Part shown: positions 1 to 47,615 of the stretch, piece after piece
Layout: the number at the start of each line of letters is the position of its first letter
Position numbering within the stretch: position 1 is the first letter of the stretch
Virus record (IMG/VR): IMGVR_UViG_3300036984_000055
Span: 1-47,615 of that record
Length of the DNA: 47,615 nt
Source: a virus
Lineage: Duplodnaviria; Caudoviricetes
Strand: one strand, 5' to 3'
The notes under the pieces: generated by a model
The model's input: the letters and a program-made list of their open reading frames with translations, nothing else
Told to the model about the DNA's origin: nothing
Databases searched by the model: none
Program-made: the position numbers and the translations under genes

Positions 1-127
1 AGATGTGAATACCAGACCCATGTACATAACACCCCTGCATTTTGTTAGACAGCGTGGTAGGTAGATTGTTTTCTTTGTAGTGTGTTTATATTCTTTTGTT
101 TGTTTATTTATATTTTTTTTTTTTTTT
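1..127. repeat. Terminal direct repeat, left copy (circular assembly overlap)
   Basis: Bases 1-127 (agatgtgaataccagaccc...tttt) match 47489-47615; 127 is a common assembler k-mer length. Confidence 0.95.
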
Positions 128-305
128 CTTTTTTTTTTAAGCGTCCATAACCGAGCCATACGGGCAGGTTTTATAAAAAACAAACAACTATACACTCGAG
201 CAAACAAATATAAAAATGTTGGATCTAGACAAAAAAAAGGCCTTTTTTTACACAAAGTAAACAAAAATAGGTTTTTTGAGGGTTTTTATAGGTTTTTACA
301 GGTAT
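60..305. other. AT-rich non-coding region, candidate replication origin
   Basis: Long T and A tracts, repeated GGTTTT(T) units, 18-bp palindrome AAAAAAAGGCCTTTTTTT at 232-249; upstream of the primase-helicase on the circle. Confidence 0.4.
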
Positions 306-309
306 GTTT

Positions 310-501
310 CTACAACCATTGAGAGATCCACTTGATCCAGCCACATTTTGTGCAATACAACCCTACATGCATTTTTGTCTTTTTCAAGTACATCCTGGAA
401 TCGTCACACTTGTGACAACTACACCCAACCAGTTTCTTGACATCCCCCTCTTGCATCTCAAGGTAATCTCTAAGTTTGGAGCATCTTTTCCTTAAAATCA
501 C
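310..501 (-). CDS. Small zinc-ribbon protein
   Basis: GGAGG RBS before GTG; CHKC...HVGLYCTKCGWIKW motif common in small phage Zn-binding proteins. Confidence 0.75.
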   Translation of the reverse strand: MILRKRCSKLRDYLEMQEGDVKKLVGCSCHKCDDSRMYLKKTKMHVGLYCTKCGWIKWISQWL

Positions 502-593
502 ATAACCTCCTCATAGCTTTGTATTACAAATGAATCATCTAAAAAACAAAAAAGTCTCTTGTGGTATTTTCTCACTATATCGCGAGAATCATT

Positions 594-728
594 TCAGTTC
601 ATCAAAATCTTTGCAAAGTCTTCAGGGACATCTTTCATATTATCTCTAAATCGTCTAAGTTCTTTGTCAACTTTTCTCTTCTTAAGCCAATCAAAAAACT
701 GAATGACTAAATAGGTAATAGATTGCAT
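594..728 (-). CDS. Hypothetical 44-aa protein (not in ORF track)
   Basis: AAGGAG RBS 6 nt before ATG; MQSITYLVIQFFDWLKKRKVDKELRRFRDNMKDVPEDFAKILMN*. Confidence 0.6.
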   Translation of the reverse strand: MQSITYLVIQFFDWLKKRKVDKELRRFRDNMKDVPEDFAKILMN

Positions 729-963
729 ATGTTACTCCTTTATGTGTGTTGCTCTGTGTGTTGCCAAAGTGACTCGAAGGGGTGTTGTTAACACATAAGC
801 CTTTAGGCCATGGTGATAATGGCCCTTCACATAACACCATGACTCGCCTTAATGCGTTTAAGCCTCAAATTACTAAGCTCTGGGTATTGTTTTATAGAAG
901 TAATCGCAACTCACAAACATGTTTGCCAAAGTTTTTCTATTGATTTAATCAGAAATTCATAAC

Positions 964-1158
964 ATGCCAACTTTGCTGGATATAATCCGAGAAGATTTTT
1001 TCGACAAAATCAGACTTCTTAATTTAGATGTCGACATCCCCACCTTGAGAATTCTCTTTGATCAGTCAGTAAAAGAAACAAATGAAATTGTAGACAAAAA
1101 AAATGTTTCAAGTGCTTTGAAAAAAGTTTATGAAAGCACATTAGGCTTAGATTCTTGA
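964..1158 (+). CDS. Hypothetical protein
   Basis: First ORF of the only + strand cluster; protein-like helical composition. Confidence 0.65.
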   Translation: MPTLLDIIREDFFDKIRLLNLDVDIPTLRILFDQSVKETNEIVDKKNVSSALKKVYESTLGLDS

Positions 1159-1180
1159 TATTACTCACCCAGGTAAAACC

Positions 1181-1780
1181 ATGGCCTTATTCAATGTTTC
1201 ATCAATGGAACAAGTTCTTAACCATATCTCTTCATTACCAAGTTCAAAACCTGGTGTTTATCTAAACCTAGGCTGTGGCAAAAAGACAATATCTGGGTTT
1301 GTTAATGTAGACAAATATTTCACAAGACAAGAAGGCATTGTCAATGAAGACATTTCTGACATACCCTATTATGATAATTCTGTAGATTTAATCTACTCAT
1401 CCCATGCACTTGAGCATTTGTCAATAAGAAAAAGTAAAGTTGCACTACGTGAATGGTATAGAGTCTTGAAGCCAGGTGGACAGCTTTATCTTGCAATACC
1501 TGATTTAGAACTAATTTGTAGAGTGATTCAAGACCAATTTACAACAGAAGAACAAATGCGATGGTTCCTATTCACTTTATTTGGTTATCAAGTAGATCAA
1601 GAAATAGACTACTCAGACAAGAGTTTAGATCATGTTGATCATCCTGGAGAGTTTCACTGCTCAGGTTACACAAAAAAGAGTCTGATGTCTGAATTGAAAT
1701 CTATAGGATTTGAGATAAACAAGATTTTCTCATACGATGGATATTCAACTCCCTCGATATGGTGTGAGGCTGTGAAATGA
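1181..1780 (+). CDS. Class I SAM-dependent methyltransferase (Methyltransf_11-like, glycan-cluster type)
   Basis: LNLGCG motif I, GFVNVD, IYSSHALEH, EWYRVLKPGG.L.LAIPD. Confidence 0.9.
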   Translation: MALFNVSSMEQVLNHISSLPSSKPGVYLNLGCGKKTISGFVNVDKYFTRQEGIVNEDISDIPYYDNSVDLIYSSHALEHLSIRKSKVALREWYRVLKPGGQLYLAIPDLELICRVIQDQFTTEEQMRWFLFTLFGYQVDQEIDYSDKSLDHVDHPGEFHCSGYTKKSLMSELKSIGFEINKIFSYDGYSTPSIWCEAVK

Positions 1781-2157
1781 AAATTGCTTGGATTTGTGCA
1801 CAAAATGAAGAAGCAGCACAGACAAGAATTAGAGTGCTAAACATTAGTAGAAGTTTAGAGCACAAGATGTGGAACACAGAAGTAATTCAAGACTACAAAG
1901 ATGTTTTACGTAGAGACTTTGACGTTGCTATAGTTGGCAAAAGTTTTAGCAAAGAAGATTATGAAGCAATCCTAATGTTGAGACACTCAGGCAAGACAAT
2001 CATATGCGACTTGTGTGAGAGTATTTTTGAATTCCCATTCGTAATAGAAATCATTGAGATTTGTAATCTGGTTGTTTGTTGCTCTACAGAGCTAGAAAAA
2101 CAAGTCAAACAATTTAATAAAAGAACACTTGTGATTGAAGACGCTATTGAGGTATAG
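1777..2157 (+). CDS. N-terminal Rossmann half of a GT-B (GT4-like) glycosyltransferase
   Basis: MKIAW...AQTRIR...DVAIVGK...KTIICDLCE...VVCCSTEL...VIEDAIE; ATGA-coupled to the methyltransferase; no C-terminal donor-binding domain. Confidence 0.7.
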   Translation: MKIAWICAQNEEAAQTRIRVLNISRSLEHKMWNTEVIQDYKDVLRRDFDVAIVGKSFSKEDYEAILMLRHSGKTIICDLCESIFEFPFVIEIIEICNLVVCCSTELEKQVKQFNKRTLVIEDAIEV

Positions 2158-2377
2158 AGTGATATTTTGAGCTTGAATCTATAGTGATTTTGTGATGATC
2201 TAGAAACTTCTGACAGAACTCACAAAACGTTAAAGAATCTTGACAATCAGAGGGTCGTTCTTGATAAGGTACTTTTACAGGACAGTATTTTTCATTAGTG
2301 AAAGAGAATCCTCTACCTTTATGTGGCCATAAGATAGGTCTGTTAATACGGATTTTAGGATGATGTGCACGTTTCAT
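2144..2377 (-). CDS. Hypothetical Cys/His-containing protein
   Basis: YCP...CQDSLTFCEFC; last gene of the long - strand run. Confidence 0.5.
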   Translation of the reverse strand: MKRAHHPKIRINRPILWPHKGRGFSFTNEKYCPVKVPYQERPSDCQDSLTFCEFCQKFLDHHKITIDSSSKYHSIPQ

Positions 2378-2390
2378 TTATGTTTTATAT

Positions 2391-2477
2391 ACTAGGGGAC
2401 ATCCCTTTACGAAAAACAAGAGGACATTGTTTGACGTATTGACAAGATGCTAGTTTCTTGCAGGTGTGTCCCCTAGT
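2391..2477. mobile_element. Putative miniature inverted-repeat insertion (MITE-like)
   Basis: Ends ACTAGGGGACA / TGTCCCCTAGT (13-bp perfect IR at 2389-2401 and 2467-2479); flanks GTTTTATAT / ATTTTATAT. Confidence 0.5.
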
Positions 2478-2724
2478 ATTTTATATACTTGTAGCAAAAA
2501 CTTCTACATTCATGACCACAAGATTCTACACAATCTTTGCAAACAGAGTTATCCCAGTTTTCTCTAAATTCTTTTGAGAACTTCTTGATCCACTCCTCTA
2601 TAAACTCATCACCAGGGTCATGTCTTGTCTCTACTCCTCTCAACCACTTTGCATAATTTATAGCTTCAATTTGACACCGCTTGAATCGATCCTCACTATA
2701 ATGACTCGTGGGTATCTCGTTCAT
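2473..2724 (-). CDS. Hypothetical protein with Cys-rich C-terminus
   Basis: IEAINYAKWLRG...DPG...EWIKKFSKEFRENW helical segment, then CKDCVESCGHECRSFC. Confidence 0.65.
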   Translation of the reverse strand: MNEIPTSHYSEDRFKRCQIEAINYAKWLRGVETRHDPGDEFIEEWIKKFSKEFRENWDNSVCKDCVESCGHECRSFCYKYIKY

Positions 2725-2727
2725 GGT

Positions 2728-2868
2728 TCATGAATTCTCATTGGTGTCAAATAGGTGCAAGATCTCTAGGTCATTTAGATGGCTTAGAAACACAAACTCC
2801 TCAATTACCTTTGACGATTCAGGATCGTCAAGCAAACTAAGAAATTCTTGTTCTTCGTTAAATGACAT
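2728..2868 (-). CDS. Small acidic hypothetical protein, 46 aa (not in ORF track)
   Basis: MSFNEEQEFLSLLDDPESSKVIEEFVFLSHLNDLEILHLFDTNENS*; fills the gap after the tail fibre stop. Confidence 0.5.
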   Translation of the reverse strand: MSFNEEQEFLSLLDDPESSKVIEEFVFLSHLNDLEILHLFDTNENS

Positions 2869-4492
2869 ATGGGTATGTTATGCAAAAGTTGTAAAAACCT
2901 TTGTTGTAGACTGCAGCATGCCCTGGATCCCAGGCAAACATATTTGTCCAAGAGGGTGTACCAGAGCCTCCTCTTGGGACAAGAGTACCAATAGTAGAGT
3001 CGTTTGAACCAAACCAAATTGTACCTGCAGTGTCTATTTTTATGAACCCAAATTGCATTAATTGACCAGCACCAATCACACCACCTATCACTTCATTGCA
3101 TAACCAGACATTGTTTTGAGGTCTACAAGATGCAGGCAATTGTGTTGTAGTAACCATTGAGCCAGAATATGAGTTCTTTGCAAACTGAGGGAAAACAAGT
3201 GTTATAAGTGAGAATCCAGAATGCACAACTACTTTATATCTCAATGTGAATGTTTCATCAACAGGATTTGCAGGATTTGCATTGTCAGCAAATTGCCATG
3301 AACCAGCATACTGTCCAAAGTGAACTGTTAATGAACCCTGCTCTACTGAACCTGTTGCAGTAACAAGTGTTGAAGAAGTAGATTCTAAAGTAGATGTTCT
3401 AGTTGCTAAAGCTGTACCTGAATAACCTGATCCACAACCAGAATTAGTCTCTAACGTATTTAATCTAGAATCTTGTGTATTATTTGTAGAAAGTGCTGTA
3501 GATGCTTGCCCTTGTAATGTAGAAATGTTACTGTTTTGAGTAGAATCTGTAGATTCTGTTGTGTTCATTCTCCCTTGCAAGTTAGATATGTTACCCTGTG
3601 CGGTAGACATTTGCCCTTGTAAGGTAGAAATGTTGCTGTTTTGAGTTGTGTTTGTGCTTTCTGCAGTGTTCATTCTCCCTTGAAGGTTAGTAATGTTAGA
3701 CTCTGCAGTCCCCATTCTACCTTCAAGAGAAGAAGCTCTACCAGTTAAACTATTAATAGAATTTGTGTGACCATTTAGTGTTGTGTCTTGAGTGTTATTC
3801 ACACCCTCTGTTGCAGACACTCGACCAGTCAATGTAGACAAGTCACCATTTGTTGTTGATAGACCAGATGTCAAACTCCCTATGTTAGAATCTTGAGTAT
3901 TATTAGTGCTCTCTGCAGTACTCATTCTTGACTGCAAATTACCAATGTTACCATCTTGTGTATTGTTTGTAGCAAGTGCTGTTGCTGCTGCAGTCTGTAG
4001 AGTAGATACTTGACCATCAATTGTAGACAAGTGAGAATCATGTGTTGCTATATCACTAGTGTTAGTGCCCACTTGAGACTGTAGAGAACTAATTGCAGTA
4101 CCATGAGACCCAAGTGTACCATTTATTGTTGAGACAGAAGAGTTTAAACTGTTAATAGATGTTGTATTAGACTGGATATTGCTTTGAGCAGTATCCATTT
4201 CACCATCAAGCGTTGTGATACTTGTTTTGTTATCCTGAGTGATTTTGTCTAACCAACGAACCCAATATGACTGTGTTCTCATTAACCAGTTAAACCATCT
4301 TCTTGGTGTTCTCTCATAGTACTTGACACCTTCAATAGTTGGAGGCGAAGGTAGAATTGGATCATCACTTGAATCGACACCAGAACCAGAATGTAGAGCA
4401 TCTGGTTGTTCAACGTTTGGCTGACCTGATGTTGCATCTGTGATATCCTGTAATGCCCAATCAGGGTATTGCACGGGTCTTGTAGGAGCCAT
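2858..4492 (-). CDS. Tail fibre with long coiled-coil stalk
   Basis: Follows baseplate genes; N-terminal WFNWLMR...WVRWLD anchor motif; ~260 aa of S/T/N/Q heptad repeats; beta-rich C-terminal head; GGAGG RBS. Confidence 0.85.
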   Translation of the reverse strand: MAPTRPVQYPDWALQDITDATSGQPNVEQPDALHSGSGVDSSDDPILPSPPTIEGVKYYERTPRRWFNWLMRTQSYWVRWLDKITQDNKTSITTLDGEMDTAQSNIQSNTTSINSLNSSVSTINGTLGSHGTAISSLQSQVGTNTSDIATHDSHLSTIDGQVSTLQTAAATALATNNTQDGNIGNLQSRMSTAESTNNTQDSNIGSLTSGLSTTNGDLSTLTGRVSATEGVNNTQDTTLNGHTNSINSLTGRASSLEGRMGTAESNITNLQGRMNTAESTNTTQNSNISTLQGQMSTAQGNISNLQGRMNTTESTDSTQNSNISTLQGQASTALSTNNTQDSRLNTLETNSGCGSGYSGTALATRTSTLESTSSTLVTATGSVEQGSLTVHFGQYAGSWQFADNANPANPVDETFTLRYKVVVHSGFSLITLVFPQFAKNSYSGSMVTTTQLPASCRPQNNVWLCNEVIGGVIGAGQLMQFGFIKIDTAGTIWFGSNDSTIGTLVPRGGSGTPSWTNMFAWDPGHAAVYNKGFYNFCITYPYVI

Positions 4493-4503
4493 ATTACCTC
4501 CAG

Positions 4504-5133
4504 TTAAATATCTATAAAAGTGTAGATTTCACTCAAGATACCACCAATGTGATCGTCAATTAAGTACTCAGAAAATCCTGCTCCAACAAATGTTGGTTCA
4601 CCATATTCTTCCCACAAGAATGGGTCAGGAGTAGTTGCTGCTATAGTTACTTTAACACCTGCAGGACATGCTCTTTGGATGATCCTAGCCATTTCAAGAG
4701 TAATAGGGACAGAACCGTCTGTGAAAATGTAGCAGAAACCATTGCCTTCAATGATTAGATCTGTTGTAGATGTAAATTCTTGTAGAGCTTTAGACACATA
4801 CAAAATACCACCAATCAAATTACCATCTTCATCAACTTCTTCTACATTGCCTTGACATCTATTTATGGTTATTCTCTCTATGATTTTTTGTCTATAAGTT
4901 ATGTCTGTTGCATTCTCTACTCTTGACTCTCCTACAAGAAGACCAATGCGATCTAGTGATTCACCTACTGCGTTTAGCAAGTAAGTACCTGTTAAGTAAG
5001 TAAAACAAATAGCTTCTAGTTCTTGTAGTCTATTGACGTTTGAAGCTACAAGAGCATTGACTCTAGTTGATTGATGAAACTGCTCGAACAATTGAGTTTG
5101 AGCAAGTTCTGTATGATTAAGTATTTGATCCAT
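4504..5133 (-). CDS. Baseplate wedge protein (DUF2612/gpI-like)
   Basis: AVGESLDRIGLLVGESR, D.TYRQ.I, PAGVK motifs; directly after baseplate J. Confidence 0.8.
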   Translation of the reverse strand: MDQILNHTELAQTQLFEQFHQSTRVNALVASNVNRLQELEAICFTYLTGTYLLNAVGESLDRIGLLVGESRVENATDITYRQKIIERITINRCQGNVEEVDEDGNLIGGILYVSKALQEFTSTTDLIIEGNGFCYIFTDGSVPITLEMARIIQRACPAGVKVTIAATTPDPFLWEEYGEPTFVGAGFSEYLIDDHIGGILSEIYTFIDI

Positions 5134-6608
5134 TAGATCACACTCACATGTATACGTGATAAATCAAACTTGCATATCTGTGTTGGTTGAATTGTAATAT
5201 CTGTGCCGACTGCTTGATACACAGGGCTTGTTGTCAAGTCATTAGTTACAGCAAACTGTAGAGCAACAGAAGCAATACCAGAAACAGAGTAAATTGGTAG
5301 CATAAACTTTTGGTTGATCAAGTCTTGACCCATTATCATTGTTTGACCATACGTGTTTATAGCAACACCAACAAGATACGCACCATTGAATGGGAATCTC
5401 TCTTCTGTGCTTCTTGTAATTGACAACAAAATATGTGTGTATTTAGTAATCGGTTTTGAGAAGTAAATTCTATGCAAAAATCCTTGAGTATCTTGAACGT
5501 TATACCCAAGAGAATTATTAGCATTACCATACGTAGAAATGCCTGCTGGTTTAAGTTGCCATATTTTGTTAGCAACAGTCTGATCAAATATTGTGGGACA
5601 GTCTACTACAAGCTCAATAGAGTGTGGTGGTCGACCCCAAGCATCTACATCTGAATCTACATTTTCATAAGAAGAGACAGACTTAACATATGCTACTTCT
5701 TGTAGAATTCTAGATCTCATAGCATCTATTGTAGAACTTGCTTGAACAGTTTTGTTTGTTTGGTGTCTTGATCTCAACTCATCATCTGTTTCTACGTTTC
5801 TCCCAGGTGTCCCTTCTTTCAAATTCAAGACAGCAGAGACACCAGAAACAGAAGTTACTGGTACTGAGACAGATAACGCAGGTACAAGAATTGGTCCCAA
5901 CTCTGTACAAGCAAAAACTACTGATATACCTAACAATGAAAAAGAAACATATGCTGAGACTGTTACAGCAAAACCATTCTCAAAGTCTACACTTGTCAAT
6001 CTAAAAGTGCCATCTAAATTGTCACTTGCATACATTAAAGACTGACCAGCATTAATAGATGCACAAAGAGCAGTCGCAATAGTGATTATTGTGTCTGCAG
6101 TAATAGCAACGTAATTATACCCAGTGCCATTGATATTTATTGTATATGTAGAGCCAATGTGAACTTCATCTATAGAAATTTGAGAATCAAGAACAGAATC
6201 ATAATTAACTGTGACTGGTGTAGTAGAACTCATCACGAATTGGTTGTTTGTTTCTGGATCTGTGACAGCAAACCCAACAGGGATTACAGTGTTATAGTCA
6301 GCATAAATTGCACAAGTTACAAGCGACTTAGTTGCTGCTAATCTTTGTAGACCTATTAGAGAAACAACGTTGTCAAGAGAGACACCCTCTGCTTGTAATG
6401 AGTTGTTCAAATACAAGTCATGAAGCAACTCCCAAAGTGCTGCTTCTCTAGTTGAGAACACACCATTTAATTGACCAAACACAGATTGAGGGCTCTGGTC
6501 TATGTTACCAAAAGCAGCAGACAAGTCAGCAAAGATTTCGTCTGAGATTGTTGGCTGTCTTTTAGTAGTGAAACCTTCTGGCGTTAAACCATAAGTGATG
6601 TCTGCCAT
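5133..6608 (-). CDS. Baseplate J-like wedge protein
   Basis: YGLTPEGF, AEGVSLD, GRNVETDDELR.R, PPHSIELVV, KPAGI.TYG. Confidence 0.92.
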   Translation of the reverse strand: MADITYGLTPEGFTTKRQPTISDEIFADLSAAFGNIDQSPQSVFGQLNGVFSTREAALWELLHDLYLNNSLQAEGVSLDNVVSLIGLQRLAATKSLVTCAIYADYNTVIPVGFAVTDPETNNQFVMSSTTPVTVNYDSVLDSQISIDEVHIGSTYTININGTGYNYVAITADTIITIATALCASINAGQSLMYASDNLDGTFRLTSVDFENGFAVTVSAYVSFSLLGISVVFACTELGPILVPALSVSVPVTSVSGVSAVLNLKEGTPGRNVETDDELRSRHQTNKTVQASSTIDAMRSRILQEVAYVKSVSSYENVDSDVDAWGRPPHSIELVVDCPTIFDQTVANKIWQLKPAGISTYGNANNSLGYNVQDTQGFLHRIYFSKPITKYTHILLSITRSTEERFPFNGAYLVGVAINTYGQTMIMGQDLINQKFMLPIYSVSGIASVALQFAVTNDLTTSPVYQAVGTDITIQPTQICKFDLSRIHVSVI

Positions 6609-6970
6609 TATGTTAACCTCATATTGTTTACAGGGACAACACCGAATGTTGAATCACAAGTAAAAGTAATTGCTGCAGTTCTTGCTTTAGCATCATAAAT
6701 CAAATCAAAACTAAGTAGAGAATTGACACCAGGTGTTGACAAGATCTCTGCTTTTAGTAGTGACTCAACCTTACCTAAATCAGGATTTTTAACCATGATG
6801 TCTTCAAAATATCTAACACCAATAGACGTGTTAAGATCCCACTCACCGTAGAATGTCCTTAACCTAATTAGTAAACTTTGTACAAGTGCATCTACATCTG
6901 TTAGCAACTCAAGATCATGGCCATTATAGCTTAAATCGTTTGTAGTTGGATCAAGTTTGATATCTATCAT
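6608..6970 (-). CDS. Baseplate wedge / sheath initiator (gp25/gp46-like)
   Basis: QSLLIRLRTFYGEWDLNTSIGV.Y, ILSTPGV. Confidence 0.85.
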   Translation of the reverse strand: MIDIKLDPTTNDLSYNGHDLELLTDVDALVQSLLIRLRTFYGEWDLNTSIGVRYFEDIMVKNPDLGKVESLLKAEILSTPGVNSLLSFDLIYDAKARTAAITFTCDSTFGVVPVNNMRLT

Positions 6971-7347
6971 GCTATGTGACCTGTACCATTATTAGATTGA
7001 TTCAATGTTTGTTGTGGCTTAACGACTGCACCCACAACAGGATAAGCACCAGCAATAAGAGACCCACCATTAGTCCCAACTCCACCTGCGTATGTCTCAA
7101 CAATTCCAAGAGGGTCTGCAACTGAGACATTCTTAATCTCCATGTTAGAGATTAGATGATCTATAGTCTCCTCTACAATTGCTTTAACAAGTTCTGAGAT
7201 TGTGTTTTTATTACCATCAAGATAGTTATCTGTGAAGTTAAATACTTTTCTAGTCTCAGTAGTCCCATCTGGTTTGTTAAATGTCATAGACAAACCAGAA
7301 ATTCTGTTCTTAATATTGTCGTATAGAGTTGTCTTGTTTAGGCTCAT
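6967..7347 (-). CDS. Putative spike-associated baseplate protein
   Basis: Between spike and gp25-like gene, ATGA overlaps at both ends. Confidence 0.55.
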   Translation of the reverse strand: MSLNKTTLYDNIKNRISGLSMTFNKPDGTTETRKVFNFTDNYLDGNKNTISELVKAIVEETIDHLISNMEIKNVSVADPLGIVETYAGGVGTNGGSLIAGAYPVVGAVVKPQQTLNQSNNGTGHIA

Positions 7348-8006
7348 GGTATTTTTACTATTTCACCAGGCAGTGAAGTGCCTATGTAGTGTGGTCCAAG
7401 TAAAGGACAAGTAGGGAAATCATTGCAAAACGCTATAGGATGGTTACCTAACTCTATTTTACCAGTTGTGCCAGGTTTAATTGAAATAGTATTTGTTGCA
7501 TCATTAATCTCTATCTTGCTACCACCTTTTGTCTCTATTACTATGTTGCCATCATGTTGGATTTGAAAATCTGTGTTGTTTGTAGCAAGTTTGCCCTTAC
7601 CAAAAGCGTATAAACCAGGGATTGCAATACAGTCATTGAGATCATGTTTTCTTGCAGAGCTAGGGCTTACTTCATTACCAGATCCTGATAACCATTCATC
7701 TAAACAACGCTCTGCAAATACAAGTAGAACAGTGTCATCTTTGTTGATAGGATATGTTATTGCTGCTTTTTTAGTTCTCGGAAACATTACTGGCACTTTA
7801 AATATTTGTGCCACAGAAAACGTGACACCATCTTTGTTAGTCATCTTGACTAAAGGTTTTACTGTTGCTGTACAGTTAGTAACATCAAAGTCTACAATTT
7901 TACCAGGGATTGATGTATGAACTTGGTTCATGACACCATTTATGATTGTCTTACAGACATCATTAAATGTTAAGTACTTTGAGCCATCAGTATTGATTTC
8001 GTCCAT
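7344..8006 (-). CDS. Baseplate central spike (Gp138/gpV-like)
   Basis: HTSIPGKIV...ATVKPL...VPVMFP...LLVFAERCLDEW...RKHDLNDCIAIPG. Confidence 0.9.
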   Translation of the reverse strand: MDEINTDGSKYLTFNDVCKTIINGVMNQVHTSIPGKIVDFDVTNCTATVKPLVKMTNKDGVTFSVAQIFKVPVMFPRTKKAAITYPINKDDTVLLVFAERCLDEWLSGSGNEVSPSSARKHDLNDCIAIPGLYAFGKGKLATNNTDFQIQHDGNIVIETKGGSKIEINDATNTISIKPGTTGKIELGNHPIAFCNDFPTCPLLGPHYIGTSLPGEIVKIP

Positions 8007-8012
8007 TAGCCC

Positions 8013-8867
8013 TCACTGCAAGCAATCTACTGTTGTTGTCCACTCATTGCCCCAAGTATCACCAGAATGCTGTATAGTGTTTACTATAAACTGAGCTTTC
8101 TTATCAGGACTTGTTAGTGAATCAATCTGTACTCTATTATGTGGTTCAAGATATGGTCTAAGCAAACATTTTACTTGCCACCCTTGTTTTTTTGTTTTTT
8201 GTGGATCTGTTGGATCTGCATCTTCTATCATTACTGGTGAATCAAGCATACCTGTTTCAGAAGAGATTACATCTACTGGTAGTGAGTCACCTTTATTTTT
8301 TAGTGTGAACTTGATTGCATTGTTTTGAATAGAGAACTCTAGATTCAAATCCTTACATATTTTGTCTATAGCAACAATGCCTTGACCAGAGAATGAGTAT
8401 CCCTTTGAGTACATAATATCAACTACAGATTTTATGTCACTTGCACCCTTGTCTATTTTCATTTTGTCTACAATTGAGTTCAAACATTTTTTAGCTGAAG
8501 TACCAGGGCTAAATCCAAATGTTTGTGGTGTCCCATTTATTATGTCGTAACCATCTAGACACTCAAGAGTAGTAATCACATCTGGTGGCTTCTTACTATG
8601 CCATGCTCTAATGATTGACCCTTTAAATATTTCTTTCTCTTCGTCTTTATATCCTGCTCTAAGAATTACAAGACCTTTAATTGGTTGAACAAAATCTCTA
8701 GAATCTTTTGACAAGTTGTAGACTTCAATTTTAGCAGTGTTGGGAGTGAGATTAGTAGATTTTGTTTTTTTGATGTCAAACGTGATTCTGAGACCAGCAA
8801 TAGAAAGTGCTTCTGTAGCTTGTTTAGCACCAATTAAAAGAGAAGCACTTCTGTCAAATAATAGCAT
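8013..8867 (-). CDS. Baseplate hub protein
   Basis: LRITFDIKK...PNTAKIEVYNLS...LRAGY...IFKG...LECLDG...HSGDTWGNEW. Confidence 0.88.
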   Translation of the reverse strand: MLLFDRSASLLIGAKQATEALSIAGLRITFDIKKTKSTNLTPNTAKIEVYNLSKDSRDFVQPIKGLVILRAGYKDEEKEIFKGSIIRAWHSKKPPDVITTLECLDGYDIINGTPQTFGFSPGTSAKKCLNSIVDKMKIDKGASDIKSVVDIMYSKGYSFSGQGIVAIDKICKDLNLEFSIQNNAIKFTLKNKGDSLPVDVISSETGMLDSPVMIEDADPTDPQKTKKQGWQVKCLLRPYLEPHNRVQIDSLTSPDKKAQFIVNTIQHSGDTWGNEWTTTVDCLQ

Positions 8868-9309
8868 TTGATATTTCTATAACTTTGGGTACATAGATTA
8901 TAGCAACTCTTGCACCTAAGTCTGTTTCTTCTATTCTTGTGTAAGATCCTTTTTCATCAACAGGTAGAAGGTAACCAAAAGGTAGTTGAGATCTTGAGTA
9001 CATGTTTATGATTTCACTGTTGATTGAGATCTTGACACCTGTTAGAATTGGTTCATCATTATCATTAAAGATGTTTGTAGTCCAGTATTGACCGCGTTCT
9101 GACCATTGAAACTCAAATTGATATAGAGTGTTATCAAGAATAGTAGACTCTTTAAACCAAGGATATGATTGGAATGGGATTACAACAGCATTAGTGAGTT
9201 CTTGAGTAGTAGTAACTACTTGTTCTGTTAAATAAGGGATTGCTGGTCTTGGCAGCATCTCTCCCTTGTATTTTAATGCACCATATTTTGAAAACGCACC
9301 GTATGGCAT
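8854..9309 (-). CDS. Baseplate plug-like protein
   Basis: LDNTLYQFEFQWSERGQYW...PILTGVKI; precedes hub gene. Confidence 0.7.
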   Translation of the reverse strand: MPYGAFSKYGALKYKGEMLPRPAIPYLTEQVVTTTQELTNAVVIPFQSYPWFKESTILDNTLYQFEFQWSERGQYWTTNIFNDNDEPILTGVKISINSEIINMYSRSQLPFGYLLPVDEKGSYTRIEETDLGARVAIIYVPKVIEISNAII

Positions 9310-9317
9310 TTGTTCTC

Positions 9318-9974
9318 CTAAAACATTATAAGACTAGGTAAGTAATTAAATACAATCCCTTGATTACCACCATTATCTACAGAATTTCTAGCAAAAAACC
9401 TTGGTATCACAGGAGAAGTCGCACAAGCATCTATATCTTTGAAAGAAACATTGTTTACAGATGAATACCAAGGCATAAAAAATGTGTGTTTTGTACCTGA
9501 TGTTTTAGTGTAAAAAATAGAACCATCAAAACTACCAATTGACTGTATTGTTGTCGAACCACCAGTTGTTGGTAATTTTACACTTGAACTACAAGTTAGT
9601 TTATAAACAGTTGAAGCACCTGAGTTAAGAGACCAGTCTTTCAAACCTGAACCACTAAACTCAAGATAAGTAAAATATTGTCTAGGTATGAACTGTGTAG
9701 AACTACCTTTGTACTTTACTGTTCCGTTAGCACTTATGCTATATGTTGTATAAGAAGTAGATGAACCATATATCTCTAAAATAGCATCATCCAAAACAGA
9801 AACGCTACCACCACTTGAAAAATTCAAGTTGTAACATCTTGCTGTGTCTGTTGGATAAATACTAACAGTAAAAACTCCAACATTTACATTGTCGTTTTGC
9901 CCTGGGACTACACCACCATTCCATGTTGATGTTAATTTCCATTCACCGCTTTGCCTTGCTGCTATGTTAGCCAT
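9318..9974 (-). CDS. Putative fibre-tip / adhesin protein (beta-solenoid-like)
   Basis: SGEW...STWNGGVVPGQNDNV N-terminal motif; S/T/G-rich; directly after collagen fibre gene. Confidence 0.6.
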   Translation of the reverse strand: MANIAARQSGEWKLTSTWNGGVVPGQNDNVNVGVFTVSIYPTDTARCYNLNFSSGGSVSVLDDAILEIYGSSTSYTTYSISANGTVKYKGSSTQFIPRQYFTYLEFSGSGLKDWSLNSGASTVYKLTCSSSVKLPTTGGSTTIQSIGSFDGSIFYTKTSGTKHTFFMPWYSSVNNVSFKDIDACATSPVIPRFFARNSVDNGGNQGIVFNYLPSLIMF

Positions 9975-9975
9975 T

Positions 9976-12900
9976 TTAGAAACCCATTATGTAAGAAACT
10001 ACATCCCACTTGTTGTCTGTAGAATTATATACAAATCCCAAATAGTCTGTTTTGCTGCTACCAGAAGTTGTAGTAACAAATGGTAAAGAAGTAGATGCTC
10101 TAAAAACTGAATCATAAGTAATAGTTTGTTGACTAGCAGAATAAATTCTTATGATTAATTTTCTTCCATCTGTAGGTGAACCAACAGGAGCATTAATTGT
10201 CAAACTAGAAGTTAATGCTGTAAGATTGTATTGTGAGTATGCTGATGAATTAATTGTTAAACTAGAACAAGTACCTGTAGATCCTGATGTACTTGAAGAA
10301 CTAGGTCCAGTAACACCCTGAATACCAGTTGCTCCTGCAGGTCCACCAGAAGGTCCTGTTATTCCAAGGCCAGTATAACCTTGAGAACCAGTCTGTCCCT
10401 GTATACCCTGAATACCTTGTAATCCAGTCAATCCTCTAGCACCAGTTTGACCATCAACACCTGTTCTACCTATAAGACCAGTAACTCCCTGTATACCAGC
10501 TCCAGTCTGTCCTGTCAAACCTATTATGCCAGTCGCTCCTTGACTACCTTGTAGACCAGTAGCTCCCTGATTACCCTGTGCTCCTTGTGATCCCTGAACA
10601 CCAGTCGCTCCTTGTGTCCCTTGAACACCTGTTCTACCTTGAACACCAGTTTGTCCTTGAGAACCTACTGTCCCTTGAACTCCTGTTTGTCCCTGTATAC
10701 CTTGTACGCCAAGTCCAGTCAATCCTTGTGAACCAACAGTACCTTGAACTCCTGTATATCCAGTAGGTCCTACATTACCCTGAATACCCTGAACACCAGT
10801 AGAACCCTGAGAACCAGTTGTCCCTTGAGTCCCTTGCGTACCCTGTAGACCGGTATTCCCTTGAACCCCAGTTACACCTTGGTTACCTTGAGACCCCTGT
10901 ACTCCTGTGCTCCCTTGAACTCCCTGAATACCTTGTGTGCCTGTTGTACCCTGTACTCCCTGGTTGCCTTGAACTCCTTGAGGTCCCTGAACTCCTACAC
11001 CTGTCTGGCCAAGAGAACCTTGTATACCTGTTGCACCTCTTACACCAGTTTGTCCAACTTCACCTTGTGGTCCCTGAAATCCTAAAGCACCTGTAGAACC
11101 TTGAACTCCTACACCAGTCGCTCCTTGAACACCACCTACACCAGTTTGACCTTCAAGACCAGTTATGCCTTGTATACCTTGAGAACCAGTTACTCCTTGA
11201 ATACCTTGTGTACCTGTTGATCCTTGAACACCTGTTTCACCTACAGGACCTCCTGAAGGACCAGTAGAACCAGCTACACCTGTCTGACCATCAACTCCTC
11301 TTATACCAGTTTCACCTTGAGGACCACCATAAGCTCCTGTAGGACCAACAAGACCTGTTTGACCTTGTTCTCCAACACCAGTAGAACCTTGTAGACCTGT
11401 TTCACCTCTAAGACCTTGGATACCAGTTAAACCTTGGTTGCCATCGAGACCCTGAATACCTTGTGTCCCTTGAACACCAGTTGCTCCTTGTGTGCCTAAA
11501 CCAGTTGTGCCCTGAATACCAGCACCTGTTTGTCCTATAGGACCTTCAAGACCAGTTGCTCCTTGGTCACCTTGTGTGCCTTGGTTACCTTGGTTGCCTT
11601 GAGTACCTTGAACTCCTTGAATACCAGTTGTGCCCTGTATGCCTTGAGAACCTGCTTGACCTTGTAGACCAGTTAAGCCTTGAAGACCTTGAATACCTGT
11701 AGAACCAACAAAGCCTGTAACTCCTTGGAGGCCAGTCTCACCTAGTCCTTGTATACCAGTTTGTCCTTCTAGACCTGTTTGACCTTGTGCACCAGTGTAA
11801 CCAACACCTTGAATACCTGTAGAACCTCTTAAACCAGTTTGACCTTGTAGTCCAAAACCAGTTTGTCCTTGAACACCAGTAGAACCTTGTGCACCTTGTA
11901 CACCTGTTTGTCCATTTGAACCTGCAAGACCTGTTGTTCCTTGTGCACCTCCATTAATCCAACATCTTAAAACAGTGTCATCTGGCAAATACCCTTGTTG
12001 AGTAACACCAAGAACATCCCACTCATATCCATCACCATTTGAGTTATGAATTCTTGTGCTAAGTTGTAAAGTTCTTGAACCAACACCATCAGAATATGTT
12101 TGAAGTTGAATTACGCTACCAACAAGATCTAGTGCTTGAAAAATAGGACCAGCATCTTGGGCGTATGTAGAAGTCGGTAAACTAAAGTAAGAGTTACTAA
12201 ACCAAACACCTTTTATGTAATTGTTTGAGTCAAGTTTGAAAGAAACATATTTGCTATCTGGTTTAGCCCAAGTTCCACCGTATGCTATACCTTTAAACTT
12301 GAAGTACATACCAAGTGAACTACCATCAAGACCTGTTGCACCTTGAGGACCACCAAGAGGACCAGTCTCACCCTTCAAACCTGTAGCACCAATAAGACCT
12401 GTTGTCCCAAGACCTGTCACTCCTTGTAATCCTAATGTCCCTGTTGCTCCTGCTGGACCTATGAATCCTTGAATGCCTTGTAAACCAGTTTGACCTCGCA
12501 AGCCTGTTTGTCCAATAAGACCTGTTTGACCTATTGCTCCTGTCAGACCAATTGCTCCTGTCAGACCAATTATGCCTGTTGGACCTATAAGACCAGTTTC
12601 ACCTTGGATCCCTGCACCAGTGTGTCCTCTTACTCCTGTTTGTCCCTCAGGTCCTTGTAAACCAGTGTCACCTTGAGGACCACCATAAGCTCCTGTGGGT
12701 CCTAGTAATCCTGTTGCTCCTATTTCACCATCAATGCCTCTTATACCAGTAGCACCTTGGACACCAGTGTCTCCCATAGAACCAGCACCAGTAGGGATGC
12801 CATCTATTGAAGCCCAAGGTATTGTAGATTGACTTGTAACTAAACCAGAAGCTAGAGACACAAATCCGTCTGAGACATCTCTGAACTTTACAGTGCCTGT

Positions 12901-13230
12901 GACATCAAGATTAGCATTTGGGTTTGTGTTACCTATTGCAACGAAACTACCATTTATGAAAATAGGTGAGTTACCAAGAACTCCTGAACCAGTAGTGAAC
13001 TTGGCTACATAACCAGCAGAGCCTTCTGACTGTACAATAACTGGTACATCAGGTATGTTCTCCCAGAAAGGAGCAGTAAAGAAGTCTGACATTCTAGACC
13101 TAGTGATTACTTGATCTAGAATAGTGTCAATGAGAGAACGAAATAAAGTGTGTTCTCTTTCACCCCAAGGAGGGAGAATATCAACTGTGTTTAGAGTAAA
13201 GCCTCTATAAACTTCTGGTTCAATGGCCAT
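9976..13230 (-). CDS. Collagen-like fibre protein (tail/baseplate module)
   Basis: Two long G-x-T-G-[VLI]-Q tracts separated by a globular domain; C-terminal domain ...PTDGRKLIIRI...KTDYLGFVYNSTDNKWDVV. Confidence 0.9.
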   Translation of the reverse strand: MAIEPEVYRGFTLNTVDILPPWGEREHTLFRSLIDTILDQVITRSRMSDFFTAPFWENIPDVPVIVQSEGSAGYVAKFTTGSGVLGNSPIFINGSFVAIGNTNPNANLDVTGTVKFRDVSDGFVSLASGLVTSQSTIPWASIDGIPTGAGSMGDTGVQGATGIRGIDGEIGATGLLGPTGAYGGPQGDTGLQGPEGQTGVRGHTGAGIQGETGLIGPTGIIGLTGAIGLTGAIGQTGLIGQTGLRGQTGLQGIQGFIGPAGATGTLGLQGVTGLGTTGLIGATGLKGETGPLGGPQGATGLDGSSLGMYFKFKGIAYGGTWAKPDSKYVSFKLDSNNYIKGVWFSNSYFSLPTSTYAQDAGPIFQALDLVGSVIQLQTYSDGVGSRTLQLSTRIHNSNGDGYEWDVLGVTQQGYLPDDTVLRCWINGGAQGTTGLAGSNGQTGVQGAQGSTGVQGQTGFGLQGQTGLRGSTGIQGVGYTGAQGQTGLEGQTGIQGLGETGLQGVTGFVGSTGIQGLQGLTGLQGQAGSQGIQGTTGIQGVQGTQGNQGNQGTQGDQGATGLEGPIGQTGAGIQGTTGLGTQGATGVQGTQGIQGLDGNQGLTGIQGLRGETGLQGSTGVGEQGQTGLVGPTGAYGGPQGETGIRGVDGQTGVAGSTGPSGGPVGETGVQGSTGTQGIQGVTGSQGIQGITGLEGQTGVGGVQGATGVGVQGSTGALGFQGPQGEVGQTGVRGATGIQGSLGQTGVGVQGPQGVQGNQGVQGTTGTQGIQGVQGSTGVQGSQGNQGVTGVQGNTGLQGTQGTQGTTGSQGSTGVQGIQGNVGPTGYTGVQGTVGSQGLTGLGVQGIQGQTGVQGTVGSQGQTGVQGRTGVQGTQGATGVQGSQGAQGNQGATGLQGSQGATGIIGLTGQTGAGIQGVTGLIGRTGVDGQTGARGLTGLQGIQGIQGQTGSQGYTGLGITGPSGGPAGATGIQGVTGPSSSSTSGSTGTCSSLTINSSAYSQYNLTALTSSLTINAPVGSPTDGRKLIIRIYSASQQTITYDSVFRASTSLPFVTTTSGSSKTDYLGFVYNSTDNKWDVVSYIMGF

Positions 13231-13238
13231 GTGTTCAC

Positions 13239-13892
13239 CTACTTAAATATTGATGAAAAAGATGCGCCTATCTTGTACAGAATGCTGGCGCCTTGTTGTT
13301 TTTGTAATGTACTTGCTGGTGAAGTAGTTTGATTTGCTCTAGATGCTTTAGGTTTACCAGTTTTAGATGTATAATTTGCTGCAACTTTTTCTGTAGATAC
13401 TTGAGTTACTTCTTGAAGCTCTATAGTAAATCTAAGAACTTCTTGATTATCTTTGTTTCTAGGGATTGTAATACTCATCACAGCCATATTGTCATATGAC
13501 TTAAGTCTTGTAACAACAGTAATTAGTTTTCTAGAATCTCTGATATCCATTAAATCTTGAAATACAGCGTCTGTGAATTTTTTAGTTGGTTGTAGACTGT
13601 ATTTTAGTGTTCTTGCTATGAGAGCAGGATCTGGTAAAGGTAAAGGATAATTAGATACAATTGCTTCTATAGTTAAACGTTTTGGTTCGTTGAATATGTG
13701 ATCTGTTATTGTAGCACCAGTTTCAACAGGGAATTGAGTGATTTTTGAATTAAACTGGTGAGATTCTTCTATAGAAGCATCAAGAGTTATAGTATCTATT
13801 TTAGCTAATTTGGGTTTCTTGACTAACAAGTTTACAACACCAAGACCAACTGTTAGTGTAGGTGATAAAACTTGTTTTAGTGTTACAGCCAT
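13239..13892 (-). CDS. Dit-like / tail tube initiator baseplate protein
   Basis: LDASIEESH...ITQFPVETGATITDH...YDNM....I; follows tape measure. Confidence 0.85.
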   Translation of the reverse strand: MAVTLKQVLSPTLTVGLGVVNLLVKKPKLAKIDTITLDASIEESHQFNSKITQFPVETGATITDHIFNEPKRLTIEAIVSNYPLPLPDPALIARTLKYSLQPTKKFTDAVFQDLMDIRDSRKLITVVTRLKSYDNMAVMSITIPRNKDNQEVLRFTIELQEVTQVSTEKVAANYTSKTGKPKASRANQTTSPASTLQKQQGASILYKIGASFSSIFK

Positions 13893-13899
13893 GTGTTAC

Positions 13900-16530
13900 C
13901 TAACTTGCAAAAACTGCTGCTCTCATATGAGTTTGAAACACTTCTTCAGCTGACTCTTTTGCTGCTTTCTTAATGTAGTCAATTTGACTTGAAGCAGTCC
14001 CAGGAGGCACTGTCACGTTTATGTTTGTGTTGTAACTCACTGTCTTATTACTTGATGTTGTTGCATTTGTTGTTGTTGAAGTACTAGGACCTGTCAAAGT
14101 TGCTGGTGCTACACTTGATGGTAATGAAGAAACTAAAGGTGCAACACTAGATTTCTTTGTGATCTCTGGGATTTTAATTTCTTTGAGTCCAAACATGAAC
14201 CCAAATGTGTCCCATAAGAACTTCAAATTTGATATAACCTTTTCTATATCTTCAACAAGTGGTTTGAATGGAGAACCCTCTGCTTTAAGCGACTTGTAGA
14301 AATTCACTACAGCATTTGAGAACATGTCCCATATAGAACTTACAAATTCAATACCTTTTCTAAATGGCTCCCAAATAACTTCAAGTATTGGTTTTACTGC
14401 TTGATAGAAGAACTTAAACGTCTCTATTAAAGCAAGAAAGTAAGGCTCTATAAAAGTAAGTAAATCATCTAGATCTTTCTTGAACTTAACCCAAATCAAA
14501 TTAAGAGTAGCAATTGCTATAATAACAAATGGTTGTAGAACACCCCATATTTTGTCAAATGCCCACTTGAATGCATCATAAATAAGAACTACAATGTCTT
14601 TAGCTACATTGTAAATATCCTTGAAGAACCCTTTTAGAAACACCCAAAGTTCTTTTACATCTTTCTTAAACTTGTCAGGTCCTTCACCAGCAAGCATACC
14701 AAAGACAGATTTTTTGCCTTTGAAGAACGAATAGACATCATCTATAGCAAGTAAAAAGAACATTACTACAGCTGCTGTACCCAACATTGCAAGTCTAGCT
14801 TTAGTGAACCAAGCAATGAGACCTGTAAAGAATCCTTTTAGTTTACCTGGTGTGCCTTTGAAGAGATCTATAATTGGCTTGAAAATAGAACCAAACTTGA
14901 TTTTAGTAGTAAAGATAGATAGAAAACCAAGAACCCAACCACCAATTGTCTTGAAGAACTTAGAAAACATAGCACCAATCGTGCCAAAGAAACCTAGTTT
15001 CTTAGCTGCTGCTCCACCACCAGCGACACCAGCACCTGCTTCAGCAATAGTTAGACCTTCAAGTGCTCCTGTTTGTCTTACTATAGCTGTTGTTTCAGCG
15101 TTTCTTACTATTACTTCAGCTTCACCAGATACAGAGCGTTGTCTAGTAGCAACACCATTTTGTGCTACAGCTGCTGTATTTGCTTTTGTAAGTAGAGTTT
15201 TTTGTGCTTCTGCTTTAGCATATAGTGTGTTTAATGCAGCTTGTTTTGCAGTGTATACTGCTTCTTTCTTTTGAACTATAAGTTGAGCTTCACTCAACAG
15301 TGTTTGAGCAGCAACATATTCAGCATTTACTGCTAGTTGTGCTTCTGTAGCACCAACAGCTAACCACGTTTGTCTTGTTTGTTTAAGTTTAGCAGCTGCA
15401 TTTACTTCTGCTGCTTTTGCTGCACCTAGTGTAGATAAAGTTTCTTTTGTTTGAGCTTCTGCTAGTAGAATTTCTGATGCAAGAGCTTGAGCATCTACAG
15501 ATGCTTGTGTTTTTTTCATAGCCACATAAGTGACTATTTGAAAAATCACAGCACCAAATTTAGCAGCCAGTTCTACTAGTCCACCAATAAGAGTTATAAC
15601 AGGACCAGTAGCAGCAAGCACTGCTGCTGTAAAAAACGCCATTGGTCCTTTTGTAGTTTTTACTTTGTCTGTTAATTTCTCTATAGTACCTGCAAGAGAA
15701 TCTATGTAATCTTTTATTGGCACTATTCTTTGAATATAGTCACCAATTGCAATTCTTGCATCTTCTGTTGAGTTCTTTAGTTTACCCCAACTAGTTACTA
15801 TGAGATCATTCATCTCTTCTGTGTAATTAGCATGCTTTAAAGCAAGACGATCAAGAGCATCATATAAGTTCTTTTGAGTAATAAGCTCTAGATTAGAAGC
15901 TTCTAACTTGTCAAATGCATTAGGTCCATATTTCTTTAATTCAGGTAGATTCTTGAGTTCATCTATTAGTGGTTTGCCACCAAGTGCTCTAATAGATTTT
16001 ATGTCTATTTTTGCACCTGCTTGTAGTCTAGCAAAAGCACTCATTGCTTGATCTATTTTTTCAGGATCAAACAGAGTAACTTTACCTATAGTCTCTAGTT
16101 TACTTGCTATTTGATCTATAGGCATACCCATTTGAAGTAGTGTTTTTGAGTATGCCAACAAATCTTTATAGTCAAACAAGTTATTAGTAGACTTTTCTAA
16201 TATTTTAAGTTGACTATTTAAAGCAGCAAGCGAAGATTCAGCACTTTCTGTTGCACCAGTTTGATCTCTAATTAGAGTTAGAAGATCTAACTGCATCTTT
16301 TGCATCTTACCAGACATTATCGTAGAATTAACACCAAGAGCAACAAGCGGTGTTGTTACGAGAAGAGTCATCTTCTCGCCAAACTTCTTTATACCAGTAC
16401 CAACTTTTTCTAAACCCTCAAATGTTTCTTTTGTTTTACGATTAACGTCTTTAAGTTCTTGAGACAGTTTCCTCAGAGGACTTGAGTCTATTTGAAAACC
16501 TATCTTATGTACAAATTCAGATAGAAGCAT
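13900..16530 (-). CDS. Tape measure protein
   Basis: 876 aa, helical, Ala-rich with aromatic periodic repeats; downstream of tail chaperones. Confidence 0.88.
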   Translation of the reverse strand: MLLSEFVHKIGFQIDSSPLRKLSQELKDVNRKTKETFEGLEKVGTGIKKFGEKMTLLVTTPLVALGVNSTIMSGKMQKMQLDLLTLIRDQTGATESAESSLAALNSQLKILEKSTNNLFDYKDLLAYSKTLLQMGMPIDQIASKLETIGKVTLFDPEKIDQAMSAFARLQAGAKIDIKSIRALGGKPLIDELKNLPELKKYGPNAFDKLEASNLELITQKNLYDALDRLALKHANYTEEMNDLIVTSWGKLKNSTEDARIAIGDYIQRIVPIKDYIDSLAGTIEKLTDKVKTTKGPMAFFTAAVLAATGPVITLIGGLVELAAKFGAVIFQIVTYVAMKKTQASVDAQALASEILLAEAQTKETLSTLGAAKAAEVNAAAKLKQTRQTWLAVGATEAQLAVNAEYVAAQTLLSEAQLIVQKKEAVYTAKQAALNTLYAKAEAQKTLLTKANTAAVAQNGVATRQRSVSGEAEVIVRNAETTAIVRQTGALEGLTIAEAGAGVAGGGAAAKKLGFFGTIGAMFSKFFKTIGGWVLGFLSIFTTKIKFGSIFKPIIDLFKGTPGKLKGFFTGLIAWFTKARLAMLGTAAVVMFFLLAIDDVYSFFKGKKSVFGMLAGEGPDKFKKDVKELWVFLKGFFKDIYNVAKDIVVLIYDAFKWAFDKIWGVLQPFVIIAIATLNLIWVKFKKDLDDLLTFIEPYFLALIETFKFFYQAVKPILEVIWEPFRKGIEFVSSIWDMFSNAVVNFYKSLKAEGSPFKPLVEDIEKVISNLKFLWDTFGFMFGLKEIKIPEITKKSSVAPLVSSLPSSVAPATLTGPSTSTTTNATTSSNKTVSYNTNINVTVPPGTASSQIDYIKKAAKESAEEVFQTHMRAAVFAS

Positions 16531-16532
16531 TG

Positions 16533-16832
16533 CTATCTTCTTTCTCGTCTACGTTCATGACCATCCCATGGTTGTGCAACTTTGTAGACTAGTTCTCTTA
16601 TGTCATCTAGTTTTTCATTTACTCTTTCAAATTGATCATCATTTCTTTCAAGTTGTTTAAGAATAGGTTCTACAATTAAGTTGCAACGTTCGTCATGAAC
16701 TTCTTTAGTAAATTCTGTCTTTTCTGTATGCCCATTTGTAGATTTGCTATAGTAATTTTTTAAGAACCATCCTGCACCAACACCCATACCTGTGCTTATT
16801 GTTGCAAGTACTGTCGTAAGTTCTTGTGTCAT
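16533..16832 (-). CDS. Putative holin-like membrane protein
   Basis: N-terminal hydrophobic segment, coiled coil, basic C-terminus (WDGHERRRERR). Confidence 0.4.
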   Translation of the reverse strand: MTQELTTVLATISTGMGVGAGWFLKNYYSKSTNGHTEKTEFTKEVHDERCNLIVEPILKQLERNDDQFERVNEKLDDIRELVYKVAQPWDGHERRRERR

Positions 16833-17146
16833 TTTTTTACCTTCTCTAATTCAACTCTTTCTATTTGCGCTTTTATGTCTAAAATAGCTGTCATTCTAAG
16901 TGCATCATCGAAACTATAGTAAGTCTCTAACTCTTTTAGTGTTGCTAAACCTTCTATAACTAACCTGAATATCAAGAACTCATTTAGTAACTCTTCATCT
17001 ACTCCGTCAAGTCCTGAAGTTTTCTTCTTCGCTTCTTGCCTATTGATGACAAGTCCGTACCGTTCGAATTCATCTGTGGTAGGTTTGACGCTACTGACGA
17101 CTTCATCTGTTTCATTAGATTGCCAATAGCGTTTTTTCCGAAAAAA
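16829..17146 (-). CDS. Tail assembly chaperone, frameshift extension (gpT-like)
   Basis: -1 frame relative to 16999-17448; ATLKELETYYSFDDALRM; entered at slippery heptamers 17131-17146. Confidence 0.75.
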   Translation of the reverse strand, partial: FFRKKRYWQSNETDEVVSSVKPTTDEFERYGLVINRQEAKKKTSGLDGVDEELLNEFLIFRLVIEGLATLKELETYYSFDDALRMTAILDIKAQIERVELEKVKK

Positions 17147-17448
17147 CTGTTTGCATCTACTACCCATGCTACAACATTCAACAGATGAATGTATTCACCA
17201 GTGAAGAATTCATCGAACTTTATGGTATCTATTATTGAGTTGTCTCTTGATGTTTGTGCTAAAACGTCTACAATGAGCTGTATTGTTTTATCATCAAGAT
17301 TAGAAAGAAGAGCTTTAAAGTCGCCATCAAAGACTGGCCCTATTTGTTTAGCCAATCTAGTCATGAGTTTTAAAGCGTCTCTAGCTGGGAATTGAGTAGT
17401 AGCATACTCTATCCCATCTATTGTCTCTGTGATTGTCTTGCAAGCCAT
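16999..17448 (-). CDS. Tail assembly chaperone (gpG-like)
   Basis: Between tube and tape measure; IDGIEY...QFPARDALKL...FDEFFTGEY...NSFF; AGGAGG RBS. Confidence 0.85.
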   Translation of the reverse strand: MACKTITETIDGIEYATTQFPARDALKLMTRLAKQIGPVFDGDFKALLSNLDDKTIQLIVDVLAQTSRDNSIIDTIKFDEFFTGEYIHLLNVVAWVVDANSFFGKNAIGNLMKQMKSSVASNLPQMNSNGTDLSSIGKKRRRKLQDLTE

Positions 17449-17558
17449 CTGTCCTCCTACTAGCTTTGATTCTAGACCTTGGCTTATTACTGGCCCCAGT
17501 AACCATTGGTCAAGTTACTAGGATATGACGTAGACCTTTCTAGACACACATGAACAAA

Positions 17559-17593
17559 TCTAGTCCAGTAGTGTTTGGTACTACTGGACTAGA
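17559..17593 (-). terminator. Probable intrinsic terminator after tail tube gene
   Basis: Perfect 14-bp stem TCTAGTCCAGTAGT / ACTACTGGACTAGA, 7-nt loop, followed by TTTGTT on - strand. Confidence 0.75.
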
Positions 17594-17603
17594 CTGTTGT
17601 TCT

Positions 17604-18035
17604 TTACAGGTGAGGAGTGTTTCCACCAACAAAGATAGACAAATCTGTAAGAAAGATTTTCCACTCTCTGTTAGTAGCCGACTTAGACTCTTCTACTTTT
17701 GCAATCCTCTTGATATATCCCATTGCTGAGAACACTGCTGTAGTCCCAAGCAAATCTGATGCACCAAAAGGTTGAACTCCAAGTCCTGTTTGTTCATCAA
17801 CAAGTGCATAAGCAGTAAGCTTATCATTTGACGGTGACGTCTGAAGAAGAGTAAAAGTCGCAGTACCTGTCCTGTTGTTCGACTTAACTCTAGTTACTTC
17901 ACCATCAGCACCAATCACTTCTGAGAACATATCCTCATTGCGTTCGATATCGACGAAAGTACCATCAGCGAATCCAGCAATTGGAGTGACCCCAAATGTC
18001 AGGATTATCTTTTTAGGATCAACTGTATAAAGCAT
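17604..18035 (-). CDS. Tail tube protein (DUF3277-like)
   Basis: TVDPK...GFADGTFV...GADGEV...TFTLLQTSPSN..L...REW. Confidence 0.9.
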   Translation of the reverse strand: MLYTVDPKKIILTFGVTPIAGFADGTFVDIERNEDMFSEVIGADGEVTRVKSNNRTGTATFTLLQTSPSNDKLTAYALVDEQTGLGVQPFGASDLLGTTAVFSAMGYIKRIAKVEESKSATNREWKIFLTDLSIFVGGNTPHL

Positions 18036-18097
18036 CTCATCTCCCTTGTTTAAGTTTCGTAGTTTTCTTTGTCATCCTTATCTATGTTGATGACTTA

Positions 18098-19792
18098 TTA
18101 TGCTGTAGTCACAACACCATTGATTGTCACAGCATGAATAGCACCAGCAAGATAAAAAGTGAATGTTACAGAGTTAAGAACTCTATTGTTTCTGTCATTA
18201 GCACTTGTAGCACTAAACAGAGGCACGTTTACTTTGTAACCACCAATGATGTTACCATCAGAGTCATTCTGTAATGCAGTCATACCACCAGTAAAAATGC
18301 CCTTCTCACCTGACTTCTGTATTGCTGTTTTAACTGCAGCTATACCGTTGTCAGAGTATGGTGTCTTGAGAGCACCAGAAAGAACCTGAAACACATTAGC
18401 CTGAATGTCTGCTTTGATGTAGTCAATAAACACAATGATGTCTGCCCATTCACCCTCAGCAACGCAACCCTGCTCAATCATGTTAATGCCAGCAGTGTAC
18501 AAGTTCACATTACAATTCTTTGCTTCAGCATTAGTTCTCTGTGTAGCAGAGAGATTATCTATTGAAGCACTTGCAATTGTCTTGAACTTGGCTGTCCAAG
18601 AACCCGGAGTCAACGGAAGAAGCTTGCCAATGAGAGCTGCATCATGAAACTCTTTATCAGCATTAGCAGAGTAAATCACCATTGTTCTTGCATAAGCAGC
18701 TGCTTGAGCAGCACTTGCTATTGAAGAAGTAGTAGTAAGTGCAAGATCAGCTGCATACGTAGTATCAATGACACCAGCATTAGCAGAAGCAATCACTGCA
18801 AACTTGCTATTTGCTTCTACCCAAACCATGAAAGCAAGCTGATTTGCTCTAGCAGTAGCATTGTTTGCTTTACCAGAAGGAGTAGCAGTGCAAGACATAG
18901 CATCAACAAGCAAAGCACCGTACCATTCGTTGCTCTCAAGAGCTGTCTTTGCCAGTGCTGTTGCAATTGACTCTGTGTATGTGAAACCAGCAGTTGCTGT
19001 AGGAGCAGCACCAATTGCTTGACTCAAATCAAAATCAAACACTGTAGCATAACCATCGTTGGGCACAACCATGATTGTCGTGCTTGTTGACAACGTTGTA
19101 GCAACAGCGTCGTCTGCTGCAAGTGTAGTCTCAAGAGCAGCAATCGTACCAGCCATATCTGATGACAAATTCGTAGTAATATCAACACCATTGAGATTAG
19201 TTATGATCTTGCCACCAGTCAACGTACCAGAGAACGTAAGCATAACAGGTGTTGCAAGATGCATTGCAATCGTACCTGTCTGACCAGCAATAGCTATGTC
19301 TTTCACAGAGATTGGCTTTGCAGTAGCACAGTGCAGGATAATCGCATCAAAGTCATTTGTGTAAGTAGAAGTGTCGTAAGTAGCAATCAAATCTGTGTTT
19401 GCTTCAATTGCAGTCACCAAGTCAGCAAGCGTACCTGCTTTAGTAGAATTGTACGCAACACTGATGGGCACATCATTGATTGTCATAGTCAACGTGCCAG
19501 CAGTATAAGTACCAGTAATCCAGATGTACTTATAAGTTGCAATTGCTGAGACAGCCACTTGATTTACACTGGGATTCTGAGCTGTAATTGCTTGAAGCAT
19601 TTTGTACGTGTAATTACCAACACCACCACAGAGATCTTCTGCAACAGCTGACAAGTCGCTTGTGTCGTAGAAGTTGATTCTGTTAGTAGTGTTGCAATCA
19701 GGACTCAAGACGTTGATCACACTAAAACTTGGCTGTGTGATTGCTTGAGTGTTTCTCGAAATTGAAACGTTGACAATGTCATTCAGTGGCAT
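18098..19792 (-). CDS. Tail sheath protein (DUF3383-like)
   Basis: IVNVSIS N-terminus, PGSWTAKFK, GEWADII, KTPYSDNG, LAGAIHAVTING C-terminus. Confidence 0.92.
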   Translation of the reverse strand: MPLNDIVNVSISRNTQAITQPSFSVINVLSPDCNTTNRINFYDTSDLSAVAEDLCGGVGNYTYKMLQAITAQNPSVNQVAVSAIATYKYIWITGTYTAGTLTMTINDVPISVAYNSTKAGTLADLVTAIEANTDLIATYDTSTYTNDFDAIILHCATAKPISVKDIAIAGQTGTIAMHLATPVMLTFSGTLTGGKIITNLNGVDITTNLSSDMAGTIAALETTLAADDAVATTLSTSTTIMVVPNDGYATVFDFDLSQAIGAAPTATAGFTYTESIATALAKTALESNEWYGALLVDAMSCTATPSGKANNATARANQLAFMVWVEANSKFAVIASANAGVIDTTYAADLALTTTSSIASAAQAAAYARTMVIYSANADKEFHDAALIGKLLPLTPGSWTAKFKTIASASIDNLSATQRTNAEAKNCNVNLYTAGINMIEQGCVAEGEWADIIVFIDYIKADIQANVFQVLSGALKTPYSDNGIAAVKTAIQKSGEKGIFTGGMTALQNDSDGNIIGGYKVNVPLFSATSANDRNNRVLNSVTFTFYLAGAIHAVTINGVVTTA

Positions 19793-19803
19793 GCTTGCCT
19801 CCT

Positions 19804-20346
19804 TTAAAGTGTTGAAACAGTAATGTTCTGCGTATGAGTGTCACCATTTTTCTCTGTACCAACTATATTCACAGTCTCTATTGTCTTTGTTGTTGTATCT
19901 GGTCCATAAGCATGATCGAAACTTGTCCTACAATTTATCACAGCTGTAGATTTCTCTATCCAATGATCTTGTTCTGTAAACGTAACATCTTTTGCTGTCT
20001 CCCAATCAATAACTATTAAATCATTCTTTGTAAATTCATCTAAAACATCTGATTGCCATAGTGTACTTAACAGTGCATCCAGTGAATTAGTTGAATCATC
20101 ACCACCAATCCACATAATAGAAACAAGAAAGTCTTTTGTAAAATAGATAGTTCTCTTGCCATCGGCATCTGGTCCTGATTCTACAGGTGAACTACCTTGA
20201 ATAGTATCTACTGCATCTATATGCAAAACAACATACGGTCTTACTGGTTGTGGTGCATTTTGATGACGCCATATTGTCGTAACACCAGATTTAGTAGAAG
20301 CCCAGTTGTAGAGTGTATCTTCAATTGCAATCCAATTTCTGCTCAT
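19804..20346 (-). CDS. Tail terminator / neck protein
   Basis: IWRHQNAPQPVRPYV; immediately upstream of sheath. Confidence 0.75.
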   Translation of the reverse strand: MSRNWIAIEDTLYNWASTKSGVTTIWRHQNAPQPVRPYVVLHIDAVDTIQGSSPVESGPDADGKRTIYFTKDFLVSIMWIGGDDSTNSLDALLSTLWQSDVLDEFTKNDLIVIDWETAKDVTFTEQDHWIEKSTAVINCRTSFDHAYGPDTTTKTIETVNIVGTEKNGDTHTQNITVSTL

Positions 20347-20678
20347 TGATTTACCTTAGTTACTAACGCCCAGTAATTAGGTAAAACATTGTTTGTCCAT
20401 CTCTTGACATGAGCAACTTCATACATCTCACCAAACAACTTTACTTTATCTGGATTAGTAGCCTTACCAATCTCTACAGTTCTCAAATGAAAATCTGTTA
20501 TCAACACGTATGAGTCAACATTTCTTCTTGCTTCTTCAAGGATCTCTAAGTCTCTACCATCTGCTGGTTGAATAGTGCTATAGAAATTATAGTTTTTAGA
20601 AGATCCTTCTGTCCATCTACCATTTACAAACTCACCTGTCTCAAATCTAGTCACAGTGAGTTTTTGTCTTGGGATCAT
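20343..20678 (-). CDS. Head-closure protein
   Basis: GEFVNGRW, TIQP, L.ILEE.RR, DKV...GE.YEV. Confidence 0.75.
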   Translation of the reverse strand: MIPRQKLTVTRFETGEFVNGRWTEGSSKNYNFYSTIQPADGRDLEILEEARRNVDSYVLITDFHLRTVEIGKATNPDKVKLFGEMYEVAHVKRWTNNVLPNYWALVTKVNQ

Positions 20679-21235
20679 ACTTTCTCAGCCGTCTTTTGTT
20701 TCTCAACTTCTTTCTTCTCTGTCCCATGTAAAACAAGATATGAAACAGAATTCTTCATACGCCCTGTATCAATTAATGGCTTTGAAGATCCCTTTGCTGC
20801 TATCGTGCTTGGAGCATTTGCTGGTGAATCAACATCGTTTATTGCTTTCTTGATAGAGTTCACCATAAACTCACCTATCAAAGAAAGACCTGAATTAACT
20901 GTTCTAGAACCATCAAGTATATCTGTGCTCAACTTCTTTGTTAAAGTAGATAATTTTCTTCTGTTATTAAAAAGAGCAGGTCTCATAAAAGGCCTAGGAG
21001 GTATAGTAACTTTATTACCACGACCTGCTTTTGTAGTGCCAAACTCTTGTGTAGCTGCTATCAAAGCCATATCAGCCATACTTTTGGGACCTTCACTACC
21101 AGAACCTTTACGAGTTGGCTTCCCTGGTTCTTTACCTTCTGGGAAGCCAACTTTTACATATGAGTTTTTCATCTGCTTGAGAATAGAATCTAAAGCATCT
21201 TGACCTTTATGATTCTCTGTAACAGAATAACTCAA
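20675..21235 (-). CDS. Neck / tail-completion protein
   Basis: VKVGFP, IAATQEFG, IPPRPFMRP, NAPSTIAAKGSSKPLIDTG; start moved to TTG at 21235 (GAGGA RBS, overlaps upstream TGA). Confidence 0.85.
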   Translation of the reverse strand: MSYSVTENHKGQDALDSILKQMKNSYVKVGFPEGKEPGKPTRKGSGSEGPKSMADMALIAATQEFGTTKAGRGNKVTIPPRPFMRPALFNNRRKLSTLTKKLSTDILDGSRTVNSGLSLIGEFMVNSIKKAINDVDSPANAPSTIAAKGSSKPLIDTGRMKNSVSYLVLHGTEKKEVEKQKTAEKV

Positions 21236-21618
21236 CACATCCTCGTTCTTGGCAAGAAGAAAGTAGACTTGATCATTTCGATCAGTTCCTGTCCCCACAG
21301 AGTAGTGACTAGATCTCCATAACGCTTTTGATCTACTTCACTAACTTTTGTGGAGACAGAAACTTGACCCTCTGTCTCTGATGTAATAAATCCAGCAGTT
21401 TGGCCTTTACCACCAGAGTTGTCTCTAGACTCACGTCTAACAATTATGTGCAGTGTCCTCAATGCTACAGCCATATCACGTCTTGTGAACGTAGTACCTT
21501 CTATAACATCATCACCAAAAGCCCCAGACATAGAACCAGCTAATGCTATCAACTGTTCTATGCCTGGGTATGATGATAATTCAGGTGCTCTAATGGCTAT
21601 AACATCAAGTGCTGACAT
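21232..21618 (-). CDS. Head-tail adaptor (DUF4054-like)
   Basis: APEL, ALRTLH, ITSETEGQVSVS, L.TT.WGQE; start moved to ATG 21618 just after the MCP stop. Confidence 0.8.
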   Translation of the reverse strand: MSALDVIAIRAPELSSYPGIEQLIALAGSMSGAFGDDVIEGTTFTRRDMAVALRTLHIIVRRESRDNSGGKGQTAGFITSETEGQVSVSTKVSEVDQKRYGDLVTTLWGQELIEMIKSTFFLPRTRMC

Positions 21619-21622
21619 GTTG

Positions 21623-22759
21623 TTAGATGCCCTCTTTGATATTAACTGCCTTAGGATAGTAAGCAATAACAGAGCTTGTCCTGTAATGACAAGGGACTAT
21701 GAACTCAAGTCCACGCTCCTGAACAGGCAGCTGCTCAAAAGGCTGAGGTATCTCGTACGTCAACACGTCAGGATTTCTCTCAAAAGCGATCAAGCAGTTA
21801 ACTGGAGTAGATGTACCATCTGACGGTTTCTTTGTGATGTATGTCTTTGATAACTCATTGACAGCATAGAAAGAAACACCAGGATTGTTATCCTTCAAGA
21901 ACTGAAGAATAGTTGTATCACTGATTGTCGAACGAGGAGTTCTAGCAAGAATAGCATACTCAGCAACAGGCATAAGCACAGTGTCGGCTTGATGAATGTT
22001 GAGAGTATTAACCATGACGCCAGTAATCGCATCATTCACATCATTGATAATCTGGTCTACAGTCAGAATCAACGCACCAGAAGAAAGCCAAGCACCGTTA
22101 AGTGCAGTCGTGTGCTGTACAGCTGAGTTGTAAATAAGACCAGTCAAACCTGCATAAGAAGCTGAACCGTCAGCGAACCAACCATACTTGTTGATTGTTC
22201 TCTCATAGACGTCTCTTGCAGCGTTTGCTTTTCTCTGTTCGAGAGGCACGTTACCAAACATTGCTTCACGAATCTCATCAAGAGTATACCCATAAGAAAG
22301 TCCAAAGGGCTGAACCATGTATGGGAACTCTTTACCAAACGTATCGACTCTCGGCAAATCCTGTGCATTATGAGCAATAGGAGCAGCCTCACCAACAGTG
22401 TCATACTGTCTGTAAGTGATTGTCTTTGCACCAGGACCAGCTTCAGTAGATACTGGCAAGAGAGTCTGTGCAAGAGTGGCAGGATACTTGACATCGTACG
22501 TTTTTGCTTTGACAAACTCTAACTGTCGAGCAAAGAAAGCAGCTTCACCAGCGTCAAAACGTCTAGAATTCAAGAAATACTGTTGATCAGCATGAATTTT
22601 AGCAATTGCACTGTCAGAGAAACCTACTACTTTGTCAAATGAGTCGTAGTTGTCAACACTTACCATCTTGCGAGCTTGGTAAGAATCCATAGCATTTCTG
22701 AAACCTGCTTCCCACTTAGTGAAAGCATCTGTGTGTCTTGTCTGAATTTTCTCTGGCAT
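21623..22759 (-). CDS. Major capsid protein (DUF2184-like)
   Basis: FFARQLEFVK...YDVKYP...DLPRVD...YGYTLDEIREA...IPQPFEQLPVQ...YYP; AAGGAGA RBS. Confidence 0.93.
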   Translation of the reverse strand: MPEKIQTRHTDAFTKWEAGFRNAMDSYQARKMVSVDNYDSFDKVVGFSDSAIAKIHADQQYFLNSRRFDAGEAAFFARQLEFVKAKTYDVKYPATLAQTLLPVSTEAGPGAKTITYRQYDTVGEAAPIAHNAQDLPRVDTFGKEFPYMVQPFGLSYGYTLDEIREAMFGNVPLEQRKANAARDVYERTINKYGWFADGSASYAGLTGLIYNSAVQHTTALNGAWLSSGALILTVDQIINDVNDAITGVMVNTLNIHQADTVLMPVAEYAILARTPRSTISDTTILQFLKDNNPGVSFYAVNELSKTYITKKPSDGTSTPVNCLIAFERNPDVLTYEIPQPFEQLPVQERGLEFIVPCHYRTSSVIAYYPKAVNIKEGI

Positions 22760-22818
22760 GTTCTTCTCTCCTTGTGTATTAGAAATTGAAACTTGTTGTC
22801 TACTTAAAATCTGTACAA

Positions 22819-22848
22819 GTTAGGAGCCCAGTTTATTAGGCTCCTAAC
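22819..22848 (-). terminator. Stem-loop between decoration gene and MCP (terminator or processing site)
   Basis: GTTAGGAGCC / GGCTCCTAAC 10-bp perfect stem; weak U tract. Confidence 0.5.
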
Positions 22849-22861
22849 ACTTCAATCAAAC

Positions 22862-23542
22862 TTAAGCAGCACCGGTTGCACCCTGTACTCCAGTTGTGCC
22901 CTGGATACCTGTACCAGTTACGCCCTGTACTCCAGTTGTACCAACAAGGCCAGTAACACCAGCAACACCAGTTGCTCCCTGTGCTCCTACTCCAGTCGCA
23001 CCAGCAACACCAGTCGAACCAACAAGACCAGTAACACCTGTAGGATAAACCATTGGCAGGTTGAGATCAATAAGAGTGATACCAGCACCAGTTACAGCTC
23101 TCTTAAACACTGCACCAGGGACCAGAATAGCATTGGTTGAATCTGCTCTGAACTTACCAGCATCAGCGCCAGTGTAGACACAATAAACTGTGCCACCAAC
23201 AGCGACTGTGCCATTTGTCTGTGCCCAAATCTGACCTTTTGTCATAACATTAGCAGATTCATACTGAGCATACTCAGAAGAATTAGCAGTATACGGATAA
23301 GCTTGCTCACCATGCTGTTGAGTTGTGACACCAAGGATTGAGTCACCCACGCTTGTAAGAAGTGTGCAACTCCTATTAGGAGAAGTGAATGCAGGAGTCA
23401 CTGCACCCAGTTTGACTCCAAGACCAAAACCAATACCAGCTGCAAGTTCTACAGTGTACGATTCGATTGTTGAAGTCCTGATGTCCGCAATCATACCTGC
23501 AAAAGCAGCGTTTGGAGAGAGTTGATAAGCTGTCTGACTCAT
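22862..23542 (-). CDS. Capsid decoration/cement protein with C-terminal collagen-like tail
   Basis: Between protease and MCP; AFAGMIAD, IGFGLGV, NVMTKGQIW; last ~60 aa are G-x-T-G repeats. Confidence 0.85.
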   Translation of the reverse strand: MSQTAYQLSPNAAFAGMIADIRTSTIESYTVELAAGIGFGLGVKLGAVTPAFTSPNRSCTLLTSVGDSILGVTTQQHGEQAYPYTANSSEYAQYESANVMTKGQIWAQTNGTVAVGGTVYCVYTGADAGKFRADSTNAILVPGAVFKRAVTGAGITLIDLNLPMVYPTGVTGLVGSTGVAGATGVGAQGATGVAGVTGLVGTTGVQGVTGTGIQGTTGVQGATGAA

Positions 23543-23608
23543 GAGAATCTCCTTTACTTGAAGTTAGTTAGTAGTTGTTCTATTGTAACGTTTGGTTCTC
23601 AATCATTG

Positions 23609-24970
23609 TTACTTGTTTTTGATCATTCCCTGTCGTGCTTCTTCGCTACCAAAAGTTTCTTTTGGTTGGTCGTCATTAGCAACTTGATGTCCAGCAGACA
23701 ACATTTTGTTAATGTCAGAAGGTGTTGCTATTCTAGGGAGCTTTACAGCCATATCAAAACAAGCATTTACGTATTCGTCTGTTTTGTCATCAAGTTTGAT
23801 GTCAGCAAACTTTGATGTGATAGCAGCAAGACGAATTTCTTTCTCTGTCATTGTGTCGAACTTATCTGCTTGTTCTGGGATAACTTTAGCAGCATTTACT
23901 TCAAGATCTCTACGTGATTTAATAGCCATTGCAATCTTTTCAGGTATAGAATCTACAACAGACTTAAGAGAATCACGTTCTGCTGTCAATACATCAATTG
24001 AATCTTTCTTGCTCTTTTCTTCTTCTTCTTTTGCTTTCTCTTTTGACATGAATTCGTCATTTGTTTTCTTCATGTCATCGAGTTCTTTGCACTTGTCATT
24101 ATACTTCTTCTCCCAAGCATCACAATCTTTGCACTTTTCATCAGCAACGATATCTTTAGGCATGTCTTGACCTCCTTCAGAGTATTGAATTTGAATAGCG
24201 TCATTTCTCTCAAAGTTTAGTTTTGCACCGTGACCTGCTCTTGCCATGTCACAAATAGCTACATGATTATACTTTATGTTGCTCTGCTTGTGAGTAAAAG
24301 GTAATCCATTAAAAACACCAGGTTCTTCTACTAAGTCACAAGTATAGCCACATGAGAGTTCTCTCTTACCTAAATCAACATCATCTATAGCATCTATATT
24401 AGTTATCACAAGAGAAGTAAGCAAATCATGCTCGTCTTGCTTTACATTCTCACCAGTGTATCCTACTTGATACTCTTTTGCATTTTGTGAGTTTACAAGT
24501 CTTTCAGGTGGGTGCCCGTTAGTCATGGGTTTTAGTTTGAGAGACTCCATAGAATCTGGGTTGAACACTTCTTCAGGAGGTCTAAGCTCAAGTCTCTCTG
24601 AACCATTAGAATCCATGTACTTGAAAATACCTGCTCGAGTAACTACTGCTTCAGCCTTTACGTATCCTTCATCTGTCTTGAATGCTTTACCTTTTAGTGC
24701 TACTAAATCATAACGTAACACACCAAACATAGATTCTTCTTTTGAAGCATCTGTATAGAACTCCAACGACTTGTAGTCATGTTGCTTAAGCCACTTCTTT
24801 GCTTCTTCTACAGTAAACTTTTCTTTATCAAAACGAATCTCTTGCAACTCAGACTTGTCGTTTTTAGTGATCCCAAAGACAGCATCTATGCCAGTCCCAA
24901 AAGAATTGCTCTTGCGTCTAACTTTGTCATACTTAGTACGATCTTGTATAATAGCTGAATGCTGTTTCAT
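23609..24970 (-). CDS. Capsid maturation protease/scaffold (DUF2213-like)
   Basis: TDEGY...RAGIFKY...RPPEEVF...TNGHP...ELSCGY...YNHVAI...ARAG; charged coiled-coil C-terminus. Confidence 0.92.
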   Translation of the reverse strand: MKQHSAIIQDRTKYDKVRRKSNSFGTGIDAVFGITKNDKSELQEIRFDKEKFTVEEAKKWLKQHDYKSLEFYTDASKEESMFGVLRYDLVALKGKAFKTDEGYVKAEAVVTRAGIFKYMDSNGSERLELRPPEEVFNPDSMESLKLKPMTNGHPPERLVNSQNAKEYQVGYTGENVKQDEHDLLTSLVITNIDAIDDVDLGKRELSCGYTCDLVEEPGVFNGLPFTHKQSNIKYNHVAICDMARAGHGAKLNFERNDAIQIQYSEGGQDMPKDIVADEKCKDCDAWEKKYNDKCKELDDMKKTNDEFMSKEKAKEEEEKSKKDSIDVLTAERDSLKSVVDSIPEKIAMAIKSRRDLEVNAAKVIPEQADKFDTMTEKEIRLAAITSKFADIKLDDKTDEYVNACFDMAVKLPRIATPSDINKMLSAGHQVANDDQPKETFGSEEARQGMIKNK

Positions 24971-25155
24971 AGCTTCTCTATTTCATCATAAGCTCTGTTT
25001 GCTTCTTTGATCAACTTAGAGTCTATCGTATGTCCTGTGAAACTAGTTCTATTTAGACAAAACTGCTTCACAAAATCTTTACGATCACTTGAGACATTGA
25101 TCTCTTCTGTCTCAATCCTCACTACGTTCTCTTCTTTTCTTACACCACGAGGCAT
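24967..25155 (-). CDS. Hypothetical protein
   Basis: GAGGAG RBS; ATGA overlap with protease gene. Confidence 0.7.
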   Translation of the reverse strand: MPRGVRKEENVVRIETEEINVSSDRKDFVKQFCLNRTSFTGHTIDSKLIKEANRAYDEIEKL

Positions 25156-25204
25156 ATACTTCTCCTCTTTCTACTAGCCGTTATTAAAACACCAGAAAAC
25201 ATTG

Positions 25205-25230
25205 TTGAAACAGTGTTTCACGTGTGAAAC
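25205..25230. promoter_or_regulatory. Palindromic operator-like site upstream of head genes
   Basis: GTTTCAC-GT-GTGAAAC (25215-25230) plus a further half-site TTGAAAC (25205-25211) in an intergenic gap. Confidence 0.35.
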
Positions 25231-25297
25231 TTGATTTTGAGCCCTGTTTACCTATGGCTTGATGTGCTTCTATATGCTAGAGAAACACGCTTTCATT

Positions 25298-25594
25298 CTA
25301 GAGTATCTTGCATAGCAACTTAATAGAACGCTCTAGAATTCTACCATCTGTTGTAGTAATCTTGTTGTTTAGAATATATTGAGTACCATGTGTGCCGCCT
25401 TGAACCCAAATTTTTGTCCAATACGTTCCGAACGTATCTGAGACTTTTACTAAATCTACTGGTGTGACTGTCCAAGAACTTGCAGTGATTGTGTCACCTT
25501 GTAGAGGTCCTGACTCTGTTTGTGGATTGCCCCAAACAAATGCATAGTCTACAAGTTCATCATCATCCTTTAAGAACATATTGTCTTCGTACAT
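25298..25594 (-). CDS. Putative fibre adaptor protein
   Basis: FLKDDDELVDYAFVW...ITASSW...KIWVQGGT.G..Y...NKITT.DGR..ERS; small beta protein type usually next to fibre genes. Confidence 0.7.
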   Translation of the reverse strand: MYEDNMFLKDDDELVDYAFVWGNPQTESGPLQGDTITASSWTVTPVDLVKVSDTFGTYWTKIWVQGGTHGTQYILNNKITTTDGRILERSIKLLCKIL

Positions 25595-25604
25595 TTTTTA
25601 GTCC

Positions 25605-27017
25605 TTAGAAAGGGAAAGCAAGAACATGAAACAAATTGTTTAGAACAGGTGAAGGAACTAAAGTTGTGAACTTGTAGTAGACACCAGGGTTTACTTTACT
25701 CGTACCAGTTTTTGCATATCCATCTGGTGAATAAACAGTCTCATCTATAGAAAGATTGTCATAAGTATCTGAACCAGTTTTATCATATGCTGCTGCTGTT
25801 GCTACATAACCATTTGATAAAGCATATGTAGAGAATGTAGGATCGATTACTGCATTTGCATTATAGTTACCAAACGTAGGATTAGAAGTAAAATCGTTTG
25901 CACCTCTTGCCCAGTAAGTCTCTCCGTTGTTATAGTACCCGCAATAATTTGCTGTTTGATGTCCTAGATCGTCATTGTTTAGTAATTGAGTGTTAGAATC
26001 AAAAATGCAGTTTGTAGCAACTATAGTTGTTGTATGTGAACCACCGTATTCTCTGTTGTAGAATACTTTTGAGTAGCCCTTAAAGACGCAGTTGAAAAAA
26101 TTCAAAGTTAAAATTTTGCTATCTGTTCTATGTATTGCATATGTTGTTGAATTTAAAGAATAATCAAAAACACAATTATAAAATTTTGCTAGAACAGCAT
26201 CTGCAAGATAAAATGTTACAGATGTTTGCCAGTTTGAAAGCTTTGATGTAGAACTTAGACTTCTACAATCAAAAAGTTGAACACCATATCCACCAGAACA
26301 CTTTATTTTTATGTTGTAGTACTCACTACCAGCACCACCTGTAAGACCAACAACACATGGATAGTTTGATGTAGAAGAATCTTGAATATATATGTTTTGA
26401 AATGAAGAAACAGCTGCTGCGCTTATTAATCTTGAAGTACCTGATAAAGTATTAGTATTGTCAAATTGAATGTTCTTAAAATGTTGTAATGGTCCTGTGT
26501 AAGCTTCAACATGATAAAAGACATATACACTTGAATAGTCGCAGTTTTTAAAAGTAATAAGTTCTAATGTATGAGAAAAAGTTGAATTAGATGCTCTACC
26601 TATTCTTACAAATTCTTTATTATCTGCGTATCTTATTTCCCAGTTCTTAAAGTTTGTAGAACAGTTAACTAATCCTGCTTGATATCCTTCAGCTAAAGAA
26701 TATAAAGAAACAATAGAGCAGCCAGATTTTACTGGTGTGCCAGTAGAACCTGCTATTGCTTCTCCTATTGTGTCATCATTCTTGTCTGTTAAATAAACTT
26801 TGTTTGTTGTTGTAGAATTTGTAGTGTTTAAAACTGTACCAGTAGAAGAACCAAGATATGCAAATGAATAGTCACCAGCTCTCTTTATGATAATAGGACC
26901 AGAAGTACAATCAAATGTCAATGTATACCCATTACAGTTAATATCATACGGCATCCAGTATGTACCAGCTGTAAGAGTCTTATTAGAAGTAAAATCTGTA
27001 AGAGTTGTTACTGCCAT
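25605..27017 (-). CDS. Parallel beta-helix putative receptor-binding protein, paralogue 2
   Basis: Repeated FYNCVF/FFNCVF/TNCIF rungs; start moved to MAVTT (27017) by alignment with paralogue 1. Confidence 0.75.
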   Translation of the reverse strand: MAVTTLTDFTSNKTLTAGTYWMPYDINCNGYTLTFDCTSGPIIIKRAGDYSFAYLGSSTGTVLNTTNSTTTNKVYLTDKNDDTIGEAIAGSTGTPVKSGCSIVSLYSLAEGYQAGLVNCSTNFKNWEIRYADNKEFVRIGRASNSTFSHTLELITFKNCDYSSVYVFYHVEAYTGPLQHFKNIQFDNTNTLSGTSRLISAAAVSSFQNIYIQDSSTSNYPCVVGLTGGAGSEYYNIKIKCSGGYGVQLFDCRSLSSTSKLSNWQTSVTFYLADAVLAKFYNCVFDYSLNSTTYAIHRTDSKILTLNFFNCVFKGYSKVFYNREYGGSHTTTIVATNCIFDSNTQLLNNDDLGHQTANYCGYYNNGETYWARGANDFTSNPTFGNYNANAVIDPTFSTYALSNGYVATAAAYDKTGSDTYDNLSIDETVYSPDGYAKTGTSKVNPGVYYKFTTLVPSPVLNNLFHVLAFPF

Positions 27018-27018
27018 A

Positions 27019-28332
27019 TTATGCCAATGCGCTAAAGACTGGTGCAAGTCCTAGTCTTTGTGTTGTTGCTGTTTCTGTAGTACCAGTATGAGACTGAGTT
27101 GCTAAATCAAGATTCAACATACCATTAGTATCAGCACCTGTAGCAATATCTTGTGTAGTATACCAGCCATCACCAGGGCCGTAAGTAGTCCAGTTAGTAT
27201 TCAATGTGCCATTTGGGAAGTTACCCCAAGATGGTGCTGAGATAGAAGTATCGTAAGAACCTCTAGTCCAGTTTGATTCAGATGTGTTATTGTAGTAACC
27301 ATTGTTCTTGACACCAATAACTGTGCCTATATAAGCATTACCAACTATTTTTGCATTTGAGTCAAAAATGCAGTTTCTCATTGCAGTAATTTGAGACAAC
27401 GTTGTTGTAGAGTTATCTGCTTGAATTGCTGCTGTAGTAAGACCCTTAAAAATACAATTGAAGAATCTAAAAAACACAGTACCAGCAGTTGTATCTCTAT
27501 CAAGACCTATTGCACCATTGTCAAACACACAGTTTCTAAATATTGCAGTGTAAGGTCCGCCACCACCAGGTGAGTCTTGAAATCTAAATCTACAATGTCT
27601 CATCTCAAATTGTAGTCTTGTGTTGTACTGTTGTGCACCGTAACCAGTACCTGTATTGTTTATGTTCCAGTAAGTGTAGACTCTTGTGCCAGCAGAATTA
27701 TAATAATGGTTGAATTGAATTAATGGTGTAGAAGTTTCTGCTGCTTGAACATAGACATAGTCACAAGCGAATTTGTTACCTATATTTGTTGAAGAAGCAC
27801 CAATAAGTTTTGCAGTACCTGTTATTGAATTTGTGTTGTCTAGTTGCAAGTAACTATATGTTGCTTGAACATTAGAATCAGCTGTGATGTATAGAATAGA
27901 AACAGAAGAATAAGTGCAGTTCTTCCAAGTAATGTTTTGAAACGTTTTTGTAGAGTTAGCTGTGATGAAATTCTTATTGTCTACCCATCTTATCTCCCAG
28001 TACTTGAAAGTAACTATACTTGTGATTGCTGTAGCATTGTTCCAGCTACCACCAGATACTGCAGGAGAACCAGAAGAGCCAGAAATAGTTTCACCTATAG
28101 TATTGTCATCTTTTACTGTAAAATAGACTTTGTGAGTTGAGTCTGAGTTTATAGTATCTACTGCACCAGCACTTGTCCAATAAACATCACCATTTCTTTT
28201 AATGATAATGTCACCAGAAGCACAATTAAAAGTAAGTTTGTACCCACCTGCACTATGGTTAGCGTCCATGTAATATGTGCCCGCTGTGTAGGTAGTATCT
28301 GCTGTCAAGTCTGAAATTGTTGTGTATGCCAT
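27019..28332 (-). CDS. Parallel beta-helix putative receptor-binding protein, paralogue 1
   Basis: FRNCVF/FFNCIF/RNCIF rungs; N-terminal ~120 aa clearly similar to 25605-27017. Confidence 0.75.
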   Translation of the reverse strand: MAYTTISDLTADTTYTAGTYYMDANHSAGGYKLTFNCASGDIIIKRNGDVYWTSAGAVDTINSDSTHKVYFTVKDDNTIGETISGSSGSPAVSGGSWNNATAITSIVTFKYWEIRWVDNKNFITANSTKTFQNITWKNCTYSSVSILYITADSNVQATYSYLQLDNTNSITGTAKLIGASSTNIGNKFACDYVYVQAAETSTPLIQFNHYYNSAGTRVYTYWNINNTGTGYGAQQYNTRLQFEMRHCRFRFQDSPGGGGPYTAIFRNCVFDNGAIGLDRDTTAGTVFFRFFNCIFKGLTTAAIQADNSTTTLSQITAMRNCIFDSNAKIVGNAYIGTVIGVKNNGYYNNTSESNWTRGSYDTSISAPSWGNFPNGTLNTNWTTYGPGDGWYTTQDIATGADTNGMLNLDLATQSHTGTTETATTQRLGLAPVFSALA

Positions 28333-28988
28333 TAGTACTTAAATCCTGTGCCTGCCATGCCTAGATAGTTGCCATTGAAATAGAACCCAATTACGTCTGT
28401 TGAACTTGTAGCACCAGATAGAGTTGGTGAAGTAGCAGCAGACCATTGGACACCAGTGATACCTTGTACAGAACCGTTTACTGTGTATGTTAGTACAAGA
28501 GTAGAATTAGCACCTGTGACACCGTTTGAGAAACCTAGAGTGCAACCAGTTGCTCCTAATGCAATAGATGCTACTTGTTTTAAACCATTTGACCAATTGA
28601 CTATAAACGCACCAGTTGCTCCTATAGAACCTGCATTATATTGTGCTGGTACAAAAACTCCTGTGTTACCTTGAACTCCTGTCCCTCCAATTAACCCTGT
28701 CAATCCCTGAAGTCCTGTTGCACCTTGTGCACCAGTCTCACCTTGTAGACCTGTCAATCCTTGTAATCCAGTTTCACCTTGTAGACCTGTAGATCCTACA
28801 AGACCAGTGTCTCCTTGAAGTCCAGTAACTCCTAGACCTTGAGCACCTGTTTGACCTTGTAATCCAGTGTTGCCTTGGATTTCCTGCAAGCATATGTCCC
28901 AAGATGTAGTTGATTCTCTATAGACATATCTAGTTCCAAGATGATTGGTATAGAATTCACCATCAACTGGACTAATAGGAAAAGGCAT
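28332..28988 (-). CDS. Short collagen-like fibre protein
   Basis: FP..P.DG..YTN.LGT.Y.Y N-module, G-x-T-G-L-Q tract, C-terminal domain ending PTLSG..SSTDVIGFYFNG. Confidence 0.85.
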   Translation of the reverse strand: MPFPISPVDGEFYTNHLGTRYVYRESTTSWDICLQEIQGNTGLQGQTGAQGLGVTGLQGDTGLVGSTGLQGETGLQGLTGLQGETGAQGATGLQGLTGLIGGTGVQGNTGVFVPAQYNAGSIGATGAFIVNWSNGLKQVASIALGATGCTLGFSNGVTGANSTLVLTYTVNGSVQGITGVQWSAATSPTLSGATSSTDVIGFYFNGNYLGMAGTGFKY

Positions 28989-29007
28989 GATTACTCCCTG
29001 TTAGCAA

Positions 29008-31830
29008 TTACCAGCAAAAAATTCTAATTTCACCCCTGCCACCATTACCACCTGCACCAGAAGTTGCTGAAGTAGAATAAGTTGCTGCACCACCTCCACC
29101 GCCTCCACCAGATGGTGCTCCACCGTTTCCACCTGCTGCTCCATTCAATGGTGCATTAGTTGAGTTAATTCCAGCACCTCCACCGCCTCCACCAGTACCT
29201 CCGCATAAAATCAAGTCAGATGCTGCACCATTACCTCCTGCACTAGGTGATCCTCCGCTTGCTCCAGCTTCTCCACCACCTCCAACAGGAGTAATTGTAG
29301 AAGAAAGTGTTTTTCCACCTTGACCTACAGCACTTGTGGTATTATTAGTTGATGTTGCTCCTCCACCCCCACCTCCACCAGCACCTGCATAAAAAGAAGC
29401 TCCACCAGCCATACCATTTTGATTGCCCCCACCTGCTCCACCACAAATTGAATCATAATGTACACCACTACCATCACCCAATGCACCATTTGGACTAGCA
29501 CCAGAGAAAAAAGAAACACCTCCAGTAGGTGAGAATGGACCATAGCCTCCTTGTCCAACAGTATTTCCAGATGCTACTGAACCTCCACCTCCAGCTCCTA
29601 TTTGAACAACTGCAGAAACTTTTCCTCCCATACCACCACCACCTCCAAAAGCAGCTACTTTTGGAGAAGTCAAACTACCAAACCAAGTTGCACTACCATC
29701 AACTCCTGTTGCTCCCTGTGTTGCAGTAGTTCCTGATACGCTTGAACCTCCTGCTCCTCCTGCTCCTATCATATAGTATTCTGTAGCACCTAACAGTTCT
29801 GCAGGTATTGTTTTGAAAATATGAGCTCCACCACCACCACCTGCTCCACCTTTTCTGTGTTGAGCCTGTGCATTTAGTCCACCTGAACCGCCTCCACCAC
29901 CACCAGCAAAACAATGTATTTCAACTATGTTACAAACTGGTTTTGTCCAAGTGCCTGTTTCACCACAAGTACCTGTAAAACAAAATGATGTGTAACCAGC
30001 AGCACCTGCTGTTCCTGCTCCTGTTACTCCTTGTATCCCAGTTACTCCTTGTGGTGCTCCAGCAGGACCTGTAACACCATCTAATCCTCTTACTCCTGTT
30101 TCACCTTGTGGTGCTCCAGCAGGACCAGTTGGTCCATAGGGACCAGTAATACCAAGTCCTGTATCTCCTTGAAAACCTGTAGCACCTTTTACTCCAGTTG
30201 AACCTTGAGGTCCTTGTTCACCTGCTCCAGTTGCACCAGCAATACCCGTCCATCCTCTCAAACCTTCTAAACCAGTTGCACCTTGGTCACCTAAATAATC
30301 AAATGAAATCCTACACCAAGAACCCTCAGGTGTCTGATTTCTATCAAATCCTGTTATATTATACTGAAAAGCTGAAGAACCTAAAGAAGTTATTCTGCAT
30401 CCAAAACCACCAATCCATTCTTGCCCTTGATAAAACCCATTGTCAAACACTCCAGTAAATACTATTCTTGAACCTTCTCTTAAAACGCTCCAAGTTCTAA
30501 CAGCCATGTCTACTTTTTTGCTGTTAACATCAGGTAAAGAATATAAAGTACCAGAAAATTCTATAGCTTGTAGAGTAGAATCAAGTCCAATAGGTAGTGA
30601 AGCAACTTTTACTAATGCATGACCAGTGTCTGCATGATTTCCATCTCCAAATGGGTCTGTTGTATAGTTTACTATTGCATAAATATCTGGTGTGAACAAT
30701 CCTGTAGAACCTTGTACTCCTGTTTGACCTTCAAGTCCAGTTGCTCCAACGAGTCCTGTTGTACCTTGAACTCCTAATCCTGTTTGACCTTGAATACCTG
30801 TAACTCCTGGTGCACCTTCAAGTCCTGTTGCTCCAGTAGCAGGTCCAGTAACGCCTTGTAATCCTAGACCTGTTTGCCCTTGTAAACCTGTTTCTCCCTG
30901 AACACCTTCTCCTTGTACACCTGTCTGTCCTACAAGACCTGTTACTCCTTGTAACCCTGTTTGTCCTTGTAATCCTGTTTGACCTACAAGACCCGTTATG
31001 CCTTGTTCTCCTACTCCAGTTTGACCTTGTAGACCTGTTTCTCCTTGAACACCTTCAAGTCCTGTAGCTCCAGTTGCAGGTCCTGTTACTCCTTGAATAC
31101 CAGTGTCACCTTGCACACCTGTTTGTCCTACAAGACCTGTTTCTCCTTGGACTCCTGTATGTCCTATAAGTCCAGTTAAGCCTTGAACTCCTGTTTGACC
31201 TACAAGACCCGTTATGCCTTGTTCTCCTACTCCTGTTTGTCCTATAAGTCCTGTTAAGCCTTGAACTCCTGTTTGACCTTGGATTCCAGTTGCTCCAACA
31301 ATACCAGTTTCACCTTGTGATCCTACTCCTGTTTGACCTTCTATACCTGTTTGACCTTCTAAACCAGTAATACCTTGCTGTCCTACTCCAGTTTGTCCCT
31401 GAATGCCAGTCTGTCCTTGTAGACCTGTTGTACCTACAAGTCCTGTAACACCTTGGTCTCCTACACCTGTTTGTCCTAAAAGTCCAGTTGAACCTTGAAC
31501 TCCAGTTGCTCCTACTAATGATCCTGCTGAAATTTGGATCCAATGAAGACCTGTAGAACCCATATAAAGTGCTTCATTAGTTTCATTCCAAAGGAGTTCT
31601 GGAGGTGCAGAAATTGAAGGAAAAGACGAACTTTGAATAAAATTAGCTAATCCTGTTGTACCTTGGACTCCTGTTTGACCTATAAGACCTGTAGTACCTT
31701 GGACTCCTGTGACACCAACAGTCTGACTAACTATTGTCCACTTGTCATTTGCTGCTGTGTATTTGTACACAGTCCCAAGTGGATTAGTGTATATCTGTTG
31801 ATCTGTTGCAGGATATGGGAAATGAGCCAT
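29008..31830 (-). CDS. Collagen-like fibre protein with C-terminal glycine-rich domain
   Basis: N-module, collagen tracts, internal globular domain, WTKP...AGGGGGGSG...GGNGGRGEIRIFCW. Confidence 0.88.
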   Translation of the reverse strand: MAHFPYPATDQQIYTNPLGTVYKYTAANDKWTIVSQTVGVTGVQGTTGLIGQTGVQGTTGLANFIQSSSFPSISAPPELLWNETNEALYMGSTGLHWIQISAGSLVGATGVQGSTGLLGQTGVGDQGVTGLVGTTGLQGQTGIQGQTGVGQQGITGLEGQTGIEGQTGVGSQGETGIVGATGIQGQTGVQGLTGLIGQTGVGEQGITGLVGQTGVQGLTGLIGHTGVQGETGLVGQTGVQGDTGIQGVTGPATGATGLEGVQGETGLQGQTGVGEQGITGLVGQTGLQGQTGLQGVTGLVGQTGVQGEGVQGETGLQGQTGLGLQGVTGPATGATGLEGAPGVTGIQGQTGLGVQGTTGLVGATGLEGQTGVQGSTGLFTPDIYAIVNYTTDPFGDGNHADTGHALVKVASLPIGLDSTLQAIEFSGTLYSLPDVNSKKVDMAVRTWSVLREGSRIVFTGVFDNGFYQGQEWIGGFGCRITSLGSSAFQYNITGFDRNQTPEGSWCRISFDYLGDQGATGLEGLRGWTGIAGATGAGEQGPQGSTGVKGATGFQGDTGLGITGPYGPTGPAGAPQGETGVRGLDGVTGPAGAPQGVTGIQGVTGAGTAGAAGYTSFCFTGTCGETGTWTKPVCNIVEIHCFAGGGGGGSGGLNAQAQHRKGGAGGGGGAHIFKTIPAELLGATEYYMIGAGGAGGSSVSGTTATQGATGVDGSATWFGSLTSPKVAAFGGGGGMGGKVSAVVQIGAGGGGSVASGNTVGQGGYGPFSPTGGVSFFSGASPNGALGDGSGVHYDSICGGAGGGNQNGMAGGASFYAGAGGGGGGGATSTNNTTSAVGQGGKTLSSTITPVGGGGEAGASGGSPSAGGNGAASDLILCGGTGGGGGGAGINSTNAPLNGAAGGNGGAPSGGGGGGGAATYSTSATSGAGGNGGRGEIRIFCW

Positions 31831-31839
31831 TGTTTGTCC

Positions 31840-33096
31840 TTAGGCTTGATACATTAGTTTAAACTCTACACCATCTAATGTCACTGTCACAAAACCAGAT
31901 GCTGATCCCGCTGCTCCTGTTGCACCTGCTGTCATAACTCCTGTTGTACCTTGAATACCAGTAGGTCCCTGCAACGAACCAGCACTTATTTGAACAAGTC
32001 CTATACCTGTCAAACCAGCATATAGAGACTCATCAACTCTATTCCAAAGCAATATTGGCTGATCAAACGAAGGGAATGACTCTGAATCTATAAAATTCTG
32101 TAAACCTGTTGTGCCCTGTAGTCCTGTTGTTCCAAGTCCTGTCACTCCTTGATTGCCATTAGGACCCTGTATACCTTGTACTCCTTGAACTCCAGTTGCT
32201 CCAGAGTCACCAGTATCTCCCTTAGTCCCTAAACCAGTCTGTCCTTGTAAACCATCTACACCAGTTTCACCTTGAGCTCCAACTCCTGTTTGTCCTTGTA
32301 GACCTACACCTGTAGCACCCTGAACTCCTACTCCTGTTGCTCCCTGGGAACCAACTCCTGTTTCACCTTGAATACCAACACCTGTTGCTCCTTGGATACC
32401 AGTAAATTCTCCAAAATCACTCCAACTTGTACCATCATAAGCTACAGCATGAAGAGACTTGTCTCCTGCTATTGCTGCAGGTATATTTTTATTAGAACGA
32501 CTATCTGTTGTAATTACTTGAACATAAGGCTCTTGAGGTGTATAACTACCGCCTTCTACTGTAGAAACTACTGTTTCATCAAATGCTCCCCAGAAATCAA
32601 CTTCAAATGCATGACCTTGTGCTCCTTGAACACCAGTAGTTCCCTGAATCCCTGCACCAGTTGCACCTTGTGTGCCTAATCCCGTCTGTCCTTGTAGACC
32701 TACTCCTGTTTCTCCTTGAGTGCCTACTCCTGTTTCACCTTGAATACCAGCACCTGTTTGACCTACAAGACCTGTAACGCCTTGTGATCCTACTCCAGTG
32801 TTGCCTTGGTCACCTTTAGGTCCTTGAATACCTTGTACGCCCTGAACTCCTGTTTCACCAACATCTCCTTGTACACCAGTTTCACCAAGAGCACCAGTCT
32901 GACCTACAAGTCCTGTAACACCTTGAGATCCATTTAGACCTGCTACACCTGTTTGGCCTTGAACACCAGTTAGCCCTTGTACAGTCTGACTTACAATATT
33001 CCACTTGTTAGTAGCAAGTGTATATCTGTATCTAGTCCCAAGATCGTTGGTGAATAGTTCACCATCTATTGCTGGATACGGAAAGCTATTAGCCAT
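31840..33096 (-). CDS. Collagen-like fibre protein
   Basis: N-module, two collagen tracts, LLWNRVDESLYAG module. Confidence 0.88.
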   Translation of the reverse strand: MANSFPYPAIDGELFTNDLGTRYRYTLATNKWNIVSQTVQGLTGVQGQTGVAGLNGSQGVTGLVGQTGALGETGVQGDVGETGVQGVQGIQGPKGDQGNTGVGSQGVTGLVGQTGAGIQGETGVGTQGETGVGLQGQTGLGTQGATGAGIQGTTGVQGAQGHAFEVDFWGAFDETVVSTVEGGSYTPQEPYVQVITTDSRSNKNIPAAIAGDKSLHAVAYDGTSWSDFGEFTGIQGATGVGIQGETGVGSQGATGVGVQGATGVGLQGQTGVGAQGETGVDGLQGQTGLGTKGDTGDSGATGVQGVQGIQGPNGNQGVTGLGTTGLQGTTGLQNFIDSESFPSFDQPILLWNRVDESLYAGLTGIGLVQISAGSLQGPTGIQGTTGVMTAGATGAAGSASGFVTVTLDGVEFKLMYQA

Positions 33097-33105
33097 AAAA
33101 GTCTC

Positions 33106-33996
33106 CTATATTTGGTAAAAGAATTGTCCAAATGCTTCTTTTGTGCCTGTTGCTGTCCAGACGTTACTTGTGCTCATTGTAGGATAAAAACTAACTATGT
33201 TTGAAGCATTATTCAATACAAGTAGTACTGCTGGTAGATCAACACCAGCATTTGTGCCCTTGAATATTGAATATGTCGCTAAACCAACATTGTTAGAAGG
33301 TAGTGACATAGTGAATGCTGAAGTACTTGATGAACCTGATATAGCAAATATCACATGTCTAATATTACCTACATCAGCATATTTTATTGTTGCTGATCCA
33401 CCTATTATGCCAGTAACGTCTGATGTAAATTCTTGCCATTGTTGTGGAGCAACACCAGTCGCACCTTGAACTCCTGTTGCTCCCTGTAGAGAACCAGAAG
33501 AAATTTGAACAAGTCCTATACCAGTTAAGCCTGCATATAGAGATTCATCTATTCTGTTCCAGAGTAGAATTGGTTCTGAGAAAACAGGGAAATCTTCTGA
33601 GTCTACAAAGTTTTGTAGACCTGTGTTGCCTTGTAGTCCAGTGGAACCAGTTTGGCCTACTCCAGTGACTCCAGTAGGTCCTAGAAGGCCTGTTGCACCT
33701 AGAATACCAGTTACACCTTGGACTCCTGTTTGGCCTTGCTCGCCTCCTGACGGACCTGTTACGCCTAATCCTGTAAATCCTTGTAGACCAGTAATCCCTT
33801 GAACTCCTGTAGGTCCTCCTGCTGTCCCTGTAAAACCTTGTGCTCCAGTATAACCACGAAGACCAGTAATCCCTTGTGCTCCTGGTGCGCCAATCGTAGC
33901 ATTAGCAACAACATCATCTGTTACGTTATAGACTCTTGAAATATCATCTATTTCGTAAATTCTTGATTCTGGTATATTAGACAGATTATCAGCCAT
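33106..33996 (-). CDS. Collagen-like fibre protein
   Basis: Collagen tract, [13 protein letters not shown] module, C-terminal beta domain (FTMSLPS...GQFFYQI). Confidence 0.85.
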
Positions 33997-34002
33997 AGTC
34001 CC

Positions 34003-34245
34003 TCAATTACAAGTATTTACTACTTCTACTTTGTTTTTCTCTATGTAGTTCTTTACAGTTGCATGTCCTAAACCTACTGCACTCAAAATAATACCAATAA
34101 TCAAGAAGGGCTTGTTAATGCCAGACGGGATACCTTCTGGATACACAATTTGAAACGTAGGAACAAGAACAGACCAATAGAGACATGCTATATTGCGCTT
34201 TTTGCCGTTAAGCCAGACCCATGTAGATTTAAGAAACTTTTTCAT
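34003..34245 (-). CDS. Putative holin (two hydrophobic segments)
   Basis: WLNGKKRNIA, two hydrophobic stretches, GLGH..K, charged tail; AAGGAG RBS. Confidence 0.6.
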   Translation of the reverse strand: MKKFLKSTWVWLNGKKRNIACLYWSVLVPTFQIVYPEGIPSGINKPFLIIGIILSAVGLGHATVKNYIEKNKVEVVNTCN

Positions 34246-34409
34246 TGTTGCTCCTTGTTAGCAACTATTTGCTCTAACAGTGTTTGATAAATGTAGTTAG
34301 AACGATCTTTTTTTAGTATAGCAACTTCTGCTTCTTTTTCTGCTATGTTTTTTTCAAATTCTTGAAGTTTGAGAGCATAAGCAATTTGTGGCTTTACAGT
34401 GATGTCCAT
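34242..34409 (-). CDS. Small coiled-coil protein, 55 aa (not in ORF track)
   Basis: AGGAGG RBS; MDITVKPQIAYALKLQEFEKNIAEKEAEVAILKKDRSNYIYQTLLEQIVANKEQQ*; ATGA overlap with holin. Confidence 0.75.
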   Translation of the reverse strand: MDITVKPQIAYALKLQEFEKNIAEKEAEVAILKKDRSNYIYQTLLEQIVANKEQQ

Positions 34410-34542
34410 TAAGTCCTCCTGTCAAGAAACATGGATCTTCAAATGTAAAAGTAAACTTTGAGCTTTCTTTACTTGTCTTGACTATTTTACAACCCATACA
34501 TTGCAAAAAAGCAGCAAAGTATAAGTCACTTGTCATGATCAT
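34354..34542 (-). CDS. DUF5659-like protein, possibly truncated
   Basis: TSDLYFAAFL...G.K........FTFTFE N-terminus; the tail runs off-frame over the next gene. Confidence 0.45.
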   Translation of the reverse strand: MIMTSDLYFAAFLQCMGCKIVKTSKESSKFTFTFEDPCFLTGGLNGHHCKATNCLCSQTSRI

Positions 34543-35321
34543 AACTTCAAATCCTCTAGACCCTCAACACTACTTAGATCAGCTAGAGAAGAGCATCTAC
34601 AATTTATGTGAATTTCCCCTGGTCTAGGATCTTCGTCCCAAGAGTAGCGTTTGCCTTGACGTTCTGAGCAAATATCGCATAACCGCTCATCTTCTGAGCA
34701 ATCCCAAATATAGTGAGAGATCCCTGCTTGTTTTTGTCTAATTCTTGTGAGTTGACCATTTAGTTTTGAGACTTGATCTCTAGCGATTAACTCTGATCTA
34801 TTTTTAGTAAAGTCACCAATCTGTCTTATGTCTTTACTGATTTCTCTAGTTGTGTGTCCTGCTTGTATATGAGCAAAAAGAGAGCTTTCTACTTTTCCGC
34901 TCACCTCTTCTGACAGCTTTTTTATGAGTGCTGTGTTTTGGTGAATGAAAGCGTTAGCAGTGCCTTCTCTCCATAGAGTTGATTTAGATAGAGAAATCCC
35001 AAGTTTCTTGTCTACTCTATCTTGTTGTCGTTTTGACCATGAATCTTGCTCATAAAACACATCTTTTGCTTTTTGAGTAGCTACTCTAAAATATGCTGTA
35101 TCAAAAAACCCTTTATGTTTATTGACTATTAATCTTACTCTTTCAGGCCAGTCAGCATCTACCTTTAAGTAACGACTTGCTTCATTAGTTAAGTCAGATA
35201 AGTTGCTGTCTATTTCATTAAGAAAGTTCTTGAACCATAGTAAGAACAACACTCTAAGTTGTGAAGTATATTTTTTCTCTATAGAATATGGGTAAAACGT
35301 TTTAAGCGGCTGTTGTTTCAA
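34539..35321 (-). CDS. Minor head morphogenesis protein (Mu gpF/SPP1 gp7-like)
   Basis: RSELIARDQVSKLN...GI..YIW...DER...PGEIHINCRCS. Confidence 0.92.
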   Translation of the reverse strand: MKQQPLKTFYPYSIEKKYTSQLRVLFLLWFKNFLNEIDSNLSDLTNEASRYLKVDADWPERVRLIVNKHKGFFDTAYFRVATQKAKDVFYEQDSWSKRQQDRVDKKLGISLSKSTLWREGTANAFIHQNTALIKKLSEEVSGKVESSLFAHIQAGHTTREISKDIRQIGDFTKNRSELIARDQVSKLNGQLTRIRQKQAGISHYIWDCSEDERLCDICSERQGKRYSWDEDPRPGEIHINCRCSSLADLSSVEGLEDLKL

Positions 35322-36807
35322 GTTCTACTTCTTTTTCTATTTCTTGTTCTACACTTCTTTCACCTGAGATTTTTGTCTCTATAGAGTAACTATTACCACC
35401 AAACCTAGAATTTGCTACTTCTTCTGGTGTCAAAACACCTCTATCAAGATATACAGCATCTGTTTGTGCAACAGCAAGACGTCTATTTGCTTCTTCTTTC
35501 TCATCAAGACTCCAAAGAGTCGGGAATTCTATCTCCCAATCTTTTAACTCTTTACCATTAAAAGATGATTCTTTGCTCAACATGATGTATCTAACAAGCT
35601 TCTCAAACGGTTCTCTTAAAATCTGTTGCTGCATCCCATTGATTTTGTCGTAGTATCGTCTTAAGTCACTTGCACCAGTAGCATTTAGACCTGCAGGAGA
35701 TTGACCAAACAGAACAGTGACAGGGATACCAGAACCACATGAGATACCAAGTACTAGAGCATCAATGAGATCTTTGAGACCAGAGACTGATGCTGAGTTT
35801 CTTGTGTATGTCTCTTCTTTATCCATGAGCATAGTATTCATGATGTGTTTAGAGCGATCAAGAAGAGATAATCTTGCTAGTGCTGCAGCATCTTGTCCTG
35901 AGGAGATCATCTGTGCTAAATTCTCTATTTGTAGAGAACCAATGATGAACTCAGAGATGATAGTTTCAAGACCAGCATATGCTTCACCTAGTCCACGAAT
36001 TCTCTCAAAAGTAGATTGCAAGTAGCTGTCGTTCCAGTAGCGATTTCTTATTCTTTCTCGTAGTGGGATTAGAGGAGCATCAAAACGCATTACTCTTGAT
36101 TCGTGAACACGAAATGCACCAGTACCTGCGCTTGCTGCGCCTTTCATGCTTGTCGTGTATGGTTGATCACCTGAAGTTTTGCCACCAGAGATTAATCCCC
36201 ATGCTGTGGGTTTTTGTCGTTGTGGCCCATACATGAGCATGTTATTGCCAATAGTAGCAGGATTTATAGGGAATATAGTGTAGAACTCTGGTGTAGCATA
36301 TTTAGGATGCATTGGATCTTGATATAGATCAGCAGTAGTCCAGATAGTTCTCCAACGATCAAACACATGGATGTGTGTGATTTTCTTGATGTTTCTTTCA
36401 TTGACTGGTTCGTCGTAGTAACCATTGTCGTCAATACCCAAAATGCCTACAGAGCCGCCGTGTAGTAGAGCCCATTTGCCGCATTCTATTAGTTTTGAGT
36501 AGCCGTGTAGTTTCTTGACTTCTTTGTGGATTAAGTTGTCTGTGTCGGCTTTTACTTCAAAGTTGATCCTGAACATGTCTTCTGTGAGAACTTCAATGAT
36601 TCTCCTGCCCATACCTTCTGATCTAAAGATTGAATTCAGGTCTTGTTCTGTTAGTGCAGGGTTAGCATCAAATACTGTAGATAGTCTTTTGTCTACATTT
36701 GAGTACCCAAGACCAGTTAGAATGTTGTTCCACCCGTCTCTTCTTGCGATAGACATGGGTATTGGTTCTTGGTAGTCAAGTTTTCGGTATGGTTTACGTC
36801 TGATCAT
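35302..36807 (-). CDS. Portal protein (DUF1073-like)
   Basis: DGWNNILTGLG, RVHESRV.RF, GIPVTVLFGQSPAGLNATGASD...YYD, F..LW; start set at ATG 36807 (AAGGA RBS), 36756 also possible. Confidence 0.92.
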   Translation of the reverse strand: MIRRKPYRKLDYQEPIPMSIARRDGWNNILTGLGYSNVDKRLSTVFDANPALTEQDLNSIFRSEGMGRRIIEVLTEDMFRINFEVKADTDNLIHKEVKKLHGYSKLIECGKWALLHGGSVGILGIDDNGYYDEPVNERNIKKITHIHVFDRWRTIWTTADLYQDPMHPKYATPEFYTIFPINPATIGNNMLMYGPQRQKPTAWGLISGGKTSGDQPYTTSMKGAASAGTGAFRVHESRVMRFDAPLIPLRERIRNRYWNDSYLQSTFERIRGLGEAYAGLETIISEFIIGSLQIENLAQMISSGQDAAALARLSLLDRSKHIMNTMLMDKEETYTRNSASVSGLKDLIDALVLGISCGSGIPVTVLFGQSPAGLNATGASDLRRYYDKINGMQQQILREPFEKLVRYIMLSKESSFNGKELKDWEIEFPTLWSLDEKEEANRRLAVAQTDAVYLDRGVLTPEEVANSRFGGNSYSIETKISGERSVEQEIEKEVELETTAA

Positions 36808-37030
36808 TTGGCATCCTTGAACAACATTTCTGAGAAACAAGTTTTACAATTGTAGCAGCATGAAATAGAGAGATATAAAACCAATGGTAAATTAGACAAG
36901 ATATTTGATAGTCTTGGAAATGTGAGTTGAGACAGTTTTGTGTTAAGTTCAAAGAAGTAGAAGAGTTACAAGAAATCATTAAGTTGGCTAATGTGATGAT
37001 TTAGAGTTGGTACGTTTGACAACAAGTGTG

Positions 37031-37052
37031 AGCCCATGTAATCCTATGGGCT
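37031..37052 (-). terminator. Stem-loop downstream of terL
   Basis: AGCCCAT...ATGGGCT, 30 nt past the terL stop. Confidence 0.4.
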
Positions 37053-37081
37053 ACATATTGCTTTATGACTCGCCTAAAACG

Positions 37082-39262
37082 TCACCACTTAGTGAACTTA
37101 GAGTAATCAATGCCAGGCTTGTGGTACTTGGTAAAGATACCGTAGCGGATAGAATCACAATTTGCTACAAGAACATTATTAGCGAAGTATTCGTGATGCT
37201 CTTGAACAGTGATGTTGTAGACTTTAGATTTTCTTGCGGGGATGATGTTGATATTGGCCAGCACACTTTTTACTACAATATCTTGTTTTGTCGTATTTAT
37301 AAGCCACGAAGTCTGCTCCACATCGTTCGCATTTTCTGGTCTCATCATATTTACCAGAGATCCATCCGTATTTAGTCTTGCAGGCATTTGAGCAGTATAG
37401 TCTTGATGCAAATTTTTGTTGTTGTTGACCTGCAATATTTGTGTGTATGTATTCTTTACCACACGTAATACACTTGAGATTAAAGACACCACGTCTATGC
37501 CACTTTTCACCTCCGTCTCTAGCATGAACTTCTTTTGCTTTTGCTCTACCTTCTTCTGATTTGTGCCATTCTGCTGCAAGTTTATTGCACTCTTTCCAAT
37601 GTTCTTGTCTTCTTTTGTTTGTTTTATGGTCTTTTTTAATGTGATATGACCTGTGTTCATGTGAACTAATAAGTTCAAGATTATCGATATCATTGTTACC
37701 TGGGTTCTCGTCAATATGATGTATGTCAAACCCTTCAGGTATTGTACCTTTCTCATAAGTCCATTTGTCTCTATGGAGATATGAACATTTGCCCAAGAAC
37801 CCATGGCCTCTAAAATATGGGCTTTCTTTTCCTCCAATGTACCTGCCATACTTTTTGCCATTGTAGACAACAACTTCTTGCTCTTTTGACATATTGACTC
37901 CCTTGATAATTTAAGTATTATATCTAAGTGAGTCAACTCAAGAACACTTATTTTACCATTAGAAGTAATTATAGGGTGATTACCAGTAACTATAGTACCA
38001 CCCCAATTATAAGTTTCTGATATTCTAGACATTACGTTTGTGACTGGTCTATAACCCCATCTTGTGAGAACTAAGTCTCCTATCTTTATTTTTGATATTC
38101 TCTTGTTACCCTTGCTTGTCATTACTTTAGTATTTTTACCAAAGCAAAGGTGATCATCACCTACTAGTTTTTGTCCAAACAGTTTGTTGCCCTCTGCATC
38201 TTCTCCTGTTTCTTGATACTGTAGTCCTCTTAGTTCTTTTATCAAGTTAGTAGAGTCTTTAGTCACATTGATTTTGTATTCTTGTAGCTTACGAATACCT
38301 GCTATGACAGAGTCAGGGCCTTTTAATGCTGGTCTTGCGTTGTAACCTTCTCTCTTGAGTTCTTCTATAGATTTTGGCTCTGCAGAGTCGCAATAGATTT
38401 CATCATAGTTTTTAGAGACTCCTAGTTGCTCAAATCGTCTTGCTAGTTGTTGATTAGTTAGATTTGTTTGATAGAGTAACTCATGTGCATATAGGTTGTC
38501 ACCTTTGACTAAAAGTTTAGATAGGGCAGAGGGATCAGATGAGAATCCGAAGTCAAGACCATAGAAGCATTTTTCTGTTTCATGTTCTGGGAATTTGTCT
38601 ATGATGATGAAGTCAGGGAATACAAGTCCTTCTGTTGAGCCAATTTCACCTAGACCGTAGACTCTGAACCAGTTTTTGTCGCCTCGTCTAGATTCTATTT
38701 TGTCTACAATTGCTTGTTGTAGAACTGCTTTAGAGTCAAGATATGTAGATTTGATGAAGTTCTTTGATGTGATGAACTTCTGGATCCAGAACATCTGTGT
38801 AGGATTATAGTCTACAAACGTGCATATTCTTGTTCGTACATCTAGTTCATTAAAACTTGCTAACGTGATGTTGTTTACTTCATTGATGAACAAGTAGTCT
38901 CTACCAGCACCACGTAATTTGTCAGATCTATCTGCTGAGAAAAACTCAAATGTGACGAACGAGTTGTATTCGTAGATGAAGTCTGACTTGTTCCATTTGT
39001 TTTCGTCCCATTTGTCTGCTAGAATAGTTTTAAAGTCACGAATTACACCACGGCGCAAGTGGGGTGTTGATTCTGAGACTATTGAGATTAGAGATTTAGT
39101 GTTGACAAGTGAGGCTATTAGAAGAAGGAGTTGTAGGATAGAGAACGTTTTAGAGCTTCTTGTACCTCCTTGGTTAATGATTAAACGTTCACCAGAGAGA
39201 TATATCGCTAAGTTTCTTGAGAAGACGTTTGTGGTGAACAGGGTGGGAGTCCATTGTTTGAT
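37082..39262 (-). CDS. terL: Terminase large subunit, intein-containing; start unresolved
   Basis: Frame is open upstream of the listed TTG and contains Walker A QGGTRSSKT (39146-39172); Walker B YLFINE; nuclease GLDFGF, YCDSAEPK, DDHL/CDSIRY. Confidence 0.93.
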   Translation of the reverse strand: MKQWTPTLFTTNVFSRNLAIYLSGERLIINQGGTRSSKTFSILQLLLLIASLVNTKSLISIVSESTPHLRRGVIRDFKTILADKWDENKWNKSDFIYEYNSFVTFEFFSADRSDKLRGAGRDYLFINEVNNITLASFNELDVRTRICTFVDYNPTQMFWIQKFITSKNFIKSTYLDSKAVLQQAIVDKIESRRGDKNWFRVYGLGEIGSTEGLVFPDFIIIDKFPEHETEKCFYGLDFGFSSDPSALSKLLVKGDNLYAHELLYQTNLTNQQLARRFEQLGVSKNYDEIYCDSAEPKSIEELKREGYNARPALKGPDSVIAGIRKLQEYKINVTKDSTNLIKELRGLQYQETGEDAEGNKLFGQKLVGDDHLCFGKNTKVMTSKGNKRISKIKIGDLVLTRWGYRPVTNVMSRISETYNWGGTIVTGNHPIITSNGKISVLELTHLDIILKLSRESICQKSKKLLSTMAKSMAGTLEEKKAHILEAMGSWANVHISIETNGLMRKVQYLKGLTYIILTRTQVTMISIILNLLVHMNTGHITLKKTIKQTKEDKNIGKSAINLQQNGTNQKKVEQKQKKFMLETEVKSGIDVVSLISSVLRVVKNTYTQILQVNNNKNLHQDYTAQMPARLNTDGSLVNMMRPENANDVEQTSWLINTTKQDIVVKSVLANINIIPARKSKVYNITVQEHHEYFANNVLVANCDSIRYGIFTKYHKPGIDYSKFTKW
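37160..38146 (-). mobile_element. Intein (329 aa) in TerL nuclease domain
   Basis: Starts CFGKNTKV; IKIGDLVLT; block B TGNHP; ends VYNITVQEHHEYFANNVLVAN followed by Cys+1; removal restores DDHL-CDSIRY. Confidence 0.93.
37224..37892 (-). CDS. HNH homing endonuclease with C-terminal zinc fingers, nested out of frame within the intein
   Basis: LHR..W....G.IPEGFDIHHIDENPGNNDIDNLEL...EH...H; two CxxC...YCSxxC units; AAGGGAG RBS 5 nt before ATG. Confidence 0.9.
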   Translation of the reverse strand: MSKEQEVVVYNGKKYGRYIGGKESPYFRGHGFLGKCSYLHRDKWTYEKGTIPEGFDIHHIDENPGNNDIDNLELISSHEHRSYHIKKDHKTNKRRQEHWKECNKLAAEWHKSEEGRAKAKEVHARDGGEKWHRRGVFNLKCITCGKEYIHTNIAGQQQQKFASRLYCSNACKTKYGWISGKYDETRKCERCGADFVAYKYDKTRYCSKKCAGQYQHHPRKKI

Positions 39263-39723
39263 TTTAGTTTGTCGATCATTTCTTTTGTTTCTTGATTGAT
39301 GACAACTATAGTATCTGGTTTGTTTTCTGGGATACCTTCGTGTTTTACTTTGTCTACGAGTAGAGCTTTAGTTTTGCATAGAAGCTCAAGAGCTTTGATG
39401 CGCTCATACCCTTTGTTAGTTGTTTTTACAGATTCTATTTCAAGTTGTTGTATGATTTTGGCTGCTGACCATACAAGATCCTGATTCACGAGACTTAATA
39501 GATAAGTGATTCTATTAGAGATAATTGGGATTTTTAGCACTCGTTGAAAAACAAAGGATGGTTTTTTCCACCCTGCTTTTCTACAGGATTCTTCTCCGTT
39601 TAGAGTTTTAACATACTCTTGAACGAAAAATTCATACTTTTTTCTAAGTAGAGGGATTTTAGGGTCTGGTAATTGCTTCTTAGGAGGAGGAGGAAATACA
39701 GATTCCATCTTGCGATTTATCAT
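39208..39723 (-). CDS. terS: Terminase small subunit
   Basis: FVQEYVKTLNGEESCRKAGW HTH-like segment, RIKALELL.K; directly upstream of terL. Confidence 0.85.
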   Translation of the reverse strand: MINRKMESVFPPPPKKQLPDPKIPLLRKKYEFFVQEYVKTLNGEESCRKAGWKKPSFVFQRVLKIPIISNRITYLLSLVNQDLVWSAAKIIQQLEIESVKTTNKGYERIKALELLCKTKALLVDKVKHEGIPENKPDTIVVINQETKEMIDKLKSNNGLPPCSPQTSSQET

Positions 39724-39731
39724 GAGAATAG

Positions 39732-39760
39732 AGTCTGAATAAAAACAATGATAAAGTCAA
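39732..39760 (-). promoter_or_regulatory. Candidate sigma70-type promoter for terS (possibly leaderless)
   Basis: TTGACT-N17-CAGACT ending 8 nt before the terS ATG; no SD visible. Confidence 0.35.
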
Positions 39761-39960
39761 TAAGTTTTGCCGTTGGGATACAAGTTGTGGTAGTCAGGTA
39801 AGAAAGATTTAGCATATTCTCTTATTGGGTGGCCTTTGGGATAACCAAAGAAAGAGAACAGCTTGTCATCATCCCAAGATTGAGTGAAGTCAAGCCATGG
39901 GATGAGTGCAAACTCACTTCCTCCAAGACAATTTTGCTTCTTACAGAGTGCTTTCTTTGA
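39757..39960 (-). pseudogene. Start-less C-terminal fragment resembling an Eco57I-like DNA methyltransferase
   Basis: ...EFALIPWLDFTQSWDDDKLFSFFG...FLPDY; no in-frame start before the motif. Confidence 0.45.
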
Positions 39961-39961
39961 A

Positions 39962-40453
39962 TCACTTGCACCTTATGAACTTGCCGTGTAGGATTTGTGC
40001 ATAATTGTCGTAGAGTTTTTTGGCACCAGAGATTGTTTTGTGGATGCCAATGTAGATTTTCTTTTTGTTAGATGCAATTTGTGCTTTATAGTAAATCCTG
40101 CCAGATACGTTTATTTTGGTGACACCTCTTGGGAGATCTCTTGGTTTTTTGTTTCTTAAGTATTTTCTTGAGTTGATAGAGTTTTGAGATGGTGTTGCTA
40201 GTCTCAAGTTTTTTCTTGTGTTGTTTAGACCATTTCCGTCGATATGGTCTAAATGTTTTTTAGGGAAACCTAATACTTCTCTGTGCATGAGTATGTTTCT
40301 TTTCTCATGAGATCTTGATTTTCTGATGCAATAGAATAGGTTGTCTTTTCTTCTTGTGACGTACCAAGAGTAGTGTTTGAGACGCAAGAAGTCATTGTCG
40401 TCAAGAGAGACTGTCTTAGTTTCACCTTGGTAGAGTAGTTTTAGTTTTTTCAT
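39962..40453 (-). CDS. Free-standing HNH-AP2 endonuclease
   Basis: MHREVL...DHIDGNGLNNTRKNLR.AT..QN..N; AP2-like RGV...YKAQI......YIG........YD.......HGKF. Confidence 0.9.
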   Translation of the reverse strand: MKKLKLLYQGETKTVSLDDNDFLRLKHYSWYVTRRKDNLFYCIRKSRSHEKRNILMHREVLGFPKKHLDHIDGNGLNNTRKNLRLATPSQNSINSRKYLRNKKPRDLPRGVTKINVSGRIYYKAQIASNKKKIYIGIHKTISGAKKLYDNYAQILHGKFIRCK

Positions 40454-43400
40454 GCGTATTTTTGCAACAACTTTTTGTTGTTTAGACCTCTTTCGTCATT
40501 TGGTTTTAGTTTCAAGAATTCTTCATTTGCTAGATAACTTTCTTTAGTCATCCCTAAGAAGTTGTAAGCAACACAAAGTTGGAGCCAAGAGTCTGAGATG
40601 TATCTTAATTGAAACGGTGAATGTAAATCTTGATTTCTTATAGTGTTAGCACAAACTTTGTACCAGTGAATTGCGTTTCTATATTGTTTATTTGACATAT
40701 AATTCTCTGCTAGATAGTAGTAACCTTCGTGCCTCATATCTTCTAACATTAGTGACTTGAAGATGTATTCTTTGAATTCTTGTTCATTTTTGTTAGATAG
40801 TGAGATTAATGCTAGACTTTCTAGAGCAAGTATTTTGTCCTCATAGAACATATCAGGTGATTTGATACATTTCTTGAAGTAGGGAATTGACTCTTCTTTT
40901 TTACCTGAGTCAAATAGTTCTTTTGCATAGTAAAAGTTGTATCTTGAGTCGTTTGGTTCTTCTTTTACTGCTTGTTTGAGAATCTCTAGATTGCGTTCTA
41001 GTGTTGAACCTTTTTTGTTGTGGTGAGTGAAAATGTTTTCTGTTTTTCTGTTTGGGACAAGCGGGATGCATTCGTGGATGCGACCCTCCCATTTGAGATT
41101 GCAAGAGCGTTTGATGAAGCGTTCTCTGTCTAGAATTAGTTCTGGTGAGCCATCAGAGTAGTGTGCATAAACATACTTGCACACAATCATATCTCTGTCA
41201 AATACTAGATTTCTTATTTTTTCTTTGTCTTCTTCTAGAATGTAGTCGTCATCATCACACCAGAAGATGTAGTCTGATGTGCATTTAGAGAATGCATAGT
41301 TTCTTGCAGCAGAGAAGTCATTGATCCACTTGAAGTCATAGATGCGTGCATTGTATTTTTGTGCTATTTCTTTTGTGTTGTCTGTTGATCCAGTGTCTAC
41401 TATAATGATTTCATTGAACAAATCGTGAAACGTGCTTAAGCACTTGTCTAGACATGAGCCTGAGTTTTTTACTATCATTGCAAGTGATAGAGTAGTTTTA
41501 CGTTTGGTGAACCAGCAATCAGCGAATCCGCGTGCAAATATTAAAGCGGATTCTGCCCATGTTTTGTTTTGAACGTTTTGTAGACCTTTTTGTGACCAGT
41601 GAGCCCATGTGTCTTTGTTGGTGAGCAGCTCTATAGTTTTGTTGACAAATTCAATTCTGCATTCTCGAGTTAATGATTGACCTTTAGAGCCGTTGCCAAT
41701 CAAGATCCCTGTGTCATTAACTGTTGTTTGTATACCAGCAAAGTTAGATGCTATTACTGGTAGTCCCGCAGCTTGAGCTTCAAGTGCTGTGATGCAATAT
41801 GTTTCTTCAAAGTCTGTTGGGTATACCCAGAGAGAGCTCTTCATCATTTCAATGGCTAATTGTTGTTGGGAGATTCTACCATGATAGAACACTCCTGGTT
41901 TTGACATTTCTTTTTTGATTCGTTCTATTTCTTCTTTTTGGTCAGGTCGTAGTTTTTCCCAGAGATCAAGACCGTAGAAGATGTGAAGTTCTAGATCAGG
42001 GATTTGTTGTTTGATGAAGTCAAACAAGTAGAGTAGAGTGTCTAAGCCTCTATCAAGAGAAGAAGAGTAGATGAGTCTATGAGGGTGACGTTCTTGAGGA
42101 GTTGAGAAGCGATTTAAGTCGATACCGTTAGAAGTTAGAGCAAGTTTTTCTTTTGGTAGGTTGTGATATTGAGAGACAAAGTCAAGATGCCAGTTAGATA
42201 GGACACAAAATTTGTCTATTTTGTGTGAGTATTGTACTTGTTTGCCTGAGAGCAAAAATACATCATGAATTTGTACGAATTTCTTGCCTGCTCTAATTGG
42301 TAGAGCAAAAGGCGCTTCTGTCCGCTCTGAGATAAAATAGTCAATGTAATGTTGCTCGATGTAATTTGGGAATTCGCTGAAGTGTTGATAGTTGACCCCA
42401 TTGAATGAACCTGTTTTGTCTGTGTCACAAAAACTTGTCACCCTGTAGTTAAGTTTTGCAAATTCTTCTGCTAATCTAATTTGATGAGTCTCACTTCCAC
42501 CTATCCCGCCAGAGTTGATCGAGTTGTAGTTCCATCGCTCCCAAGCAGGCCCTGAGTATAGAACTATTGATTTTTTGCCCATAATGTGTTGCAAATGCCT
42601 GTTAGTTTTTTTGTCTGATTCTTGATATGCTTGTTTATCTTCTGATTCTAGTTGTTTTCTAGATACTGCCCCGTAATGGAACACAAATGAGTTGTAGTTT
42701 TGAGCAATCTTGTATCCTGCTTTTTTGATTCTTGAGCAGTAGTCTACATCTTCTCCACTGTTAGTGAATTCTTCGTTTAGTAGACCTACTTGTTTTATCA
42801 CGTCTCTTGTTGTTATAGTGCAGTAAAAAGCAATCCACTCGAGATGGTCTAGCACCTGTGTATGAGGTGAGACATATGAATATATGGCTGGGATCAAGGG
42901 TGTTATCTCGCTAAACTCGTGACATCCAGGGAGTAAACTAAGGGTGTTGATCCTGATGTCAATGTTGTGTAGCCAGGATTTGTCACAATTTGATAGTGGT
43001 CCTACTGCACCTATTGTGTTATCTTGTAATGTAGAGATTAAATGAGTTAACCAGTTGTGAGATACAATCGTGTCGTCATTTAGGATCATCACATATTTTG
43101 AGTTACCTTGTTTGATCCCAATGTTGACTGCTTGTGCAAAGTTTAGTCTTGATTTCTTTATGTATGTGATGTCTTTTTGTAGAGTAAGAAACTCATGTAG
43201 TTCTTGTGAGTCACCATTATTGATAATGATAATGTTGTAAAACTCTTTTGTGCAAGTTCTTATAGATTCTAAGCATTGTTTGAGACCTGTTAGATTTTTG
43301 TAAGTAGGGATTATGATGTCTACTTTGGGAGTGTTTAGAGCTTGCTCCCATTTAGATGTTATTTTGTCAAGAGAGAATTCTTGTGCAGCTATAAGAGCAT

Positions 43401-43791
43401 TTTGTTTTATTTGTTCTCTTTTTTGTGGGTCTTTTAGAGTCTCTATTGCTTGTCTCCAGTCGTCTTGTGTTGTTGCTACTAATGCACAATCAGGGTATTT
43501 TTTTATGATTTCAAGATATGATGGTAATGGAGAAACAATGCAGGGTATACCTAGAGACATTGATTGTGTTAGTCTGTTGGCACTTTTACATGGTCTTGTG
43601 ATGTAGTCTTGGGGGATTATGATGACATCTGCTTGTCTGAGATGAGTTAGCCAAGTTGATCTGTCCCAGATGATGTCAGAGCCTGGCCATTCTGAGATTG
43701 TAATTAGAGAACAATTTAGTTGTTCTATTAAAGGACGTAGTTCATCTGCTAAATATTTTGACCCACCGTAGCCGAACCAGTACAGTTTCAT
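40450..43791 (-). CDS. Multi-domain glycosyltransferase: GT-B C-half + GT2 + GT4 + GT2 + TPR
   Basis: KSANRL...GIPCIVSPLPSY; VDIIIPTYK...ILNDD...GEDVDY; GGSET...YSSSLDRGL...ETYCITALEAQAAG; SLAMIVKN...DTGSTD...DFSAARN...CDDDD...WEGRIHE; helical TPR-like end. Confidence 0.92.
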   Translation of the reverse strand: MKLYWFGYGGSKYLADELRPLIEQLNCSLITISEWPGSDIIWDRSTWLTHLRQADVIIIPQDYITRPCKSANRLTQSMSLGIPCIVSPLPSYLEIIKKYPDCALVATTQDDWRQAIETLKDPQKREQIKQNALIAAQEFSLDKITSKWEQALNTPKVDIIIPTYKNLTGLKQCLESIRTCTKEFYNIIIINNGDSQELHEFLTLQKDITYIKKSRLNFAQAVNIGIKQGNSKYVMILNDDTIVSHNWLTHLISTLQDNTIGAVGPLSNCDKSWLHNIDIRINTLSLLPGCHEFSEITPLIPAIYSYVSPHTQVLDHLEWIAFYCTITTRDVIKQVGLLNEEFTNSGEDVDYCSRIKKAGYKIAQNYNSFVFHYGAVSRKQLESEDKQAYQESDKKTNRHLQHIMGKKSIVLYSGPAWERWNYNSINSGGIGGSETHQIRLAEEFAKLNYRVTSFCDTDKTGSFNGVNYQHFSEFPNYIEQHYIDYFISERTEAPFALPIRAGKKFVQIHDVFLLSGKQVQYSHKIDKFCVLSNWHLDFVSQYHNLPKEKLALTSNGIDLNRFSTPQERHPHRLIYSSSLDRGLDTLLYLFDFIKQQIPDLELHIFYGLDLWEKLRPDQKEEIERIKKEMSKPGVFYHGRISQQQLAIEMMKSSLWVYPTDFEETYCITALEAQAAGLPVIASNFAGIQTTVNDTGILIGNGSKGQSLTRECRIEFVNKTIELLTNKDTWAHWSQKGLQNVQNKTWAESALIFARGFADCWFTKRKTTLSLAMIVKNSGSCLDKCLSTFHDLFNEIIIVDTGSTDNTKEIAQKYNARIYDFKWINDFSAARNYAFSKCTSDYIFWCDDDDYILEEDKEKIRNLVFDRDMIVCKYVYAHYSDGSPELILDRERFIKRSCNLKWEGRIHECIPLVPNRKTENIFTHHNKKGSTLERNLEILKQAVKEEPNDSRYNFYYAKELFDSGKKEESIPYFKKCIKSPDMFYEDKILALESLALISLSNKNEQEFKEYIFKSLMLEDMRHEGYYYLAENYMSNKQYRNAIHWYKVCANTIRNQDLHSPFQLRYISDSWLQLCVAYNFLGMTKESYLANEEFLKLKPNDERGLNNKKLLQKYA

Positions 43792-44348
43792 GGTTTTCTA
43801 TACTTTCTCAATGACAATTCATAGCCGTTAACTACGACCCTGAAGTCTTGTTCATACACTGCTATGAGTTTGAATGCTTGCAAAATGAAATTATCACTTA
43901 ACTTAGGGATGTCACTTACGTTTTCACTCGAATCAGAGAGAGCTGGAGCGATGTTAGGTGTCTCAATCACCTTAGGTATTATGGGCGCAAGTGTAGATGT
44001 TTGATCTACAGGCCTAGCTTTTTTTGAGATTGTTGCATTAAAGAATTTTTTGCATTCTTCACAGCAAAATTTTGAGTTGTTAGATTTTGGCTCAAAGTCT
44101 TTTTTGCACTGTAGACATTGTTTTGTTGGCACTTCTTTCTCCCTTTCTTGTACTTCTTTTTCTATAAGTGACTCTAATGCTTGTTCATCATCTTTTTCTT
44201 CGTCATGTTGTGTTATTTGATCCCCCTTATCAAATGAGATTTTTCTTTGAATCCAAGGTAGAGTCAAGCAAGAACTACAATAAAGAAGATTTGGGTTACT
44301 TGCTTCAAAGTCTATCATGCAATTTCTGCAGATTTTAGTAAGGCTCAT
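43788..44348 (-). CDS. Zinc-finger protein
   Basis: CRNC...YCSSC and CLQC...FCCEEC units. Confidence 0.75.
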   Translation of the reverse strand: MSLTKICRNCMIDFEASNPNLLYCSSCLTLPWIQRKISFDKGDQITQHDEEKDDEQALESLIEKEVQEREKEVPTKQCLQCKKDFEPKSNNSKFCCEECKKFFNATISKKARPVDQTSTLAPIIPKVIETPNIAPALSDSSENVSDIPKLSDNFILQAFKLIAVYEQDFRVVVNGYELSLRKYRKP

Positions 44349-44473
44349 AGTTGTCTAATCAGTGTTTCTACTTTTTTGCCTATTACTTTCAAGATCCTAG
44401 GTGTCATTACTTTGCGACCAAGCTCTTCAAGTTGTACAGGTGTGAGTTTCTTCTTCTGTTCTTGTTTTTTCAT
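44345..44473 (-). CDS. Small basic protein, 42 aa (not in ORF track)
   Basis: AAGGAGA RBS; MKKQEQKKKLTPVQLEELGRKVMTPRILKVIGKKVETLIRQL*; ATGA overlap with next gene. Confidence 0.7.
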   Translation of the reverse strand: MKKQEQKKKLTPVQLEELGRKVMTPRILKVIGKKVETLIRQL

Positions 44474-44533
44474 TGTGTCTCCTTCTTGTGAATTCTATAC
44501 ATTTCTATTTTGTCAAGTATAAAATAGTTAAAC

Positions 44534-44725
44534 TCACTCCTTCCATAGTTCTGGCCATTCAAGAAGTGCAAGTTGTAACATGTCTTTTACTTCTTCTTTT
44601 GCAATGATGGTTTTGACATTTCTTCTTAGCATGCACATAAATCCATTCTCAATTGAGAACATCTTACTGTTATAAGAATAATTTTTCTTATAAGTTTTCT
44701 TAATCTTTTTTATAGTGAACATCAT
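44534..44725 (-). CDS. Hypothetical protein
   Basis: Abuts upstream ORF in a tightly packed run. Confidence 0.6.
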   Translation of the reverse strand: MMFTIKKIKKTYKKNYSYNSKMFSIENGFMCMLRRNVKTIIAKEEVKDMLQLALLEWPELWKE

Positions 44726-45064
44726 TCATCCTTTTACTCTAAGTCTTTTACACGTTCTTTTACCTGTTTTCTTAAAATTACTCATCAGTGCTTTTTCTAT
44801 TCTCTTTTTTTCTTCTTCACTTTCAGGTTGAAATAGATATTGAGATAAATTCATCACAGGCCAGTCAGGAGATATCGTGTTCAACTTTTCTTCACATTCT
44901 TTACACGTGCCCATAAAAATAGGAATTGATGTTATTTCTATTTTTGAATTTAATCCTCTTATTGTTGCTACAAAGTAGTCAGAAACAGTTTCAATATGCC
45001 ACATGTTGCAGTTTTGCCACCATTCTAAGAAATATTGTTCTGTTGACTTCAAGTCATTATTCAT
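44726..45064 (-). CDS. Hypothetical protein
   Basis: ATGA overlap with upstream ORF; AGGTAGGA upstream. Confidence 0.65.
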   Translation of the reverse strand: MNNDLKSTEQYFLEWWQNCNMWHIETVSDYFVATIRGLNSKIEITSIPIFMGTCKECEEKLNTISPDWPVMNLSQYLFQPESEEEKKRIEKALMSNFKKTGKRTCKRLRVKG

Positions 45065-45315
45065 GATTTCCTACCTTGTGTCTCTTTGTTTACTATCAAA
45101 AAAAGGCTATTTATTTTGTTCACAGTTTCTTGAAGTACTTCAAAAACATGGAATTGCATTTTTATGTGATGACAATCTTTACAAGTAACATTTGTGGTAT
45201 GACCTAAAATAAGACCTTCAATATAGTTTGTCATCGAGACATGATTCTCTTTTGCTTTTTTTCTTAAAATTTCTTTTGTCTCATATCTTAAGTTCAAAAA
45301 AATTGTCTCTTTCAT
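45061..45315 (-). CDS. Ribbon-helix-helix-like DNA-binding protein
   Basis: TIFLNLRYETKEILRKKAKENHVSMTNYIEGLI fits the Arc/CopG pattern; AAGGAG RBS. Confidence 0.65.
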   Translation of the reverse strand: MKETIFLNLRYETKEILRKKAKENHVSMTNYIEGLILGHTTNVTCKDCHHIKMQFHVFEVLQETVNKINSLFLIVNKETQGRKS

Positions 45316-47468
45316 TTTGTTTCTCCTTTTAACTGATATCTTGTTGTCTTACCTATTGGTTGACACACTATAAGATCATTTTGAAGTGCATCAAGACATT
45401 CATTTAGCTCTGAAGTTGTACATTTTTGATTTGTTTTTCTCTTGAGCTCTTCCATTGTGATCCAATACACACTTGGTGTTTCAAGAAATTTCTTAATGAT
45501 ATCAAAAACTAGTTTTTTTCTTTCTAACAATTTGTCTGTTTCAACTTTATTGATATCATATTCTCTAAGTTCTACAAAATTTTGAAGTGGGTTTTTGTTG
45601 TCTTCTATGTTTTTAATCTCAAATTCTAAAGGCTTAAAAAATGAAAGAGTGCCCTCTTTTGTAAGTTTTATTTGGACTATTTTGCTATTTTGATCAGTAT
45701 CAATTCTCTCAAGACCAAATGTGTAAGATACTTGAGCTCCCAATTGCTTTGAACCAGCATAACTATCTTGACTCTGTTCTATTTTTTTAAATTTTGTTGT
45801 TGGTGTTTTATTATTATGATGCAAAATTATGATAAACACATCTAAGTTTTCTGCCAAACTTTTTAGATAAGTAATAACTTTCATCATTTTTGTAACTTCA
45901 CCAGCATTAAAATCATCACCAGATGAAGCATAGAGACTGTCAAAAATGATTACTTTGAATTTTTTTCTTGAAATATATTCTTCAAAAAGTAATTGACTTA
46001 AAGGGTGAGACAAACTTAAATCAAAAGGTTCTAGGTTACTTTTCTTACATTCTTTTTGAAACGAACCTTTGTGATTGAACTCTAGATTTTCTTTGTTTTC
46101 TAAAGATTTGAAGAACCTATAGATATACTTTTGTTGAAATGTTTTACGTTGTTTATCAGCATTGAAATAAAATACTTTTACAGCTTTTCTTGGAGTAAAT
46201 CTATTGAACCAAAAAGTAGAGTTTGTAGAAAACCCCCTTGCTATGTCTAAAGCTGCCCAAGTTTTACCTACTCCATCTGAAGCAAAGAGCATAATTACTT
46301 CACCATGACAAGCAAAGTCTTTTTCTCTTACTAAGTTTTCAACATCTGGATCTATAGATTGTGAATTTCTCTCTAGGACTTGTATGTATTTCTCAATTTT
46401 TTGTTTTTTAGCAATCAAATCTTGTTGTTTCTCTATGTCTCGTTTTGAAATCTTAAAGAAAGCAAGCACATCTTTTGTCTTCTTTTCACCTTCACCAGAA
46501 TGATTACCATGTTGACAACAAAAACCCAACCCTAAACTTAAATTCTTTTGATTTGGTTCATAAATTACTGTCTGTTTAATGCCAGTATCTACAGAATGCA
46601 ATGAAGCCCAAGGACATTTCACTGAATGCATTCCATGACCTTCATCTTTTATGTACATATCTGCTTTTTTGAATTCTTTTATAGTGGCATCAAATAAAGC
46701 ATATTCCATGTCAGTTTGTTTGACTAAAGTTTGAGTAAGCTTCTGTTGCCCAAGAATTTCTTTGAATTTTTCTATAACATCTATTTCTTTTATTTTTTCA
46801 GGTACATAAATGAGTTTAGCGTATCTATATGGTCTTTCTATTGTGTTTTTACCCTTTCTTGCTTGAGTATAGTAACACTTCCATATTCTTGAGGGATCAG
46901 AAACCTTCAAATCTACTTCACAAAAATCATTATGAAATAGATTTTTCAAAAAATTAAGGATGACTTTGTAACTTTCTTGAATAGAGTTGTCGTAGTCAAT
47001 GGTTTTAATCATAAGATGCCAACCATTACCAGAAAAAGCAATTATGGGATCTATATTTCGTTGTTTTAAGAAATCAACAACTGTATCGCAAACTTTTTTA
47101 GACTTTTCTATTTCTTCATCTGTACACATTGCTTCTTTTTCAAGACAATTTTTTTTAGTGGTATCAATGTCTATCAAAAACCATTTTACCTTTTGAACGT
47201 CTTCTGATTTACCCCCTTCAATTCCTAACTTCATTTTGTTGTCAACTAAAAAATTCTCTCTTTTTCTAGGATTTGGAGCAACATATACGTTTGCAAATGT
47301 GTCATATCTTTTTATTTCTTCACAAGCTTTAGAAATGTCGTCAAAAAACCCAAGACTAATTCTTGGTAGATCTAGTGTCCTTATTTCAAAACAAGCATTT
47401 TTTAGGTCAAAATCAAGTAATTCTAAGTAAGACTTTAAGTCCCATTCTTTTTTCTTTCTAGTAATCAT
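45312..47468 (-). CDS. Primase-helicase (AEP-type primase + Zn-binding region + RepA/AAA_25-type helicase)
   Basis: FLIDID, SGNGWH, D..VSDPSRI; CPW...H...CQH..H; Walker A ASDGVGKT, Walker B IIFDSL, ILHH..K; GAGGAG RBS. Confidence 0.88.
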   Translation of the reverse strand: MITRKKKEWDLKSYLELLDFDLKNACFEIRTLDLPRISLGFFDDISKACEEIKRYDTFANVYVAPNPRKRENFLVDNKMKLGIEGGKSEDVQKVKWFLIDIDTTKKNCLEKEAMCTDEEIEKSKKVCDTVVDFLKQRNIDPIIAFSGNGWHLMIKTIDYDNSIQESYKVILNFLKNLFHNDFCEVDLKVSDPSRIWKCYYTQARKGKNTIERPYRYAKLIYVPEKIKEIDVIEKFKEILGQQKLTQTLVKQTDMEYALFDATIKEFKKADMYIKDEGHGMHSVKCPWASLHSVDTGIKQTVIYEPNQKNLSLGLGFCCQHGNHSGEGEKKTKDVLAFFKISKRDIEKQQDLIAKKQKIEKYIQVLERNSQSIDPDVENLVREKDFACHGEVIMLFASDGVGKTWAALDIARGFSTNSTFWFNRFTPRKAVKVFYFNADKQRKTFQQKYIYRFFKSLENKENLEFNHKGSFQKECKKSNLEPFDLSLSHPLSQLLFEEYISRKKFKVIIFDSLYASSGDDFNAGEVTKMMKVITYLKSLAENLDVFIIILHHNNKTPTTKFKKIEQSQDSYAGSKQLGAQVSYTFGLERIDTDQNSKIVQIKLTKEGTLSFFKPLEFEIKNIEDNKNPLQNFVELREYDINKVETDKLLERKKLVFDIIKKFLETPSVYWITMEELKRKTNQKCTTSELNECLDALQNDLIVCQPIGKTTRYQLKGETK

Positions 47469-47488
47469 TTTACTCTCCTCTTTAGTTT

Positions 47489-47615
47489 AGATGTGAATAC
47501 CAGACCCATGTACATAACACCCCTGCATTTTGTTAGACAGCGTGGTAGGTAGATTGTTTTCTTTGTAGTGTGTTTATATTCTTTTGTTTGTTTATTTATA
47601 TTTTTTTTTTTTTTT
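47489..47615. repeat. Terminal direct repeat, right copy
   Basis: Matches bases 1-127. Confidence 0.95.

Follow-up and report, generated by a model that had tools for sequence, protein, structure and literature searches.

An HNH endonuclease gene nested out of frame in a phage terminase intein, and the layouts of its relatives at one terminase motif

Inteins with a homing nuclease in another reading frame are already in print, in preprints of 2025-2026 on the endonuclease VII and LAGLIDADG families; the HNH/TerL variant described here has another nuclease type. As far as the available parts of these sources go, Gosselin et al. (2025) reported actinophage inteins in which frame 3 encodes an endonuclease VII-like nuclease, an arrangement they called extremely rare, and Phillips, DeSimone and Gogarten (2026; bioRxiv 10.64898/2026.09.14.751524) described a cyanobacterial dnaX intein with a LAGLIDADG nuclease in the +2 frame under frame-dependent selection. 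In the ShiLan element, a phage methylase gene contains an HNH with two zinc fingers in a different frame (Arsenault et al., 2025; PMC11855218). Dassa et al. (2009; PMC2677866) described fractured genes, in which a free-standing nuclease lies between the halves of a split intein. The TerL inteins of mycobacteriophages were studied by Kelley et al. (PMC5050341); the five that were tested spliced, and cleavage of empty alleles was followed in small assays. How inteins acquire homing nucleases is an old question, for which free-standing, split, nested and fused stages have been proposed (Dassa et al., 2009; Gosselin et al., 2025). The one family analyzed here displays all of the proposed stages.

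The window, the whole stretch of 47,615 nucleotides, is a 47.6-kb virus record. It has direct terminal repeats and carries myovirus genes for sheath, baseplate, portal and capsid. The features of its terminase region are as follows.

39208..39723, minus strand: terminase small subunit gene, overlapping the terL start (Terminase_2 above cut-off)
37082..39241, minus strand: terminase large subunit gene (terL), PBSX/SPP1-like and interrupted by an intein (Terminase_3C, E 3e-14; phrog_2)
37160..38146, minus strand: intein of 329 aa (987 bp), DDHL/CFGK...VAN/CDSIRY (splicing residues and fold)
37907..38146, minus strand: N-terminal splicing part, residues 1-80 (pLDDT 92-98)
37250..37906, minus strand: in-frame filler of about 220 aa, an off-frame reading of the HNH gene (low pLDDT, no PHROG)
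37160..37249, minus strand: C-terminal splicing part, residues 300-329 (pLDDT 91-96)
37082..37159, minus strand: C-extein of 25 aa, beginning Cys-Asp (from the sequence)
37224..37892, minus strand: nested HNH endonuclease gene, 222 aa (PF13392 HNH_3, 52.1 bits, E 5e-14, above cut-off)
37898..37904, minus strand: Shine-Dalgarno-like AAGGGAG, 5 nt upstream of the HNH ATG (from the sequence)
37917..37922, minus strand: perfect TATAAT lacking a good -35 box, 24 nt upstream of the HNH ATG (from the sequence)

The terL frame was free of stops from 39271 to its stop at 37082, and no ATG, GTG or TTG was present in it before 39058. The gene likely starts at a non-standard CTG at 39241. A GGA located 8 nt upstream fits this start, and terL relatives start a few residues ahead of the TTxVF motif. 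An alternative start is an ATG at 39254, one base out of the terL frame, which opens an ORF of 21 codons. Since the contigs of three runs were identical, the start region (39241-39271) contains no assembly slip.

The intein is inserted one residue ahead of a conserved Asp, the last acidic residue of the terminase nuclease domain. The Asp motif of an intein-free relative aligned with DNHTIDATRY of PDB 2WBN, presumably the SPP1 nuclease domain, in which we take the aligned Asp to be a catalytic residue. Among the 119 closest terL relatives (46-54% identity), 118 had no insert at this H-x-x-D site and the remaining one carried a mini-intein there. Compared with these 119 relatives, and with an exact empty allele in the case of Acinetobacter phage Highwayman, the insertion is precise and in frame. 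The residue ahead of the Asp is mostly Met in the empty relatives of the window terL and Cys in the window. One mini-intein of about 150 aa (P0061), located at a neighbouring position in a terL 52% identical to that of the window, has a short leftover middle. A perfect 6-bp inverted repeat, AGGTGA-TCA-TCACCT on the plus strand (38148-38162), ends one base before the first codon of the intein and lies in the upstream half of the presumed target site.

The first-pass annotation had proposed a terminase intein with normal N- and C-terminal splicing blocks, and this was borne out: the splicing residues are complete and the fold matches solved inteins. The window intein has the residues of a class 1 intein, with Cys1, block B TGNH (T54 and H57), a terminal Asn and a +1 Cys. 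The penultimate residue is Ala rather than His. In an alignment of 48 inteins C1, G31, T54, H57 and N329 were invariant and V309 and Y310 nearly so. Pfam Hint/intein matches were found at both ends of the intein at E 8e-5 to 0.03, which is below the curated cut-offs. The AlphaFold model gave 17 Foldseek matches at E<=0.001 to inteins and Hint domains, the best being the gp41-1 intein (9.7e-7), which is consistent with a Hint fold in the model. Its splicing ends had pLDDT values of 91-98 and its middle blocks, partly helical, values of 40-68. The in-frame middle had no PHROG match. The arrangement of a split intein, with a stop after IntN and a separate IntC ORF, was not found in the window, where the intein frame has no stop. 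From these residues, and from terL being essential, the window intein may be expected to splice.

A complete HNH gene in the -1 frame, with its own AAGGGAG, ATG and stop, had also been claimed and was present as described, wholly within the intein (37892-37224) and with PF13392 above cut-off. Relative to the intein frame, the HNH ORF is shifted by one base in the upstream direction (-1, i.e. frame 3). Its frame has a stop seven codons upstream of the ATG, and its own TAA lies 21 codons before the end of the intein. The protein consists of an HNH core (residues 58-80), a helical linker and two Cys4 clusters, in which the motif CxxC...CxxxC occurs twice (C141/144/167/171 and C188/191/206/210); the two clusters may bind zinc. 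Residues H58, H59, N67, N71 and H80 together with C141, C144, C167 and C171 were invariant among 18 aligned sequences. HNH_3 was the only Pfam match of the nested ORF, its PHROG matches were HNH endonucleases, and it did not belong to the endonuclease VII family (IPR004211). The model of the HNH protein had a mean pLDDT of 87 and gave no Foldseek match at E<=0.001. With an HNH core and accessory DNA-binding modules, the protein has the build of an I-HmuI-like homing endonuclease; I-HmuI was the best fold match, at just E 0.15.

Compensating frameshift errors, a concern of the first-pass annotation, were ruled out by contigs from three DNA runs (depth 18, 105 and 30), which crossed the stretch with 0 differences and 0 gaps; this compares contigs rather than raw reads, and the runs may be the source samples. 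Because these contigs were identical, and because 62 of the best 80 IMG/VR relatives and five GenBank records have the same layout, the nested layout is not an assembly error. HNH genes are common in phage introns, and the insert might be taken for a group I intron with an HNH gene that is removed at the RNA level, or the layout for the product of compensating sequencing errors. However, no Rfam match was found at E<=1 in 36800-39400, the residues for protein splicing were complete in 66/66 loci, the contigs had 0 gaps, and the layout also occurs in cultured phages, which makes this explanation extremely improbable.

The two open frames had been called unlikely without selection, and the simulations agreed. 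When the HNH protein was kept fixed and codons were drawn from the window codon usage, 6.25 +/- 1.9 stops were expected in the intein frame, which was open in 4/20,000 draws. The converse simulation, with a fixed filler, left the HNH frame open in 0/5,000 draws. In 22 pairs of relatives (63-94% nucleotide identity, excluding the near-identical L070/L071), the HNH frame gave pN/pS values of 0.23-0.53 and the intein frame values of 0.74-1.22, i.e. purifying selection was found in the nuclease frame but not in the intein frame. This test was made on pairs of relatives; the window itself was compared with distant relatives only. Amino-acid identity was higher in the HNH frame in 2211/2211 pairs, with a mean of 0.355 against 0.204 in the intein frame (67 nested loci). 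In nested HNH genes, xTA codons were chosen in 0/807 cases ahead of a purine and in 240/812 ahead of a pyrimidine; the zero follows from the definition of nested, and the point is that the avoidance is context-specific, being confined to places where the following base would create a stop in the intein frame. The free and split relatives, which show no such avoidance, had xTA codons in 111/313 and 92/255 cases. In the 17 free or split IMG/VR relatives the intein frame was open in none (3-19 stops). The pN/pS contrast and the context-specific avoidance of xTA indicate, at the level of sequence, that HNH is the selected protein, under purifying selection, and that the filler is held only against stop codons. 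As had been claimed, the in-frame middle contains no conserved domain, given the lack of a PHROG match, the low pLDDT and a pN/pS near 1. The element is thus a natural overlap of 220 codons, in which one frame appears to be selected solely against stops.

A tblastn search of the window HNH against 50,697 phage records yielded 30 records, nine of which were examined for layout. Five GenBank records (Acinetobacter phage Highwayman, Tetrasphaera phage TJE1, Clostridium phage phiCDHM19, MT838676 and Rhodobacteraceae phage LS06-2018-MD07) were nested with the same offset at the same motif. The GenBank entries of Highwayman, TJE1, phiCDHM19 and LS06-2018-MD07 annotate the terminase only, and the nested HNH is therefore an annotation blind spot. 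In BP10 and PAE1 the HNH was free-standing beside the terminase genes, and in Vibrio phage 1.238 it was surrounded by a split intein. Phage phiCD119 (L004, 715-2595) carries the phiCDHM19 element with a 96.6% identical gene and broken frames; its terL frame is interrupted upstream, inside IntN and at the HNH start, by decay or by old sequencing errors. It was excluded from the tree and from every count.

A scan of 4/64 parts of IMG/VR gave 239 confirmed relatives, of which the best 80 were classified; this choice may favour forms similar to the query. Among these best 80, 61 were nested in the -1 frame and one in the other frame, 12 lay between split-intein halves, five were free-standing, four of these directly behind terL, and one HNH was found behind a complete terL, within an open frame in which the terL 3' end recurs. 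The nested layout is thus not rare but the majority state among the best 80 of 239 relatives. The precedent suggested in the first-pass annotation was confirmed by Gosselin et al. (2025), and the suspected rarity was not, since 62 of the best 80 relatives share the layout. The only nested copy with the other offset (L081, 814-3105) suggests a separate origin or a double frame change. Behind one complete terL (L023, 2358-3443), the open frame that overlaps the HNH has the DAxRY tail at its end for a second time. In another locus with a free HNH behind a complete terL (L017, 1078-3088), both terL and HNH end in NRRGN. Split TerL inteins around the HNH were present in L028 (counted as split rather than free), L029, L030, L033, L038, L041, L043-L046, L057 and L089, with an IntN of about 90-100 aa and an IntC of about 35 aa; several of the IntC ORFs seem to begin at or within the HNH stop region. 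A search aimed at longer proteins yielded an in-frame fusion of IntN and HNH (P0028). A fully in-frame HNH intein was present at the same motif with a weaker score (P0034). Scans of IMG/VR with the window HNH and the N-extein as single proteins gave no close relative; a scan of genome contigs with P0004 gave none either, and thus no prophage copy.

All of the 66 resolved inteins had Cys1, block B [TS]xxH, a terminal Asn and a +1 Cys, Ser or Thr (L034 and L084, with unresolved ends, were left out of the junction counts, and the C-end of L015 was misplaced by the pattern). Their insertion points were one residue before the Asp in 28, two before in 23, just after it in 11 and elsewhere in four. 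Three or more neighbouring positions around one Asp are therefore used. Their exteins formed 27 clusters at 35% identity. The HNH core pattern was intact in 59/66 nested loci. In the HNH tree (FastTree, no root) 39/87 inner branches were open; the split forms clustered in few groups, the free ones were scattered among the nested ones, and 12 changes occurred among four states. The order of states cannot be read from this weak, unrooted tree. One HNH family at one terminase motif thus occurs in free, split, nested and fused states.

A candidate HNH start codon was present in 66/66 resolved loci, and a Shine-Dalgarno motif in 44/66, counted without a control set. In the window, motifs like AAGGGAG also precede other genes. 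The TATAAT at 37917..37922 is a weak candidate for an internal promoter, and promoter-like sites (a -10 box with a -35 box or a TG extension) were not in excess in the window region (8 against 9.1 in shuffles). Near the HNH start such sites were found in 21/61 nested loci against 7.1 expected under synonymous resampling (maximum 14 in 300 draws; loci with short exteins left out), and in 24/68 loci against 33/628 extein windows. No such site was found in 40/61 nested loci, whereas the copy of phiCDHM19 has a perfect TTGACA-17-TATAAT. An internal sigma-70-type promoter is probably present in part of the nested family. Contigs of an RNA run covered a 221-nt piece of the HNH gene; strand and level are not readable from them.

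The HNH could instead be made by -1 ribosomal frameshifting, as a fusion to the N-extein and the N part of the intein. The in-frame fusion of IntN and HNH in the same HNH family (P0028) and the offset of -1 in 61/62 nested loci among the best 80 of 239 IMG/VR relatives fit this mode of expression. However, the genetic code also favours the -1 bias: control genes had 0.071 stops per codon in this frame against 0.079 in the other, and a majority of the stops in the -1 frame may be removable by synonymous change. Moreover, the window HNH frame opens just six codons before an ATG with a Shine-Dalgarno motif, no slippery heptamer was seen by eye at this opening, and the candidate start codon is found in all 66 resolved loci. 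Frameshifting is therefore considered very improbable, and internal initiation is the preferred reading.

Among 113 phage records matching the Highwayman terL gene, the full insert was present only in Highwayman itself. Phage Acba_21 was empty and 99.5% identical to Highwayman over the exteins. In the last 153 nt of the extein, eight of the 11 differences between the two phages were located at -1 to +12 of the site, and the differences flanking the site turn the +1 Leu into Cys. These clustered changes resemble a co-conversion tract. For phiCDHM19, an empty relative was 94% identical. The pair L061/L075 shared 36% identity in the extein, 86% in the N part of the intein and 68% in the HNH. Over 57 loci (without L071, L015 and loci with short exteins) the Spearman correlation of HNH identity was 0.25 with the splicing domain and 0.26 with the extein; HNH identity follows the splicing domain no more closely than it follows the extein, and thus gives no sign of long-term co-travel of HNH and intein. 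The relatives thus show signs of homing, in their patchy presence and in the changes clustered at the site. A free-standing HNH behind an empty terL suggests that the nuclease already targeted the site before it met the intein, and collaborative homing may be offered as a comparison (PMC10448857).

Free-standing HNH relatives nearly always flank terminase genes, and the ambiguity between cofactor and homing roles is discussed in the available part of Barth et al. (PMC10448857). The HNH might accordingly be a domesticated packaging cofactor like HK97 gp74, serving cos cleavage rather than homing. This role is very improbable, as near-identical phages are entirely without the HNH, the site is empty in all but one of the closest terL relatives, and the build is I-HmuI-like with long DNA-binding arms, although the fold match is weak.

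Intein-free terL alleles had been recommended as a test: one was found for Highwayman in Acba_21, and for the window terL no close empty allele was found, the best other match being 54% identical. Homing of the window copy is thus predicted from what its relatives show. The window HNH sits on a long branch, with <=44% identity to any relative. Together with the missing close empty allele, this would suit an immobile relic, in which dual coding is real in the family and the window copy no longer homes. We regard such a relic as very unlikely, as the catalytic and Cys residues and the start signals are intact and third positions are the most divergent ones between the window HNH and its relatives.

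A homing element is very probably the better description: one mobile unit that, judging from its sequence, would do two jobs over two frames, the terminase frame splicing and the nested HNH cutting insert-free terL. Ribosomes reading terL would produce a precursor with about 220 aa of dispensable filler enclosed by the folded Hint halves, and excision of the intein with the filler would restore the nuclease active site of the terminase. Other ribosomes would initiate at the internal AAGGGAG/ATG and produce a free HNH; in part of the family, the message for it would probably start at an internal promoter of the sigma-70 type. During co-infection the HNH would nick or cut near the 3' end of insert-free terL, and repair would copy the 987-bp element with a few flanking bases, which would supply the +1 Cys for splicing. 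Separate translation, cutting and splicing are predicted steps. If true, separate expression would allow the nuclease to act early and the terminase to be made late, and the out-of-frame state might be kept for this reason. The invasion of a mini-intein by a free-standing HNH is plausible as the order of events, although the HNH tree, with its poor resolution and lack of a root, does not show it. Chances are about even that nesting is no rare passing stage but a stable state that dominates a large mobile family, whose target is the last catalytic Asp of terminases unrelated to each other; extrapolation would put this family at about a thousand copies or more in IMG/VR. With the cultured pair Highwayman/Acba_21, splicing, internal initiation and homing are all open to direct experiment.

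Other genes of the window were noted. A second, free-standing nuclease gene (HNH_3-AP2) is located upstream of the small subunit gene (39962-40453, minus strand), and a 1113-aa protein with several glycosyltransferase domains (40450-43791, minus strand) adjoins the packaging genes. A methyltransferase gene is located at 1181-1780 on the plus strand. At least six genes with collagen-like repeats were present on the minus strand (9976-13230, 22862-23542 and 28332-33996); several of them lie between the portal/head-morphogenesis genes and the head protease, and one such repeat is fused to a head structural protein.

In the literature searched, mostly open-access articles and the main texts of preprints, no paper on the HNH/TerL family was found; the available part of PMC12350094 makes no mention of the family. 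None of the phages named in the available part of Gosselin et al. (2025) was among the 30 tblastn records.

As in the inteins of Gosselin et al. (2025) and Phillips et al. (2026), the splicing blocks enclose a same-strand nuclease ORF that uses another frame, and the host frame is open. From what is available of Gosselin et al. (2025), the likeness extends to the same offset, a contiguous phage intein, an unstructured in-frame middle, a proposed invasion by a free-standing nuclease and many non-canonical cases in terL. Their nuclease is an endonuclease VII, whereas that of the window is an HNH_3 protein with two Cys4 clusters; their cases come from actinophages, whereas the family of the window spans phages of Acinetobacter, Clostridium, Tetrasphaera and Rhodobacteraceae and uncultured phages; and the arrangement they call extremely rare is here the majority among the best 80 of 239 relatives. 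The dnaX intein, according to the available text (10.64898/2026.09.14.751524), is similar in its overlapping same-strand nuclease ORF, its Shine-Dalgarno motif and its frame-dependent selection, and also in the coexistence of empty, mini and full alleles; it differs in residing in a cellular gene, in its LAGLIDADG family and in its single insertion site.

ShiLan, in the accessible account (PMC11855218), shares the hidden HNH with two zinc fingers, its own start and a stop-free host frame, but is without a splicing domain, whereas the host frame of the window is a full intein. The fractured-gene layout (PMC2677866) was found with the HNH family of the window and at the same terL motif in 12 of the best 80 IMG/VR relatives and in Vibrio phage 1.238. 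The nucleases in the part of Dassa et al. consulted are GIY-YIG and Vsr-like, and the intein frame of the window, unlike theirs, is unbroken. The mycobacteriophage TerL inteins, as given in the available part of PMC5050341, also lie in the terminase active centre, but their nuclease is in frame, unlike that of the window. What is notable in the present family is its size and the set of states at one site.
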